64,000 bases of DNA. It comes from Pseudomonadota bacterium (GTDB lineage: Bacteria; Pseudomonadota; Gammaproteobacteria; Ga0077536). Under the pieces are notes generated by a model. The model saw only the letters and a program-made list of their open reading frames with translations. It was not told where the DNA came from and did not search any database. The position numbers were made by a program, and so were the translations under genes. The stretch is taken from positions 3,116-67,115 of the forward strand of contig JAYYZW010000092.1 in assembly GCA_036339995.1 (NCBI GenBank). The letters run 5' to 3'. Shown here piece by piece: positions 1-64,000 of the stretch. The first letter of the stretch is position 1. The number at the start of each line of letters is the position of its first letter.

Positions 1-237
1 TGCAGTTTGCATGACATCAAGAATCTCGACAGCCGCGGTATCCCCGGCGCTTACGTCGCGTCGAGTGCGTTCGTGACGGCGGCCGATACCCAGGGGAAAG
101 CACTCGGATTCCATCCCAAGCGGGTATTCGTCCCGCACCCCATTCAGGATCGTACCGATGAAGAGGTGCGCGCGATGGCGGACGACGCCTTCGCGGCGAT
201 CTACGCGATGGTTTACACGGAATCTTCCGAGGATTGA
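1..237 (+). CDS. UGSC-family (seleno)protein, C-terminal part; 5' end lies outside the window
   Basis: Frame 1 is open from base 1: CSLHDIKNLDSRGIPGAYVASSAF...VFVPHPIQDRTDEE. This matches my recollection of the segment following the U/C-G-S-C motif in UGSC-family proteins. Confidence 0.7.
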   Translation, partial: CSLHDIKNLDSRGIPGAYVASSAFVTAADTQGKALGFHPKRVFVPHPIQDRTDEEVRAMADDAFAAIYAMVYTESSED

Positions 238-269
238 TCAGGCGTTCGCCTTCGTGGTTGCGTATAACG

Positions 270-292
270 TTCGCCCGCAAGCGGGCTCCTAC
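270..292. repeat. GTAG-family REP-like palindrome
   Basis: TTCGCCCGCAAGCGGGCTCCTAC, with a degenerate inverted partner GTAGGAGACCG at 305. Lies between convergent genes. Confidence 0.7.
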
Positions 293-383
293 GTATGACC
301 GGGGGTAGGAGACCGTCGCGGCCGGACCGCGCGATCCGCCCCAAAGATCCCGGAGCAGGCACGGTCTCAGCCGTCACGGCCAC

Positions 384-1556
384 TCAATCCGAAGCCAGTC
401 GCAGCCTTCCTGCAATGTTATTGCGCTGCATGTTGGAACTGCCACCGACGATCGGCATGCACATGAGATCGCGCACGTAACGTTCCATGTCGTACTCCTC
501 CGCAAGGCCGTACGCGCCCATGATCTGCTGGCAGCTGAGCGCGATCTCAAGTGCGGATTCGCCGATAAAGAGTTTCGCCATGGAGCTCTCAACCGAGCAG
601 GGTTTACGTTCGTTCGCCAACCACGCCGCATGGTAGAGCATGTGATCGCAGGCTTGCAGCTTGGTCTTGGCATCGACCAAAGCATGTCTGACGGCCTGGT
701 GTGATGAGATCACTTTCCTGAACTGCTTGCGAACTTGCGCGTAGTTCCACGCGTCCTCCACCGCCGCGTGCGCTGTGCCAAGCGCGAACGCCGTGATCTC
801 GAGCCGTTCGACGTCGAGCGCCGGGCCGATGAGTTTCGGCCAGCCGGCATTCCAGCCCTCCTCCCCCCCGATGATATGGCTGGCGGGCACCTCGACGTCG
901 TCGAAAATGACGTCTCCCGTCGTGGTGTACCGGATCCCCGTGTGTGCGATGTCGTTGAAGCTGATGCCGGGACTGTCGGTCGGTACCAGGACGAAGGAAA
1001 GGTTCTTGTACCGCGGTGCATCGGGATCGGATTTAACGAGACAGTAAATATAGTCCGCGTCGCGGGCTGCGGAGCACCAGCGCTTGGTACCGTTGATCAC
1101 AACCGCGTCGCCGCCCTGCGTCCGCCTGGCGGTAGTCGTCACCGAGGCGAGATCGCCGCCGACATCAGGTTCCGATAAGCCATAAGCAAACAGAATTTCG
1201 CCCCTGGCAAGCTTCGGCAGGTATTCACGCTTCTGCGCTTCACTGCCGCTCTCCGAGATATTCATGCCGCCGTAAAAGGCGATGTGGATGTACGGTCCCG
1301 CGAGGTGCATGCTGCGCCGTGAGAGCTCTTCGATGACGACGATGGCGGCGACGACGTCGCGCCCCAAGCCGCCGTATTCCTCATCGATGGTCAGCCCGCA
1401 GACACCCAGATCCACCATCTTGGCGATGGCGTCGCGCGGCATGTGCCTCTCCCTGTCCCACTGCCTGACCAGTTCGCGCGGCATTTCCTCCTCGACCAGG
1501 CGCTTGAGCTGCCGCCGCAGTATCGTGATGTGTTCGGGTTCTTCCTGGAAGTACAT
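384..1556 (-). CDS. acyl-CoA dehydrogenase family protein
   Basis: Motifs YGLSEPDVGGD, INGTKRWCS, RKQFRKVIS, QIMGAYG. Start moved to MYFQEE because the upstream extension overlaps a REP. Confidence 0.93.
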   Translation of the reverse strand: MYFQEEPEHITILRRQLKRLVEEEMPRELVRQWDRERHMPRDAIAKMVDLGVCGLTIDEEYGGLGRDVVAAIVVIEELSRRSMHLAGPYIHIAFYGGMNISESGSEAQKREYLPKLARGEILFAYGLSEPDVGGDLASVTTTARRTQGGDAVVINGTKRWCSAARDADYIYCLVKSDPDAPRYKNLSFVLVPTDSPGISFNDIAHTGIRYTTTGDVIFDDVEVPASHIIGGEEGWNAGWPKLIGPALDVERLEITAFALGTAHAAVEDAWNYAQVRKQFRKVISSHQAVRHALVDAKTKLQACDHMLYHAAWLANERKPCSVESSMAKLFIGESALEIALSCQQIMGAYGLAEEYDMERYVRDLMCMPIVGGSSNMQRNNIAGRLRLASD

Positions 1557-1577
1557 TGGGTTTGCTCCGGTCGTTGA

Positions 1578-1641
1578 ATTCGCCAGCAAACGGGCTCCTA
1601 CGGGAGGCTTCGATGATGTAGGAGCCCGCTTGCTGGCGAAT
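1578..1641. repeat. inverted REP doublet (REPIN-like)
   Basis: ATTCGCCAGCAAACGGGCTCCTAC (1578-1601) and GTAGGAGCCCGCTTGCTGGCGAAT (1618-1641) form a long hairpin. Confidence 0.8.
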
Positions 1642-1660
1642 ATTATGTCGCAAGGCTTTC

Positions 1661-2455
1661 CTAGTTCCCGGTGAAATTGGCGGCCCGCTTTTCGATAAAG
1701 GCGTTGACGGCCTCCTGATGATCCGCGGTCAGGTTGGTCAAGGCTTCATAGGGCAGGCTGGCATCCATCAGTTCCGCCGCGATTCGGCGCAGTGGAATGT
1801 TCGCGGTAATCTTGGTGAAGCGGATGGACTTGGTCGCACCATTGGCGAGCCGATCGGCAATTTCGTTCGTCTTCTGGTCGAGTTCCTCCGGCGGCACCAG
1901 ATGATTGAGCAGGCCGTACTTGTCGGCTTCGTGCGCCTTCAGCATGTCGCCAAGCATGAGCAGTTCCTTCGCCTTGTTGAATCCGATGAGCTGCGGCCAG
2001 ATCACGCAACCGCCGTCACCCGCGACGAGGCCCATGCACACATGGGGGTCGCCGATCAGTGCCTTCTCCGAAGCGATGACGATATCGCACAACAGTGCGA
2101 TGGTAGCGCCGAGCCCGGCAGCCGCCCCATTCAGCCGGCAGATGATGGGTTTTTCGAGCTCCAGCAATCCGAACACAATAGCCTTTGCCTCGGGCATCAG
2201 GCGTTCGAATAGGACGGGATCGTCGATCATCTTCTGGAACCACGCCGTATCCCCGCCCGCGCAGAATGCCCGCCCCTCACCAGTCAGGACGATGACGTCG
2301 CTGTCCGGATCCTTCTGCAGATCGTAGAACACGCTCGCCATTTCAGTATGCATCTGAGCGTTGACCGCGTTCATCTGCTCGGGTCGATTAATGATCGCCG
2401 TCAGAATATTTCCGCGACGCTCGAACTTGAACGTTTCGTATGCATTTAAGTCCAT
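1661..2455 (-). CDS. crotonase / enoyl-CoA hydratase-isomerase family protein
   Basis: Motifs INRPEQMNA, RAFCAGGD, KPIICRLNGAAAGLG, GDPHVCMGLVAGDGG. Confidence 0.93.
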   Translation of the reverse strand: MDLNAYETFKFERRGNILTAIINRPEQMNAVNAQMHTEMASVFYDLQKDPDSDVIVLTGEGRAFCAGGDTAWFQKMIDDPVLFERLMPEAKAIVFGLLELEKPIICRLNGAAAGLGATIALLCDIVIASEKALIGDPHVCMGLVAGDGGCVIWPQLIGFNKAKELLMLGDMLKAHEADKYGLLNHLVPPEELDQKTNEIADRLANGATKSIRFTKITANIPLRRIAAELMDASLPYEALTNLTADHQEAVNAFIEKRAANFTGN

Positions 2456-2619
2456 TTTCGTTCTCCCGTGGATCGATCGCCGAAGGCGATTACCCGACGG
2501 ATATTACCCGAACAGATCGAGCCCCCGTTCGTCGAAGCACCACTCGGCCGAGGGAGGATACGTTGGTGATGCCGGTTGGGCCGGGCAGGCCTTGTGCGAG
2601 ATACCGACTGGATAGACGT

Positions 2620-3021
2620 TCAGATGACCGCCGTCGCGTCGATCTCAATCAACAGGCCGTCCACAAATAACGCGGACACACCGATCAGGGTGCTGGCAGG
2701 AGCAGGCACTTCGTCGAAAAATGCCGCCACTACCGGCAGCAGGAACTCAAGGCAAGCTGGATCATAGTTGACGACGTAATAACGCATGCGAACCAGGTCC
2801 TTGACACCCGCTCCGGCAGCCGCCAACGCCAGATGCAGGTTATCGAGAGCTTTTTCGCTCTGAGCGATCAAATCGCCGATACCTATGACATTCCCCTCCG
2901 TATCGAACGCGACCTGCCCCGCGATGTGGATGGTCGTATCGCCCGTGCTCGTGACGATCTGCGTATAGCTGTTACCTTCTGGAGTGAACAAGGTATCCGG
3001 ATTTAGATGCTTGTTGGGCAT
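2620..3021 (-). CDS. Rid (RidA/YjgF/UK114) family protein
   Basis: Motifs IHIAGQVAFD and PASTLIGVSALFVDGLLIEIDATA. Confidence 0.9.
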   Translation of the reverse strand: MPNKHLNPDTLFTPEGNSYTQIVTSTGDTTIHIAGQVAFDTEGNVIGIGDLIAQSEKALDNLHLALAAAGAGVKDLVRMRYYVVNYDPACLEFLLPVVAAFFDEVPAPASTLIGVSALFVDGLLIEIDATAVI

Positions 3022-3222
3022 GTTGCCTCCCTCATTTTGGGTATGTGAGTCGATGCCAGGCCGACGCTCGGATCGCGCGGGAAAATGGGCGGCGAACGAC
3101 TAGACTTAAAGGCACGAGCGCCCGTGTGCTTCGATCAACGAGGCGTCGTACCCCAATCGCCTCGCGTGCCCGTGAAGGCAGCGGCGATCGCCCGCTGTCT
3201 GTATCCTTCGATCAGTGGCGAG

Positions 3223-3912
3223 TCAGGTTTCACTCCGTTCGGATTCCTCTGACACCGGATCCGGTTCAGCGGGCGCTGTGGGCGGGGTACTGTCCACCGC
3301 GCCGGCATAGGCGGCAGCGGGTGTTTTCTGCTTGATGACGTCGATCAAGTCGGCGGGCGTGCCTTCCCGTAAAACCGAGTGAAACTGCGCTCGATACAAT
3401 ATGACCGCACTCACGCCCGCGACGACGAGATCATAAGCCGTCCATTTTTCATGACGAAGCACCATGCGAACTTCGACCGGTACTTCCAGGCCCTGCCAGA
3501 TCACGTCGGCCCCGACTGATACGCGGGTATCGGACTTGAAAATCTGCTCAGCGAATTCAATTCGCTGCCCGTTGTAACGATCCTGCAGCCGGGAAAGGTA
3601 ATACCGACACAGAAACGTGGCGAACACATCAACGAACTCCATTTGCTCCTCGGCACTGAATCTTTTCCAATCCGACGCCAGCGACAATCGAACGAACAGG
3701 TTCGGATCGAAGATCTCCTGTGTGATCTCACACAGCTTGTCTAATTGAACTTCTCGGTTACCGTCCACCTCGTATCGCGGGTCTTCCAGTACGCCGATTC
3801 CGCGCGCGACGTTCTCGCGCAGAATATCGATCGGCTCTTCGGCCAGGGCAAACGGCGATAGGATAAAGAGCAACGCCGCCACGAGGGAGCGGCTGGTTTT
3901 AGATTTATTCAT
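3223..3912 (-). CDS. MlaC/Ttg2D-family periplasmic phospholipid-binding protein
   Basis: Signal peptide (..SPFALA-EE), RLSLASDWKRFS, WTAYDLVVAGVSAVILYRAQF. Start set at MNKSKT. Confidence 0.82.
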   Translation of the reverse strand: MNKSKTSRSLVAALLFILSPFALAEEPIDILRENVARGIGVLEDPRYEVDGNREVQLDKLCEITQEIFDPNLFVRLSLASDWKRFSAEEQMEFVDVFATFLCRYYLSRLQDRYNGQRIEFAEQIFKSDTRVSVGADVIWQGLEVPVEVRMVLRHEKWTAYDLVVAGVSAVILYRAQFHSVLREGTPADLIDVIKQKTPAAAYAGAVDSTPPTAPAEPDPVSEESERSET

Positions 3913-3982
3913 TTTTCTGATTATTCGGTGTCCCTTCGTAAATGAGGCGGCCGGACCATTATCGGGCGCAAAACGGATTCCA

Positions 3983-5773
3983 TCATTCTCCCTCATCCCC
4001 ATCACCGCCGAGCAGGCCAACAGGAGGCGGCACGACGTCGAGTCCTGTCGTCGCCGCCACAATCGCCCTGGCTTCGTCGCGGCCAAGCGCCATCGCATTG
4101 TCTTCGCTTACAACTGGCTGGAATACCCCCTCATCCGGTGCCGGCAGCCCAGGCTCGGCCTGCTTGACGTACAAGGTCTGGGTCGGGTAAGCGTATTCGA
4201 CCCCGAGGCGCTTCGCGAGACGCAGGCAATCGAGCAGGAACCGATGGCGTTCGCGTAACTCAGTACCCCAATCCGGCGCCTGCCAGAAAACGTAAACCAT
4301 AATGTTCAGCGACGCATCGGCGAATTCGTGGAAATAGACGTGATAGTAATCCTTGCGCATGTAGGGATGCTGGCGAACGATCTCCCGTATGCCTTCGCAG
4401 AAGGCCTCGATTCTTTCGGGCGGCGTGTCGTAGGCGATTGACAGCCTGCAGTTCAAACGCCTGAACCGGCGACTGCCCATGTTGTCGACGTTGGACGTAA
4501 TCAAAGTCGAGTTCGGGACCGACACCAAGGAATTGTAAAAAGTCCGGACGCGCGTGCTGCGAAAGCCGATGCGTTCGACCGTGCCTTCGACATCGCCGAT
4601 GATGACCCAGTCACCGACATGGAAGGTCTGGTCGAGCAGCACAGTGATGGAGCCGAACAGGTTGCCGGCGACGTCCTTAGCCGCGAGGGCAAACGCCAGA
4701 CCGCCAAGACCGAGGCCCGCCAGCAGGCTCGTGACATCGACGTCGAGATTATCCGCAATGAAGACCACGCCCATGACAGTGACAAAAACCTTTATGGTCT
4801 TGATTACGAGCGGGACCAGCGCGTCGTCCAGCTTGCTCTCGGTGCCGAGCGCCTTGTCCTTGAGGAATGCGCCCAGTAGATCCACCAGGCGATAGGCACC
4901 CCAGACCGTCGATATACAGGCCAGGAACTTGACCGCTACCAGGAGGACGACCAGTGCCTTCGCCGGCAAGCCAAGCAGGTTCAAGCCCGCCCACCACACG
5001 AAGGCCATGGCCATGAGACCGAGTGGGCGCAGGATGGAATCAGCGACCTCACGGAAGGATCCCGTGGCGAACCGAGCGCGCCAAATCCGGACCCCGAGAC
5101 TCAATAGCAACGACACCAGCTTATCGAGGGCGATGCCAAACAGGATGATCAGTAGGATCCCGAGCCACTGCCAGTTTTCTAGTACCAGCGTTCTCCCTTT
5201 CATCTCGGGAGACAATCGGCTACGCAGGCGCAAATGGAACGGCAGGTGACTCACACCAACCTGTTCCGTACCCTCGGCTTTTTGCTGCTCCACCAACTCG
5301 TCGAGGATGGCGGGAAGCGCTTCGATGGTTTCAACACCAAAGCGCCAACCCTCGTTTTGCTTGAAAACGATCGCAATCTTGCCCTGTGCGTAGGTCTGAA
5401 AAACGTAGGGATCGCCTTTCTCACGGGTCGAAATACGCTTCGTATCCGGCACGCGGGTACGGTCGATGACCTCCTGCAGGATCCACACGAGATCCCGACC
5501 TTTCTCGCCACGGACCAACGAGCTGACTTCCGAAAGATCGAGGGTCGAGATGGCCCGTTCGATTTTCGTCTCATCACCGCCTATGGCGGCTTTCATGGAG
5601 GCGAGAAAGGTGTCCATAGTCGCCCGGGGAGACTTGAAGCTGTCGGGGATAGAAGGCAGTTCGGACGCCGGTGCAGGTCGATCGACCGTGATCTGGGCGT
5701 AGGCGGGTACCGCGAAAAACCACGCGGCGATGAAACTGAAACCCAAAGAGCGGCGCATGGCCCTATTTATCAT
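3983..5773 (-). CDS. MscS-family mechanosensitive channel with N-terminal periplasmic domain
   Basis: Motifs LLAGLGLGGLAFALAAKD, GTVERIGFRSTRVRT, VPNS; signal peptide. Start codon uncertain (5773 or 5758). Confidence 0.92.
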   Translation of the reverse strand: MINRAMRRSLGFSFIAAWFFAVPAYAQITVDRPAPASELPSIPDSFKSPRATMDTFLASMKAAIGGDETKIERAISTLDLSEVSSLVRGEKGRDLVWILQEVIDRTRVPDTKRISTREKGDPYVFQTYAQGKIAIVFKQNEGWRFGVETIEALPAILDELVEQQKAEGTEQVGVSHLPFHLRLRSRLSPEMKGRTLVLENWQWLGILLIILFGIALDKLVSLLLSLGVRIWRARFATGSFREVADSILRPLGLMAMAFVWWAGLNLLGLPAKALVVLLVAVKFLACISTVWGAYRLVDLLGAFLKDKALGTESKLDDALVPLVIKTIKVFVTVMGVVFIADNLDVDVTSLLAGLGLGGLAFALAAKDVAGNLFGSITVLLDQTFHVGDWVIIGDVEGTVERIGFRSTRVRTFYNSLVSVPNSTLITSNVDNMGSRRFRRLNCRLSIAYDTPPERIEAFCEGIREIVRQHPYMRKDYYHVYFHEFADASLNIMVYVFWQAPDWGTELRERHRFLLDCLRLAKRLGVEYAYPTQTLYVKQAEPGLPAPDEGVFQPVVSEDNAMALGRDEARAIVAATTGLDVVPPPVGLLGGDGDEGE

Positions 5774-5984
5774 CGGTCCTGTCTCGAATGTCATCCAGTG
5801 CCGCCGGTGAGTCCGGCGCCAGCCGCGCACCATATCGCATCTGCAGGGATCACTCGACCTCGTCGATTGACATAACGCAATCTCAGCCGCTACGAAGGAT
5901 AAGATTGGAGCGTGCCTAGGCAATATTTCGAGATGGCGCGGGACTACATCGCGGCATGACCGGGCAAATGGGGAGCGAAAAACC

Positions 5985-6398
5985 ATGCCTGATGCGTTGA
6001 TCGGCGGCTGCATGTGCGGGGCCGTGCCCGACACCTGCAAAACCGAACCCGCCGCGACGATGGTTTGTCACTTCCTCGATTGCCTGAAGCGTTCAGGCAG
6101 CCCGTTCCTGACTACGATGTTCTATCTCCAAAGCGATCTCGAAATGAGCGGTGAGCCGAAATTCTTCGATAAGGGAACCGATGCCGCAAACGTGATGACG
6201 CGAGCATTCTGTGGTACCTCCGGTAGCCACCTATCCGGAACCACGACCGGATATTTTGGTCACGTCTTCGTTGCGGCCGGCACCTTGGATGATCCCTCCC
6301 GGGTGACCCCGAATGTGCGATGCTGGATGCCAAGGAGCCTGCATTGGCTCGAAAGCGTCACCGGATTGAAGGGATTCGAGAAGGACCCCGAGATATAA
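5985..6398 (+). CDS. GFA (glutathione-dependent formaldehyde-activating/CENP-V) family protein, degenerate
   Basis: GGCMCGAV, CHFLDC, RAFCGTSGS, GTLDDP. Two canonical Cys are substituted. Confidence 0.75.
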   Translation: MPDALIGGCMCGAVPDTCKTEPAATMVCHFLDCLKRSGSPFLTTMFYLQSDLEMSGEPKFFDKGTDAANVMTRAFCGTSGSHLSGTTTGYFGHVFVAAGTLDDPSRVTPNVRCWMPRSLHWLESVTGLKGFEKDPEI

Positions 6399-6423
6399 TT
6401 TCCGGCCTCCTGAGCCCGGATTA

Positions 6424-7083
6424 CTACGCGGCAGAGCGGGCTTCGATACCTTGATTCAAGCGTGCCATCAGTTCGTCCGCGCTCAAGAGCTCCGAGATAT
6501 ACCCTTGCTTGAGAGTCTCGACGGTGTACTTGTGGATCGTGGCCGCTGGTGTGCCGTCGTCCGTATCGAAAGTGCAATTCAGATCGTCGACGAAGATCAC
6601 GTCGTAGTCACGGTTGAATGCGTCGATCGAGGTCGCCATGCAGCAGAAGTTCGTCGCCATGCCGATGACGACGCACGTGTTGCGTCCTTGGAAAGGCGGG
6701 TTGTTCATGACGACGTCGAGTTTGGTGTTCCAGAACAGGCTGTACTTCGGTTTAGGAAGGTAGACCTCGTATTCGTTGAAGGCCTTGGGCTTCAATTCGT
6801 CGACGAGTTCGACGCCCTTGGTGCCTGAATTCAGTGCGACGCCGTCGCTAATCGGCCCCCAGCGATCGAGCAAGCTTCCTCTCATGTCGGTTGAGACGCC
6901 GTGCGCGATCGGGACCTTGTGGTCGCGCGCGAACTTGAGCAATTGTCCCATCTTGCCGTACATATCGCGGCCTTCGTCAATCGCGAAAGGCTCTCCCTCC
7001 AGCAGGAAGTCGTTGATCATGTCGAGGCACAGGATGATGGCGTCGTTCGCGAGGGGCTTGTCCGAGTCTATTCGGCTGTACAT
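6424..7083 (-). CDS. isochorismatase-family cysteine hydrolase
   Basis: Asp (LDMINDF), Lys (PKPKYS) and Cys (GMATNFCC) triad; AGGAGG RBS. Confidence 0.9.
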   Translation of the reverse strand: MYSRIDSDKPLANDAIILCLDMINDFLLEGEPFAIDEGRDMYGKMGQLLKFARDHKVPIAHGVSTDMRGSLLDRWGPISDGVALNSGTKGVELVDELKPKAFNEYEVYLPKPKYSLFWNTKLDVVMNNPPFQGRNTCVVIGMATNFCCMATSIDAFNRDYDVIFVDDLNCTFDTDDGTPAATIHKYTVETLKQGYISELLSADELMARLNQGIEARSAA

Positions 7084-7303
7084 GGTGTGGTCCTCCTTTC
7101 GCGCACATACCCCACAATTCTATGATGCGCATCCCGAATTTTCTATAAAGCGTCTCAGGATCAAGAACGATACGGGCTAGGCCGACGCAAACCACGGGCA
7201 TTTGTGCCCGGTACGTATCATTCCGCAATGTTCTGCTAAAGGCACTACCCGGCGCGGCCGCTAAGGATTCTGTACTTCCAATCGGTACGGGACGGCTATA
7301 CCG

Positions 7304-7917
7304 ATGATCCCGAGAGATCTGCTGAAAAAACTATTTTCCCGCGGGTTCGGCGACCTGCTGATCCTGCACGTGTCGGGGTCAACCATGCTCCTCGGCAACA
7401 TCTTGTTCGAAAAAGACAAAATGACCCTGAAAGAGCACGGCTTCGTCAAGGGCCTCACGCCCGAGCAGGTCGCGCCCTGTCTCGAATCGGGCGCAATCGG
7501 AGCGCTGTGCAGTCTCGACGACACTGAATGGGAAAGCCTCTCCGTCCTTGGCATCGACCACTGTGAAATTCACGGCGATCTGTCTGCGACGCGCACCAAT
7601 CTGCTGGCCCACTTACGCAACCAGTACGGCGATACCTTGATGGGCTTCGTGGGCAGCGTCTACCGCGGCTTCAAATTGATGCTGGACAGCAACCTGATCC
7701 CGGTCGTGGTGCTAGACGAGGTCGAGACCAAAACGGTATCAGCGGCCTGAGCGTCTGCGCTTTGTGCCTGGCCTCGGTGCCACTGTCCACCATTCACATC
7801 GCCTACGAATATCAGAAGCTGTTCGTCGAAAGGAATCTGACCGTGACAGTCGAGGATTGCGAAATCGATCCCGAAGAATTCAACGAGCTTTTTGGCACAT
7901 ATTTGCGAACCGCCTGA
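7304..7917 (+). pseudogene. hypothetical protein, frameshifted (or sequencing indel) near 7730
   Basis: The ORF stops at 7750. Adding one A to the AAAA run at 7730-7733 continues it as KNGISGLSVCALCLASVPLSTIH...FNELFGTYLRTA* to 7917 with protein-like composition. Confidence 0.6.
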
Positions 7918-7989
7918 GCGACACAAGCACCCCCGTCAACGATCACGTCAACCGTGCGCGGCAATCTGCCGTACACTCACGTTTCCATT

Positions 7990-8259
7990 TAGAACCCATC
8001 TCAAAATTATTCGGGCCAACCTTGCCCCCTGGAAATCGGGGTTGCAAGGCGCAGCGCGCAGGGCATGGTGGTTCCATGTTCAAGCACTGTAACGCAGCAA
8101 ACGCGGTTTTCAGGGGGCAACCCGAAGGGCTGGTGGCCGTTTTCGCACGTTTCGGCGTTGCTCGTCGCTCATTTAGCGGTGCTAAACAGCACTCCTCGCG
8201 CTTTGAACTGCACGAAAACGGCCGCTAGCGTGGGCCCCAATAATTTGAGATGGGTTCTA
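7990..8259. mobile_element. MITE-like non-autonomous element, ~270 bp
   Basis: Terminal inverted repeats TAGAACCCATCTCAAAATTATTCGGGCC (7990-8017) and GGCCCCAATAATTTGAGATGGGTTCTA (8233-8259). No transposase inside. Confidence 0.75.
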
Positions 8260-8291
8260 GACACTGCTTAGCTGTTCGGCCGGCGTGTTAT

Positions 8292-9125
8292 TCACAAGAG
8301 TTGGATCGACAATGGATTGAGATCCATGCCCCTTACTTCTACCGTCCAACATTCGCCCGGATGTATGTAGGGAATCTCCGTCAGGGTACCGGTCGTGATG
8401 ACCTCGCCCGTCCGGAGATCTTCCGCCCAATCCTGTGTATCGAGCGCGTCCATGAGAAACCCCAGCGTGTTGAGGGGTCCCCCGAGGGCGTTGCTTCCGA
8501 CGCCCGTGTCGATGAGGCTGGAATCGCACCGCAATGACACCGTCAACTCCTCGAGCGTGCGCGTCAGCGCAGGTCTAGAGCGCTCGTCGACCTTGAGCGG
8601 CTCGCCCACGATCAGGCGCGAATGCGCACCGAAATCCGCGATGATCTCGGCGGCCGTGAACTGCCAATCGGCGAAATGACAGTCGACGATTTCGAATCCG
8701 ATCGCAACCCACTCGATAGCGTCGACCATCCCGGCGGTATCGTCGCGGACATCGGGTATTGCTTTGAGTTTCAAGACCACCTCGGGCTCGATCCGAGGCG
8801 CCACGAGGCCGCTGACAGCGATTTCTAACAATCGCCGGTCGGCAAAATTCAAGGTCCGGTCGTAGACGTAGGCCCAGATCGGGGTCGCCAGATCGAATTC
8901 CCGCCAGGTCGCTTTATTGGTGAAGCCGAGCTTGCGTCCTGCGGGTACAAAGCCTTCCTGGCGCAAGCGGGCATCGACTTCGGCATACACCGTATAGCCG
9001 TCTTTGAGTTCGAATCGATCGAGGCCGCTCCCGGGACGTTCGATCATTCGACCGTGCGCTTTCGCCTCTAGAAGAAGCGTCGCGATTTCTTTCGTACGGG
9101 CATGGCCCATTCGAACGTTTTTCAT
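8292..9125 (-). CDS. 2-keto-4-pentenoate hydratase-like (FAH superfamily) protein
   Basis: Motifs GRKLGFTN, PRIEPEV, GFEIVD, IADFGAH, GEVITTGTLT. Confidence 0.88.
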   Translation of the reverse strand: MKNVRMGHARTKEIATLLLEAKAHGRMIERPGSGLDRFELKDGYTVYAEVDARLRQEGFVPAGRKLGFTNKATWREFDLATPIWAYVYDRTLNFADRRLLEIAVSGLVAPRIEPEVVLKLKAIPDVRDDTAGMVDAIEWVAIGFEIVDCHFADWQFTAAEIIADFGAHSRLIVGEPLKVDERSRPALTRTLEELTVSLRCDSSLIDTGVGSNALGGPLNTLGFLMDALDTQDWAEDLRTGEVITTGTLTEIPYIHPGECWTVEVRGMDLNPLSIQLL

Positions 9126-9162
9126 TCGGATTAGCTATTTTTGCGTTCCGCGACGGATTCGG

Positions 9163-9217
9163 TTCGCCAGCAATAAATCCCTACGGTTCTGTCCGCCTAG
9201 GAGCCCGCTTGCGGGCC
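9163..9217. repeat. degenerate inverted REP doublet
   Basis: TTCGCCAGCAATAAATCCCTAC ... CTAGGAGCCCGCTTGCGGGCC. Confidence 0.65.
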
Positions 9218-9461
9218 AGTGACCTTTCCAGCTTAGACTATAAAACGTCCTGCCATCCGAAACACCCTTTCAACCGCTGCGATCGCGTGCCGTGTCTGAT
9301 CCCCTCCTTGCCATGACACTGAAAAAACACGGTGAGGCGGGCCAAGGCGACCGGAATTTCCATGCAATATGAGGCGCCATTCGGCTTCTTCAGACGCCGT
9401 CCGCGTAGCGACCGTGCAAACGCTTTTTCCCTTACTCAATGCCGGCTACACTCAGCGTGTC

Positions 9462-10880
9462 ATGCCTGCCGAATGGATCAAGCCTTTTGACCTGCATTCA
9501 ATTCCGCCGAAAGCGGTGGATGATCTCTGGCGTTCACGACTGGATTTCGAGATCTACCAGGCGGCGCGGTCAGCCGGATTGACGGATGACCCCGGCATTT
9601 ATGCCGTTAACTACGAACGGTTTTACGCCGCCCTCGATGACATCGATATCGAACTCAATAAGCGGCGGTTTCTTCTCGGTGGCGAGGCGCCGAGTGCTAC
9701 GGACCAATGGCTGGCCGTCTTGCTGTGCTTGTACGAATCGGTGTTCTACGGCCTGTACAAACTCAATCGCCAGCGCCTCGAAGAATTTGCCAACCTGGCT
9801 CACTACACGCGGGATATCTTCAGCGACCGCGGGTTTCGCAATGCGATCGACTTCGAATCCCTGAAACGAAGTTTCTATCGCGAGAGCAAATTCATCAATC
9901 CGACGCAGAAGGTGCCGCTGGGTTCGATCGAACTGGACGCACCGCACGATCGCTCCATTCGTTTTGCATCGAGCGGTAGGGAATCCGACGCCGAGGAAGA
10001 TCAGAACAAGCGCCGGCTGGATGGGGAATGGGTGCGAAAGATCAGCCGCCACCGGCACCGTATCAGCGCCGACGGCAGTTCGGGCTTTCCGGCCGAACGC
10101 GGTCGTTACCATCTGTACGTCGCGAATAACTGTCCTTGGTGTCATCGCGCCGTGCTGACGCGCAAACTGAAAGGACTCGAAGACGTCATTTCGATGGACG
10201 TACTTTACTTTCGTCGGGATCCGAATCGCGGCTGGCAATTCCGCCCGGAGGAGGCCGGATGCACGCCCGACACGCTATTCGGGCATCACTACATTCGCGA
10301 AGTCTACGACCGAGTGGGCTCGGCAGAATCCTCGGTGCCCGTGTTATGGGACCGCGAAACGGAGACCATCGTCAGTAACGAGTCGGCCGAGATCATTCGC
10401 ATGTTCGACGATGCGTTCGTCGGGTTCTCCAACGGCGTTCTATCGCTCTACCCCTCGCATCTGCGGGCGCAGATCGACGGCGTCAACACCTTCACTTACC
10501 ACGCCATCAATAACGGTGCCTACAAGGCGGGATTCACCGACAGCCAGGCCGCCTATGAAGCGGCGTACCGTAGGTTCTTCGACGCTTTGGAGACCCTCGA
10601 TCACATGCTCCGGGGCCGGCGATTTCTCCTCGGGGATACGGTAACGGAAGCCGATATTCGGCTATTCCCGACGATATTCCGCTTCGACGCGGTTTACTAC
10701 ACGCGCTTCAATCTCGACGAACGCATGGTGCGCGACATCCCCCCGCTCAAACGCTGGCTCGAAAATATGCTCTTCATTCCGGGCGTCGCCGAAGCCAGCA
10801 ACCTGGAACATTGTCGCAAGGGGTATTTCGGACGCGCTGGCAACAAGATCGTGCCGCTCGGTCCCCGGGTCCGACCGTAG
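9462..10880 (+). CDS. glutathionyl-hydroquinone reductase (YqjG/GST Xi-class-like) with an extra N-terminal GST C-terminal-like domain
   Basis: GRYHLYVANNCPWCHR, SVPVLWD, IVSNESAEIIRM, NNGAYKAGF, TEADIRLF. The N-terminal ~170 aa resemble a second helical domain. Start uncertain (9369 or 9462). Confidence 0.85.
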   Translation: MPAEWIKPFDLHSIPPKAVDDLWRSRLDFEIYQAARSAGLTDDPGIYAVNYERFYAALDDIDIELNKRRFLLGGEAPSATDQWLAVLLCLYESVFYGLYKLNRQRLEEFANLAHYTRDIFSDRGFRNAIDFESLKRSFYRESKFINPTQKVPLGSIELDAPHDRSIRFASSGRESDAEEDQNKRRLDGEWVRKISRHRHRISADGSSGFPAERGRYHLYVANNCPWCHRAVLTRKLKGLEDVISMDVLYFRRDPNRGWQFRPEEAGCTPDTLFGHHYIREVYDRVGSAESSVPVLWDRETETIVSNESAEIIRMFDDAFVGFSNGVLSLYPSHLRAQIDGVNTFTYHAINNGAYKAGFTDSQAAYEAAYRRFFDALETLDHMLRGRRFLLGDTVTEADIRLFPTIFRFDAVYYTRFNLDERMVRDIPPLKRWLENMLFIPGVAEASNLEHCRKGYFGRAGNKIVPLGPRVRP

Positions 10881-10936
10881 CCAGCCGCAAAAGACGAAAG
10901 TAGGCTTACGCCTGCGATCGTCTCGTTTAGAGAGGA

Positions 10937-11497
10937 TTACGATTCGGCGGCGTGGGGCAGCGGACAAGTCTGGCCGATCTCGAGGCCGAGCGCGTAGATC
11001 AAGCGGCCGTATCCGATAAAAGTCACGATACGCCAGCCGAGATCGAGGATCTCCGGTTCGGTGAAATGCTCTCTCAGTTCGTCGAACAGGGCTTCCGACG
11101 CCCGACGGTGATCCCCGGCGAGTACTTCCGCGAAATGGATGGCGGCTTTTTCGCGCGGAGAGAGCAGTTCACTCGATTCATAGTTCGGAATCTCAGCGAT
11201 TTCTGCTTCTGTCAATCCTTCCTGCCGTGCAACTGCAAGGCGGGCGTTCATTCAGAGATTACATTCGTTCTTTTGCGCGACCATCAAGCGCGCGAGTTCG
11301 GTGATCTTCGTGGTAACGGCGCCGCGGGTTTCGAGTTCGAGCGGAAAATAAAAATCGATGAACTTTCGAAACACGTCGGGCGCGTTGGCTAGCACCTGTA
11401 CGAAGCCGGAACCACCCAGTTCTTCGTCGTACTGACGCATGACGGCCTGCAGGTCTTTCGGGACCTGCTCGAAAGGAACGGCGCTCAGTCGTGCCAC
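10937..11497 (-). CDS. AhpD/carboxymuconolactone decarboxylase-family selenoprotein (CxxU; in-frame UGA at 11254-11252)
   Basis: Two in-frame ORFs are separated only by TGA: ...ELARLMVAQKNEC-N-L-[UGA]-MNARLAVARQEGLTE...LREHFTEPEILDL. GTG start at 11497 after a GAGGAGG RBS. Confidence 0.85.
11224..11241 (-). promoter_or_regulatory. putative bacterial SECIS hairpin
   Basis: GCCUUGC-AGUU-GCACGGC starts 11 nt after the UGA, with an unpaired U in the stem and a GU-containing loop. It resembles the E. coli fdhF SECIS in position and shape. Confidence 0.65.
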
Positions 11498-11604
11498 GGA
11501 TTTTCCTCCTCTAAGGTAGCTTAGGCAAATGAAGCTATCACCGTTCGTTCCCGGTGACAACGAACGGCGGGCGAACGAAACGTTCAACTATTCAAATCGG
11601 CATC

Positions 11605-11826
11605 TCAGCCTGCACCCTTTCCTTGAGACAGCGCAAGGATCCCAAGGGCGATCAACGCGAGGCCGCCGAAGAGTTGGAATACCCTTGAATTCAGCAATGC
11701 CAATACCAGCCTGCTGCGTATTGCTTCCGACAACCGGTCACTGAAATTATTCGCGAACTGAAGGGCGACACCGCCGCCGATGAGCACGGTCCCGGTAAGA
11801 TTCCAAAAAAGTGCTTCAAAGTTCAT
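11605..11826 (-). CDS. small two-TM hypothetical membrane protein
   Basis: 73-aa ORF with two hydrophobic segments; no recognised motif. Confidence 0.5.
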   Translation of the reverse strand: MNFEALFWNLTGTVLIGGGVALQFANNFSDRLSEAIRSRLVLALLNSRVFQLFGGLALIALGILALSQGKGAG

Positions 11827-11879
11827 AACAGTAATCGACCAAATGCCGGTGGCCTGGTGTAATAGGATGAATCGCGTAT

Positions 11880-12140
11880 CTACGATCGGCTGATTTCATA
11901 AACGTCCTTGAAGGCGATCATTTCCACCAAGTGTTCTTCATTATCGCCCGGAAAACCACATTCGGGCATGAATTCGGTGGTGCCTTTGTAAGTTCCAAAG
12001 ATCCGGTCCCAAATCGGCAGGTCGGAATAATTGTAGTCGTGGACATCCAGCTGATGGTGTATCGAATGCAACTCGGGCGTCTGAATGAAGTAGCGTAAAA
12101 GCTTCGGCGATTTGAAATTGGCGTGACAAAAATACTCGCC
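11880..12140 (-). pseudogene. 3' remnant of a sterol desaturase/fatty acid hydroxylase gene
   Basis: GEYFCHAN...QTPELHSIHH...NYSDLPIWDRIFGTY. The upstream part of the frame is antisense to an unrelated remnant. Confidence 0.75.
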
Positions 12141-12628
12141 CAACAGGGTGCCGAGCGCCAGGCGCTGGAGGCCGAACGACAACATCTGGACGAAGAGGAG
12201 CGGCGGCTGGCTGAAGAACAACGGCGCCGCGAGGAAACACGCCTGGCTGAAATCGAACGCCTGCGCCTGCAACATGAAGCGAGGCGCGGGCCGAGGACGA
12301 GAAGCGCTCACGCTTCAAGGGTTTGTTGACGAGCGCGGTAGCGGCGGTAGCCGAGCGCGACAAGGAAACACCCTTGCGCGATTACCAGGCGGCCCTCGCC
12401 CTCAATCCGACGGATCAGCGTGCCGCGGCCGGGATCGGGGATGCAGAGCGTTTATTGGATAAAGTGTGCTACGAGATTCTGGGCCGTTGGGAATGCGCGA
12501 ACCCGCGATCCCGCAGCTTTCGCATCACCCTGACCGCGGCGAGTTTCAGCAATACATGGGTTGCCAAATTGAGCGCCGATGGACGTTGTCTGGACGCAGA
12601 CCACGGAGGGGGGTTCGAACGGCGGTAA
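12141..12628 (+). pseudogene. broken coiled-coil/TPR-like protein remnant
   Basis: ERQALEAERQHLDEEERRLAEEQRRREE, then in another frame DYQAALALNPTDQRAAAGI. No proper start. Confidence 0.45.
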
Positions 12629-12988
12629 TATCGCCGGTCGTTCTAGACGCGCGAACGCGCGACCTGAGGGAACCTCTGAATAAGTCATGGTGCGTATCCG
12701 ACCCAAGATGTAGGACAACGCGGCGCCAATACCCGAGAATCGAAAATTCGGATCGATATACCTTTCGATGCCGTAAAACATGAAGTAATAAAGCCGCGCC
12801 GAGGACCATACGACCAGCGTCAACAGTACAACGGTGCGCCATCTCGGCGAATCGAGTAACAGAACACCGCCGCAGGACATTAGGATGATCAGGAACAGAA
12901 CGGCCTTCAGATACATCCACTTCGGGTCTACCAGATCGCGGGACAGATGCTGCAAAGTGGTCGCGCGGTCACCCGCACGGTTCGTCAT
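12452..12988 (-). CDS. small hypothetical membrane protein, probably with run-on C-terminus
   Basis: ATGA overlap with the cupin stop; DLVDPKWMYLKAVLF...ARLYYFMFYGIERYIDPNFRFSG. The tail beyond ~12690 is antisense to the TPR remnant. Confidence 0.6.
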   Translation of the reverse strand: MTNRAGDRATTLQHLSRDLVDPKWMYLKAVLFLIILMSCGGVLLLDSPRWRTVVLLTLVVWSSARLYYFMFYGIERYIDPNFRFSGIGAALSYILGRIRTMTYSEVPSGRAFARLERPAILPPFEPPSVVCVQTTSIGAQFGNPCIAETRRGQGDAKAAGSRVRAFPTAQNLVAHFIQ

Positions 12989-13521
12989 GCGGCCCGCCGA
13001 CCCGCATATTTTTTGATCCGGCTCCGATAACCGAGCGCCCAACTGATCGGCACCAGCACCGAAATAAAAAGGCGGGCCCCCGCCTTCGCAGGCCTGATGG
13101 TGTCCTTGAATTCAGTGAAGATCGCCGCCCGCATGAGAACCGAAGGCATCCCGTGCGCGTCGGTGTGCCCGTCTCGCGCCAGACCGAATAGCGTTCGGAA
13201 AAAATCGTGATTGCGCCCGGCTGGTCTATAGGTTTCGACGGCTATCGTTTCCGTATCGCACGGGTTCCACTGAAAATGGAGCGCGCTGGGTGGCGCTGTG
13301 TACGACTCTCCCGCCCGAATGACCTTGTGCTCACCGTCCACAGTGACGTGCATCTCACCCGAGCGGACTGAAATTTCCTGTTCGATGCCGGGGTGAAAGT
13401 GCTCGAGCGCGATCTCGCCGTGCGCCCGCAGCGCATATTCGATCGCGAAGGTTTGCGGCGTCGATTCGATGATCCGCATGGTTTCCCCGGTAACGGGATT
13501 TTCAAGAATCTCTTCAGGCAT
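12985..13521 (-). CDS. cupin domain-containing protein
   Basis: ENPVTGE, EHFHPGIEQEISVRSGEM, PPSALHFQWN; GGAGG RBS. Confidence 0.85.
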   Translation of the reverse strand: MPEEILENPVTGETMRIIESTPQTFAIEYALRAHGEIALEHFHPGIEQEISVRSGEMHVTVDGEHKVIRAGESYTAPPSALHFQWNPCDTETIAVETYRPAGRNHDFFRTLFGLARDGHTDAHGMPSVLMRAAIFTEFKDTIRPAKAGARLFISVLVPISWALGYRSRIKKYAGRRAA

Positions 13522-13583
13522 TTTGAAACCTCCCAATACGGGCGCTGACAGGCTGGCGGAAAACGCCATTTTTCACCGGACTG

Positions 13584-13730
13584 CTAACGGGGCACAAGTG
13601 CAACGACCCGACCCGGACCACCGGAACCGCCTTCGATCTTCATGGGCAGCGCGATGATAACGAAACCTGCGGGCGGCAGCTGCTCAAGCGCCATCAGATT
13701 TTCCAGGCCGCCAACGTTGCCGGCCGCAGC
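13584..13730 (-). pseudogene. 3' remnant of a cyclase (kynurenine formamidase KynB-like) family gene
   Basis: GLENLMALEQLP...IALPMKIEGGSGGPGRVVA is the family C-terminal signature; the N-terminal part is absent. Confidence 0.75.
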
Positions 13731-13816
13731 GCAAGGTAAATGAGAGGGATAAAGACCGCGGCGCCACCTAAAAATTAGGCTAATTTTGCAAGTGTGTCCA
13801 GTGTCATTCAATTTCG

Positions 13817-14155
13817 CTAGCGGTATGAGTGCGATTTAAGGATGATGCCGCGCTTTCGCTGGACGTAAGCGGCGTAAACTTGATTCCACAGCATTAGTAT
13901 AAAACTCCGAAGCCTGAGTGATCCCGCTTCGGTGATCGTTTCGCTGTTTGGCGCCTTGACCCAAATATCAGCGACGTCGCCGTTAGTGACCAAGGCACCG
14001 ATCAGGACATTGAATTCGCTCGTTCTCGATTGAATGATCTGGCCAAGCGTTGCGACCTTCGCCTGCCTGATCTGGACCGCCAGGTAAATCAACGTGAGCA
14101 AGATCGCCATAGCGCTGACGATCTCAACGATGGTTCCTAACGCATCCCAATTCGT
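13817..14155 (-). pseudogene. decayed hypothetical membrane protein of the 'MNWDA.G...LAVQIR' type
   Basis: Frame reads ACG-NWDALGTIVEIVSAMAILLTLIYLAVQIRQ. The start codon appears mutated ATG>ACG and the C-terminus is short. Confidence 0.55.
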
Positions 14156-14314
14156 AGCGATCCCGTTTGAACTATCCGGCGGATTGGCTGACCGGCACGA
14201 TCCGATGTTTTAGCAATCGTTCACTTGCCATAAAAAAATTTCAGAAAATTCGGCGGATTCCGGCAACAATAATTCTCTGCTCTGTAAATGAGCTGTTAAT
14301 AAACCCTTTGCCTT

Positions 14315-15733
14315 TTATTCCGGCCAGCGATGGACCCAGGGCCGCGCGGCTTCGAGCTGTGCCGAGAGGCGGAACAGGCTCGCCTCGTCCGCATAGCGGC
14401 CCATCAGGTGCACGCCGATCGGCAGATTGTCCTTGTTCCAGTAGAGCGGCAGCGATATCGCCGGCTGGCCCGTCGCGTTCGCCGGTGCCGTAAACCTCGG
14501 GATGTTCTCCATGCGCTCGGTCGACTGGCGCGGGACCTCCGGATTGAAATCGAAGTACCCGATCGGTACGGGTGGCTCGATCATCGTCGGCGTCAGCCAC
14601 ACGTCGTAGGTCTCAAAGAAGGGCGCGACTTCACGCGCGAATAAATGCATGTCGTGGATCGCGAGCAGAAGATCCGACGGCCGCCGCTTCTCATCCACCT
14701 CGAACATCTTCCAGGTATGCAGCTCGAAATATTCCGGGCTCGGCGTCACCCCGGTACGCCGCGACCAATCGCGGATCATCCACGCGACCATCGCGCACCA
14801 GATGGTCGTGAAGAACTGTGTGAAGTGCTCACCCGAGACCTCGGGCCTGGCCTCTTCAACGTGGTGCCCCAAGTCTTCGCACAGCGCGGCCGCCTCGTGC
14901 GCCGCCTGCTGGCAGTCGGGATGAACCTCGGTCGGGACGATCGCTTGTGTGCTGAATGCGATCTTGAGCCGGCCCGGATCGGCGCCGACTTCCTCGGCGA
15001 ACGGACAGGCCGGTGGCGGCGGGAAGAATGGCGCGCCGACATCGGCGCCGGCCGTGATGTCGAGCACCACGGCCGTATCCATCACCGTACGGGTGACGAC
15101 GTGTTCACACAGGAGACCGGCGGCGCCGACGTCACCATAGTCAGGTCCCAGCGGATTACGGCCGCGCGTCGGCTTGAGACCGACCAATCCACAGTTGCCC
15201 GCGGGAATGCGGGTCGAGCCGCCGCCGTCGTTGGCATGCGCGATGGCAACCATACCCGCGGCCACGGCGGCGCCGGCACCGCCCGAAGACCCGCCGGGTG
15301 AACGACTCTTGTCCCAGGGGTTGAGTGTCGCTCCGTAGAGTTCGGGTTCGGTGGTCGGCTTCGAGGCGAACTCGGGTGCATTTGTCCTGCCAACCATGAC
15401 CAGTCCGCCGCGCCGGTAACGCGAGACGAGTTCGCTGTCACGCGTCGAGACATAGCCGCGTAGAAAGCGCGAACCCTCGGTCATCGGCGCACCCGCGTAC
15501 TCCGCGAGCACGTCCTTCAAGAGCATCGGTACGCCCGACAGCGGTTCCTCGCTCCTGAGGTCGCCCACCGCGGCACGGGCCATATCGTACATCGGCAGAA
15601 TAACGGCGTTCAAATCCGGATTTAATTTTTCGATCGCCGCGATCGCGGCCTCCACCATTTCGGCGGCGGACACTTCGCCCTGACGTATGAGACGCGCCTG
15701 TTCGACGGCACTCAGCCTCATGAGATTTTCCAC
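14315..15733 (-). CDS. amidase (amidase-signature family)
   Basis: [35 protein letters not shown]. Confidence 0.93.
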
Positions 15734-15980
15734 GCTACGCTCCCCTTTCGACGACAACCGCCGCGCCGGCGGTCCATGAAACCATCAGGCCGATAAACAG
15801 GCTGTTAAAGATAGCGAGGCTGCTCGTGGGTGTCTATCTGGCGCACCTGGCGCGCCCGCCCGGAACCGATCCACAGGAACCTGAGAATTCTCATCCATGG
15901 ATGAGATTCACGGCCTTGAACGATGCGATAATTACACTTAAGTCGCGTCAAATTTCAATCATTAAGAGCGCAGTTCTCTC

Positions 15981-17504
15981 ATGCCCGAGCAACAGCCCGC
16001 CATCGCAACACAATATCGCGTCGAAGAAACCACGATCGGAGAGATCCATGAAGCCATGAGGGGCGGCACGCTGAGCGCGGCGGAACTGGTCGAATGTTAC
16101 CTTCGCCGTATCGATGCCTACGATCAGGCAGGCCCGAAGATAAACTGCATCGTGAACATCAATGAAAACGCGCGGGAACGTGCGGCGGAACTGGACGATG
16201 CGTTTGCGCGCGCCGGTGAATTCACCGGGCCGCTGCACGGCATACCCGTACTGGTCAAGGACTGCATAGAGACGAACGATGCGACGACGACATTCGGCAA
16301 CATCGCTTTCGCCCAATATCGGCCGAAATCCGACGCCACGGTGGTGCGCAAGCTCCGCGAAGCGGGCGCCATCATCTTCGCGAAGACGACGCTGCCGGAT
16401 TTCGCGACGAGCTGGTTCGGCTACTCCTCAATGAGCGGCCATACCTTGAATCCGTACGCCCTCGATCGCGATCCGGGCGCTTCGAGCTCCGGCAGCGGCG
16501 CGGCGACCGCGGCAAACCTCGCGACGATATCCCTAGGAACCGATTGTGGGGGATCGATACGCGTGCCCTCGTCGTTCAACAATCTCGTCGGAATTCGCAG
16601 CACGCCGGGCTTGATCAGCCGCAACGGCGTCGCCTGCCTGATTTTCTTCCAGGACACCATCGGCCCGATGACCCGCACCGTGAGCGATGCCGCAACGGTC
16701 TTCGATACGCTCGTCGGCTATGATCCGGCGGATTCGCTTACCGCTGCCTACCACGTAGCGCAGGCCCCTGAAACCTACACCGCCCACCTCGCGGCCGACG
16801 GCTTGAACGGCGCGAGGCTGGGGCTAGTGACGAACGCCCTCGGATCCGAAGACAACGAATACGCCGCGCCGGTGAATGAGGTCATCCGCAAAGCCGTCAC
16901 GGCGATTGAGAAGGCGGGCGCGAGGATACTCGAAGTAGAGATCCCGGATCTCCCGCACCACATCGGCGCGACCCTGCTCTATGTCAACCGGACCAAGTTC
17001 GACATCAATTCGTTTCTCGGCGCGCGGCCCGACGCACCCGTCCGTAGCCTGAGCCAACTGATCGAAAGCCGCCGCTACGATCCCGCGTGTGACCTGCTCG
17101 AACAATGCGGCTTCGGTCCGGACCGGCCAGAATACGACCCGATGTATTATCAACGTCTGGCAGCGCGCGAGGAATTCGCGCGGGCGACGCAGAACGTTCT
17201 GTCGGGCAACGAGCTCGATGGCCTGATCTACCCCAGCGTTCAGGTGGTGCCGCCATTGATCCGCGATTGCGACGAAGGCATGTGGCCGACTCTCGCCTTC
17301 CCGACCAACACGCTCATCGCCTCGCAGACCTGGATGCCCGCGATCAGCGTACCGGCGGGTTTTACCGATCAAGGCCTGCCGGTCGGGCTCGAAATCATCA
17401 GCCACCAGTACGCCGAACCGAAGCTGTTCCGCCTCGCCTACGGTTTCGAGCAGGCGACGCATTACCGCCGTGCGTCCGAGAACACCCCGGAACTTGCCCC
17501 TTGA
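15981..17504 (+). CDS. amidase (amidase-signature family)
   Basis: LHGIPVLVKD, PGASSSGSGAA, GTDCGGSIRVP. Confidence 0.93.
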   Translation: MPEQQPAIATQYRVEETTIGEIHEAMRGGTLSAAELVECYLRRIDAYDQAGPKINCIVNINENARERAAELDDAFARAGEFTGPLHGIPVLVKDCIETNDATTTFGNIAFAQYRPKSDATVVRKLREAGAIIFAKTTLPDFATSWFGYSSMSGHTLNPYALDRDPGASSSGSGAATAANLATISLGTDCGGSIRVPSSFNNLVGIRSTPGLISRNGVACLIFFQDTIGPMTRTVSDAATVFDTLVGYDPADSLTAAYHVAQAPETYTAHLAADGLNGARLGLVTNALGSEDNEYAAPVNEVIRKAVTAIEKAGARILEVEIPDLPHHIGATLLYVNRTKFDINSFLGARPDAPVRSLSQLIESRRYDPACDLLEQCGFGPDRPEYDPMYYQRLAAREEFARATQNVLSGNELDGLIYPSVQVVPPLIRDCDEGMWPTLAFPTNTLIASQTWMPAISVPAGFTDQGLPVGLEIISHQYAEPKLFRLAYGFEQATHYRRASENTPELAP

Positions 17505-17615
17505 ATGGCGTTAGTCGCGCAGCGTCTTCTTAATTGACAGCGAGCGCGATCAGATTGCAACAAAGCCACACTTTCGAGATGATTTCCATTCGTTGTCGAG
17601 GAAGGGATCAAAACC

Positions 17616-17942
17616 ATGGTGGCTAATTACGATACCACAGCGGGCGACCGCCCCCAGCCAGACGATCGCCAGTTGATCGAAGAATTCAAAAAAACACCTA
17701 TCGGACACCACAGCCCGGATCTGCAACGCCTGTTGAACCGCATGCGCGGGGCGCCTATGGCGGATAAGTACTGCGTCGTCGTGGTGAAAGCGAATCGTGT
17801 GTGGCAGCTCGCGAAAACGAACGGCGTTCGCGGCAAACCGATGAAGATGCTCAGCAAGCGTTTCAAGAAACGCGCTGACGCCGAATGGTACGTTTTCAAG
17901 CGACGGTGGAAAGCGCTCACCGGAGAAGCGCTGCGCGACTGA
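17616..17942 (+). CDS. N,N-dimethylformamidase small-subunit-like protein
   Basis: IEEFKKTPIGHHSPDLQRLLNRMR...AEWYVFKRRW; directly upstream of the large subunit. Confidence 0.75.
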   Translation: MVANYDTTAGDRPQPDDRQLIEEFKKTPIGHHSPDLQRLLNRMRGAPMADKYCVVVVKANRVWQLAKTNGVRGKPMKMLSKRFKKRADAEWYVFKRRWKALTGEALRD

Positions 17943-18076
17943 ACGCACACTCATCGACCGCTTACATGCCTGACTAGTCTCGCACGCTCGCGAGAGCAGC
18001 GTAATTCGAGGTGACTGGTCGGCGCCCCATAGGGGGGCGCTCGAATCACAAATCCTCGAGAAGAAGGAACAATCCG

Positions 18077-20341
18077 ATGATGAAGATAACCGCATACGCA
18101 GACCGTATTAGCGCGGCCCCCGGTGAAACGATCAAATTCATGGTCAACTGCGAAGCGCCCGCGTTCAAGGCCGACATCGTCAAGCTCATCTGTGGCGACA
18201 TGAATCCCGATGGCCCGGGCTACAAGGAAAAGGTGGTCAAGACCAGCGCCACCGGTAAGTACAAAGGTCGCAGGCAGATCATCCATGCCGGTTCGTTCGT
18301 CGAAATCGAACCATCCGAGGCTTTTCAGAATCTGGAAAGTTTCACCCTGCAAGCCTTCATCTGGCCGACGACTCCGGAAAAAGGACGCCAGGCCATCATT
18401 GCGCATTGGTCCGATCGCTTGCACACAGGCGCGTGTCTCTCGATCGCAGCGGACAACAGCGGGGTGGAACTCACGATCGGCGCGGGTAAACGCAAGGTGC
18501 AAAGCGTGACGACCGGAAAGCCGCTGCTCGCGCACGAGTGGTATTTCATCGCCGCGAGTTTCGATGCCAAGAGCAGGAACATCACGCTCGTGCAGGAGCC
18601 CCTCCACACCCACGAGCTAACGAACGACGCGGCGCTAAAAAGGCACAAATCGAAGTTTGCCAGGATCCCGGACCACCCCGATCCCGTGACCATCGGCGCC
18701 CAGTTCAAACGCCGCGATAAGGGGCGCACGGTTTGTACCCACCACTTCAACGGCAAGATTGACAGTCCGCGCATCGTGCGGCGGGCGCTCGACCGGACCG
18801 AAATGCAAGCCATCAAGACCCTTCCGATCAACGCGGAACTGATCACCGACGTCGTCGCGGCTTGGGACTTTTCGATCGGCATTACGGGCACCACCGTCAC
18901 GGATATGTCACCAAATCGTCTGCACGGCCGCACCGCTCAACTTCCCGTCCGGGGCATGACCGGATGGAATTGGTCGGGCGAGGAGATGTGCTGGCGCCAC
19001 GCGCCCGAGCACTATGGCGCGATTCACTTTCATGACGACGACATCTACGACGCCGGCTGGAAAGTCGATTTCTCGTTAACCATACCGAACAATCTCAAGA
19101 GCGGGCTCTATGCCGCGCGCCTGAGCTGCGGCAAATCCATCGAGGAAGAAGATTACGTACCGTTCGCGGTACTGCCGCCCCGCGGCAAGGCCACGGCCAA
19201 AATCTGTTTTCTGCTTCCGAGTGCAAGCTACCTCGCGTATGCCAACGAGCAGATGGTCAACGACGCTGCGATCGGGCAATTGCTCGGCGGCCGGCTGGTG
19301 GAGCACAACCAGCAGGACGAATACCGCAGCGTCCATCGCGAATATGGTGGGAGCTGCTACGACACGCACAGCGACGGTTCGGGCGTCTGTTATTCCTCCC
19401 GCCTCCGTCCGATCCTGAACATGCGTCCTAAGTACCGGTCATGGCTAGGTGGGGAATATTCGAGTCTGTGGCAGTTCAACGCCGACACACACACCATCGA
19501 TTGGCTGGAAGCCTTGCGGTACGACTACGACGTGATCACCGATGAGGAGCTTCATCAACAGGGCGTTGCCGCGATCGAGCCCTACAAGGTCGTCTTGACC
19601 GGCTCGCATCCGGAATACCATTCCAAAGAAATGTGGGACGCGATGGACGCCTATCAGCAACGCGGCGGGCGCTTGATGTACCTTGGCGCGAACGGCTGGT
19701 ACTGGCGCATCGCCTATCACGGCGAACTGCCCGGCGTCATGGAAGTACGCCGTGGGGAGGGCGGCATCCGCGCCTGGGAGGCTCGTACGGGCGAGTACTA
19801 CCACTCGTTCACCGGCGAATACGGTGGCTTGTGGCGGCGCAATGGCCGCGCGCCGCAACGAATCGCCGGCACGGGGTTTACCGCGCAGGGCTTCGACCTT
19901 TCGTCCTACTACGCCCAGCAACCAGACGGCCGTAAGCGGGAAGTGAAATGGATCATGGCGGGGATCGGCAAGAACGAACGCATTGGTGATTTCGGTCTGA
20001 TCGGCGGCGGCGCCGCGGGCCTCGAGCTCGATCGCGCCGATCGCCTGCTCGGCACCCCGCCAGGCGCCTACCTGCTCGCGTCGTCCGAAGGTCACACGGA
20101 TATCTATCTCGTCGTCTGCGAGGAATTGTTGATCAACTATCCGGGTCTCGGCGGTCACGAAAGCGAGCTCGTACGCGCCGACATCGTGTTTTATCCGACG
20201 TCGAACGGTGGCGGTGTATTCTCGACCAGCTCGATCGCCTGGCCTGGATCGTTGTCACACAATAACTACCGGAACAATGTCTCGCGCATGACCAAGAACG
20301 TGCTGGACCGTTTCGCCAGCGACAAGGCATTGCTCGACTGA
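18077..20341 (+). CDS. dmfA2: N,N-dimethylformamidase large (beta) subunit family protein
   Basis: YADRISAAPGETIKFMV, LamG-like segment (HFNGKIDSP), AIHFHDDD, SYLAYANE, SCYDTHSDGSGV, GSHPEY, AGLELDRAD. Confidence 0.9.
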   Translation: MMKITAYADRISAAPGETIKFMVNCEAPAFKADIVKLICGDMNPDGPGYKEKVVKTSATGKYKGRRQIIHAGSFVEIEPSEAFQNLESFTLQAFIWPTTPEKGRQAIIAHWSDRLHTGACLSIAADNSGVELTIGAGKRKVQSVTTGKPLLAHEWYFIAASFDAKSRNITLVQEPLHTHELTNDAALKRHKSKFARIPDHPDPVTIGAQFKRRDKGRTVCTHHFNGKIDSPRIVRRALDRTEMQAIKTLPINAELITDVVAAWDFSIGITGTTVTDMSPNRLHGRTAQLPVRGMTGWNWSGEEMCWRHAPEHYGAIHFHDDDIYDAGWKVDFSLTIPNNLKSGLYAARLSCGKSIEEEDYVPFAVLPPRGKATAKICFLLPSASYLAYANEQMVNDAAIGQLLGGRLVEHNQQDEYRSVHREYGGSCYDTHSDGSGVCYSSRLRPILNMRPKYRSWLGGEYSSLWQFNADTHTIDWLEALRYDYDVITDEELHQQGVAAIEPYKVVLTGSHPEYHSKEMWDAMDAYQQRGGRLMYLGANGWYWRIAYHGELPGVMEVRRGEGGIRAWEARTGEYYHSFTGEYGGLWRRNGRAPQRIAGTGFTAQGFDLSSYYAQQPDGRKREVKWIMAGIGKNERIGDFGLIGGGAAGLELDRADRLLGTPPGAYLLASSEGHTDIYLVVCEELLINYPGLGGHESELVRADIVFYPTSNGGGVFSTSSIAWPGSLSHNNYRNNVSRMTKNVLDRFASDKALLD

Positions 20342-20398
20342 ATTAGATGAATCGTCTTCAAGAAACCGAGTCATAAGCGGCTCGAGAACCCGCGCGCG

Positions 20399-20596
20399 AT
20401 GCCTTTCTATCAGCGCTGGGTCGCCGCGACCTTTTCCTACCTCGGCCGCAACGAAGAAGCTCGCGCTGCGTCGGCCAGATACCGCAATACCTACCCGGAT
20501 TTCGACCTTACCGAACATCTGTGCCGCATTCCTTTCACTCAAGATGAAGATCGCGAGCATTACGGCGAAGGGCTGCGCCGGGCCGGGCTCGCCTGA
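20399..20596 (+). pseudogene. 3' remnant of a TPR-containing adenylate cyclase/regulator-type gene
   Basis: AATFSYLGRNEEARA...PFTQDEDREHYGEGLRRAGL is a typical C-terminus of these proteins; no upstream domains. Confidence 0.6.
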
Positions 20597-20627
20597 AACT
20601 GCGGTTCGCCCACTATGCGTCGAGCAA

Positions 20628-22679
20628 TCAGTGGGCCAGGGGATGGGGCCTGAGCTGAACCTTACCGACATAGGATTTCGGGATCTCCGAATGGATGATC
20701 GGGTCGAGCCCGTTGGTGAACCATAATCCGCGCCCTTTCCAGCCGGCGTCCGCGTCGTCGATACGTCCATCGAGTCCACGGGTATAGGTATTGAGCGGAT
20801 AGGGTATGCGGATCACCGTAAACTTCTCCGTGTTCGGACCGAAAACGAGCAAGGAGTCGGAACCAGTGCCGTTGATGACGACGGCGTCCCGGCCCATTCC
20901 GAGCGTGTTGAACTGATCGACCCAGAGGTAATAGTGCATGTCCGTGCCGCCGTCGTTGTCCATCGCGCGCACACCCTTGAACTGGAGTCCGGGGGTTTCC
21001 CATAGCGTCCAGCCTTCGGGGCATTGCGCTCCGGTTCCCCAGGTCTGCCCGCAGCGACTGCGATCGAATCGGGCGAGATGGCCGCTGCCGGCGAGCGCCG
21101 TCCAGACGATACCCTTGCTGTCGAGGTCGACGCCGCGTGGTCCATACCCGGGCGCCGGCGGAGAATAGGCTTCGTGACGATCGGCGTCGTGGTCGAAACG
21201 GTGTATGCGACCCGGCTCGCCCGAGGGACTGCTGATCCCCGGCGGCACCGCGGTCCACACCGCGCCGTCGATGGGACTGGGAATAATGCCGTAGTGAAAT
21301 CCGACCAGCGGCTGATCCGCCGTGCCGTCACCGTTGCTGTCGATCCGGACTTGGGAGAAACCCTGCGCCCGTTCGATCGAGGCCGGATCAGAAGCATCGA
21401 AGATCGTCGTATCGAGCCAGCCGATGACGTAATCGTCACCGCTGACCCACAACATACCGTTGGGATCGAACTGTAGATGATGGGTGCCGAAACAAGTGTC
21501 GACGAGTACAAACTTCCTCGTATTGGTATCGTAGTAACCGAGTTGCCGGTGGTGCAGATTGTCGGTGATGATCGATGAATGTTTGCAGAATTCCGGTAGA
21601 TCTTCCGCCCATTGCCGGCGGATCTGGGTCGTCATCCATACCCGGCCCTGCCCGTCCATCATCGGGTTGTGCGGGTTGGCCGCGTTCTGGTATTGACCGA
21701 GGTGCGCTGATGCGCCGCCAGGCCACGGGCATCCGAGCAAACCGACGCCGAAGGGCACGACTTCGTCGTCATTCAAGGCCTTGTAGGTCTGGTCACACCA
21801 CGGGGTGTCGAATCCGTCCCGCGTCGGGACTGTGATGCGCGATGCGGTATGCGACACCGGGTCCAACATAAGTAGGTGATCGTTGCCGATATCCGCCCCA
21901 TAGATCGGTCCGTTCGAATAGAGCGAGGGATTGCGCTTATCCGTGGCGATTTCGTCGTGCGCATAGGTGTATCGGTCCCCCCAGCCCCACTGGGTGATGA
22001 CGAAGTGACGCTCGATGCCCGCGGGCCGCGGAGGCGCAGGGGGTGTTTCGCCCCGTGCGATCCGATCGCCCCAATCGGCGAGAACGCCGAGCAGGTGCTC
22101 TCGCCCGAGCCGATCGGCAAAGAAATTCATGGCAGCGGCTTTCTTCAGGCCATGGTCGAAAGCGCTGGCATTCGGCAGGCGAGTCGCGGCCGAGCCGAGT
22201 TGATGGCACAGCATGCAGTTGAGCTTGAACTGGCTGCGCCACGCCGCCTGCGATAGATAGGGTGCACTCACTTCGCCGAAACGCTCAGCGTCCGGGATCT
22301 CGAGTAGGGACAGCCAGTAATTGGCCGGAAAAATCGCCGCAACGGCCGCCGGATCCACCGCGACCGCAACCTTTAGATCCAGAGTATCCCCGGGCCGCGC
22401 ATCGTGACGTTCGGAATCCAACAGACCGTAACCGCGCACCCAGACCTTGTAGTGTGCCGCTGGCAGCTCAGGCAGAACGAAACGGCCGTTTTTGTCGGTG
22501 ACGACAATCTTGCGAAATTCGGTCGGCAGATCCGCGGTCTCGGCGATCACCCACACGCCCGCTTCCGCGCGTTCCTGTTCGTTGAGAACCCGGCCTTCGA
22601 TGACTCCCTGTACGGCATCGCCGTCGGTCGCATGAAACATTGCGATGAACAATACCGCCGCCAGGATCATGAAACGCAT
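20628..22679 (-). CDS. exported protein with carboxypeptidase-regulatory-like domain, one c-type heme motif and a probable beta-propeller
   Basis: Signal peptide; EAGVWVIAET...KIVVTDKNGRFVLPELP...WVRGYGL; CMLCH; repeats such as NPMMDGQGRVW, GPRGVDLDSKGIVW. Confidence 0.8.
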   Translation of the reverse strand: MRFMILAAVLFIAMFHATDGDAVQGVIEGRVLNEQERAEAGVWVIAETADLPTEFRKIVVTDKNGRFVLPELPAAHYKVWVRGYGLLDSERHDARPGDTLDLKVAVAVDPAAVAAIFPANYWLSLLEIPDAERFGEVSAPYLSQAAWRSQFKLNCMLCHQLGSAATRLPNASAFDHGLKKAAAMNFFADRLGREHLLGVLADWGDRIARGETPPAPPRPAGIERHFVITQWGWGDRYTYAHDEIATDKRNPSLYSNGPIYGADIGNDHLLMLDPVSHTASRITVPTRDGFDTPWCDQTYKALNDDEVVPFGVGLLGCPWPGGASAHLGQYQNAANPHNPMMDGQGRVWMTTQIRRQWAEDLPEFCKHSSIITDNLHHRQLGYYDTNTRKFVLVDTCFGTHHLQFDPNGMLWVSGDDYVIGWLDTTIFDASDPASIERAQGFSQVRIDSNGDGTADQPLVGFHYGIIPSPIDGAVWTAVPPGISSPSGEPGRIHRFDHDADRHEAYSPPAPGYGPRGVDLDSKGIVWTALAGSGHLARFDRSRCGQTWGTGAQCPEGWTLWETPGLQFKGVRAMDNDGGTDMHYYLWVDQFNTLGMGRDAVVINGTGSDSLLVFGPNTEKFTVIRIPYPLNTYTRGLDGRIDDADAGWKGRGLWFTNGLDPIIHSEIPKSYVGKVQLRPHPLAH

Positions 22680-22865
22680 GCAAAGCACCTTGTATGAAGA
22701 AGTGGGCAGCCTATGTAAGCCTCGACCCATGGATCAAGCGCTCGTCGCCGCCCGGTCATATCGGAGCACTTTTCTCAAAGCGTTGCTACCCTGTCGGAAC
22801 GATCCGCGACTGCGTGGTCAACGGCAATGTGGCCCGTAGTTTGAACCAGCCATTCGGAGCACCTA

Positions 22866-23870
22866 ATGCAAGAAACCTACCGCATTATCGGCGTCGAATC
22901 GTCGCCTTATACCGTCAAAGTACGGGCTGTCATGCGTTTTCGTCGGCTACCCCACGTCTGGTTGAGCCGCATGCCACAATATTTTGAGGAAACTGAGCAC
23001 GTACGTCCGCTATTGATGCCGGTCGTGCAGTTCCCGGATGGTACCTACCGGACCGACACGACACCCATCATCTTGGATCTGGAGCGCCTTCATCCTAACA
23101 GCCGCTCGATCGTGCCGACCGATCTCGCGGCCGCCTTTCTGAGCTTGTTAATTGAGGACATGGCCGACGAATGGCTTTCGAAATGTCTATTTCACAATCG
23201 ATTCAGCAAATCGGAGAATCGAAGTTTCGCACCTGCCTGGGTCATGGACGACGCTTACCCGGGTCTGTCACGCGAGCGCCTGGAAGAACTCACCGCAAAA
23301 TTTCTCGAACGGCAGACGAATCGCATGCCCTTGTTTGGCTGCATCCCGGAGAACGCCGAGCTGTTTGAAACCTTCTACCGCGAGACCCTGGCTGCGCTCG
23401 AATCGATGGCCGCAACGGATCGCTTCCTGTTCGGTACGCGGCCTTCACTGGCGGATTTCGGACTCTACGGCCAACTCACGACCCTTGCGGCCGACCCCAC
23501 CTCGATGGCCGTCATGCGCCGCACCGCTCCGCGCACCGAGCGTTGGGTGCGGCGCCTCGACGATGGCTCGGGAATCGATGGGGATTGGAACGAAACGGGT
23601 GCCTCGGCAGTGGTCGTAGAATTCATCGCGATGGTAGGGCGGTATTACCTGCCATTTCTCGAAGCCAATGCGAACGCCGTCGCGGAGAGGGACGAGAGCT
23701 TCCGCGTGGAACTCGCCGGACAGTCCTACACACAGCCAGCCGGCCGGTATCAATCGAAATGTCTCGATTTTCTGCGCGCACAGTTCGCTCGCTTGGACGC
23801 GAGCGAGCGCGGTCGCATTAACGGCCTGCTCGACGAGACCGGATGCCTGGAGGTGCTCGAAGCCTCGTAG
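22866..23870 (+). CDS. glutathione S-transferase family protein
   Basis: GVESSPYTVKVR, MPVVQFPDG, DTTPII, FLFGTRPSLADFGLYGQL. Confidence 0.85.
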   Translation: MQETYRIIGVESSPYTVKVRAVMRFRRLPHVWLSRMPQYFEETEHVRPLLMPVVQFPDGTYRTDTTPIILDLERLHPNSRSIVPTDLAAAFLSLLIEDMADEWLSKCLFHNRFSKSENRSFAPAWVMDDAYPGLSRERLEELTAKFLERQTNRMPLFGCIPENAELFETFYRETLAALESMAATDRFLFGTRPSLADFGLYGQLTTLAADPTSMAVMRRTAPRTERWVRRLDDGSGIDGDWNETGASAVVVEFIAMVGRYYLPFLEANANAVAERDESFRVELAGQSYTQPAGRYQSKCLDFLRAQFARLDASERGRINGLLDETGCLEVLEAS

Positions 23871-23878
23871 GCGCCGGC

Positions 23879-24694
23879 TCAGGCCCCCTCGGTCACCTCG
23901 CGACGGCCCGCCGGGATCTCGCGACGGACTTCGGTGTTCAATGCACTCCAATCATCGGTGCGGCCCAGTGCATAAGGCAGAAATTCCTCCGCACTGATGT
24001 ATTCGAGCGTCTCGGCGCTCGCGATGAGGTCGGCTTCGATGAAGGCGCCCCGTAGCACTTCAACGATTTCCACATCGGCCAGCGGATCGTGAACCGTCCT
24101 GCCCAGTTGAATGGAGCCCGCGCCCTCTGCGTTGACGCGCACGATGGTTTCGAAACGCGCTACCGTGAGCGCTACGTCCCATTCGAGGCCGATGCCGTTG
24201 GTGGCAGGAATCGCCTTGTAATTGAAATTGACGCCTTCGCCCTCGATCGGGCCGTGGTCAACCTTGAGTTCAACTTCAAGATCGATCAAACGCGTGCCGT
24301 ACCGATCGACTGAGCCATTCAACCGATCCCCGCGCCGGAACAGGCGCGTCGTGGCCTGCTTCTTCGGTTCGCCGAAAAGCTCGCGGCCGTAAATGATGGG
24401 CTGGTCACGGTCCATGTACATCGCGAGTACATAATCGCCGATGATGTCTCCGTGCTTCGCCTCGATATAAAGCGCGCCGCCGTCGAAATCGCCGACGCAG
24501 TTGCTCTGCCAGCGCCCGACCATGGCCGTGACCCGCGGATTACCAGTGGATTCCAGGCCCGGAGGCAGCAGGTGGTCAACGGTTGCTTGATGGGTGAGAA
24601 AATCAACCGTCAGCATTTCAGCATTGACGAAACGCGGCTTGTGCAGTGATTCCTGGATCGTCGCTATTTCTTCTTTCGATCGTACAAAACCCAT
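23879..24694 (-). CDS. acetoacetate decarboxylase family protein
   Basis: HLLPPGLE and GRELFGEPKK (Schiff-base Lys); GGAGGG RBS before MGFVRS. Confidence 0.88.
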   Translation of the reverse strand: MGFVRSKEEIATIQESLHKPRFVNAEMLTVDFLTHQATVDHLLPPGLESTGNPRVTAMVGRWQSNCVGDFDGGALYIEAKHGDIIGDYVLAMYMDRDQPIIYGRELFGEPKKQATTRLFRRGDRLNGSVDRYGTRLIDLEVELKVDHGPIEGEGVNFNYKAIPATNGIGLEWDVALTVARFETIVRVNAEGAGSIQLGRTVHDPLADVEIVEVLRGAFIEADLIASAETLEYISAEEFLPYALGRTDDWSALNTEVRREIPAGRREVTEGA

Positions 24695-24840
24695 GTCTTG
24701 CCCCTCCGTATGTCCATCACTCGGTGCGCACCGCCGCCAGTGCAAAGCGGACGAGGCACTGCACGGACTCCATGGCGCTACCCCAACATAAGTGAGTGAT
24801 ACTCGTGGCGCAAGCTTCCTACGCGCAAGACGTCCTGGCG

Positions 24841-25080
24841 GTCAACTATGTCGGCGGACGGCAGGCAAGTCTCAACCCCGACGAACTCGCCCTCCGCCTC
24901 GACGACTACGTGGGCGCCGATGCCTTCGTCTAATGTGAGTACTCTCGGCATCTCGAATTTCAGATGCGGTTCGAGAACCTCGCCGACGAATTCTTCATCC
25001 AGGGCAACCAGTCGGACGCGCTGCGCCTGACACCGGGGGCGCCTTTCGCCGTGCGCGACGAGATTCAGATCACTTTCTGA
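24841..25080 (+). pseudogene. 3' remnant of a TonB-dependent receptor gene
   Basis: VNYVGGRQASL...LDDYVGADAFV*CEY...QMRFENLADEFF...PGAPFAVRDEIQITF*. Has the terminal Phe and an internal TAA at 24931. Confidence 0.65.
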
Positions 25081-25109
25081 TTTCCGCGTGCCTTCTGCGC
25101 CGCCGACGC

Positions 25110-26798
25110 CTACAACTGCGTCGATCCCAGCAGGTTTCCGCCGAGCGACGGATGACCGTAGCGCTTGTCACCGACGACGTTGATCAATGAGGTTTTACCT
25201 GACGCAAGCGCGCGCTCCAGCGCGGGCACGATCTGCTCCGGCGTCTCCACGTGTTCCGTATATAAACCCATGGGCTCGAACACCTTGTCGTAGCGAATGT
25301 CGGAGATCATATCGAAAGGATCCGTGCGGCCCTTTAAGAGCGGCATGGCTTCGAAACCCGGGCCCCAGGAACTGTTGTTCCACAACAGCGTTACCATCGG
25401 CAGCTCATACTTCGCCGCTGTCTCGAGATCCATGCCCCCGATGCCGAGACCGCCGTCACCCGAAACCACCACGACCTGTTTGCCCGGGCGCGCCAACTGC
25501 ACGCCGATGCCCATGCCGACACCATGTCCGACGGGTGCGAGCGGTCCGGCGTCGACGATCTGACCCATGCTGCGGGCGGTGAACCACTGGCTCGTGTAGC
25601 CACTCAAGGTAAAGCTGTCGACGACTAGGGTCGCGTCGTCGTCGATCACCGAAACGAGATCCTTGGTCAGCCGATCCGGATGTATGGGCATGTCGTCGTG
25701 GGTTTTCCGTGCTCGCTCGGCGATCATCGTTTCGTAATTCTGCCGCACTTCCGCCATCTGCTTCATCCACGGGCTCTCGCTCTTCGAATCAAAGTCGAGC
25801 TTCATCTCCTTGATCTTGTCAATAAACTGGCGCAGCACGAGTTTGGGATCGCCCACGATGCCGATCTCGGCGGGAACATGCCAACCGACCCGATGCGGAT
25901 CGGTGTCAACCTGGATGTAGGTCGCTTTGTCCGTCCAGGTGGGCGGCTGACCGAACTTCTCGCCGCTCCAGAAGCGGAAACCAATGGCCAGCACGAGGTC
26001 GGCCTGTCCAGTGAACGGCTTCTTCCAGGCCCCTCGCACAGCGAGCGCATGCGCTTCGTCCAAGGCGCCCTGCCCCGCGCGGCGGCAATAGACTGGCGTT
26101 TGGGTGAGTTCCGCGAGTTCCTTGAGTTCGGCCGCCGCGTCAGACCAGAAGATGCCGTCGCCGCCCGCGATCATCGGACGCTCCGCCTTGAACAAGAGCT
26201 CGACGGCCCGCTCGATGCTGCGCGGATCGCCCTGTGAACGCAGTGCGTCCGGTTCGTAGACCTTTGCCCCGGGGCGCTGCTTCTCCTGTTCCTCGGAATG
26301 ATAAAGAATGTTGGTCGGGATCTCGAGCAGCGAGACGCCCTGTGGAGGATTTTTCGCTTCACGGAAAGCCTGACGTAGATCGACCTCGATGGTCGACCAG
26401 TCGAGCACCCGCTTCGTGAATTTCGCGAACGAACCCAAGACCTCAGTTCCATAGGCCTCCTGAAATGAACCGATTAAGTCCTCGGTGGTCGGATGCTGGC
26501 CGGAAAGACAGACTACCGAACTGTTCGTCAAGCCCGCACAACACAGGCCGGTGACTGCGTTGGTGAGCCCACAACCCGCGGTGACCGCACAAACGCCAGG
26601 AGTACCGGTCACGCGCGCATAAGCATCCGCGGCATAAGCCGTCGCCTGTTCGTGGCGCATATGGATGAGCTTCACGTCGTTCTCGCGGATATTCGCGAGA
26701 ATCGGAAAGATGTGCCCTCCATTCACGGAAAACAGGTACTTGATGTTTTGTTCTTTTAAAATTCGGCCGATTAGAACGCCGCCGTCGACGGTTGCCAT
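25110..26798 (-). CDS. thiamine-diphosphate-dependent enzyme (acetolactate synthase/2-hydroxyacyl-CoA lyase-like)
   Basis: MRHEQATAYAADAYAR, TAGCGLTNA, GSFQE, SGDGGLG...WNNSSWG. Confidence 0.92.
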   Translation of the reverse strand: MATVDGGVLIGRILKEQNIKYLFSVNGGHIFPILANIRENDVKLIHMRHEQATAYAADAYARVTGTPGVCAVTAGCGLTNAVTGLCCAGLTNSSVVCLSGQHPTTEDLIGSFQEAYGTEVLGSFAKFTKRVLDWSTIEVDLRQAFREAKNPPQGVSLLEIPTNILYHSEEQEKQRPGAKVYEPDALRSQGDPRSIERAVELLFKAERPMIAGGDGIFWSDAAAELKELAELTQTPVYCRRAGQGALDEAHALAVRGAWKKPFTGQADLVLAIGFRFWSGEKFGQPPTWTDKATYIQVDTDPHRVGWHVPAEIGIVGDPKLVLRQFIDKIKEMKLDFDSKSESPWMKQMAEVRQNYETMIAERARKTHDDMPIHPDRLTKDLVSVIDDDATLVVDSFTLSGYTSQWFTARSMGQIVDAGPLAPVGHGVGMGIGVQLARPGKQVVVVSGDGGLGIGGMDLETAAKYELPMVTLLWNNSSWGPGFEAMPLLKGRTDPFDMISDIRYDKVFEPMGLYTEHVETPEQIVPALERALASGKTSLINVVGDKRYGHPSLGGNLLGSTQL

Positions 26799-26855
26799 GT
26801 TTTCACTCCTCTAAAAATTTTCGTTGTTTGCCCCGCATCATCCCATATTCGAGGT

Positions 26856-28649
26856 CTAAAATGCCTCTGCGGCCAGCGACATGATGTTGTCCGCGCCCGC
26901 TTCCACGCGCACCCGGTGGACCGAAGTCTCGGGCAGCATGTGCGAAAAGAAATAACGCGCGGTCGTGAGTTTGTTTTCGTAGAACGTAGTGTCGTCTTTG
27001 TCGCTGGCCAATCCCGCGACGGCCGCCTTGGCCATCCAGCACCACATGTGACCGAACGCGACCAGGCCCATCAGATGCAGGTAGGGCACGGAGCCGGCGC
27101 CGGCGTTATCGGGCTTCGTCATGGCGTTCTTCATGAACCAGGTTGTCGCAGCCTGCAGATCTTCGAGCGCAACCTTGAGTCCGGCCACCATCGGGCCGAG
27201 CACCTCGTCGTCTTTGTGCTCGTTGATGAAATCGCCGACGTGCTTGGTATACGTACGCAGCGCGCGGCCACCGTTTCGCGCAAGCTTCCGGCCGACCAGG
27301 TCGAGCGCCTGAATGCCGTTCGTGCCTTCGTAGATCATCGCGATGCGCGCGTCGCGCACGAACTGCTCCATCCCCCACTCGCGGATATACCCGTGACCGC
27401 CGAAGCATTGTTGGGCGTTGGTTGCGTTTTCATAGCCCTTGTCCGTGAAGTAGCCCTTGATCACGGGTGTCAGGAGGCCGACTACGTCGTCGGCTTCCTG
27501 GCGCGCTTCGGCGGTCTCGGCCTTATGCGCCAAATCGACCAACAGTGCGCCCCACAACGCCAACGCCCGCGCGCCTTCGTTAAACGCCCGGGCATTCATT
27601 AACATGCGCCGCACGTCTGGATGCACGATGATGGGATCGGCCTTGTCGTCGCTGTTCTTGGGTCCCGTCAACGCGCGACCCTGAATGCGATCGCGCGCGT
27701 AGATAGCCGCGTTCTGGGTCGCCACCTCCGAGATGGACAAACCCTGCAGCCCAACGCCCAGGCGGGCCGAGTTCATCATGATGAACATCGCGCGCATGCC
27801 CTTTTCTTTTTCGCCGATGAGATAACCTACCGCGCCGTCATAATTCAGTACGCAGGTCGAATTGCCATGGATCCCCATCTTCTCTTCGATCGAACCACAG
27901 GTAACGGCATTGCGATCACCGACGCTGCCATCTTCGTTGATGAGAAACTTAGGCACTATAAACAGCGAAATACCGCGCATGGTATCCGGCGAGTCGGACA
28001 TCTTCGCGAGCACCAGATGGATGATGTTCTCGCTCAAGTCGTGCTCGCCCGCGGAGATGAATATCTTGGTCCCTGTGATAAGAAAGCTGCCGTCCGCTTG
28101 CGGTTCGGCGCGTGTGCGCAACAGGCCCAGATCGGTGCCGCAATGCGGCTCGGTCAGGTTCATGGTGCCGGACCACCTGCCGGTGGCCATCTTGGGCAGG
28201 TAGGTGCTCTTCTGCTCTGGCGACCCAACGGCTTTGATCGCGCCCATCGCCCCCAAGGTCAGCCCCCCATACATGGCAAAGGCCATGTTCGCCGAAATCA
28301 GGTATTCCTCGAACGCGTTGGCAATCACGTGCGGAAGGCCCTGGCCGCCAAATTCGGGATCGAGCGACAGGCTCTGCCAGCCGCCCTCGCAAAACTGGTC
28401 GTAGGCTTTCTTAAAGCCCGGGGGCGTCGTCACGCTGCCATCCTCATTGCGCGTGCACCCGATCTCGTCGCCATGCTGGTTCAAGGGTTGCAGCACTTCT
28501 TCGACGAACTTCGCGCCCTCGGTGAGAATGGCCGAGACCAGGTCGGGCGTCGCCTCGTCAAACCCGGGCAGCTGAGCGTAATCCGCAAGGCGGATCACCT
28601 CGTTCAAAATAAATTCGGTATCGGCGACGGGGGCTTGGTAGCTGGGCAT
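26856..28649 (-). CDS. acyl-CoA dehydrogenase, ~600-aa DmdC/MmgC-like type
   Basis: GTMNLTEPHCGTDLG, GTKIFISAGEHD, EEKMGIHG, IYEGTNGIQALDL. Confidence 0.92.
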   Translation of the reverse strand: MPSYQAPVADTEFILNEVIRLADYAQLPGFDEATPDLVSAILTEGAKFVEEVLQPLNQHGDEIGCTRNEDGSVTTPPGFKKAYDQFCEGGWQSLSLDPEFGGQGLPHVIANAFEEYLISANMAFAMYGGLTLGAMGAIKAVGSPEQKSTYLPKMATGRWSGTMNLTEPHCGTDLGLLRTRAEPQADGSFLITGTKIFISAGEHDLSENIIHLVLAKMSDSPDTMRGISLFIVPKFLINEDGSVGDRNAVTCGSIEEKMGIHGNSTCVLNYDGAVGYLIGEKEKGMRAMFIMMNSARLGVGLQGLSISEVATQNAAIYARDRIQGRALTGPKNSDDKADPIIVHPDVRRMLMNARAFNEGARALALWGALLVDLAHKAETAEARQEADDVVGLLTPVIKGYFTDKGYENATNAQQCFGGHGYIREWGMEQFVRDARIAMIYEGTNGIQALDLVGRKLARNGGRALRTYTKHVGDFINEHKDDEVLGPMVAGLKVALEDLQAATTWFMKNAMTKPDNAGAGSVPYLHLMGLVAFGHMWCWMAKAAVAGLASDKDDTTFYENKLTTARYFFSHMLPETSVHRVRVEAGADNIMSLAAEAF

Positions 28650-28706
28650 GGTTCAGTTCTCCTCGTCCATATGAACCAGTGAATGTGCTTCTTTTTGACC
28701 ACATTG

Positions 28707-28717
28707 TGACACTGTCA
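28707..28717. promoter_or_regulatory. palindrome TGACA-C-TGTCA overlapping a minus-strand TTGACA upstream of the acyl-CoA dehydrogenase
   Basis: Seen in sequence; possible operator of an unknown regulator. Confidence 0.3.
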
Positions 28718-28753
28718 ATGCGTTCATGTAAGAAAAGCGTAACGAGCACTTTA

Positions 28754-29710
28754 TCATCGCGGCAGGCTGTTCAACCCCGAAGCGAATTCGCAGCACACCT
28801 CAAGCACCGGCACGGCGATCTCCAAGCGCCGCGCTTCCGCCACCGCATAGCCTAGGGTTTCTTCGACTTCGAGGGTACGGCCCGCTTCGAGATCCTGCAG
28901 CGAGGACATGCGGTGGCCCGGTGCGGACATCGTGAGGCCTCGACCGACCTGTCGCAGTCGTTCGATCGCCGTGGCCTCCTGTCCGGAGGCGATCGCAGCG
29001 ACAGGAACCGGGGACTGATCGACAAGCTCGATATTCCTAGCCGCCGCAATGTGGGCCATCTCACGGATCAGCCGAACGCCAAGTACTGCGAAACGCGGAT
29101 TCTCGAGAGTGGGGCCGGTATTCGTCCGCGCGATCAGCGACAGTGAAAAGAGCGCCACCCAACCGACGAACTTGGACCACTCGACCGTTTCGATGTTCGC
29201 CGCCGCCTCGGTATGGATACCAGCGTCGTCGATCATGCGGGCGATGGTGTCCGAGCTTGGCTCCGCCCTGCAGTCCGCGTTGCCAATGGACAGACACACG
29301 TTGCGCGTGAACTCGACCGCGCCCGATTCGAGCAGCTCACCGCTGAAGTTGGCCATGCAGCCAAGCACGACATTGTCCCCATGGACGGCCGCCAGTTGTT
29401 CGTTTTTCATTACCCCGTTGGCAACGGAGAACACGGCCTTTGGCGACACCCCCGACAGCGCGGCCGTCGCGTCCGCCATGTGGTAGGTCTTGACCGCATA
29501 GATCAGGAGATCGGTCGCGGTCGCGGCGTCGGGTTCGATGACGCGGCAACGGTGGTCCAGTTCCACCAGGCCGCTAACGCGTAAACCGTTTTCCGTGACG
29601 TCCTTTGCGCGTTGTCCGCGCGCCACGATCGTGACGTCGTGGCCGGCGGCACCGAGATGCGCGCCGAGGATGGTGCCAAGCGCGCCCGCGCCGACTATCG
29701 TGACGTTCAT
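28754..29710 (-). CDS. ketopantoate reductase (PanE/ApbA) family protein
   Basis: IVGAGALG, YAVKTY, EWSKF, MSSLQDLEAGRTLEVE. Confidence 0.88.
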   Translation of the reverse strand: MNVTIVGAGALGTILGAHLGAAGHDVTIVARGQRAKDVTENGLRVSGLVELDHRCRVIEPDAATATDLLIYAVKTYHMADATAALSGVSPKAVFSVANGVMKNEQLAAVHGDNVVLGCMANFSGELLESGAVEFTRNVCLSIGNADCRAEPSSDTIARMIDDAGIHTEAAANIETVEWSKFVGWVALFSLSLIARTNTGPTLENPRFAVLGVRLIREMAHIAAARNIELVDQSPVPVAAIASGQEATAIERLRQVGRGLTMSAPGHRMSSLQDLEAGRTLEVEETLGYAVAEARRLEIAVPVLEVCCEFASGLNSLPR

Positions 29711-29875
29711 GCGAAAACCTGCGCCTCGTCGGGTTGCATCGGAAATGATAGTGTCAAAGGTATACGCATCTATGCCCGCCTCCTGCCGTCAAAGATCGAG
29801 AAAAGCACATCGATCGGACCGTGTACGGGGAAACTTTGCCTTGACCGGCGCAGGCTATGGGTCCAGGTTAATTGT

Positions 29876-31228
29876 ATGACCAGTCCCATCACCCTGCCGC
29901 CCGGCCCGCCCGAAAGCCCGTTCCGACAGCTTTTGCGCTATTCCTTCACGCCCATCGAATATCTGGAAGACTGCGCGAAGTACGGCGAGACTTTCACCAT
30001 CCGGCTCGCGGGCTTCGGTACGCTCGTCCAGCTCACGCGGCCGGATGATATCCGGGAAGTCTTCCGCGGCGATCCGGCCGTGCTTCACGCGGGTGAAGGC
30101 AATGCCCTTTTATCGTCGGTCGTAGGCGCAAGCTCCGTCCTCGTCCTCGACGACGAAGCCCACGTGCGCCAACGCAAGGTCATGTTGCCGCCGATCAAAG
30201 GCGAGCGCATGCGCACTTTCTTCGATGCCATGCGTCTTGAGGCGCTAGCTGTCGCCGACAAGTGGGCCGACGCGGGCATCGTACGCGCGGACAAGGCGAT
30301 GCAGACCGTGACCCTGCGGGTTATCCTGCGCGCGGCACTCGGCCGGGAGCCGCTCGAGGAGTTCGAAGAACTGCAGAAGACCATGGCGCGCCTACTCGCG
30401 CATGTGCGTCATCCGCTGGCGCTGTTCATGTGGAACCTGTTCCCGCTGGAAAAGTATCAGGATTCGCGCGTGCTCCCGTTCTACCGCATGCGGCGCAAGT
30501 TCGACTCCTTGCTTTACAAGGTGATCGCGCAACAGCGCGCGATACCGCCGGACAAACGCCCGGAATGCCTGTTGAACGACCTCTTCGGCATGCGCTACGA
30601 CGACGGCAGCTCGATGACCGATCTGGAACTCCGCGACGCCATCGTGACCGTGCTCGCCGCCGGCCATGACACGACCGCTCTGTCGCTCTCGTGGGCGTTC
30701 GAACAGATCCTGCCGCGCGCCGATGTCGTCAAACGCATCGAAAACGAGCTTGAAGAAGTCTGCGGAAAAGACCTGCCGAAAACCGAACACATGGCATCAC
30801 TCGAATACCTGGATGCCGCGATCCGCGAAAGCCTGCGGATCCGCAGCATCATTCCGTTCGTGGTTCGCGTGCTGAAGGACAGCTTTTCAACCGGCGGCTT
30901 CACCTTCCCCGCGGGCCTCGTGTTGTGCCCGTCGATTCACGTACTGCATATGCGCGAAGATCTCTACCCCGAGCCGCGCGTGTTCCGACCCGAACGTTTT
31001 CTCGAACGCAAGTTTGCGCCGCACGAATGGGACCCCTTTGGCGGCGGCAACCGCGCCTGCCTGGGCCAGGCGCTCGCACTCTATGAAATGAAAGTAGTGC
31101 TGGCGACGCTGTTCTCCGTACTGAAAATGGAACGGCCCGCTGGCGCGGTCTCGAAACCCGCGCGGCGTGGCATCGCCATCGGACCACACGACGGCACGTG
31201 CCTGCGGGCGACGCGACGACGCGGATAA
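29876..31228 (+). CDS. cytochrome P450
   Basis: AAGHDTT (I helix), ESLR (ExxR), PERF, PFGGGNRACLG (heme Cys). Confidence 0.95.
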   Translation: MTSPITLPPGPPESPFRQLLRYSFTPIEYLEDCAKYGETFTIRLAGFGTLVQLTRPDDIREVFRGDPAVLHAGEGNALLSSVVGASSVLVLDDEAHVRQRKVMLPPIKGERMRTFFDAMRLEALAVADKWADAGIVRADKAMQTVTLRVILRAALGREPLEEFEELQKTMARLLAHVRHPLALFMWNLFPLEKYQDSRVLPFYRMRRKFDSLLYKVIAQQRAIPPDKRPECLLNDLFGMRYDDGSSMTDLELRDAIVTVLAAGHDTTALSLSWAFEQILPRADVVKRIENELEEVCGKDLPKTEHMASLEYLDAAIRESLRIRSIIPFVVRVLKDSFSTGGFTFPAGLVLCPSIHVLHMREDLYPEPRVFRPERFLERKFAPHEWDPFGGGNRACLGQALALYEMKVVLATLFSVLKMERPAGAVSKPARRGIAIGPHDGTCLRATRRRG

Positions 31229-31328
31229 AACGTGTTCGCCGGCGAGCCGGCTCCTATCATCGACCACCTAGCGCTATCGCACACTGAAAGGCCGAACCGG
31301 CAGTGTCCGCGTTCCGGCGATCCTCCAG

Positions 31329-31577
31329 GCAAACAACGGCGAGTATCTTCGCGATGCAGCAATAGCAGGCCGCGGGATGATCCTCCAGCCAAAGTTCATC
31401 TGCTACGAGGCGATCCGAGACGGTTTGCGGGCACCGGTGCTGACTCGATACAAGTGGATCGATCTCTCGGTCTACGCGATCTACCCGAACACGCGTAATT
31501 TACCGCAGCGAATTCGGGCGTTCATCGATTTCCTGGCCGAATTATGGGATAAGTGCCCGTATTGGGAAGACTGCTAA
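31329..31577 (+). pseudogene. 3' remnant of a LysR-family regulator (substrate-binding domain)
   Basis: ANNGEYLRDAAIAGRGMILQPKFI...VYAIYPNTRNLPQRIRAFIDFL; no HTH upstream. Confidence 0.8.
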
Positions 31578-31761
31578 GGTATTTGGTTGCAGATCACTGC
31601 GCCCACTATCCGGAACTCCGTAGCACCGTCGAATTCAAGCGTTTATCCCAAAGCGGATCGTCGGGGTCTCTTAATGGACTGGGTTGTTGGTGTCACAATG
31701 GTTCGTCAGGCGCGGGCCGAACCGGCGGTAACAGGGGCCGGATCGCGACAAGGGGAACAAT

Positions 31762-33009
31762 ATGTTGAAAACAGTCATCACACCGCCCGGTACGATCGAT
31801 TCCGAAGCCGGTCTTGAACAGATCCAGGCCGCAATGCGGCCCCATTATCCGAGGTTCTCCGACCAGGAATATGGCCGGCGGCACAGCGCGATCCGAGTGG
31901 AGATGGAACGTCAGGGAATATCATGCCTGGTGATCTACGCGGGCAGTTACAGTGTCGGCAACCAGAAAAACTTGCATTACCTCAGCAACCTGATCTCCTA
32001 TCTACCGGCCTATCTCGTGTTTCCGCTTGAGGGCGAGCCGACGCTGTTCATGTTGATCTATTCGTTTATTCCGGGTGGACGTGCGATCTCGAACGTGGAC
32101 GACGTGCGCTGGTCGCTTGGACCCGATGGACCGATCGCCTGCATCAGAGAAACTGGAGGCGACGAGGGAAAAATCGGCCTCGTGGGTGAAGATGTCATCA
32201 CGAGTTCCATTCCGCACGGTCACTACGAGGAGTTTGCGGCGGCGTTCGGCGAAGATTCCCTGGAAAATTTCACCTTCGCCATGCACGCCTTGATGAAAAT
32301 TCCCAGTGAGGAGGAACTCAAGTGGTTTCGTAAAGGCGCGGCGTACAGCGATCTCGGCGTTGCGGCCTATATGGAGGCTGCCGAGCCGGGCATGACCGAT
32401 AGCCAGATCTATGCCGCGATACACCACGCCTATCTTTCGCAACCCAACGGCGTGTTCTATTTTTCCTGGATCGGGTCGACCCCGATGGAAAATCCGAGCT
32501 GTCCGTATCCTTTCGGCCTGCCGTCCGGGCGGACGGTGCAGAAAGGCGACATCATCATGACCGAGATCAGCGGCGCTTATCACGGATATGCCGGACAGAT
32601 CGCGCGGCCGCTCGCGCTGGGTAAACCCCCGCAGCGGTATCGGGATTTCTTCGATCGGGCACAAGAGGTCTACTACGGGGTACAGGAAGTCCTGGTACCG
32701 GGCAACACCGCGCGCGACGTGCTCAAAGTATCGCAGAAATTTCTCGATCGAGGCTATTCAGTGCAATGTCCGACCATCCACGGCTGGGGCCAACGCATCA
32801 TTCCGCCGTTCGCCGACCTTCCCGGATCGAAGGTGTGGACCGCAGAGCTCGACGTGCCATTCGAGGAGAACCAGCTCATTATGATAGAGCCCAGTCCGTG
32901 CTCGCCGGATACCACGGCGGGCATTTTCGTCGGTGACTTGAACCGCGTTACGCCGGGCGGCGCCGAAACGCTGCATCAATGGCCTTTCGAGTTTGCCGTC
33001 AAAGATTAA
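31762..33009 (+). CDS. M24 (Xaa-Pro peptidase/creatinase-like) family protein
   Basis: Creatinase-type N-terminus, IPSEEELKWFR, KGDIIMTEIS, IHGWG, MIEP. Confidence 0.82.
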   Translation: MLKTVITPPGTIDSEAGLEQIQAAMRPHYPRFSDQEYGRRHSAIRVEMERQGISCLVIYAGSYSVGNQKNLHYLSNLISYLPAYLVFPLEGEPTLFMLIYSFIPGGRAISNVDDVRWSLGPDGPIACIRETGGDEGKIGLVGEDVITSSIPHGHYEEFAAAFGEDSLENFTFAMHALMKIPSEEELKWFRKGAAYSDLGVAAYMEAAEPGMTDSQIYAAIHHAYLSQPNGVFYFSWIGSTPMENPSCPYPFGLPSGRTVQKGDIIMTEISGAYHGYAGQIARPLALGKPPQRYRDFFDRAQEVYYGVQEVLVPGNTARDVLKVSQKFLDRGYSVQCPTIHGWGQRIIPPFADLPGSKVWTAELDVPFEENQLIMIEPSPCSPDTTAGIFVGDLNRVTPGGAETLHQWPFEFAVKD

Positions 33010-33147
33010 ATGCACTCGTCGGGAATTGACCTCAAACACAATGTCAGATTGCAACTGGCGAAGATGACCGATTCGGGAATTCTTGTCAGGCCATCCATCA
33101 TCCTAAAATTTCAGTCGAGACGCGGGTGATCGAGTAATCAGTCGACA

Positions 33148-33951
33148 TCAGTTTGTACCCCACGAACCGCGCACGATCCGACCGTCAGTGCAGAGCGCGG
33201 GTTTGATCTCGCAGAACTGGATCCGCTCGCCGTCCAGCATAAAGGTTTCGGAAAATGGGAACCGATCGTCGTTAACCAGTACGAGGGCCGTTTCGCCGTC
33301 AGGGAAGGTAGCGAGACCGAAGTAATCGTAAAGAACCTTCGGGTCATGGTGCTCCTTGGAGCCAATGTTCCACCCGCAGGTATGTTCGTCGGAACAGGGC
33401 ATGAACGCATCGTATAGATTCGTAACGAGATCCGTGATCGACGCTCGTCTGGTTTTCCCGGTGTCGACATAGAACATGTCGTAATCGGGATCCTGCATCT
33501 TCCAGGCGCTTGTTTCGGGATTGTAGACCTCCAGCAGGGTATGGGAGAGGTATCCATCGACCGACCGATAGACGATGACTTTTCGCGAGCGGACGCCGAT
33601 TGAATGAGCCATGCGGATCATCGCGTTTGATCGGGTCCAGCATTCAAGGTGCGGCTGCTTGTGCTTTCTGAGGTAACTCGCTTCCAGCATAGCGAGGATC
33701 CGATCGCTGTCGTGGAGATATTCGTAGAGTTCATCGTCAATCAGATGAACACTCGACTGGTGGACGAATTTTCGGATCTTATCCGTTTTCTCATGGAAGG
33801 AATCACGCTCCGATATGCCGATGACACGCTCAGCAACAGGGTCGCTCGTCTTCTTCGCCGAGAGCGGACCGATCGAGGAGGAAGGCTCGAGAATCAGCGC
33901 GAAATACGCCGCGATGAATACGCCGCCGTATATGATTACTCGAATCAGCAC
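33148..33951 (-). CDS. membrane-anchored transglutaminase-like protein
   Basis: N-terminal TM segment; Cys-His-Asp pattern ECWTRS...SHTLLEVY...WKMQDPD. Confidence 0.72.
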   Translation of the reverse strand: MLIRVIIYGGVFIAAYFALILEPSSSIGPLSAKKTSDPVAERVIGISERDSFHEKTDKIRKFVHQSSVHLIDDELYEYLHDSDRILAMLEASYLRKHKQPHLECWTRSNAMIRMAHSIGVRSRKVIVYRSVDGYLSHTLLEVYNPETSAWKMQDPDYDMFYVDTGKTRRASITDLVTNLYDAFMPCSDEHTCGWNIGSKEHHDPKVLYDYFGLATFPDGETALVLVNDDRFPFSETFMLDGERIQFCEIKPALCTDGRIVRGSWGTN

Positions 33952-34127
33952 GACGCTGCGAACGCGGTCACCGCTTAGCGTAGCGTGACGATTCCCGGGT
34001 CAGGTCTCACATTCCAACAATAGCGTCAATCTGGAGTCTAGTCTTCATTGGATTTGAGTCGAATGGTGGGACTTTTGAAGCGGTGTGTATTTGGGCCTAC
34101 ATAAAGTGAAAGCTTGGCGCTACTTTT

Positions 34128-34883
34128 TCACGGCACGCGCGACAAGCGCGCCGCCAGTGCGCGCAAAGTTGCGACGCGTTCGGGCCCCGAGGGATGCGTC
34201 GAGAAAAACGAGGTCGAAGATGCGCCCGGTATCCGGTTCATCGCTTCGTGCAGGCGCGCCCCGCCATCCGCTTCGAAGCCCGCTTCCACCGCCCATATCG
34301 TCCCCAGGTAATCCGCCTCCCGTTCGTTATCCCGGCTGTAGCCGGACTGGATTGCGGCAAAGGTGAGGCTGGAAATGGTCTGGCCCCCGGGGACGCCGAG
34401 TCCACTCAAGACCACGCCGCCGATTACGCTCAGGATACCGGTCGTGGCGGTCTTAGCTTTCTGGCTTTCCCCGTGTTCGAGTTTGAGGTGCGCAATCTCG
34501 TGGCCGATCAGCGCCGCCGCTGCGTGCGGATCTCCACCCAGGATCTCGAGCATTGCAAAATTGATGCCAATGACCAATTCGCTGCGCTGACCCTTCCCGG
34601 CGAACGCGTTCGGCAGATCGCCGTCGACGATGATGAGGATCACGTCGAGTTCGGCCGCTTCCTCGATGCCCGTTTTAACAGCATACAGCAGACGCATTTG
34701 ATCCGTACGCACGGTATGAATGGCCTTGACGCGCTTGGTACCGAGTTGAACGACATCGGCGTCGGCCGCCGCGATTTCCGAGACGCGCCATTGATATTGA
34801 AAAGGCTGACCATGGGCGCTTGCTGAAATCCCGATCGCAAGGACGAAGCTTAGGATATGGGGCGGGTGACGGCAGTGCTTCAT
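34128..34883 (-). CDS. M48-family metalloprotease, exported
   Basis: PNAFA, IGHEIAH, YSRDNEREADYLG, FSTHPS. Confidence 0.9.
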   Translation of the reverse strand: MKHCRHPPHILSFVLAIGISASAHGQPFQYQWRVSEIAAADADVVQLGTKRVKAIHTVRTDQMRLLYAVKTGIEEAAELDVILIIVDGDLPNAFAGKGQRSELVIGINFAMLEILGGDPHAAAALIGHEIAHLKLEHGESQKAKTATTGILSVIGGVVLSGLGVPGGQTISSLTFAAIQSGYSRDNEREADYLGTIWAVEAGFEADGGARLHEAMNRIPGASSTSFFSTHPSGPERVATLRALAARLSRVP

Positions 34884-35050
34884 GTCTGTCAGTATACGGA
34901 GGGCATCAGTTCCTGTTGTGATTGGAATCGATAAAGCGTCTTTCGTTCAATACAACAAAGTCTCATTCGCATTCATTATCCCGTGGGCAAGCGTCTGGCC
35001 GAACCGTTAAACTGGCGCGTCCGGCGGAGCACGAAAAAAGGAATGAGAAC

Positions 35051-36286
35051 ATGCGCTGCGAAGTGGTCGCGATCGGCACCGAACTTCTTCTGGGGCAGAT
35101 AACCGATACCAATTCGTCCTGGATCGGGGCCGAACTGGCCTTGGCCGGCATCGATTCGCATTACCAGACCAAGGTCGGAGACAACCTGGAACGCATGGTC
35201 GAGAGTATTCGCCACGCGCTAGCCCGCAGCGATGCGGTGATCACCGGGGGCGGTCTCGGACCGACGCAGGACGACATCACGCGTGAGGCTATTTGCGAAG
35301 TCATGGGGGTGCATCTCGTCCACCAGCCCGCGATCGCCGATCGTATCCGTCAGATCTTCGAATCCCGGGGCCGCAGCATGCCGGCCAACAACCTGCGGCA
35401 GGCGGATGTACCCGAAGGCGCGAGCGCGATTCCAGAGCAGCCGGGCACGGCACCGGGGCTCGTCTGCCCGATGGGTGACAAAGTGATCTATGCCGTCCCC
35501 GGCGTGCCTCACGAAATGCGGGTCATGATGAGAGGGACCATCTTGGCCGATCTGAAACAGCGCGCGGGCCTGAGCGCCGTGATCAAAAGCCGAGTGCTCA
35601 GGACCTGGGGACACAGCGAGTCGCGCCTTGCGGAACTCCTGTCCGAGCGCATCACGGCTCTCGACGAAACCGGGAACCCGACGCTCGCTTTCCAGGCGAG
35701 CGGCATCGAAGGCATCAAGGTACGCATCACCGCAAAGGCCGACGACGAAGACGCAGCGGCTAAGCTCATCGCCGAAGAGGAAGCGCGCGTGCGCAACATA
35801 CTCGGAAATTTCATTTTCGGCATCGACCAACAATCGATGGAATCGGTCGTGCTCGATATCCTGCGCTCGCGAGGCCAGAGCCTGGCATTGGCCGAGATCA
35901 CGAGCGGTGGCCTCGCGAGCGCGCGACTGTCGACCGTCGACGGCGCAGGAGAGGTATTTCGCGGGAGCGTCGTTCCGGCCGCAGGCACCGCGCGACAGGC
36001 GATCCTGGGCGTGCCGGTCTCGACCATCGGCACGGCGGAAGCCGCCGGCACCCTGGCGGCGGCGGTACGCGACGCATTCCGCACCGATATCGGTCTGTCG
36101 ACGACTGGCCAGCATGACCTCGGTGATTTCAATCACGATGCTCCCGGTACAACTTATCTCGGTATTGCCGTTAACGACGACGTCACCGTCGAGCAAGTCC
36201 GCCTGCCGGGCGATCGCGAGCGCGTCAGACGATACAGCGTGATCAGTCTTTTGAACGCGCTGCGATTGCGGTTAATTTCTAGTTAA
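35051..36286 (+). CDS. cinA: CinA-like competence/damage-inducible protein (COG1058 + PncC-like domain)
   Basis: IGTELLLGQITDTNS, GGLGPTQDDITRE, VPGVPHEM. Confidence 0.9.
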   Translation: MRCEVVAIGTELLLGQITDTNSSWIGAELALAGIDSHYQTKVGDNLERMVESIRHALARSDAVITGGGLGPTQDDITREAICEVMGVHLVHQPAIADRIRQIFESRGRSMPANNLRQADVPEGASAIPEQPGTAPGLVCPMGDKVIYAVPGVPHEMRVMMRGTILADLKQRAGLSAVIKSRVLRTWGHSESRLAELLSERITALDETGNPTLAFQASGIEGIKVRITAKADDEDAAAKLIAEEEARVRNILGNFIFGIDQQSMESVVLDILRSRGQSLALAEITSGGLASARLSTVDGAGEVFRGSVVPAAGTARQAILGVPVSTIGTAEAAGTLAAAVRDAFRTDIGLSTTGQHDLGDFNHDAPGTTYLGIAVNDDVTVEQVRLPGDRERVRRYSVISLLNALRLRLISS

Positions 36287-36297
36287 ACATCATTTGC

Positions 36298-36320
36298 TTC
36301 CCCCGCAAGCGAGCTACTAC
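36298..36320. repeat. degenerate REP copy
   Basis: TTCCCCCGCAAGCGAGCTACTAC between convergent genes. Confidence 0.55.
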
Positions 36321-36331
36321 GACGACGAGCG

Positions 36332-36796
36332 CTAGGTTTCTATGAACCGCTTCTTCGCGAATCCTTCTTCATAAGGTGACAGCGCCTTGGCATCGACTAT
36401 GAGCCGCTGAAACAACCACTCCCCGTCATCCTGTTTCACATAGGTTTCGCGATATTTCGCGATCAGCCAGCAAGCCTGGGATTGCGGTTCGCTGACCATC
36501 GGCTGCCACAGGTCCCATTTCCCCGTCGCCGTATCGCCGTCGATCTCGATCACTGGATTCGTGACGTAATGATTGGCAAAGCTGATGAGCTTCGATGCCC
36601 CGCTGAAGAACCCGTGAATCGCATCGCGTCCTTCATAGCAACCAAAGAGTCCACCATCCCAGACCCCATCCTCGACGAACAGCGACACGATGCCGTCCGG
36701 ATCGTACTGCTCGTCGCAGTAGGCGCAGTATCGATGCTTGAGTTGCTTGATCTTCTCGACGTCGTACAACCATTGCAGCTTTTCAGATTCATTCAT
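36332..36796 (-). CDS. NTF2/SnoaL-like protein
   Basis: IKQLKHRYCAYCD, LFVEDGVWD, HYVTNPVIEIDGDTATGKW. Confidence 0.88.
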   Translation of the reverse strand: MNESEKLQWLYDVEKIKQLKHRYCAYCDEQYDPDGIVSLFVEDGVWDGGLFGCYEGRDAIHGFFSGASKLISFANHYVTNPVIEIDGDTATGKWDLWQPMVSEPQSQACWLIAKYRETYVKQDDGEWLFQRLIVDAKALSPYEEGFAKKRFIET

Positions 36797-37036
36797 CGGT
36801 CTCAACTCTCTTTTACTCGGACCTGACAAAGATAGCGGCTCGGGACCCCTCTTGGAAAGGGAAGAAGCGTGGCTCGGTCCGCTCGCTTGCAGGGCACGCC
36901 ATCCTTGAGAACTCCCGCTCGTTCAACAAGCGTCGCCGTGTCGTTTGTCGACCTGCCATTCGGAGTGGACTTGCTCCGCCGGGACCAGCATCATGGATCC
37001 AATCGCAAGCATATGGCCGCCGGAGGGCAAAGCTTC

Positions 37037-37255
37037 ATGAAAATCGAAATCGAATATTGCGTGGTTTGAAACTACGAGCCCAACGCTCTCCGTGCGAGAG
37101 ACAGGATCAATGCGCTCGGCGAGCACGACGTTCACCTGATCAAGGGTGGCAAGGGCGTGTTCGAGATCACCCTCGAAGGCAAGCTCGTATTCTCCAAGAA
37201 AGCCCTCGGCCGGTTCCCGACGGACGCCGAGATCGACGCTTTACCGGGTTGCTGA
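37037..37255 (+). CDS. SelW/SelT/SelH (Rdx) family selenoprotein (CxxU; in-frame UGA at 37067-37069)
   Basis: MKIEIEYCVV[UGA]NYEPNALRAR...LIKGGKGVFEITLEGKLVFSKKALGRFPTDAEI; GGAGGG RBS. Absent from the ORF track. Confidence 0.9.
37086..37100 (+). promoter_or_regulatory. candidate SECIS hairpin of the Rdx gene
   Basis: CUCUC-CGUGC-GAGAG, 16 nt downstream of the UGA. Confidence 0.45.
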
Positions 37256-37298
37256 GGAATCGGCCCCCGGCATATGAATTAGTCTGGCTTGAGACGAT

Positions 37299-37562
37299 AT
37301 GCTGATCGCCGAGTGGATCACGGAGCGGCTCGCCGATGGCATCATTGGTTTCGAACTCCTGAGCGCGGATATCGTGACGCGTGCCGCCGGAACGGGGCTC
37401 GAGACCTCGGCGCGCGAAGTGCGAGTCATTCTGGAACGAATGGTCCGCGACGGTAAGGTCGAAACCTGTCAATACCTCGCGGAAGATGATCGCTATGAGC
37501 CGACGGTATACGATAAATCCAATATCTATTTCTACACATTTCGTCTGAAACCGACGACTTGA
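37299..37562 (+). CDS. hypothetical protein
   Basis: 87-aa ORF with plausible codon usage; no recognised motif and a weak start. Confidence 0.45.
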   Translation: MLIAEWITERLADGIIGFELLSADIVTRAAGTGLETSAREVRVILERMVRDGKVETCQYLAEDDRYEPTVYDKSNIYFYTFRLKPTT

Positions 37563-37667
37563 CCGCAGCAGCCTTGAAAGAGGCCCGTGGGGAACGGGCC
37601 GCCTGTCTGAACGCGGGGGCCGTTGGCGAAATTTTTGCCAAACACGTGTTCATTTCATGAAGGGGAC

Positions 37668-39077
37668 ATGATGACTACGGTGAACGAACTCTGTACATCC
37701 ACCCTCCTCGACGTCGCCAGACGTATCGAGAGCAAGGAAATCTCGCCGGTCGAGCTGACCGAGGCGATGCTCGCTCGAATCAGAGAGATCGACGGCAAGC
37801 TGAATAGCTATCTCCTGGTGACGACGGATCTCGCCCTGGAACAGGCCGCGCGCGCCGAAGCAGAGATTATCCGGGGGACTTACCACGGACCGCTGCACGG
37901 GATGCCCATTGCCCTCAAAGATCTCGTCAACACCCGGGGCAGTCCGACCACTTGCGCGTCGATAATCCTCAAGGATTTCAAGCCGGATTACGACGCCGCC
38001 GTGGTCGAGCGTCTGAACGCGGCCGGTGCGGTGATCCTGGGCAAACTGAATCTGACCGAATTCGCGCTCTATGGCTACCATCCAAATTTCGAGCCGCCCG
38101 CTAATCCGTGGAACCTCGACTACTGGTCGGGCGTGTCTTCGAGCGGCTCGGGCGCAGCGACCGCCGCCTCCCTGTGCTACGCAAGTCTGGGGACGGATAC
38201 CGGCGGATCCATCCGCTTTCCATCCGCCGCTTGCGGCGTGGTCGGCATCAAGGCGACGTTCGGCAAGGTAAGCCGTTACGGGGTCTTTCCCCTTTCCGAC
38301 ACCCTCGATCACATCGGGCCCATGGCACGCAGCGTCGGCGATGCCGCCGCCATGCTGCAAGTACTCGAAGGTCGCGATCCGCGCGACGGCTCGACGCGTA
38401 CCGATCCGTTCTGTGATTACTCACAGGTGCTCGACAAGGGCATCAAAGGCATGCGGATCGGAATCGATCGCGTGTACTCCACCACCGATACCGATCCCCA
38501 GATGTCGGACGCCCTGTTCGCCGCCGTCGATCTAATGGCAAAGCTCGGCGCTGAAATTGTCGAGCTGACTTCGCCCGAACTCGCCGACGCCGCCGATCAC
38601 TGGATGGCGACCTGCAGCGTCGATGCCTTGTTGGGGCACAAGAATTTCTACCCCAAGCGCGCGGACGACTATGGACCCGTGTTTCGCTCGCTGCTCGACC
38701 ACGGCGCAAAGGTGAGCGCTGAAGAGTATGCCCGCGCGCAGCGACAGCGCCAGACGACCCGCGCGCTGCTCGACGAACTGCTGACCGATATCGACGTCAT
38801 GGTGTGCCCCGCGGCGCCCTCGCCCCCGATGCCGCAGTCAGAGTTTCCTCCGCAGCAGGTCGCACCGGTCGAGGACATCGCGCCGCTGGTCCGGTTCGCC
38901 GCGCCGACCGACTTCGCCGGCAACCCGAGCATCACCCTGCCCAACGGCTTCACTGATGACGGCTTACCGCTCGCGATGCAATTCATCGGCCGCCACGGCG
39001 ACGAAGCCGGTATTATCCGCGCAGCGGCGGCCTACGAAACGGCCACTGAGTGGCACAATGCACGGCCACCGATCTAG
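37668..39077 (+). CDS. amidase (GatA-like amidase-signature family)
   Basis: LHGMPIALKD, SGVSSSGSGAA, GTDTGGSIRFP. Confidence 0.93.
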   Translation: MMTTVNELCTSTLLDVARRIESKEISPVELTEAMLARIREIDGKLNSYLLVTTDLALEQAARAEAEIIRGTYHGPLHGMPIALKDLVNTRGSPTTCASIILKDFKPDYDAAVVERLNAAGAVILGKLNLTEFALYGYHPNFEPPANPWNLDYWSGVSSSGSGAATAASLCYASLGTDTGGSIRFPSAACGVVGIKATFGKVSRYGVFPLSDTLDHIGPMARSVGDAAAMLQVLEGRDPRDGSTRTDPFCDYSQVLDKGIKGMRIGIDRVYSTTDTDPQMSDALFAAVDLMAKLGAEIVELTSPELADAADHWMATCSVDALLGHKNFYPKRADDYGPVFRSLLDHGAKVSAEEYARAQRQRQTTRALLDELLTDIDVMVCPAAPSPPMPQSEFPPQQVAPVEDIAPLVRFAAPTDFAGNPSITLPNGFTDDGLPLAMQFIGRHGDEAGIIRAAAAYETATEWHNARPPI

Positions 39078-39086
39078 ACACCGTTA

Positions 39087-39788
39087 ATGACCGTCGAGAT
39101 CTTTCGCGACGACGCTTACGCCCGGACCACCGAGGCTCAGATCCTGGCGGTGAGCGACGACGGCATCGTACTCGACCAGACGGTGTTCTATCCCGAAGGC
39201 GGCGGGCAGCCTGGAGACCGGGGCAGCATTATCTTGGGCGACGACAGTGCGATCACGATCGTCGATACGCACAAGAACCAAGCCGGCACGCTGCTGCACA
39301 TCCCCGCGGCCGGCCAGTCGATGCCCGCCGTGAACGACCGCGTGACGGCGAGCATCGATTGGGACTATCGCTACAGGCACATGCGCACGCACACCTGCCT
39401 GCATCTCCTCTGCGCCCTGATCCCCTACGACGTAACCGGCGGCTCCATCAGCCAGGCCAAGGGACGGCTCGATTTCGACATGAGCGACCCCCTCAACAAG
39501 GAAGCGGTGCAACAAGCGCTCCCACAGTTGATCGCTGACGACCGCTCCGTCGCTTACCGCTGGATCACCGACGAGGAGATGGAGAACAACATGGACCTCG
39601 TCCGCACCATGTCGGTCAAGCCGCCCATGGGGCAAGACCGGGTCCGGCTGGTCGAGATCGGTGGCGTTGACCTGCAACCCTGCGGCGGCACCCACGTGGC
39701 CCGCACTGGCGAGATCGGCGAGGTCCGCATCGGAAAAGTCGAAAAGAAAGGCAAGCATAACCGCCGCGTCAACATTCATCTCGAATGA
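39087..39788 (+). CDS. alanyl-tRNA editing protein (AlaX-M type)
   Basis: LDQTVFYPEGGGQPGD, MRTHTCLH, QPCGGTHV. Confidence 0.92.
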   Translation: MTVEIFRDDAYARTTEAQILAVSDDGIVLDQTVFYPEGGGQPGDRGSIILGDDSAITIVDTHKNQAGTLLHIPAAGQSMPAVNDRVTASIDWDYRYRHMRTHTCLHLLCALIPYDVTGGSISQAKGRLDFDMSDPLNKEAVQQALPQLIADDRSVAYRWITDEEMENNMDLVRTMSVKPPMGQDRVRLVEIGGVDLQPCGGTHVARTGEIGEVRIGKVEKKGKHNRRVNIHLE

Positions 39789-39792
39789 ACGC

Positions 39793-39816
39793 GTAGAAGC
39801 CCGCTTGCGGGCGAAT
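39793..39816. repeat. REP copy
   Basis: GTAGAAGCCCGCTTGCGGGCGAAT. Confidence 0.7.
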
Positions 39817-39859
39817 CGTCGATAAAATCGCACGATCCCGGAGATTCGGAGAAAACAAG

Positions 39860-40396
39860 GTGATCTACCAACTGGAAGATCGGCGTGTCGTCGCCGAGGG
39901 TGATCATTTCATCGCGAACAGCGCGAGCGTGATCGGCCTCGTACGTCTCAAAAACAACGTCGGCGTCTGGTTCGGCGCGGTCCTGCGCGGCGACAACGAA
40001 TTGATTACCATCGGCGAGAACTCGAACGTCCAGGAATGCTGCGTCCTGCACACCGACCTGGGATTCCCATTGACCATCGGCAATTTCTGCACAGTCGGAC
40101 ACAAGGCGGTGGTGCATGGCTGCAGTGTCGGTGACAACACCCTGATCGGCATCAACGCGGTGATATTAAACGGCGCGTGCATCGGTAAAAACTGCCTGAT
40201 TGGCGCCAACGCGCTCGTCACCGAAGGCAAGGAAATCCCGGACAACAGCGTGGTGGTGGGATCACCGGGCAAGGTCGTCCGCCAATTGAACGAAGAACAA
40301 GTGCAGGAGAACAAAAACCAGGCCGAACGTTACGTTAGAAATTTCAAGCGCTTCAATGCCGGTCTCTTCGTCCAAATGGAGATCGACGAGGCTTGA
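39860..40396 (+). CDS. gamma-class carbonic anhydrase family protein
   Basis: [30 protein letters not shown]; hexapeptide repeats. Confidence 0.93.
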
Positions 40397-40445
40397 ACCG
40401 GGCGTTTTGAATCACAGGACGATATAGATTGCATGCTCAAACACC

Positions 40446-40505
40446 ATTCGCGCGCAAACGAACTCCTGCCAGAAGGCAGCCATAGGAAGCCGCTTGCTTG
40501 CGAAT
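40446..40505. repeat. degenerate inverted REP doublet
   Basis: ATTCGCGCGCAAACGAACTCCTGC ... ATAGGAAGCCGCTTGCTTGCGAAT. Confidence 0.55.
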
Positions 40506-40569
40506 CAAATCGCGTTCGATATTTTCAAACAAGCTTTTAGCCGACGATCCCGGCAAAGCGAGCCATCCG

Positions 40570-41724
40570 ATGCGTGACTTGGACGAGAGCAAACAGGAAA
40601 TCGTCAAGGCAGCGGCCCGCTTTGGCGCGGAAACGGTGGCACCCAATGCCGAAGCCTGGGATACCGCCGGCCGCGTACCCGATTCGTTCTTCACCGATGC
40701 CGCGAAACTCGGTCTGTGCAAGCTCGTCGTACCGCGCGAGCTCGACGGGCTTGGTCTGTCGGCCACGGCTGTAATGCGGGTCGCTGAGACATTGGCGCAA
40801 ACATCCATGGAATCGGCCTTTGCCCTTTTAGTGCACAACAACCTCGCGGGCAGCGTTGCGAAGAACGCTCCGGCGCCTCTCATCGAGGAACAGCTCGCGC
40901 GGATGATGCGCGGCGAAAACGTCGGTGCTTTTCTGCTCACCGAGCCCGACTTCGGCAGCGATGCATCGGCGATCACCACGCGCGCGGAAAAGTCCGGTAC
41001 CGATTGGATCATCAACGGGCACAAGGCCTGGGTTACTAACGGCGTGCACGCGGATCTATTCAGCGTCTACGCACAGACCGAGCCGGGAGCGGGCGCCAAG
41101 GGGATCGCATGCTTTCTGATCGAGGCCGAGTCTCCGGGCGTGACGCGACACGCACCGTACGCGCTTCTCGGCAGCCACGCTCTCGGTACTACCGGCATCG
41201 ATTTCGCCGATTGCCGTGTGCCCGGATCGAATCTCATGATCGCACCGGGCCTGGCCTTCCGGGCCGCCATGCAGGGTATCGATTTCGCGCGTGTCGCCGT
41301 AGCCGCGATGTGTTGCGGCATGTTGCAGCAGGCCCTGGCCGAGGCTGTCGCCTACACCGGCCGGCGCCGCGCGTTCGGGCAGACCATCGGCGAATTTCAG
41401 GGGATCCAGTGGATGCTCGCGGACGCCTCGACCGACCTCAAAGCCGCGCGCCTTTTGACTCAGGCCGCCGCGGCGAAGATCGATGCGGGTGAAGACGCGA
41501 CGCTCGCCGCCGCGCACGCCAAGAAATACGCCACGCGCGTCGCCTTCGACCGCATCGCGCAGTGCATGCAGACCATGGGCGCGGCCGGCCTGTCGCGTGA
41601 TTACCCGCTGGCGCGGCACCTGGCGGCGGCGAAGATGGCGCAGTATGTCGACGGTGCGACGGAAATCCAGAACGTGGTGATCGCGCGTTCGCTTGAGAGT
41701 GAATATGGTGTGGCTGACGATTAG
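40570..41724 (+). CDS. acyl-CoA dehydrogenase family protein
   Basis: FLLTEPDFGSDA, INGHKAWVTNG, RRAFGQTIGEFQGIQW, YVDGATEIQ. Confidence 0.92.
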   Translation: MRDLDESKQEIVKAAARFGAETVAPNAEAWDTAGRVPDSFFTDAAKLGLCKLVVPRELDGLGLSATAVMRVAETLAQTSMESAFALLVHNNLAGSVAKNAPAPLIEEQLARMMRGENVGAFLLTEPDFGSDASAITTRAEKSGTDWIINGHKAWVTNGVHADLFSVYAQTEPGAGAKGIACFLIEAESPGVTRHAPYALLGSHALGTTGIDFADCRVPGSNLMIAPGLAFRAAMQGIDFARVAVAAMCCGMLQQALAEAVAYTGRRRAFGQTIGEFQGIQWMLADASTDLKAARLLTQAAAAKIDAGEDATLAAAHAKKYATRVAFDRIAQCMQTMGAAGLSRDYPLARHLAAAKMAQYVDGATEIQNVVIARSLESEYGVADD

Positions 41725-41943
41725 GCCGATCCTCGTTGAACGCTTGAAATGCAGTGGCCGGTCGAGCATTCCTTCTCACAGGCACCGGGCAATCGATAAT
41801 TTGTGACGATAGCGACCGCCTGGATTACAGTTAGCGACGACCGCCGCTTTCCAAACACTGCTCGTCGTTTAAGATGAGTATGACCCGCTCCGCGTGCGGT
41901 CCCGGCTACATTCGACTTAAATCGAGATAAGCTGGAGAGCATC

Positions 41944-43083
41944 ATGAAATCACCCATCTGCGACATGCTCGGTATCGAGTTTCCGCTGCTTGCCTTCAGC
42001 CACTGCCGCGACGTCGTCGCCGAGGTCTCCCGCGCTGGCGGCATGGGGGTGTTCGGCGCCGTGTCCTTGCCGCCGCACCGCTTGGAAGAAGAGCTTACCT
42101 GGATCGACGAGCATGTCGACGGCATGCCTTACGGCGTGGATCTGATCGTACCCGAGAAGATCGAAGGCAAGGACCAGCAGTTCGACGGTGAGCGCTTGCT
42201 GGTCGCAATACCGGACGAGCATAAGGCGTTCACGGAACAGATCCTAAGCCGGCATGGCATCGACGTCGGTGATATGGATGCAGCCCGGCGAGGCATCGTC
42301 CATATCGGGAAAAACATGATGGAATCCGGCGCGAAGGCCCTGTTGGACGTTTCCTTTGACCACCCCATCAAGCTGATCGCGAACGCGCTTGGCGTACCGC
42401 CTAAAAGCATGCTAGACCTCGGCAAGCATCACGGCGTAGCGGTCGCGGCCCTGGTCGGCGCGAAGGAACACGCGCTGCGGCAGGTCGAGGCCGGCGTCGA
42501 TATCCTCGTCGCTGCCGGCAGCGAGGCGGGCGGACATTGTGGCGAGGTGTCGACGATGGTTTTGATACCCGAAGTCGTCGAGGCGATTAAACCCTATGCC
42601 AATACGCCCGTCCTGGCAGCCGGCGGGATCGTTACCGGCCGGCAGATGGCAGCCGCAATGGCGATGGGGGCGGCGGGCGCATGGACGGGCTCGGTCTGGC
42701 TGACGACGAGCGAAGCTGAAACAAACCCCGTGGTAAAAGAAAAGATGTTGCGTGCGACTTCACGCGACACGGTGCGCTCGCGCAGCCGCACCGGTAAACC
42801 GTCGCGCCAGCTGAGTTCGCCCTGGACCGAGGCCTGGGAAATGCCGGGCAGCCCGACGCCGCTGCCGATGCCACTGCAATCCTTTCTGACGGCGCCGCCG
42901 CTCGAAAAAGTCGACAAGCTCGCGCAAAGCGGACACGAGGGCGCGCGAAAACTCGCGACCTACTGGGTCGGACAGGGCGTCGGGCTTATGAATCAAACAC
43001 AATCCGTACGATCGGTGATGCAGGAATTCCAGGAAGATTTTCTACGCGCATACGAACGCCTTGAGGAAGCTTTGAGTGACTAG
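41944..43083 (+). CDS. nitronate monooxygenase / FabK-like flavin oxidoreductase
   Basis: FSHCRDVVAEVSRAGGMGVFG, GSEAGGHCG, LAAGGIVTG. Confidence 0.9.
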   Translation: MKSPICDMLGIEFPLLAFSHCRDVVAEVSRAGGMGVFGAVSLPPHRLEEELTWIDEHVDGMPYGVDLIVPEKIEGKDQQFDGERLLVAIPDEHKAFTEQILSRHGIDVGDMDAARRGIVHIGKNMMESGAKALLDVSFDHPIKLIANALGVPPKSMLDLGKHHGVAVAALVGAKEHALRQVEAGVDILVAAGSEAGGHCGEVSTMVLIPEVVEAIKPYANTPVLAAGGIVTGRQMAAAMAMGAAGAWTGSVWLTTSEAETNPVVKEKMLRATSRDTVRSRSRTGKPSRQLSSPWTEAWEMPGSPTPLPMPLQSFLTAPPLEKVDKLAQSGHEGARKLATYWVGQGVGLMNQTQSVRSVMQEFQEDFLRAYERLEEALSD

Positions 43084-43155
43084 CCCATAGGCACATAATG
43101 CGAGCGTCGAACCGACGCGCCTACACCCCTGGAACCGCAAGGTGAGGAGAATCTA

Positions 43156-44487
43156 ATGAATACCCATGAACAGGAAATTCTCGATTATCTAGAAAAGAAC
43201 AGGGAGAAAATCACGGAGACCTGCGCGGAACTCGTGCGCAAGCAAAGCGTCAACCCGAATTATCCGGGTATCGACGGCGACGAAGTGCTGGGCGGCGAGA
43301 CGGATTGTAATGAACGGCTGGCGGAACTTTTCGAATCGATCGGCTGCGAGATCGATCTGTGGGAAGCGGCGCCGCGCCGGCACAATCTAGTCGGTACACT
43401 CAAAGGCCAGGGCGGCGGCCAATCCCTGGCATTGAATGGTCACGTCGACACGGTACCCGTCACGCAGCCCGAACGTTGGCGCTACAACAGTCCACTCTCG
43501 GGCGCGATCGAGGAAGGACGCATCTGGGGCCGCGGTACCTGCGATATGAAAGGCGGCCTTACGGCACAATTCTGGGCGGCCAAGGCCATTGTCGACTGCG
43601 GGATCAAGCTTGAAGGCGATCTGCTCTTACAAAGCGTACTGGGCGTGGAGACGATGGATCACGAGATCGGCACGACCAACGTCGTGCATCGAGGTCACCG
43701 TGCCGATGCCGGCATCGTGACCGAGCCGACGGCCCCTCCCGGCAGCCTTAATGTCGTGCCGATTACCCCGGGACTCCTGTGGATGGCGCTTACCGTGCGC
43801 GGCAAGACCAGCCACTCTTCGATGCGCTGCGAACTCGTCCGTGCCGGGGGACTCGGCGCGGAAGTCGGCGTCAATGCGATCGAGAAAGGCGTGATACTGC
43901 TGCAGGCCTTGCAGCGACTGGAAGAACAGTGGGGCCAGAGCAAAGCGCACCCCTTGTTCAAGCCCGGACATTTCACGATCCATCCCGGCGTGATCACGGG
44001 GGGACCGGAAGGGATCTTGGTACCTTTCCTGTTCTCGGAGTTCTGCACCATAGAGTACGCAATCTGGTATCCGCCGCAGGAAAGCGTGGAACGAGTGCAG
44101 AACGAGATCAAGGATTACGTACTGGCAGCGTCGCAGCTCGACCCTTGGCTCAAAAGCAATCCGCCGAGCTTCGACTGGAAACTGCATTGGCCGCCGGCGC
44201 AGACGGACGTCGACCATCCGGTAGTGGAAACGATGCTCGCGGCGGATAGTGCCGTTCGCCAGCATCCTGGCCACGTCGGTTCATCTGAAGGTCGAATTCA
44301 TGGTTTCTGCGCCGTCTGCGACGCGTCATGGCTCAATGCCCAGGGGATCCCGAGCGTGATCTACGGACCGGGCTCCGTCTTCGTGGCCCATTCCGTCGAC
44401 GAACACGTCGACGTCGAGGAATTGATCCAGGCAACAAAGGGACTCGCCGTGGCCGCCATGCGCTGGTGCGGTGTCGTCGAAGATTAA
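43156..44487 (+). CDS. ArgE/DapE-family (M20) deacylase
   Basis: LNGHVDTV, GRGTCDMKGG, TEPT, YGPG...AHSVDE. Confidence 0.9.
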   Translation: MNTHEQEILDYLEKNREKITETCAELVRKQSVNPNYPGIDGDEVLGGETDCNERLAELFESIGCEIDLWEAAPRRHNLVGTLKGQGGGQSLALNGHVDTVPVTQPERWRYNSPLSGAIEEGRIWGRGTCDMKGGLTAQFWAAKAIVDCGIKLEGDLLLQSVLGVETMDHEIGTTNVVHRGHRADAGIVTEPTAPPGSLNVVPITPGLLWMALTVRGKTSHSSMRCELVRAGGLGAEVGVNAIEKGVILLQALQRLEEQWGQSKAHPLFKPGHFTIHPGVITGGPEGILVPFLFSEFCTIEYAIWYPPQESVERVQNEIKDYVLAASQLDPWLKSNPPSFDWKLHWPPAQTDVDHPVVETMLAADSAVRQHPGHVGSSEGRIHGFCAVCDASWLNAQGIPSVIYGPGSVFVAHSVDEHVDVEELIQATKGLAVAAMRWCGVVED

Positions 44488-44529
44488 CCCGCTACAGGAT
44501 TGGTCCGGCGCGTCGGTTCGCGCAGAAGC

Positions 44530-45423
44530 TTAAAAGTGCCGGGGAGTTCTGCTACCCCATCGTACGTTGATGTCGAGAGTGGTAACCCGACGCAGTTCAC
44601 GACGATACTTGGTATCGTCGAAAGCGAGCCCACGATGCATGGTGGCCCGGTTGTCCCAGATCACGAAATCGTCCACCTGCCATGTGTGGCGGTAAACGAA
44701 TTTGCGCTGGGTAGCGTGTTCGATGAGATCCCTCAACAACAGGCGTCCCTCGGGAATGGGCCAGCCGATGATCTTCGTCGCGTGGGAAGCCACGTAAAGA
44801 GACTTTCGGCCGGTGTGCGGCAATCTGCGGATCAACGGATGGCATGCACCTTCGAGTGCCGCGCTTTCGTTTTCAGAGAACTCGAAACCGAGTATCTCGC
44901 GCGAATAGGCTATCGAATGGTGAACGATCAAGCCTTCCAGTCGAGCCTTCATCTCGTCGTCGAGTGCATCGTAGGCAGCTCGCATATCGGCGAATTCCGT
45001 GTCTGCGGCAACCGGCGGTATGAGCTTCGCTGAAAGCATCGAATATCGACCGCCTGGATCCTGGAAAGAAGCATCCGTGTGCCACAGTCGGTTCGCCAAG
45101 TTGTAAATCCGCCGGCGGTCATCCGGTGCGATGATCGCGCCGCTCTCGTCGACGTTGGAAATATCGGCAATGGCTTCGGTGCCGAAGCGATTTTTCTGGA
45201 GCGCGCTGATACCGGTCTTGGTATGCAGTTCACCATCCAGCCGCTGTGCGAACGCCATCTGTTCCTGCGCGCTGAACGGCTGCTCGTGAAACACCAGCAC
45301 CGCGTACTCATCCAATGCGCTGCGGATCTCCGACAGCGCGTCCTCATCGGCGACCTGCCGCAAGTCGACGGGACTGGCTTCCGCAACGAAGTGGGCGTGC
45401 AAGTTTTTCAGTGAAAAACTCAT
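44530..45423 (-). CDS. TauD/TfdA-family Fe(II)/2-oxoglutarate dioxygenase
   Basis: LWHTDASF, TEFADMRAAYD, WDNRATMHR. Confidence 0.93.
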   Translation of the reverse strand: MSFSLKNLHAHFVAEASPVDLRQVADEDALSEIRSALDEYAVLVFHEQPFSAQEQMAFAQRLDGELHTKTGISALQKNRFGTEAIADISNVDESGAIIAPDDRRRIYNLANRLWHTDASFQDPGGRYSMLSAKLIPPVAADTEFADMRAAYDALDDEMKARLEGLIVHHSIAYSREILGFEFSENESAALEGACHPLIRRLPHTGRKSLYVASHATKIIGWPIPEGRLLLRDLIEHATQRKFVYRHTWQVDDFVIWDNRATMHRGLAFDDTKYRRELRRVTTLDINVRWGSRTPRHF

Positions 45424-45494
45424 CGAAATTCTCGGAATCTATCGATGATCTTATGTTCTTCTCACCGGTGACCAGGTGGTATTTGCCGGCGAGT

Positions 45495-47126
45495 TCAGTT
45501 GCGCTCCAAACGCTGAGTAGCGTCTTCGCGCAATTCGACTTTTCGGATCTTACCGGAGGCGGTCATCGGAAATTCGTCGATGAAAATGACGTGGCGCGGA
45601 ATCTTGAAGCTCGCGACCTTACCTTTGCATGCGTCGATGACATCGGATTCGGTGAGATCACTGCCTTCGACTTTCTGCACATAAGCGATCGGCACGTCGG
45701 TGAGACGTCGATCGGGGTAGGCGACCACGGCGACTTGCTGCACGCCTTCCACGGTCAACAGCAGGCCCTCCACTTCCATCGGATCGACGTTTTCGCCGCC
45801 GACCTTGAGCATGTCCTTGTAGCGGCCGAGAAAGCGAAGGTATCCGTCGGCGCGGACGACGCCAGTATCGCCGGTATGAAACCAGCCGTCAGCGTCGTAG
45901 CAGTCGGCGGTTTCCGTGGGCTTTTTGTAGTACCCCATCATCATGCCGTAGCCCCGGAACACGATCTCCCCCGGCTCGCCGACCGGCTGCTCCTCACCGG
46001 TTTCGGGATCGACCACCTTGAATTCAAACCCGGGCGCGAGGTAGCCCGAGCTTTCCGCGCGCTGCTCCACCGTATCACCCAGTGACCCCACGGTGGTCGC
46101 AGCGCCCATTTCGCTCATGCCGTAAGCCGTCACGGTGACGAGCGGAGCGAGCGCTTCAACCGCCTTGCGGACAATCGGCACGCCGCTCTGCATGCCGGCG
46201 GCGAACAGCCCCATGCGCAGGCTGGAAATGTCGCAGTGGTGCCGCTCCTGCGCTTCGATGAGATCCTTCAAATGCGTCTCGAAACCGTGCAGGACGGACA
46301 CCCGTTCGCTTTCGACCAGCTTGATACATTCATCGGGATTGAAAGTCTCCACGAGTATCTGCCGCGCCCCGGTAAGCATCGACATCAGCGCGACCTCGGA
46401 GTAGGAAAACAGATGGAACAAGGGCAAATAATTCAGGATCGTATCGTGCTCGGTCATCGCCAATCGGAATGCACGCTCTTCGATCAGGCGCAGCATGATG
46501 TGGTTGTGCACGACGCCCTTGGGAAATCCGGTGGTCCCGGAGGTGTACATGATGAAGACGGGATCGTCCGGGTCGACCGCTGCGGCCCGCGCGTCAAGGG
46601 TTTCGTCGCCGACCCCGCCGGCCGCGTCCAGCATCGCCTTCCAATCGACTGAGCCCGCATGCGGTTCTGCGCCGAGCATCACGATCGTTGGCATTTCGGG
46701 ATAATCAGGATCCTCCACGCGTACCCCTGAAGCTGGCAGCTTCACCACCTCCTGCACCATTTCGAGGTAGTTCACAGGTCCGGACACGTCCTGCACGATG
46801 AGGTAGCGCGCGTCGGACTGCTTCAGCAGGTAGGCGAGGTCATGGGTGCGGAAACGCGTGTTGACCGGTATCTGTACGGCGCCGATCTTCGCGAGGGCAT
46901 ACATGGCAAAGATCCATTCCGGCCGGTTTACCATCCAGAGCGCGACGTGGTCGCCGGGCTCGATGCCGAGTTGGATCAGGCCCCTGGCCACCTCATTGAT
47001 GCGTTCCAACACCTCACCGAAGGTGTAGCGCTCCTCGTTGAATACCAGTGCCTCCCGCTCGCCAAAGCGTTCGGCCATCGTATCGGCCAGTGATCCTAGG
47101 GTCTTTTTTGTATACCACTCTGGCAT
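45495..47126 (-). CDS. AMP-binding acyl-CoA synthetase
   Basis: YTSGTTGFPKG, YGMSE, WFHTGD, GRYKDMLKVGGENV, SGKIRK. Confidence 0.93.
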   Translation of the reverse strand: MPEWYTKKTLGSLADTMAERFGEREALVFNEERYTFGEVLERINEVARGLIQLGIEPGDHVALWMVNRPEWIFAMYALAKIGAVQIPVNTRFRTHDLAYLLKQSDARYLIVQDVSGPVNYLEMVQEVVKLPASGVRVEDPDYPEMPTIVMLGAEPHAGSVDWKAMLDAAGGVGDETLDARAAAVDPDDPVFIMYTSGTTGFPKGVVHNHIMLRLIEERAFRLAMTEHDTILNYLPLFHLFSYSEVALMSMLTGARQILVETFNPDECIKLVESERVSVLHGFETHLKDLIEAQERHHCDISSLRMGLFAAGMQSGVPIVRKAVEALAPLVTVTAYGMSEMGAATTVGSLGDTVEQRAESSGYLAPGFEFKVVDPETGEEQPVGEPGEIVFRGYGMMMGYYKKPTETADCYDADGWFHTGDTGVVRADGYLRFLGRYKDMLKVGGENVDPMEVEGLLLTVEGVQQVAVVAYPDRRLTDVPIAYVQKVEGSDLTESDVIDACKGKVASFKIPRHVIFIDEFPMTASGKIRKVELREDATQRLERN

Positions 47127-47265
47127 GGTTCGCTCTCCAGGTCCGCCGTGTCCGGTCAGTATAGAGAACCGCCGCGCTAAGCAAAACGTTATTGCTCGAT
47201 CGGCGGGTGGCCTCTCGGAGGCGGCCGTGAAGCGGGCGGGCGTGCTTGCGTATACTGTCGCGCTC

Positions 47266-48558
47266 ATGTCGAACCCGGCCGCCAACACTCGCCCCAAATT
47301 CTTCGTCATGTTCGCGCTCGTGCTGGCGGGCGAGATGATCTTCAGCCTGCCGTTCCACGTGCCGCGTTACTTCCGGCCGACGGTGTTGGAAACCTTCGAT
47401 TTCAGCAACGCGAATCTGGGGGACGTCTTCGCGGTGTACGGGATCACGGCGATGCTGGCGTATTTTCCTGGGGGGGCCATCGCCGACCGCTTTTCCGCGC
47501 GCAAGCTGATGATCGTCTCGCTCGTAGCAACGGCTGCCGGTGGCTTTTACATGACGAGCTTGCCCGGCATCACCGCGATGTCGCTGCTGTACGGATATTG
47601 GGGTGTGACGACCATCCTTCTGTTCTGGGCGGCCATGATCCGGGCCACGCGGCAGTGGGGCGGCGCGCTCGCCCAGGGTCGTGCGTTCGGGATCCTCGAC
47701 GGCGGCCGGGGACTCGCGGCCGCCATGTTCGCAACGGCCGCCGTCTGGTGTTTGAGCCAGTTTCTCCCGGATGCTGCATCTGAGCTTACCGATGCCGACC
47801 GGCGCGAGGCGCTTCGCGCCGTGATCGGCTTTTACTCCATCGCAACCCTCGGCGCCGCCGCCCTCGTGTGGTGGTTCGTGCCCGATTCATCGGGAGAAGC
47901 TGACAATGCGAGGATCCGCTGCTTGTCTGACATGCGCGAGGTGTTGGCGTTGCGCGTCGTCTGGCTTCAGGCCGCGATCGTGATCTGTGCGTATTGCGGT
48001 TACAAGGGCCTCGACAACTATTCTCTGTATGCCTTCGAAATTCTCGACATGAGTGAAGCTGAAGCGGCAGGATTTACCGCGACCAGCGCGTACATCCGCC
48101 CCGTCGCGGCAGTCCTCGCCGGGCTTCTGGCCGACCGGATCGGCGTGTCGCGGTTGATCTTGGGACTCTTCACGGCGCTCGCGGGCAGCTACATCGCGCT
48201 CGGACTGCTGGTGCCGGACGGGCAACTCCTCGCCGTCGTATACGCCAATCTTTTCGTTAGCTTCTGCGGCGTGTTCGCGCTGCGCGGCGTCTATTTCGCG
48301 CTGCTAGAGGAAACCCGCGTGCCGGATCACCTTACGGGTGCGGCGGTCGGGCTAATTTCGCTGGTCGGATATACGCCCGACATCTTTTTCGCGCCGATCG
48401 CCGGTCGCCTGCTGGACGCCACGCCCGGGATCGGCGGCCACCAGCATTACTTCATCCTGCTCGCCAGCATCGCTATCATCGGACTCGTGACTGCGATCTG
48501 CCTCGCACGACGAGCCGGCGTGGCCGGCGAATTCGAGGGATCGCAGTCCACTCGATAA
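47266..48558 (+). CDS. MFS transporter
   Basis: Many TM segments; GAIADRFSARKL, GLLADRIGVSR. Confidence 0.9.
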   Translation: MSNPAANTRPKFFVMFALVLAGEMIFSLPFHVPRYFRPTVLETFDFSNANLGDVFAVYGITAMLAYFPGGAIADRFSARKLMIVSLVATAAGGFYMTSLPGITAMSLLYGYWGVTTILLFWAAMIRATRQWGGALAQGRAFGILDGGRGLAAAMFATAAVWCLSQFLPDAASELTDADRREALRAVIGFYSIATLGAAALVWWFVPDSSGEADNARIRCLSDMREVLALRVVWLQAAIVICAYCGYKGLDNYSLYAFEILDMSEAEAAGFTATSAYIRPVAAVLAGLLADRIGVSRLILGLFTALAGSYIALGLLVPDGQLLAVVYANLFVSFCGVFALRGVYFALLEETRVPDHLTGAAVGLISLVGYTPDIFFAPIAGRLLDATPGIGGHQHYFILLASIAIIGLVTAICLARRAGVAGEFEGSQSTR

Positions 48559-48578
48559 TAAACACCCGGAGGAAAACA

Positions 48579-49310
48579 ATGACCCAAGCAATCTGCGCAA
48601 TCGTCGGTGCTGGCGAGGGCCTCGGCCGCTCGCTGGCCGCCAAGTTCGCGAGTCAGGATTTCGATATCGCGCTCGTATCACGCTCGGAGAAGGGCAGTAG
48701 CGCAGCCGCGAGCGCGGCGGCCGCCGCGAAACCCTCGGCAAACGTCCAATATTTCACAGCGGATGCGAACCAGCCCGAAACCGTCGAGGAGGCGTTTGCG
48801 AAGATCGCTGCCGATATGGGCGACGTCGAAGTCCTGATCTACAACGCCCGCGGCGGCTACGCGCCGCGCGATCCGCTGGAGATGAGCTACGCGGAACTCG
48901 AAGAGATTTTTCGCCTGGAAGTCATCGGCGCCTTTGCCGCTGCCAAGTCAGTGCTGCCGGCCATGATTGAGAAAGGACACGGCAGCGTTCTCTTTTCCAG
49001 TGCGACCGCGGCCTTGCGCGGCTCGGGCACCAATCCGGTCTACGCCATCGGCAAGTTCGGCCTGCGCGCACTGTCGCAGAGCCTGGCCAAAGCCTATTCG
49101 AACAAAGGGGTACATATCGTGCACTTCAGGCTCGACTGCGCGCTGGACGTTCCAATGCTTCGGGAATACATGGGCGAGAAGTTCAAGGTCGAAGAAACGT
49201 CCAACACCGACGACGTTGCCGAAACTTATTGGTGGTCGCACCAGCAGCCGAAATCGGCCTGGAGCAACGAGATAGAAATCAGGCCTTATACCGAGGTGTG
49301 GACCTACTGA
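48579..49310 (+). CDS. SDR family oxidoreductase
   Basis: VGAGEGLG, YNA, YAIGK. Confidence 0.9.
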   Translation: MTQAICAIVGAGEGLGRSLAAKFASQDFDIALVSRSEKGSSAAASAAAAAKPSANVQYFTADANQPETVEEAFAKIAADMGDVEVLIYNARGGYAPRDPLEMSYAELEEIFRLEVIGAFAAAKSVLPAMIEKGHGSVLFSSATAALRGSGTNPVYAIGKFGLRALSQSLAKAYSNKGVHIVHFRLDCALDVPMLREYMGEKFKVEETSNTDDVAETYWWSHQQPKSAWSNEIEIRPYTEVWTY

Positions 49311-49332
49311 CCCGCGCGTGTTTATCTGAATA

Positions 49333-50085
49333 ATGGGCAAAATCGTCATCGTAACGGGTGCCAGCCGCGGTCTTGGACGGTCGATCGCGCTCGAACTGGC
49401 CGCTGCCGGAGGTCAGATAGCCTGTCTTGCAACCCGTGCCGAGAATGCGAACGGCACCGTGGCCGAGATCGAGGAAAATGGCGGCCGCGCGATGGCCGTG
49501 GGGTGCCGTGTAGAAATTGCCGACGAAGTGGCCACGGCGTTCCAGCACATCGAAAACGAACTCGGGCCGGTCGACATCCTCGTCAACAACGCGGGTATCT
49601 CGCGGCCAGAGTTGACCTTGGAGATGAGCGAGGAAAACTGGGATCTGCACATGGATGTCAACTGCAAATCAGTTTTTCTGTGCTCTCAGGCGGCCGCACG
49701 ACAGATGAAAACACACGGCGGCGGCGTCATCGTCAATATCGGTTCGATACTCGGACGTAACGCGTTTCCCGCCACCCTCGGCTATTGCACGTCCAAGGCC
49801 GCAGTGGATCACATGACCCGTGTCATGGCCATCGAGTGGGCGCGCTACGGTATACGGGTCAATTGCGTCGTGCCGGGCTATGTACGGACCGATCTGATCG
49901 ATCAACTGGCTGCGGAAGGCAAGCTTGCGATCAAAGATCTCGAACGTCGCACGCCGCAAAAGCGGCTCGGCACGGGCGCGGAAATCGCCAAGGCCGTATG
50001 CTACGTCGCCAGCGACGATGCTGCCTACATGACCGGCGAAACCATGGTCATCGACGGCGGCTGGACGGCGTTTGGGTATTACTAG
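49333..50085 (+). CDS. SDR family oxidoreductase
   Basis: TGASRGLG, VNNAG, YCTSK, IDGG. Confidence 0.93.
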   Translation: MGKIVIVTGASRGLGRSIALELAAAGGQIACLATRAENANGTVAEIEENGGRAMAVGCRVEIADEVATAFQHIENELGPVDILVNNAGISRPELTLEMSEENWDLHMDVNCKSVFLCSQAAARQMKTHGGGVIVNIGSILGRNAFPATLGYCTSKAAVDHMTRVMAIEWARYGIRVNCVVPGYVRTDLIDQLAAEGKLAIKDLERRTPQKRLGTGAEIAKAVCYVASDDAAYMTGETMVIDGGWTAFGYY

Positions 50086-50093
50086 GGGATCAA

Positions 50094-50903
50094 ATGAAGG
50101 AACTTAATGGAAAGGTCGCCGTCATTACCGGCGGAGCCAGCGGTATCGGACTCGAAACGGCGCGATTGCTGGCCGAAGAGGGAATGCGGCTGGTGCTGGC
50201 TGATATCGAACAGGGTGCACTCGACGAAGCCGCGCACGAACTGAGCCGGCACGGCGCGGACGTGATCGGGGTCAAAACCGATGTCGGTGAGCTGGGTGAT
50301 ATACGAGCCCTGGCCGACCAGACCTTCTCACACTTCGGCGCGGCGCACGTCGTTTTCAATAATGCGGGCGTGGCCGTGTTCGGGCCCATTCAGGAGATGA
50401 CCCATGCGGACTGGGAATGGGTTATCAAAGTCGATTTATGGGGCGTCATTCACGGCGTTGAGACCTTTCTCCCGCGCATGATCGAACAAAATCAGGGAGG
50501 TCATATCGTCAACACGGCGTCCTTTGCCGGACTCGTCCCCAACCAGGGTCTCGGCGTGTACTGTGTCGCGAAGTACGGCGTCGTCGCCCTGTCCGAATGC
50601 CTGGTGCGGGACGTCAAGCAGCACGACATCGGTGCTTCGGTATTGTGTCCGATGGTCGTCGCCACCAACATCAATCAGTCCGCACGCAACCGACCCGCCG
50701 AGTTTGGTGGCGCCGAGCGCGATCTAGACGTGCCTCCGGAACAGCGCGAGAAGATGCGCGGCCGCGTACTGCCGGTCGAGGGCGTCGCCGCGAAAGTCGT
50801 CAAGGCGATCAAGAACAACGAGCTGTACATCGTGACTCACGAAGAATCACGTGAGTTCATCCGGCGAAGATTCGCGCGTATCGACAAGGCTTTCGACGCC
50901 TGA
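50094..50903 (+). CDS. SDR family oxidoreductase
   Basis: TGGASGIG, FNNAG, YCVAK. Start set at MKELNGK. Confidence 0.92.
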   Translation: MKELNGKVAVITGGASGIGLETARLLAEEGMRLVLADIEQGALDEAAHELSRHGADVIGVKTDVGELGDIRALADQTFSHFGAAHVVFNNAGVAVFGPIQEMTHADWEWVIKVDLWGVIHGVETFLPRMIEQNQGGHIVNTASFAGLVPNQGLGVYCVAKYGVVALSECLVRDVKQHDIGASVLCPMVVATNINQSARNRPAEFGGAERDLDVPPEQREKMRGRVLPVEGVAAKVVKAIKNNELYIVTHEESREFIRRRFARIDKAFDA

Positions 50904-51007
50904 TTGCGAACGCGATAAACTCTAGGAGGTCGGCAATATTCGGCTAAAACGCGCATTAGCTGAATTACTCTGACCCCTTGCAGCGTACCCCTTAAAGGAA
51001 CTCAAGC

Positions 51008-51457
51008 ATGCATCGATGGTTTGTCTTCATCGTCATTGTGGGGCTACCGCTGCTGCCGGTCGCCGATAACTTTTGCTCCGTGGACCGCCCTGGAAAGGTC
51101 TTCGATGCCTTGCAAGCCATTGACGACTCGGGTGAGGAGCGTCTGCAAGTCGCACTCAATCAACTGTCAGAGCAGGAAAACTGGTCGCCGAGCGATCGGG
51201 AAAGCTATACGCTGAAATTAGTCGACAATCCGCACACGAATGCGATGGAAAAGCGGCGCAGCGACCTCGTCTCAGAAATCTTTCGTGTCCTGGCGAGGAC
51301 GCCTATCAACTGTGACAAACTGGACGCGCTCGAGACGGAAATACTCGATATCGAACGGCAGCAATGGAACGATGCGGTTCGCCACGTAGAGGAACGGCTC
51401 GAGCACGGTTCGCGTGTGCAGGGGTCGAGAGTAAAAGAGTTAAAATCCTTCAGCTAA
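51008..51457 (+). CDS. exported helical hypothetical protein
   Basis: Signal-peptide-like N-terminus, two Cys, AAGGAA RBS. Confidence 0.65.
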   Translation: MHRWFVFIVIVGLPLLPVADNFCSVDRPGKVFDALQAIDDSGEERLQVALNQLSEQENWSPSDRESYTLKLVDNPHTNAMEKRRSDLVSEIFRVLARTPINCDKLDALETEILDIERQQWNDAVRHVEERLEHGSRVQGSRVKELKSFS

Positions 51458-51460
51458 AGC

Positions 51461-53194
51461 TTGCGTTCGCTGAATGACTTTGATTCCTCCCAAAAATTCG
51501 ACACCACCATAGTCATCAGTAAACGCTTTCTTGTCGTCGTCTGTATCCTGCTCGCAGGTATCTGCGCGTCACGCGCGGCACAATTGGCGTGGCTCGCCGA
51601 CGACAGCTTCATCTCCTTCCGTTACGCGCAAAACCTGGTCGACGGATTGGGACTGGTTTATAACGCCGGCGAATACGTGGAAGGCTACACCAATCTGCTA
51701 TGGACGCTAATGATGGCGGCATCGATGGCAGCCGGTGCCGCGCCCGAAGCGGCGTCCCAGGTTCTCGGCATTCTGTGCTGGCTCGCCCTGGCCGGTGCCC
51801 TGCTCGCGTGGAGCCGGCATCGCGCCTCGCATGCCGGTCTTGCCTTCCTCCCACTCGCCGCCGCACTCGTTCTCATAGTCGAAGACTTTCAGGTGTGGGC
51901 GACGGGCGGACTCGAAACCAGCCTTTTCGCACTGCTCTCGACATCAGGATTGCTACTCGTCGCTGCAGGTCGGCGGCCACGCCGCCATTTGGTCGCGGCC
52001 GCTGTTCTGCTGGGCCTGGCGATGATGACGCGACCGGATGGCGCCATATTTGCCGCGATCGCGGTCTTCGCGGCGTGGTCGAATGACGAGGGGACGACCC
52101 GTAGCGATCGCCTGGCGGATATCGGCTGCATTGTGGTCCCACTCGTATTGATCGGCACCGCCCTGGTCACTTTCAAGCTCAGTTATTACGGTGACTTGTT
52201 TCCGACTGCGTTCTATTCCAAGTCGGCGCTCGACCCCTACTACGATCAGGGTCTGTTCTACGTCTATCTCTTCTTCAAACACAACTGGGCGGTCCTTGCC
52301 CTGGTCGCTTTCGCGGCATGGAGCATCACCCGCAGAGGAGCGACGCGAATCGATCGCAGCCGCGCGATTTTCGGCAGCGCCTTCATCGGTTTTACGCTGT
52401 ACGTCGTTCATAGCGGCGGGGATTTCATGTACGCGCGACGTCTGATCCCGGCGGTGCCGTTTCTGCTTCTCGTTGTGGAAGACATACTCGTATCAGATCC
52501 GCGGCGCCGAATCGCCGCCGCGATTTTCTTTGCCGGCCTCCTCACCGCAGCCTTGCCATTAAAGATCTATCCCGATCACGCTGACCGTATCAACGGTATT
52601 GCCAATGAACGCGAGTTCTATCCGGAAGAATATTTCAAAACTTGGCGGCAGCGCGGTGCGATCGCGTCCGCGTCACTTCAAGGCGCGCCCTTGCGCGCGA
52701 TGTTCCAGGGCGGTATGTGTGTGTTCGGATATTACAGTGCCTTGCCCTACCTGGCGGAAATGACCGGGCTCACCCAGTATTCGCTGGCCAAGCAGCCACT
52801 CGCCGAACGCGGCCTCGTCGGTCATGAAAAAACTGCCGACGACGCCTGGCTGACGGCCCATGAGATCCACATGATCTTTCTTAGATCGACGCCACCCCCC
52901 GCTTCCGACGGCCGCCGCCGTGTCGACCTCGTCCGATTTGGTTGTAACTTGAGCGCGAAGATCTGGATCTACTCCGACGCGATCATGGACCGCCTGCGTA
53001 ATGACGAGAATGTCGATTTCGTCCCGATAGAAGACGTACTGGCCCAGGCGGAGCGAAAGATCGCAGAAGCACCCTATTTGGAAGCACGGGACATTCTGAA
53101 CTTCCTCGAACGGTACTATTTTCGAACCGCAGGATCAGAGCGGCAGGCCGTGGCCGAGCGTTTACGCTCGCTGGTCGCAAGCAGGCGCGAGTGA
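51461..53194 (+). CDS. GT-C-type integral membrane glycosyltransferase (AftB/ArnT-like)
   Basis: LADDSFISFRYAQNL, VEGYTNLLW, GLETSL, TRPDGA, GGDFM; many TM segments. Start uncertain. Confidence 0.75.
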   Translation: MRSLNDFDSSQKFDTTIVISKRFLVVVCILLAGICASRAAQLAWLADDSFISFRYAQNLVDGLGLVYNAGEYVEGYTNLLWTLMMAASMAAGAAPEAASQVLGILCWLALAGALLAWSRHRASHAGLAFLPLAAALVLIVEDFQVWATGGLETSLFALLSTSGLLLVAAGRRPRRHLVAAAVLLGLAMMTRPDGAIFAAIAVFAAWSNDEGTTRSDRLADIGCIVVPLVLIGTALVTFKLSYYGDLFPTAFYSKSALDPYYDQGLFYVYLFFKHNWAVLALVAFAAWSITRRGATRIDRSRAIFGSAFIGFTLYVVHSGGDFMYARRLIPAVPFLLLVVEDILVSDPRRRIAAAIFFAGLLTAALPLKIYPDHADRINGIANEREFYPEEYFKTWRQRGAIASASLQGAPLRAMFQGGMCVFGYYSALPYLAEMTGLTQYSLAKQPLAERGLVGHEKTADDAWLTAHEIHMIFLRSTPPPASDGRRRVDLVRFGCNLSAKIWIYSDAIMDRLRNDENVDFVPIEDVLAQAERKIAEAPYLEARDILNFLERYYFRTAGSERQAVAERLRSLVASRRE

Positions 53195-53249
53195 AGAGAC
53201 TGAAGTCGTACAGTTAAAGCGCGCTTTGCTTGAACGACGCTGACCCTTC

Positions 53250-54770
53250 CTATTTGACCCCGAGCGTCGGGATCTTATGCTCACCCAGCGCGACACAGAT
53301 GTTTTTCCGCTCCATGTAGAAATCGAAGCTGTAATCACCACCGTCGCGGCCGATCCCGCTCGCTTTCATACCGCCGAAGGGCGCCAGCAGGTGTCGGTTG
53401 TTTTCCGAGTTGATCCAGATCATACCCGCGTCGAGATCGCGCGAAAAGCGGTGCGCTCGCGAGATGTCGCGCGTCCATAGGTAGCCGGCAAGCCCGTAAT
53501 CTACGTCGTTTGCGATCGTCAGGGCCTCGTCTTCGTCCTCGAACGCGATGGCGGTGAGTACCGGTCCGAAAATTTCCTCCTGGGCGATGCGCATACCGGC
53601 CTTTGCCGATGTAAAAAGAGTTGGCTCGACGAAAGTGCCGCCGGGCAAGCAAGTAGCCACCGTACCGCCAGTGGCAATGACGGCGCCCTCGTTCTCGGCA
53701 ATCCGGAAGTACTCCTCGACCTTCGCGAGATGACGCCGGTGGATCAAGGGGCCGATCTCGGTAGCGGGATCGAGTGGATGACCGACCTTGATTGTCCGTG
53801 CCCGCTCTGCAATGCGGTCAGTGAATTCATCGTAGATGTTCGCCTGTACCAGCACCCGGCTCGATGAAGTGCAGCGCTCGCCGTTTAAGCTATAGATCAT
53901 GAACACCACCGCGTCGAGCGCGCGGTCGAGATCGGCGTCATCGAAAACAATCACCGGATTCTTGCCGCCGAGTTCGAAATGGACGCGCTTCAAGCTCGGT
54001 GCGCCCTGCGCCATAATGTGGCTGCCGGTCCGCGACTCCCCAACGAACGCGATCGCCTTGATCGCTTCGTGCTCGGTCAGTGCCTTGCCCGCCTCTTCAC
54101 CGAAGCCGTGAACGGTATTCAATACACCCGCAGGTAAGCCGGCCTCCGTACATATCTCGGCGAGCATGGCCGCGGTCAGCGGGCTCCATTCGGCGGGTTT
54201 ATGGACGACCGTGCAGCCCGCCGCGAGCGCCGGCGCAATTTTCCAGGTCGACAACATGAACGGTGTGTTCCAGGGCGTGATGACGCCTACCGGGCCAATG
54301 GGTTGGCGCAAGGTGTAGTTCACATGCTGTTCAGCGGGCAGCGACAAGCCGTCGCGGGCTTCAGGCGCGCGGTCGGCGAAGAACCGGAAGTTTTCCGCAG
54401 CGCGAATCGCGGCTTTGCTCATGAAGCGAAGCGGCTGACCGGTGTCGATACTTTCGATCAGCGCGATGTCGTCCTTGCGGGCAATGATGACGTCGGCAAT
54501 GCGGTGCAGCAACGCTTTGCGCTGGGAGCCTGCCATGCGCTGCCACGCGGGAAAGGCGGCCTGAGCTGCCGCGGCGGCGCGGTCGACGTCATCCGCGGTA
54601 CCACTCGCGACCTCACCGAGGACGCTGTTGTCGACCGGCGTCAGGTTTTGAAACGTTGCGACGGCGCCCATGTTAGGACCACCGTCGATGAAATGCGCAA
54701 GCACGTCAGATCGATATCGTTCGAGCAAGGGCTCGAGACGCGCGAGATTCTCTTGCAGTTCTTTGTTCAC
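53250..54770 (-). CDS. hpaE: 5-carboxymethyl-2-hydroxymuconate semialdehyde dehydrogenase
   Basis: ITPWNTPFMLSTWKIAPALA, FELGGKNP, YSLNGERCTSSSR, GRDGGDYSFDFY. Confidence 0.9.
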   Translation of the reverse strand: MNKELQENLARLEPLLERYRSDVLAHFIDGGPNMGAVATFQNLTPVDNSVLGEVASGTADDVDRAAAAAQAAFPAWQRMAGSQRKALLHRIADVIIARKDDIALIESIDTGQPLRFMSKAAIRAAENFRFFADRAPEARDGLSLPAEQHVNYTLRQPIGPVGVITPWNTPFMLSTWKIAPALAAGCTVVHKPAEWSPLTAAMLAEICTEAGLPAGVLNTVHGFGEEAGKALTEHEAIKAIAFVGESRTGSHIMAQGAPSLKRVHFELGGKNPVIVFDDADLDRALDAVVFMIYSLNGERCTSSSRVLVQANIYDEFTDRIAERARTIKVGHPLDPATEIGPLIHRRHLAKVEEYFRIAENEGAVIATGGTVATCLPGGTFVEPTLFTSAKAGMRIAQEEIFGPVLTAIAFEDEDEALTIANDVDYGLAGYLWTRDISRAHRFSRDLDAGMIWINSENNRHLLAPFGGMKASGIGRDGGDYSFDFYMERKNICVALGEHKIPTLGVK

Positions 54771-54840
54771 ACTTGCTTGCTTCTACCGCCGAAGGGCGGC
54801 GCAGCCGGAAGACCCAGGAATCTGTGTTGCATTGCGGCTC

Positions 54841-55239
54841 CTAGCGCTCCGCTTCACGGCGCTCGATCCATTGTGGAAGATTGTTACTCTTGAAATTAAG
54901 ATCGGGATCCATTTCCTGCATCTCAAATGAAATCGCCAACGGCATGCGATCCGACAGCGGCGCGAGGTGGGTAGTGGCCGCGTTGAATATCGCCTGGCAG
55001 CCCGCCTTCTTGATCTCGAGCGTGCGGCCATGCCCGATGCGGGCAAGTAAGTGGATGAAGGCATTGTCCGGGTGACCGTCGGCAATGCGATAACGATCGC
55101 GCCGCACCGCGCGGGTTCTTATCCCTTTCAAGGGGAAGATTCCCGTGGCGAGTGCGGCTTCGTGAATGACCCGCACGAATTCGGAGATATCCAGCTCATT
55201 ATCCAAATTGGCCGAATATTCGATGATGAAATGCGGCAT
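54841..55239 (-). CDS. hpaF: 5-carboxymethyl-2-hydroxymuconate isomerase
   Basis: N-terminal Pro MPHFIIEYSANL, GIFPLKGIRTRA, IGHGR. Confidence 0.9.
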   Translation of the reverse strand: MPHFIIEYSANLDNELDISEFVRVIHEAALATGIFPLKGIRTRAVRRDRYRIADGHPDNAFIHLLARIGHGRTLEIKKAGCQAIFNAATTHLAPLSDRMPLAISFEMQEMDPDLNFKSNNLPQWIERREAER

Positions 55240-55289
55240 GGGCTTGTGATCCTCGCCTAATTTCAAGATTTGCCAGCATAGCTCAGATA

Positions 55290-55305
55290 ACTTAACATGT
55301 TAAGT
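55290..55305. promoter_or_regulatory. putative HpaR operator in the divergent promoter region
   Basis: Perfect 16-bp palindrome ACTTAACATGTTAAGT (TTAA-N4-TTAA core). Confidence 0.75.
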
Positions 55306-55343
55306 ACATTTTTGAGAGGCACCCTCAGTGGAGCGGCAGCGGC

Positions 55344-56201
55344 ATGAGACTGGCGAGCTACCGGTACGAAAACGAAGATACTTTCGGGGTCGTCACCGAC
55401 GACGGCCTCATCGACCTCAGTAAACGCCTGGGGCCCGGGGTTCGAAGCCTCAAGGGCCTGATAGCGGCGAACCGGATGGACCAGGCCCGCGAGATTGCCG
55501 CGAGGGTTTCGCCCGATTGCGGCCTCGATGAAATCTCCTTTCTTCCCACGATCACCGGTCCCGAGAAAATCGTTTGTATTGGCGTCAACTACGTCAATCG
55601 CAACGAGGAATACAAAGACGGCTCACCGCTCCCGGAATTCCCGAGCGTATTCATGCGCACGCGCGAATCATTGGTCGGGCACCAGCACCCCTTGATCAGG
55701 CCGCCCGAATCGGAGCAGCTCGATTACGAAGGCGAAATAGCTATCATCATCGGCAAGGAGGGGCGCCGTATCGCCGAAGATCGGGCTCATGAACACATCG
55801 CGGGTCTCTCGGTCCTGAACGAGGGATCGATACGTGACTGGTTGCGCCACGCCAAATTCAACGTCACCCAGGGCAAAAACTTCGAACGTTCCGGCGCGCT
55901 CGGGCCGTGGATGGTTACCACTGACGAGATTTCCGATTACGAGAACCTGTGGTTGACGACTCGTGTAAATGGCGAGATGCGCCAACACGATACGACCGCC
56001 AACCTGCTCTTTCCGTTTCGGTATTTGATCCGCTACCTGTCGACGTTCATGCGGCTGAAACCCGGCGACGTGATCTCAACCGGCACGCCGAATGGCGCCG
56101 GTGCACGCTTTGACCCGCCGAAGTATCTCAAGCCGGGCGACGTCGTCGAAGTGGAAGTGCCGGGGGTCGGCACGCTTGTCAATTCGGTCATCGATGAATA
56201 G
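55344..56201 (+). CDS. fumarylacetoacetate hydrolase family protein (HpaG-like decarboxylase/isomerase)
   Basis: KIVCIGVNY, LDYEGE, TQGKNF, GDVISTGTP; hpa context. Confidence 0.88.
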   Translation: MRLASYRYENEDTFGVVTDDGLIDLSKRLGPGVRSLKGLIAANRMDQAREIAARVSPDCGLDEISFLPTITGPEKIVCIGVNYVNRNEEYKDGSPLPEFPSVFMRTRESLVGHQHPLIRPPESEQLDYEGEIAIIIGKEGRRIAEDRAHEHIAGLSVLNEGSIRDWLRHAKFNVTQGKNFERSGALGPWMVTTDEISDYENLWLTTRVNGEMRQHDTTANLLFPFRYLIRYLSTFMRLKPGDVISTGTPNGAGARFDPPKYLKPGDVVEVEVPGVGTLVNSVIDE

Positions 56202-56277
56202 GCGAGCGGCGGTTGACGGGATCGCGGTACGTAAACGGCCGACGGGTAGCGTCGCGCAAGGGCGGCATACGCTGCCG

Positions 56278-56706
56278 ATGCGCGATTTCTCGCATTCCCT
56301 GCCAATGGCTTTGCTCAATACGCGCGAGAAGGTCATGGAGGAGTTTCGCCCGATGCTGCGCGGATTCGCATTGACCGAGCAGCAGTGGCGCGTGATCCGC
56401 ATCCTGGTCGAAGCGAGTCCGATCGAGGCGACCGAACTCGCAGCGCGAAGTCGCATTCTGGCGCCAAGCCTTACCCGCATCCTGCAGAATCTCGAGCTGC
56501 GCAGCCTGATCTCTCGTCGGGCCATCCGCGCGGATCAACGCCGAGCAGCTATCAGGCTGACGGCCAGAGGAAGGCGACTTTTCAATCGCGTGGCGCCGCA
56601 TTCGGAAACGCATTACGCTTCGATCACGACGGCGCTCGGAGCCGGTAAACTGAATAAGCTTTTCAGCCTTCTCGAAGAATTGGTCGACAGGCTCGATGAT
56701 TCGTAA
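56278..56706 (+). CDS. hpaR: MarR-family homoprotocatechuate operon regulator (paralog 1)
   Basis: HSLPMALLNTREKVMEEFRPML...LTEQQWRVIRIL...PSLTRIL. Alternative start at 56194. Confidence 0.85.
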   Translation: MRDFSHSLPMALLNTREKVMEEFRPMLRGFALTEQQWRVIRILVEASPIEATELAARSRILAPSLTRILQNLELRSLISRRAIRADQRRAAIRLTARGRRLFNRVAPHSETHYASITTALGAGKLNKLFSLLEELVDRLDDS

Positions 56707-56715
56707 AGTGCCAGT

Positions 56716-57018
56716 ATGAGTCTCTACTACGTACAGAAACTGCTTTACCAACTCAATCGCGACGCGCACGCGCGCGAGCGCTTTGAGGTGGACATCGACG
56801 CGCTGCTCGACGATTACGAACTCACTAATGAGGAAATCGAAGCTATCAAGCAGGGCGATATTGGGCTGCTCTACATCATGGGCGTGAACGGACAGATCCT
56901 CATGCATTACGCCGCCATGCGCGGGTATGCCTGGGACGAATATCTGGAATCCATGCGCACTTCGCTGCGCGAACATGGCGAGGTCCGAGCCGGGCTCTAT
57001 GGCACGGTCTGGGAGTAG
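56716..57018 (+). CDS. LigA-like aromatic ring-opening dioxygenase small subunit
   Basis: MSLYYVQKLLYQLNRD...YELTNEE...GDIGLLYIMGVNGQILMH; 3 nt before the LigB-like gene. Confidence 0.8.
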   Translation: MSLYYVQKLLYQLNRDAHARERFEVDIDALLDDYELTNEEIEAIKQGDIGLLYIMGVNGQILMHYAAMRGYAWDEYLESMRTSLREHGEVRAGLYGTVWE

Positions 57019-57021
57019 CGG

Positions 57022-57843
57022 ATGAGCCTGGTCTTTGCGGGAGCCTGTTCGCACGCACCGGGGATCACCGGGCGCTCGGAACGCGCAGACCCTGAAATCC
57101 GCGATGCTTTCTACGCGGCCTTCGATCGGCTGCGCGGCGCGCTCGAAGCATCACGACCGGACGTCCTCATCGTGATCGGCGCCGAGCACTTCGCCAATTT
57201 TTTCATGGATAACATGCCGGCCATCTGCATGGGTATGGCGGAATATTATGAAGGTCCGATAGAGGATGAAGAGTGGCTCGGGATTAAGTACCGGAAGGTA
57301 CCAGGCAATCCCGTGCTGTCCGAGCGCTTGATCAAGACGGTGATGCAGGACATTGATCTCGCGTATGCACAGGAATGGAAATTCGATCACGGCATCATCG
57401 TACCGTTGCATTTCCTGGCTCCGCGGAACGACCTACCGGTCATTCCGGTAAACATCAACTGCCAGGGCCCGCCGCTCATTCCCCTGCACCGCTGTTATGA
57501 ATTCGGTCGCGCACTCAGGCGCGCTTGCGACGCCCAGTCCGAGCGCATTGCCATTGTTGGCACCGGCGGGATTTCACACTGGCCGGCAACACCCGATTCA
57601 GGCACCATCAACGAAGCTTGGGATCGCGAGTTTCTCGAACGCTTCGTGAACAACGAACGCGACGCGCTGCTCGCTTACACCGATGAAGACACCTACCGCG
57701 AAGCGGGCCAGGGAGGATTCGAGATCCGCACCTTCGTCGCGGTCGCCGGCGCGACCGAGGGCGCGCGAGGCGAACTTTGGTTTTATGCACCCATCCCCAT
57801 CTTCGCGGTTGGCTGCACGATCGCGACGATGGCCGTCGCCTGA
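57022..57843 (+). CDS. LigB/MhpB-like extradiol ring-cleavage dioxygenase
   Basis: CSHAPG, AEHFANFF, FDHGIIVPL, GTGGISHW, GGFEIRTF. Confidence 0.9.
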   Translation: MSLVFAGACSHAPGITGRSERADPEIRDAFYAAFDRLRGALEASRPDVLIVIGAEHFANFFMDNMPAICMGMAEYYEGPIEDEEWLGIKYRKVPGNPVLSERLIKTVMQDIDLAYAQEWKFDHGIIVPLHFLAPRNDLPVIPVNINCQGPPLIPLHRCYEFGRALRRACDAQSERIAIVGTGGISHWPATPDSGTINEAWDREFLERFVNNERDALLAYTDEDTYREAGQGGFEIRTFVAVAGATEGARGELWFYAPIPIFAVGCTIATMAVA

Positions 57844-58037
57844 TTTGGCGCTTTCCTGAGAAACCAGCGGGCGCCGGATCCCAAGGGCGCGTGCCAACCG
57901 CTACCCGTCACGCCGTATTTAAACAATTCCCTCTACGCAAGGATTACCCGCGAGCGGGTGCACCTGATATCCACAAAGTCATTCTCCGGGAGTGAAGATG
58001 GAACTTGCTTTTATCGGCAATTGCGATATCTTGATTT

Positions 58038-58055
58038 TAATTAATATATTAATTA
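58038..58055. promoter_or_regulatory. putative HpaR operator upstream of hpaR2-hpaB
   Basis: Perfect 18-bp palindrome TAATTAATATATTAATTA (TTAA-N4-TTAA core), 7 nt before the ATG. Confidence 0.7.
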
Positions 58056-58062
58056 CTAATAT

Positions 58063-58494
58063 ATGAATCAATTCGATCGCTCACTGCCGATGATGCTGTA
58101 CCGCACGCTGGACGTGGTGATGCCCGAGTTTCGCGCAATCTTCAAGCGTTTCAGGTTAACCGAGCAGCAATGGCGCGTTTTACGTGTGCTGTGGGAGCGC
58201 GATGGTTGTGCACTGCTCGAACTTGCCGAAGCAACCTGTGTATCGGGGCCCAGTCTCGTCGGCGTTATTGACCGGCTGTCCCGGGATGGCCTAGTAAGGC
58301 GCCGGCGATCGGATACCGATCGACGGGTAGTGCGAATCAGCCTCACGCGCAAGGGACGCCAGCTCGAAAAGCGAGTCGTTCCATTGGTCGACGAGGCCTA
58401 CCGGCGATTGGAGCGATCGATAAGCCGGCCCGACTGGCTGGCCTTGATGAAAGGCTTGGACGCCGTCATGACGGCGAGTCCGCAGGAACAGTAG
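58063..58494 (+). CDS. hpaR: MarR-family HpaR-like regulator (paralog 2)
   Basis: RSLPMMLYRTLDVVMPEFR...LTEQQWRVLRVLW...PSLVGVIDRL. Confidence 0.82.
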   Translation: MNQFDRSLPMMLYRTLDVVMPEFRAIFKRFRLTEQQWRVLRVLWERDGCALLELAEATCVSGPSLVGVIDRLSRDGLVRRRRSDTDRRVVRISLTRKGRQLEKRVVPLVDEAYRRLERSISRPDWLALMKGLDAVMTASPQEQ

Positions 58495-58518
58495 AGCCAA
58501 CCCGAGAGGATAGAAACC

Positions 58519-59967
58519 ATGGGTGTATGCACGGGTGTTGAGTATCTGGAACGGCTGCGCGACGGGCGCGAAGTTTGGATTGAGGGTGAACGCGTGAAGG
58601 ACGTGACGGCGCACGCGGGACTCAAACGCGGGGCGCAGACAATGGCGCGCCTGCTCGACCGGCAGCACGAATCGGATTTTGCCGACATACTTACTTATGC
58701 CGAGGCCGGCAGTGACGAGCGCTACGCGATGTCCTTTCTACCACCCCGAACCAGAGAGGACGTCCTCGCGCGCGGCCGCGCATTTTATGACTGGGCCAAA
58801 TGGTCCAATGGCATGCTCGGGCGGACACCCGATTACCTGAACGCCTCGTTCACGGCATTCGCGGGCGCCGCCGATTTTTTCGCCGAGTGCCGCGACGACT
58901 TCGCTGGCAACGTGCGCGCTTATTACGAAAAGATCCGTAACAAGGACCTGGTGTTGACGCACACCCTCGTCAATCCGCAGGTGAACCGTCGCATCACGGC
59001 GACCGGTCTTGCAAGCGAAGAAGTCGCCCTGCGCGTCGTCGACGAGACCGACGCGGGTCTCATCGTCAAGGGCGCGCGTCTGCTCGCCACACTCGGCCCA
59101 TTATCCGACGAGATCGCTGTCTTTCCCTCGACCCTGCTCAAGGCGGCGCCGGAAACCAAGCCGTATGCCCTCGCGTTCGCGGTTGCCAACGATACGCCCG
59201 GCATGAAATACATCTGCCGCGACTCCTACGACGAAGGAAAATCCTTGTTCGACGCACCGCTGTCCGGCCGCTTCGAGGAGATGGATTGTGTCGTCATATT
59301 CAACGACGTCCTGGTTCCCTGGGAACGCGTGTTTCTATATGACGCGCCTGAGTTGTGCAATCGCGCTTATGCCGACACCAGCGCGGTCGTCCACATGATG
59401 CATCAAGTGGTATGCAAGAACCTCGCGAAGGCCGAGTTCATCGTGGGCTTGTTATGCGCGATGACCCGGGCTAACGAACGCGATCACGACGGCACCGTGC
59501 AGGGGCAAATCGCGGAGGCGATGTGGATTGCCGAGACGATGCGCGCCCTGCTTTTCAGTGCAGAGCAGCAGGCTGAAGAAGACTCGCGGGGTTTCTACGC
59601 GCCGCAGCGTCGCCCACTCGACACGGCGCGCAACCTGTTTCCAAAAATGTATCCGCGGTTGGTCGAAATCGTGCAACTGCTCGGTTCGAGTTCGCTAATG
59701 GCGACACCGTGCGAAGCCGACCTCAACAACGCGCTGGCCAGCGACGTCGAGCAATACTTTCAGCTCGCCAATCTCGAAAGCCGCGACCGGATCGCGTTGT
59801 TTCGTCTCGCCCACGACGTGGCGGTCTCGAGTTTCGGCGGGCGCCAACAACTCTACGAACGATTCTTCTTCGGGCCGCAGAACGTAATGGCGTCGATTTT
59901 CTACAAGCTTTACGATAAGGATTCCCTGATCGGCCGGGTCAATGAGCTACTGACACGCAGCGCTTAA
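58519..59967 (+). CDS. hpaB: 4-hydroxyphenylacetate 3-monooxygenase, oxygenase component
   Basis: TGVEYLERLRDGREVW, GRTPDYLN, THTLVNPQ, GARLLATL, RFEEMD, LYERFFFG. Confidence 0.92.
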   Translation: MGVCTGVEYLERLRDGREVWIEGERVKDVTAHAGLKRGAQTMARLLDRQHESDFADILTYAEAGSDERYAMSFLPPRTREDVLARGRAFYDWAKWSNGMLGRTPDYLNASFTAFAGAADFFAECRDDFAGNVRAYYEKIRNKDLVLTHTLVNPQVNRRITATGLASEEVALRVVDETDAGLIVKGARLLATLGPLSDEIAVFPSTLLKAAPETKPYALAFAVANDTPGMKYICRDSYDEGKSLFDAPLSGRFEEMDCVVIFNDVLVPWERVFLYDAPELCNRAYADTSAVVHMMHQVVCKNLAKAEFIVGLLCAMTRANERDHDGTVQGQIAEAMWIAETMRALLFSAEQQAEEDSRGFYAPQRRPLDTARNLFPKMYPRLVEIVQLLGSSSLMATPCEADLNNALASDVEQYFQLANLESRDRIALFRLAHDVAVSSFGGRQQLYERFFFGPQNVMASIFYKLYDKDSLIGRVNELLTRSA

Positions 59968-60005
59968 CGCACGGGAGTCGAGCCGTTTAGCTAAAGCTCT
60001 TTAGT

Positions 60006-60149
60006 TAGTGTCCATCCATAAACGTCATTATTTCTCACGCCAAGACGCAAAGACGCCAAGCAAGCAGTTCGTATGAATTTAAAAACAAGCACTTATCACT
60101 TTGCGATCTTTGCGTCTAGGCGAGAGTTACTCTGTCTGTATGGACACTA
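60006..60149. mobile_element. MITE-like palindromic element
   Basis: TIRs TAGTGTCCAT/ATGGACACTA; TAGTTAG occurs at both ends; nested inverted repeat CGCCAAGACGCAAAGA ... TCTTTGCGTCTAGGCG. Confidence 0.6.
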
Positions 60150-60175
60150 GTTAGACGTCCAGAAACACAATATAA

Positions 60176-60304
60176 GGTGCCATCAAGTTAACTGGGTTTG
60201 TTCGTATTCGAGGCAAATTTGATTCTAGCCGGCATCAAAAAATGAGCGTTGGGTGGCGCCGCGATCGGTAAAATCGCCATGGGATCAGTTAACTTGACAG
60301 GACC
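60176..60304. mobile_element. MITE-like element with IS6-like terminal inverted repeats
   Basis: GGTGCCATCAAGTTAACTG (60176-60194) vs CAGTTAACTTGACAGGACC (60286-60304), 16/19 match; 129 bp, no ORF. Confidence 0.65.
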
Positions 60305-60520
60305 CGCCGTTCTATTCGACGCTTGAGCGCGTCATTTCTTTGCTATCGCTCTGGCCGCCGCACATGTGATTAATCATGAGACAGGTTCTAGTGAGCCAGC
60401 GCATTTTCTGTTCGAGTACATGATGGCACCGAGCAGTATTAAGCAGCGCTTTGCGCGCTCGCTCTACAAGTGGCTACCAGGCCTCTGCCCCGAGTTTATC
60501 TGCTTGCCGGGGAGACCGGC

Positions 60521-61567
60521 ATGAGCTGGAAACACAAAGCGGTGCGATGGCTGCTGCAACCGTCATTGCTGCAACGCCTGGTATTTCAATTCCCGTTGTT
60601 AGCGGGCGAGCGCTTGCGACGTTACCCGGCAGCGTCGGCCGAACTCGCCAACAGCGCGATCATGAAACAGTGGTGGTATTATTCGATTGAAATGCTTCCC
60701 GGGCAGATGAGCGATGGGATCTACCCATCCGAGTTGCCATTCCTGCCGCGCATACTGCTCGCCAATGCCGGCCTCGAGGACCAGGATTGCCTGGACCTCG
60801 GGTCGATGGAGGGCCTGTTGCCAGTACTGATGTGTCGCCGAGGCGCACGCCGCGTGCTCGCGACGGATGCGGTATTCCACTGTTACAGAAAACTGCTTGC
60901 GGTTCAGCATTACCATAAGGTTCGATTTGGATTCCAGCAGGTAGGCAGCATGTACCAACTGGCCGACAAGCTCGGCCGCGCCGGTACCCGAACCTTCGAC
61001 CTGATCAACGTATCTGGACTGCTCTACCACGTATTCTCGCCGATGCTCGTGATCGGCGGTGTCCGACCGCTGCTCAAGACCAATGGCCTAATGATAGTCT
61101 CGACCAACGTCGTCGAAACGCCTGGCTACGGGATGGAATTTAACGAAGGCGGTCGCTTTCAGCCGGAGGCCAATACCTTCTGGTACCTGAGCGTGCCAAT
61201 GATTGATTACCTGCTCCGCTACTTCTGCCTGCAACCGATCGACTGCCTGTACCTGCGCCGACCGGCCGGTGAACACGGCAATATCCGCAATGGCTACCTG
61301 TCCGTGGTCTGTCGCGCAACTGATGACCTGGCCTTGCCTGTCGACGATGGCTGGGCAGTGGCTTCCAGAGACAAGGCCTGGGAATATCTCGACGCAGTGG
61401 ATCGCAGCCCATGGCGTAGCCGCCGTGCTTCCGAAATCGGATACCGTCACTCGCACGCCGATGCGCAGCCCTCGATTCAAGTACAGGACATCTACCTGGA
61501 CAGACAACTGCTGAGCACCGGGAACGCACAGCAATCACATCACTTGAAACTGGATGACGATGCCTGA
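60521..61567 (+). CDS. class I SAM-dependent methyltransferase (CmoB/DUF1698-like)
   Basis: WYYSIEM, CLDLGSMEG, FDLINVSGLLYH. Start uncertain. Confidence 0.75.
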   Translation: MSWKHKAVRWLLQPSLLQRLVFQFPLLAGERLRRYPAASAELANSAIMKQWWYYSIEMLPGQMSDGIYPSELPFLPRILLANAGLEDQDCLDLGSMEGLLPVLMCRRGARRVLATDAVFHCYRKLLAVQHYHKVRFGFQQVGSMYQLADKLGRAGTRTFDLINVSGLLYHVFSPMLVIGGVRPLLKTNGLMIVSTNVVETPGYGMEFNEGGRFQPEANTFWYLSVPMIDYLLRYFCLQPIDCLYLRRPAGEHGNIRNGYLSVVCRATDDLALPVDDGWAVASRDKAWEYLDAVDRSPWRSRRASEIGYRHSHADAQPSIQVQDIYLDRQLLSTGNAQQSHHLKLDDDA

Positions 61568-62945
61568 TCCGCACAAAAAAGTTGCCGTGGTTGGCAGCAA
61601 TCTGTGCAACCTGATCTTCATGCTGGAGAACCAGGCACAGCCGGTTTGTGACATCAGCTATTTCGGCGACCCGGAGTTGCCTACCGGTCATTTTTCCGGC
61701 CTGCGCATCGCGGAAATCGACGCAGTGGTCGACCTCGGCATGGTGTTGTTCGAATTCGAATCGTACCGGCAGATGGCCAAGCTTGACGTGGCAGAGTACC
61801 AGCTGGAGACCCCCTGCGACTCGGGCCGATTCAGTGCCAGACTCGAGGCTTATTTCAACGAACTGGGCTTTAGCTTTGTCGTGACCGCGCCGCTGTTGAG
61901 TTGGTACCAGGGCGAACTCCAACCCGACGTTGTGATTGCCAATCACCTCGACTTGCTCGAGCTTATGCCGAGTGGTGTTCGCGTCCAGGTAAAAAATGAA
62001 TTGCGGCAGCTCACCGAACGGGCGGAGGACCCCCTCCACCCCCGGCGCAAGACGCTTTGGTCAACAGACAGGCCGGTCGATCTCGCCGCGGCGCTGCGCA
62101 GCAGCAGCGGTCCTACCTTGAGCGAGCACCTCTGGCTTCCCTACTGCAGAAACTTTGGTGTTGATGACGCCAGCCAGATCGACGGCCGGCTGCACCGCTC
62201 GATATGGCTGCCCTTGTTTTACCCCGAATCACTGCTGGAGTACCTGGAGTCCGGCAGACAAAACTTCGCGCCATCATGCTTTCACCGGCCGGAAGGGATG
62301 AACACCGCGCAGCTCATACGCCAACTGTCAGGACGCGTGCAACTTGATGCGCTTGCCGAGGTAAATCCGCTCGATGTCGAACACCCGATTGATCAACAGC
62401 GACTGCAAAAGTTCGACTTTGTATTGTTTGGCGCCAGTGCCTCATTTCTACCGGCACCCGGATTCGAGCCGGCAACGCCCCAGGACTGCGGCAGTATCGT
62501 ACTGCACTACCTGGAATTCACGAACCCTGCCCCGATCGACTTCCAGGTGATCAACGTGCTGGACCCCGATCTGTGTATCTACCGCCTGTCACGTGTATTC
62601 GTTAGCGCCGAGGTGGAACTGCTCTGTGTTGAACAACGTTACAATGAGGACACGGATCTGGCGAGCCACCAGCAGCTCGTCGGTGAAGAACTGCGAAAAT
62701 TCGGGTTATACAACGGCTCGCCGCCTGCCAGTCCACTGAAAAGCATCGTTGCCAAAGGCGCGTTGAAGTTGCCCAGCTTTGCCAACGCTGCCGCTTCGGC
62801 GAGCGAGCGAGAGGCACTGGGCCATTGTCACGCCAGCCTACACACCACCGGGGCCAACGCACCCTATGGCTCTCGCTCCTTCAATGATCAGTGCATTCAT
62901 GCGCTGCAGCTCTTCCAGTTGATCGCCGGAAACCATGCGCGATAG
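61554..62945 (+). CDS. hypothetical protein, possibly a degenerate FAD-dependent oxidoreductase fold
   Basis: Long ORF overlapping both neighbours; KKVAVVGS...GHFSG...VDLGMVLFE resembles flavoprotein N-termini but lacks a full GxGxxG. Confidence 0.6.
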   Translation: MTMPDPHKKVAVVGSNLCNLIFMLENQAQPVCDISYFGDPELPTGHFSGLRIAEIDAVVDLGMVLFEFESYRQMAKLDVAEYQLETPCDSGRFSARLEAYFNELGFSFVVTAPLLSWYQGELQPDVVIANHLDLLELMPSGVRVQVKNELRQLTERAEDPLHPRRKTLWSTDRPVDLAAALRSSSGPTLSEHLWLPYCRNFGVDDASQIDGRLHRSIWLPLFYPESLLEYLESGRQNFAPSCFHRPEGMNTAQLIRQLSGRVQLDALAEVNPLDVEHPIDQQRLQKFDFVLFGASASFLPAPGFEPATPQDCGSIVLHYLEFTNPAPIDFQVINVLDPDLCIYRLSRVFVSAEVELLCVEQRYNEDTDLASHQQLVGEELRKFGLYNGSPPASPLKSIVAKGALKLPSFANAAASASEREALGHCHASLHTTGANAPYGSRSFNDQCIHALQLFQLIAGNHAR

Positions 62946-63675
62946 AAAAGAAAAAATCGAGGAACTGGAACAGATTGCCTCGAGCTATCACCTGAGTGCA
63001 GAACAGCCGGACCTGTTTATAGAAAATGCCTGCCAGGAACATTGTTGCGACTGGATTGAGCAGTTGATTCCCGCGCAAAGCCTGGTCCTGGAGCTTGGCT
63101 TCGGTGATGGCATCGTAACCGCACGAATCAGCCAACAGGCACGTCAGTACGATATCGTCGAGGGCGCCACGCTCATTGCCGCCAAAGCACGGCAGGCCTA
63201 CCCCGAGGCGCAGGTCTTTCACGAGTTGTTCGAGCACTTCGTAGCGCCGATCCAATACGATTACATTCTTGCGGGCCACGTGCTCGAGCACGTGGATTCA
63301 CCGGTCGAGCTGCTCAAGCGCATGCGCGGTTGGCTGACGCCTCAGGGCCGTATTATCGTCGTGGTGCCGAACGCCGAATCAATTCACCGTCAACTGGCGG
63401 TACTGATGGGCATTCAGCCTGAACTTGACAGCCTGTCCTCGCGTGATGGACTGGTGGGGCACCAGCGGGTTTATGACGCAGAGCGCATTCGTGCGGATTT
63501 CGTCGAAGCGGGCTACCGTGTCGAAGAAGAGCGGGGCTTCTTTCTCAAGGCGCTACCGAATGGCATGATGCTCGATTACTCTGCGGAATTGATCGACGCC
63601 CTGAACAGGATCTCTGCGCGACTTCCGCCGAGAATGCTCGCAAACTTGGGCTTTGTCATCGCTGCCGATGGATAG
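62935..63675 (+). CDS. class I SAM-dependent methyltransferase
   Basis: VLELGFGDG, YDYILAGHVLEHV, VVVPNA. Confidence 0.9.
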   Translation: MRDRKEKIEELEQIASSYHLSAEQPDLFIENACQEHCCDWIEQLIPAQSLVLELGFGDGIVTARISQQARQYDIVEGATLIAAKARQAYPEAQVFHELFEHFVAPIQYDYILAGHVLEHVDSPVELLKRMRGWLTPQGRIIVVVPNAESIHRQLAVLMGIQPELDSLSSRDGLVGHQRVYDAERIRADFVEAGYRVEEERGFFLKALPNGMMLDYSAELIDALNRISARLPPRMLANLGFVIAADG

Positions 63676-64000
63676 ACTCGAGATCGTGTGCTGCCATCTC
63701 GACGAGGCCAGTATTCGCGCCGGCGATCGGATCGACTACTGGGAAGAACTCGAACGCGATGGCGCGTCGTGTCTGTACAGTACGCCGACTTTTCATCAGC
63801 TCCATTACCAGTTTACCGAACGGCTGGTGTTGGTGCTCTTTGTTGATACCAATACTCGCCCATTGGCACTGCTCGTCGGTGGCATCAGTAACGGGCAGCT
63901 GCGATTCCCGTATTCGGCGCCGTTTGCGCGCATCGAGTTTGAAGCCGACACCACCCTGGAGACTCGACAGGCCTGTTACCGGCAGTTGCCGGCAATCGCC
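63668..64000 (+). CDS. probable GNAT/FemAB-like protein, truncated by the window end
   Basis: Open frame MDRLEIV...LYSTPTFHQLH...ALLVGGISNGQLRFPYSAPFA overlapping the previous stop. Confidence 0.55.
   Translation, partial: MDRLEIVCCHLDEASIRAGDRIDYWEELERDGASCLYSTPTFHQLHYQFTERLVLVLFVDTNTRPLALLVGGISNGQLRFPYSAPFARIEFEADTTLETRQACYRQLPAIA

Follow-up and report, generated by a model that had tools for sequence, protein, structure and literature searches.

An in-frame TGA codon very probably encodes selenocysteine in an AhpD/CMD-family redox enzyme gene that public annotation divides in two

We describe a gene for a single redox enzyme of the AhpD/CMD family in which an in-frame TGA codon very probably encodes selenocysteine (Sec). 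The gene lies on the minus strand of the window, by which we mean the whole stretch of 64,000 nucleotides that was analysed. Judged from the sequences at hand, the case for more than chance is a comparative one: the TGA is present in 60 of 63 loci, the hairpin that follows it covaries, and synonymous variation is suppressed at exactly that place.

A single reading frame interrupted by one TGA

Two open reading frames (table 11) adjoin in the same frame on the minus strand, 11252..11587 (111 aa) and 10937..11251 (104 aa), and their junction reads TGT AAT CTC TGA ATG. The TGA at 11254-11252 (minus strand) is the sole interruption of the frame. A preliminary description of this DNA had claimed two abutting in-frame ORFs joined by one TGA to give C-N-L-U, and all of these elements are present, on the minus strand. 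When TGA is translated as U, the frame from the GTG at 11497 to the TAA gives a protein of 186 aa with U at residue 82, containing the peptide KNECNLUMNAR and the motif C-N-L-U. In one related locus (L001), a plain table-11 translation has M at the position of the window's GTG start codon, i.e. the codon there is ATG. TGA is the terminator of 10 of the 25 confidently assigned ORFs in the window, indicating that it is an ordinary stop in this organism and has not been reassigned genome-wide. The features of the gene, in the order of transcription after the whole frame, are as follows; A1 is the alignment of full-length homologs described below.

10937..11497, minus strand: whole ORF of the proposed AhpD/CMD-like selenoprotein, 186 codons (translation with TGA as U; Pfam CMD match; single-domain model)
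11505..11510, minus strand: Shine-Dalgarno motif AGGAGG, 7 nt upstream of the start, read from the sequence
11495..11497, minus strand: GTG start codon; homolog N-termini start at the same residue (M-A/S/P-R-...)
11297..11299, minus strand: GAA, Glu67, 12 residues before the first Cys, at the AhpD proton-relay position; invariant in A1; spacing compared with that of Glu36 and Cys48 described for PA0269 in PMC3141380
11261..11263, minus strand: TGT, Cys79, first residue of CxxU; invariant in A1; Cys in 60 of 63 loci and Ala in three
11252..11254, minus strand: in-frame TGA, proposed Sec82; TGA in 60 of 63 loci and TGC in three; in homologs, Cys in 15 of 19 and 'W' in four
11249..11251, minus strand: ATG, Met83, directly 3' of the TGA; the gene callers' start for the 104-aa fragment
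11240..11242, minus strand: CGC, Arg86, at the position of the AhpD proton-relay His; invariant in A1; aligned to His55 of PA0269
11221..11244, minus strand: SECIS-like hairpin; stem 11244-11235 with 11230-11221, eight pairs and two 1x1 mismatches; loop AGUU at 11234-11231
10964..10966, minus strand: TGT, Cys178, followed by Pro179, conserved; invariant in alignment A3 and seen as well in the translated loci; in the low-confidence C-terminal tail
10939-10937, minus strand: TAA stop codon, within the whole-gene ORF 10937..11497

The read-through product is predicted to form one AhpD-like domain

The Pfam CMD model (PF02627) matched residues 40-124 of the read-through protein, across the TGA, with 36.7 bits against a cut-off of 23 (E 4.3e-9). 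The best NCBIfam match was to NF053654, 'GroundWater_YciW, YciW-related (seleno)protein', over residues 2-154 (58.8 bits against a cut-off of 310, E 5.6e-16). TIGR01926, 'peroxidase-related enzyme', scored 56.2 bits against a curated cut-off of 81.8 (E 3.5e-15) in a near full-length alignment of residues 4-171 to profile positions 3-172 of 178, and NF041047, 'GSU3128 family (seleno)protein', scored 26.8 bits against a cut-off of 110. The weaker NCBIfam matches were to other AhpD-type selenoprotein models, and every NCBIfam match fell under its curated cut-off. By NCBI's rule the protein is not a member of TIGR01926 (56.2 < 81.8 bits), and, as judged by scores far under both cut-offs, it is of a different subfamily from NF053654 and NF041047.

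An AlphaFold2 model of the read-through protein, built from an alignment of 20 sequences, gave a single domain with a mean pLDDT of 86.7 and a pTM of 0.81. In this model a helix begins at residue 80, right after Cys79, and pLDDT drops below 50 for residues 177-186. Foldseek comparison of the model with the PDB matched 2prr, 6k40 and 6ohi end to end (TM 0.78-0.80, probability 1.00), and also the shorter PA0269 (TM 0.67/0.85). A sequence profile search of the PDB returned PA0269 (2ijc) as the best match with an E value of 4e-20, followed by 2prr (3e-10) and Bmp8 (5e-9). The read-through product is predicted by the model to fold as one all-helical AhpD-like domain; since the fold match is to a single domain and the CMD match extends across the TGA, the two ORFs would be halves of that domain. 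We place the protein in the AhpD-like/CMD superfamily, and it is not filed as AhpD proper because Arg86 occupies the position of the relay His.

The TGA column in related loci and homologous proteins

A DNA scan of one-genome-per-species contigs identified 66 loci, of which 63 cover the TGA column (L064-L066 are without that part of the gene). The column holds TGA in 60 of the 63 and TGC in three (L047, L050 and L053), and the motif is CxxU in 57, A-K-P-U in three (L057-L059) and CxxC in three. Both halves of the gene are open and conserved as protein across the loci, with no other in-frame stops. The record labels of the loci include Gammaproteobacteria, Binatia, delta/Myxococcota, Methylomirabilota, Alphaproteobacteria and others. 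Synteny with the window is confined to L001, which is 97% identical.

A word-indexed protein search yielded 159 matches at E <= 0.001 among 414 candidates, and 120 of these were listed. Among the matches listed, 13 were full-length homologs with 56-66% identity, and the rest were mostly proteins of about 102-116 aa that represent the C-terminal half alone, with identities reaching 99%. In the alignment of full-length homologs (A1; 19 sequences and the query), Cys occupies the column in 15 sequences (CRLC, CRSC) and 'W' in four (CFLW). All four 'W' records come from contigs of 1.0-1.8 kb and are nested in the tree among TGA-bearing gammaproteobacterial loci; they fit a TGA that was read by a code-4 gene model. 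The preliminary description had proposed that homologs be aligned at the UGA, with Cys or Sec expected there, and the column was found to be Cys (15 of 19 full-length homologs; TGC in 3 of 63 loci) or TGA (60 of 63 loci).

Glu67, Cys79 and Arg86 are invariant in the 20 sequences of A1, and Arg is found also in more distant homologs. At the motif, CNTC, CANC or CAYC takes the place of CxxU in distant homologs, and a Met follows the second Cys in six of six distant CxxC homologs. The codon after the TGA, across the 60 TGA loci, is ATG in 38, CTG in nine, ATT in three and ATC in three, with CGC, ACT, ACC, ACG, CTA, CAG and CAA in one locus each.

A SECIS-like hairpin downstream of the TGA

The hairpin quoted in the preliminary description, GCCUUGC-AGUU-GCACGGC, is present at 11241-11224, with the 11th nt past the UGA as its first base; the coordinates had been given correctly there, with one internal U/C mismatch of the stem left unmentioned. 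Two extra C-G pairs lengthen the hairpin to 11244-11221. It has a predicted minimum free energy (MFE) of -11.0 kcal/mol, and its apical loop, AGUU (4 nt, with G second and then U), lies 17 nt after the UGA. Below the loop, the stem is made up of three contiguous pairs, a U/C mismatch, three pairs, a C/A mismatch and two pairs. The bSECIS criteria in the legend to Fig. 2 of PMC13188914 are a loop of 3-9 nt, a G in the first two loop positions, a distance of 16-37 nt from the UGA and an MFE <= -7.5 kcal/mol, and the model as described in that article has an upper stem of 4-16 bp. A bacterial SECIS search had been suggested beforehand, and the loop, the position of the G, the spacing and the MFE of the window's hairpin all lie within the ranges of that legend. 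Most homologs have seven contiguous stem pairs.

The 61 TGA sequences gave 45 distinct stretches of 51 nt, which are of two types. All 45 distinct post-UGA stretches fold at <= -7.5 kcal/mol, and all of the 41 tested against simplified bSECIS criteria fit them, the figure for the remaining in-frame windows of these genes being 29%. Seventeen distinct stretches are of the window's type and encode A-R-L-A-V-A-R, with a 4-nt loop that is AGUU in two, AGGU in one and GGUC in 14. The remaining 28, of the Binatia/delta type, encode A-R-F-A-L-A-R and form a 7-bp stem, UUGCCUU-GGC-AAGGCAA, with the loop (a GGC triloop) placed 3 nt further downstream. In the register of the window type (A), 75.6% of the cells are paired and there are two compensatory pairs (for example U-A to C-G in columns 18/27, in five sequences), while in the register of the Binatia type (B) 87.9% are paired, with three compensatory pairs (columns 21/29, 22/28 and 23/27). 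Controls in which the 3' partners were slid by 1-3 columns showed 25-55% pairing; shuffle controls for pairing were inflated by sequence relatedness and were given little weight. RNAalifold applied to all 45 sequences returned a weak consensus (-1.75 kcal/mol, five pairs), because the hairpins of the two lineages are offset by about 3 nt. Two registers describe the data better than one consensus shared by every lineage, and the latter was rejected.

Synonymous diversity was calculated on majority-residue sequences from 55 of 59 sequences, L048, L052, L055 and L060 being dropped since they were not ungapped over the full span. It was 0.224 for codons +1 to +11, compared to 0.508 for +12 to +89 and 0.479 for -75 to -1, and the 11-codon window with the lowest synonymous diversity in the whole gene starts at +1. 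Unusual codons, UUG for Leu and AGG for Arg, are fixed just after the TGA. The roughly 60 natural variants of the putative SECIS within one gene may provide material for studying how a SECIS coexists with coding constraint.

The z-score of the window's hairpin was 0.01 for 66 nt and -0.70 for 48 nt, and that of the fdhF SECIS was -0.67. Among the gene's other in-frame windows of 42 nt, 25% matched or exceeded the hairpin in folding stability. As the proven fdhF element is equally unremarkable, we rejected thermodynamic stability as evidence either way. The three Cys-form loci likewise form stable structures at this position (-16.9 to -22.6 kcal/mol), with different loops, indicating that local folding is not exclusive to TGA forms, and a description of the hairpin as absent from Cys forms was rejected on this ground. 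A search of Rfam gave no match at gathering thresholds in the whole window, and around the site two weak, unrelated matches at E <= 10.

Alternative readings of the TGA

The gene might be genuinely split, in which case the TGA would end an 81-aa polypeptide, the ATG would restart a 104-aa polypeptide by termination-reinitiation, and the two would associate into the CMD fold. The window does have an ATG right after the TGA, as do 38 of the 60 TGA loci, and gene callers predict pieces of exactly this 81-aa/104-aa type. However, the other 22 TGA loci are without the ATG, seven of the loci carrying a codon that is not a known start, and no Shine-Dalgarno-like motif precedes the ATG. The presence of Met after the second Cys in six of six distant CxxC homologs marks it as a feature of the protein, and Met83 is, from this alignment, best read as a protein residue. 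The break would moreover hit a catalytic residue that is Cys in homologs, and low synonymous variation together with a covarying hairpin downstream is what a SECIS predicts. We therefore consider a split gene very improbable. The preliminary description had also raised, as a side idea, a separate C-terminal product started at the ATG; the different codon in 22 of 60 loci, the lack of a Shine-Dalgarno-like motif and the Met in all six CxxC homologs speak against it.

If the UGA were instead read through without selenium, a near-cognate or suppressor tRNA would insert Trp or Cys, stimulated by the hairpin. This would be in keeping with the Sec machinery not being found among 48 window ORFs (nor, for tRNA-Sec, in the flanks of 60 loci either) and with the four database records that have W at the site, but it sits poorly with TGA being a normal stop for 10 of the 25 confident window ORFs. 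The site is redox-active, and homologs have Cys there and never Trp, save for the four predictions from short contigs; the position of the hairpin and its small, G-containing loop match a SelB-type SECIS and that of fdhF, and the protein family is a documented user of Sec. Taken together, these points make read-through of this kind highly unlikely. A pseudogene or a sequencing error would need an inactivating change of TGC or TGT to TGA, which takes one base, yet 60 genomes that were assembled independently share this TGA, have both halves conserved and show no other in-frame stops, and on these comparisons this explanation is effectively refuted. Decoding of the TGA as Sec in one gene is the reading that we prefer, and we retain it below.

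The two halves are predicted separately in public protein sets

Thirty-three further matches were aligned, and 21 of them start exactly at the residue after the TGA and seven further downstream; the others were three N-terminal pieces (two of which end at C-x-L), one Cys-form fragment and one chimeric prediction. An exhaustive search of a library clustered at 50% identity returned 1738 proteins at E <= 0.001, 206 at <= 1e-10 and none at <= 1e-30, with no full-length representative in that library at the last of these thresholds. Its closest entries are again partial, with their last residue at query position 81 or their first at 83 or 84. The N-terminal fragments that were retrieved end in ...CDL, ...AKP, ...CHL and ...CQL. 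Public predictions thus keep the two halves apart: the N-terminal pieces, of 81 aa, finish just ahead of the TGA, the C-terminal ones, of 104 aa, begin just past it, and the fragments carry the labels 'hypothetical protein' or 'CMD family'. Since Met83 follows the TGA, gene callers readily predict the 104-aa fragment.

The Cys/TGA column and the separately predicted halves support what had been suggested earlier, that this is probably one Sec enzyme of 186 aa which standard annotation splits. The gene family, present in public sets mostly as fragments of 81 aa and about 104 aa, would accordingly be in need of an annotation correction. Recognising the read-through would give these genomes an extra selenoprotein, and would imply that little-known lineages of soil and groundwater (Binatia, uncultured Gammaproteobacteria) possess the Sec trait.

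Evolution of the subfamily

A quick maximum-likelihood tree of 76 rows was rooted on five distant CxxC proteins; its root branch is long, as is the branch of L061. In this tree the ten close Cys forms make up one clade (SH-aLRT 99) nested inside the TGA-bearing group, with values of 83-87 on the nesting branches, and two state changes suffice. The topology tentatively suggests a subfamily that was ancestrally Sec-containing, with one reversion from Sec to Cys. A wider proposal, in which our confidence falls just short of even, is that these genes constitute a distinct and so far uncurated Sec-ancestral AhpD-like subfamily, common in Binatia and uncultured Gammaproteobacteria. It would be characterised by Arg in place of the relay His, an invariant C-terminal Cys-Pro tail (with a possible third redox residue), one Sec-only branch (A-K-P-U, L057-L059), one clade that reverted to Cys, and a SECIS register that moved by 3 nt between lineages while the protein stayed similar. 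If the subfamily is distinct in this way, the loss of the CxxU cysteine in L057-L059 means that this branch must work with Sec alone.

Proposed mechanism and genomic setting

We propose that a single minus-strand gene (11497-10937) would give rise to a 186-residue, all-helical thiol-selenol oxidoreductase of the AhpD/CMD superfamily, whose active site, C79-N-L-U82, would lie at the N-terminus of a helix. UGA-82 would be decoded as selenocysteine by SelB and Sec-tRNA(Sec), guided by the mRNA hairpin within the coding sequence. The selenolate of Sec82 would attack an oxidised substrate, which may be a peroxide or else a peroxiredoxin partner with an oxidised cysteine. With Cys79 as the resolving residue, a selenenylsulfide would then form, from which a cellular reductant would regenerate the enzyme. 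The position of Sec82 is one that we take to be that of the nucleophilic second Cys, Cys133, of M. tuberculosis AhpD. We infer selenium insertion, its dependence on SelB, the substrate and the reductant from the features described above, and a role for Cys178 as a third redox residue is speculation.

An NCBIfam scan of 48 ORFs in the 64-kb window did not find selA, selB or selD, and a search for tRNA-Sec in the 64-kb window and in the flanking DNA of 60 of the 66 loci was likewise negative. We infer the Sec trait of the organism from the gene; the machinery search covered the 64-kb window and, for tRNA-Sec, the locus flanks. No ahpC was seen among the 48 window ORFs scanned. A second selenoprotein was sought among 80 read-through candidates in the window, of which 25, including the gene studied here, overlapped known genes by <50%; seven of those 25, the studied gene not counted, were tested against Pfam, and none had a domain spanning the TGA. 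A conserved operon partner was not found, the window's neighbours recurring in L001 only. Acyl-CoA dehydrogenase neighbours in 19 loci were considered and rejected as paralog noise, as their positions vary.

Comparison with known systems

Genes of this kind are well known, and the present one adds another example, which is missed by the curated NCBI models and cut in two in public annotation; the finding leaves knowledge of selenoproteins in general unchanged. The Sargasso Sea study of 2005 describes AhpD-like CxxU proteins (27 sequences, COG2128) and CMD-domain CxxU proteins (PMC1088965), and the GOS study of 2008 describes AhpD-like 1 (299 sequences) and AhpD-like 2 (70 sequences), the latter commoner in non-marine samples (PMC2398784). 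Both kinds appear in the table of a 2026 review, linked to TIGR01926 and PF02627 (PMC13188914), and BSepDB is described as having an AhpD-like family page (PMC13326102). The statement in the preliminary description that AhpD-like proteins are a recognised bacterial selenoprotein family is thus borne out by descriptions in print since 2005 (PMC1088965, PMC2398784). With the AhpD-like selenoprotein family (COG2128/TIGR01926) the gene shares the CMD/AhpD-like fold family, Sec, as proposed here, for the second residue of CxxU, widespread CxxC homologs and a putative SECIS just downstream in the coding region; its relatives, however, come from metagenome-assembled genomes, partly groundwater or non-marine by record titles or contig names, and not from ocean surface reads. 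This comparison with published AhpD-like selenoproteins is by family description and TIGR01926 score. NF053654 and NF041047 likewise comprise AhpD/CMD-type (seleno)proteins, but the protein described here scores far below both cut-offs.

The active site of AhpD, as described for MtAhpD and PA0269 in PMC3141380, is Glu-x11-Cys-x-x-Cys-x3-His with one water, the His being reported there as invariant in the family, and weak reduction of H2O2 is described for PA0269 of P. aeruginosa in the same article. The protein studied here has in common with MtAhpD and PA0269 (2ijc/2o4d) the helix-turn-helix catalytic motif and the Glu-x11-C-x-x-C spacing, represented by E67, C79 and U82. It differs in that the relay His (His55 of PA0269, His137 of MtAhpD) is Arg86 here and Arg throughout the clade, in that Sec would replace the second Cys, and, compared to PA0269, in having about 40 additional N-terminal residues. 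The fold is shared over its full length (TM 0.76-0.80, 172-178 columns) with the ~190-aa 'peroxidase-related' AhpD-core proteins (2prr, 2oyo, 2pfx and 3c1l), D. radiodurans AhpD (6k40) and the debrominase Bmp8 (6ohi/6ohj), with identities of 16-25%, but all of those are Cys proteins. Dehalogenase chemistry like that of Bmp8 is here only a possibility.

The SECIS of E. coli fdhF and the hairpin of the window are both stem-loops within an ORF. The distance from the UGA to the 4-nt, G-U-containing loop is 18 nt in fdhF and 17 nt in the window, so that the first loop base is nt 22 and nt 21, respectively, when the U of UGA is taken as nt 1. Compared to that of fdhF, the stem in the window is shorter and has two 1x1 mismatches. 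The relatives of the Binatia type have a 7-bp stem and a GGC triloop 3 nt downstream. The window's own loop is AGUU, but of the 17 distinct stretches of the window type, 14 have the GGUC loop of fdhF unchanged, with a spacing of 17 nt. The likeness in spacing and shape to the fdhF SECIS that was drawn in the preliminary description therefore holds, with the loop start within one base and GGUC present in many homologs.

Variation at the redox motif among relatives of the AhpD-like gene

Three of the related loci (L057, L058 and L059) were found to carry A-K-P-U in place of C-x-x-U, so that the first cysteine of the redox motif is gone, with both the TGA (at positions 6232, 6235 and 6238, respectively) and the hairpin retained. 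These loci formed one well-supported clade in the maximum-likelihood tree (SH-aLRT 100). L059 lies on the same contig as L004, a locus of the CxxU form, and both paralogs are therefore carried by one genome.

In the loci with TGC at the Sec column (L047, L050 and L053), the stably folding 42 nt that follow this codon may be the fossil of a former SECIS, or may merely reflect GC-rich sequence. Tryptophan was seen at the Sec column (CFLW) in four full-length database predictions, P0004, P0013, P0014 and P0015, whose contigs are 1.0-1.8 kb long. This residue has probably arisen because, with contigs this short, the gene caller settled on a code-4 gene model.

The record titles of the metagenome-assembled genomes containing L012, L044, L048 and L049 name Enterobacteriaceae, Klebsiella sp. 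or Klebsiella pneumoniae. These labels look unreliable, because the tree placed the four loci with Binatia or with uncultured Gammaproteobacteria, in disagreement with the titles; L044, for example, nested with the Binatia loci L022 and L041 (SH-aLRT 98).

Neighbouring genes

The following reading frames were found beside the AhpD-like gene:

9369-10880 (+), 503-aa protein, convergent with the AhpD-like gene
11880-12311 (-), 143-aa ORF with a Pfam fatty-acid hydroxylase domain, C-terminal two thirds only
11941-12363 (-), ORF overlapping the 143-aa ORF in another frame

The 503-aa protein contains a GST_N_2/GST_C_2 domain pair in its C-terminal half (residues 255-468), and a CPWC motif is present in this half; no family match was obtained for the N-terminal part of approximately 250 residues. 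This GST-type neighbour is kept beside the AhpD-like gene only in L001, the 97%-identical relative. A database protein, P0120, appears to be a chimeric prediction in which GST domains are fused to a C-terminal AhpD-like fragment. The hydroxylase match of the 143-aa ORF covers profile positions 42-132 of 132, and this ORF may represent a truncated or frameshifted gene, or one whose start was chosen wrongly.

Amidase-type and 4-hydroxyphenylacetate degradation genes elsewhere in the window

A 4-hydroxyphenylacetate degradation cluster spans 53250-59967 and consists of the last four entries of this list:

14315-15757, 15981-17504 and 37623-39077, three amidase-signature genes
18011-20341, 776-aa N,N-dimethylformamidase beta-subunit-like protein (PF20254, E 5e-98)
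53250-54770, HpaE (789 bits)
55344-56201, HpaG-like hydrolase
57022-57843, class III extradiol dioxygenase
58519-59967, HpaB (566 bits)

Together, the amidase-signature genes and the N,N-dimethylformamidase beta-subunit-like gene point to amide catabolism.
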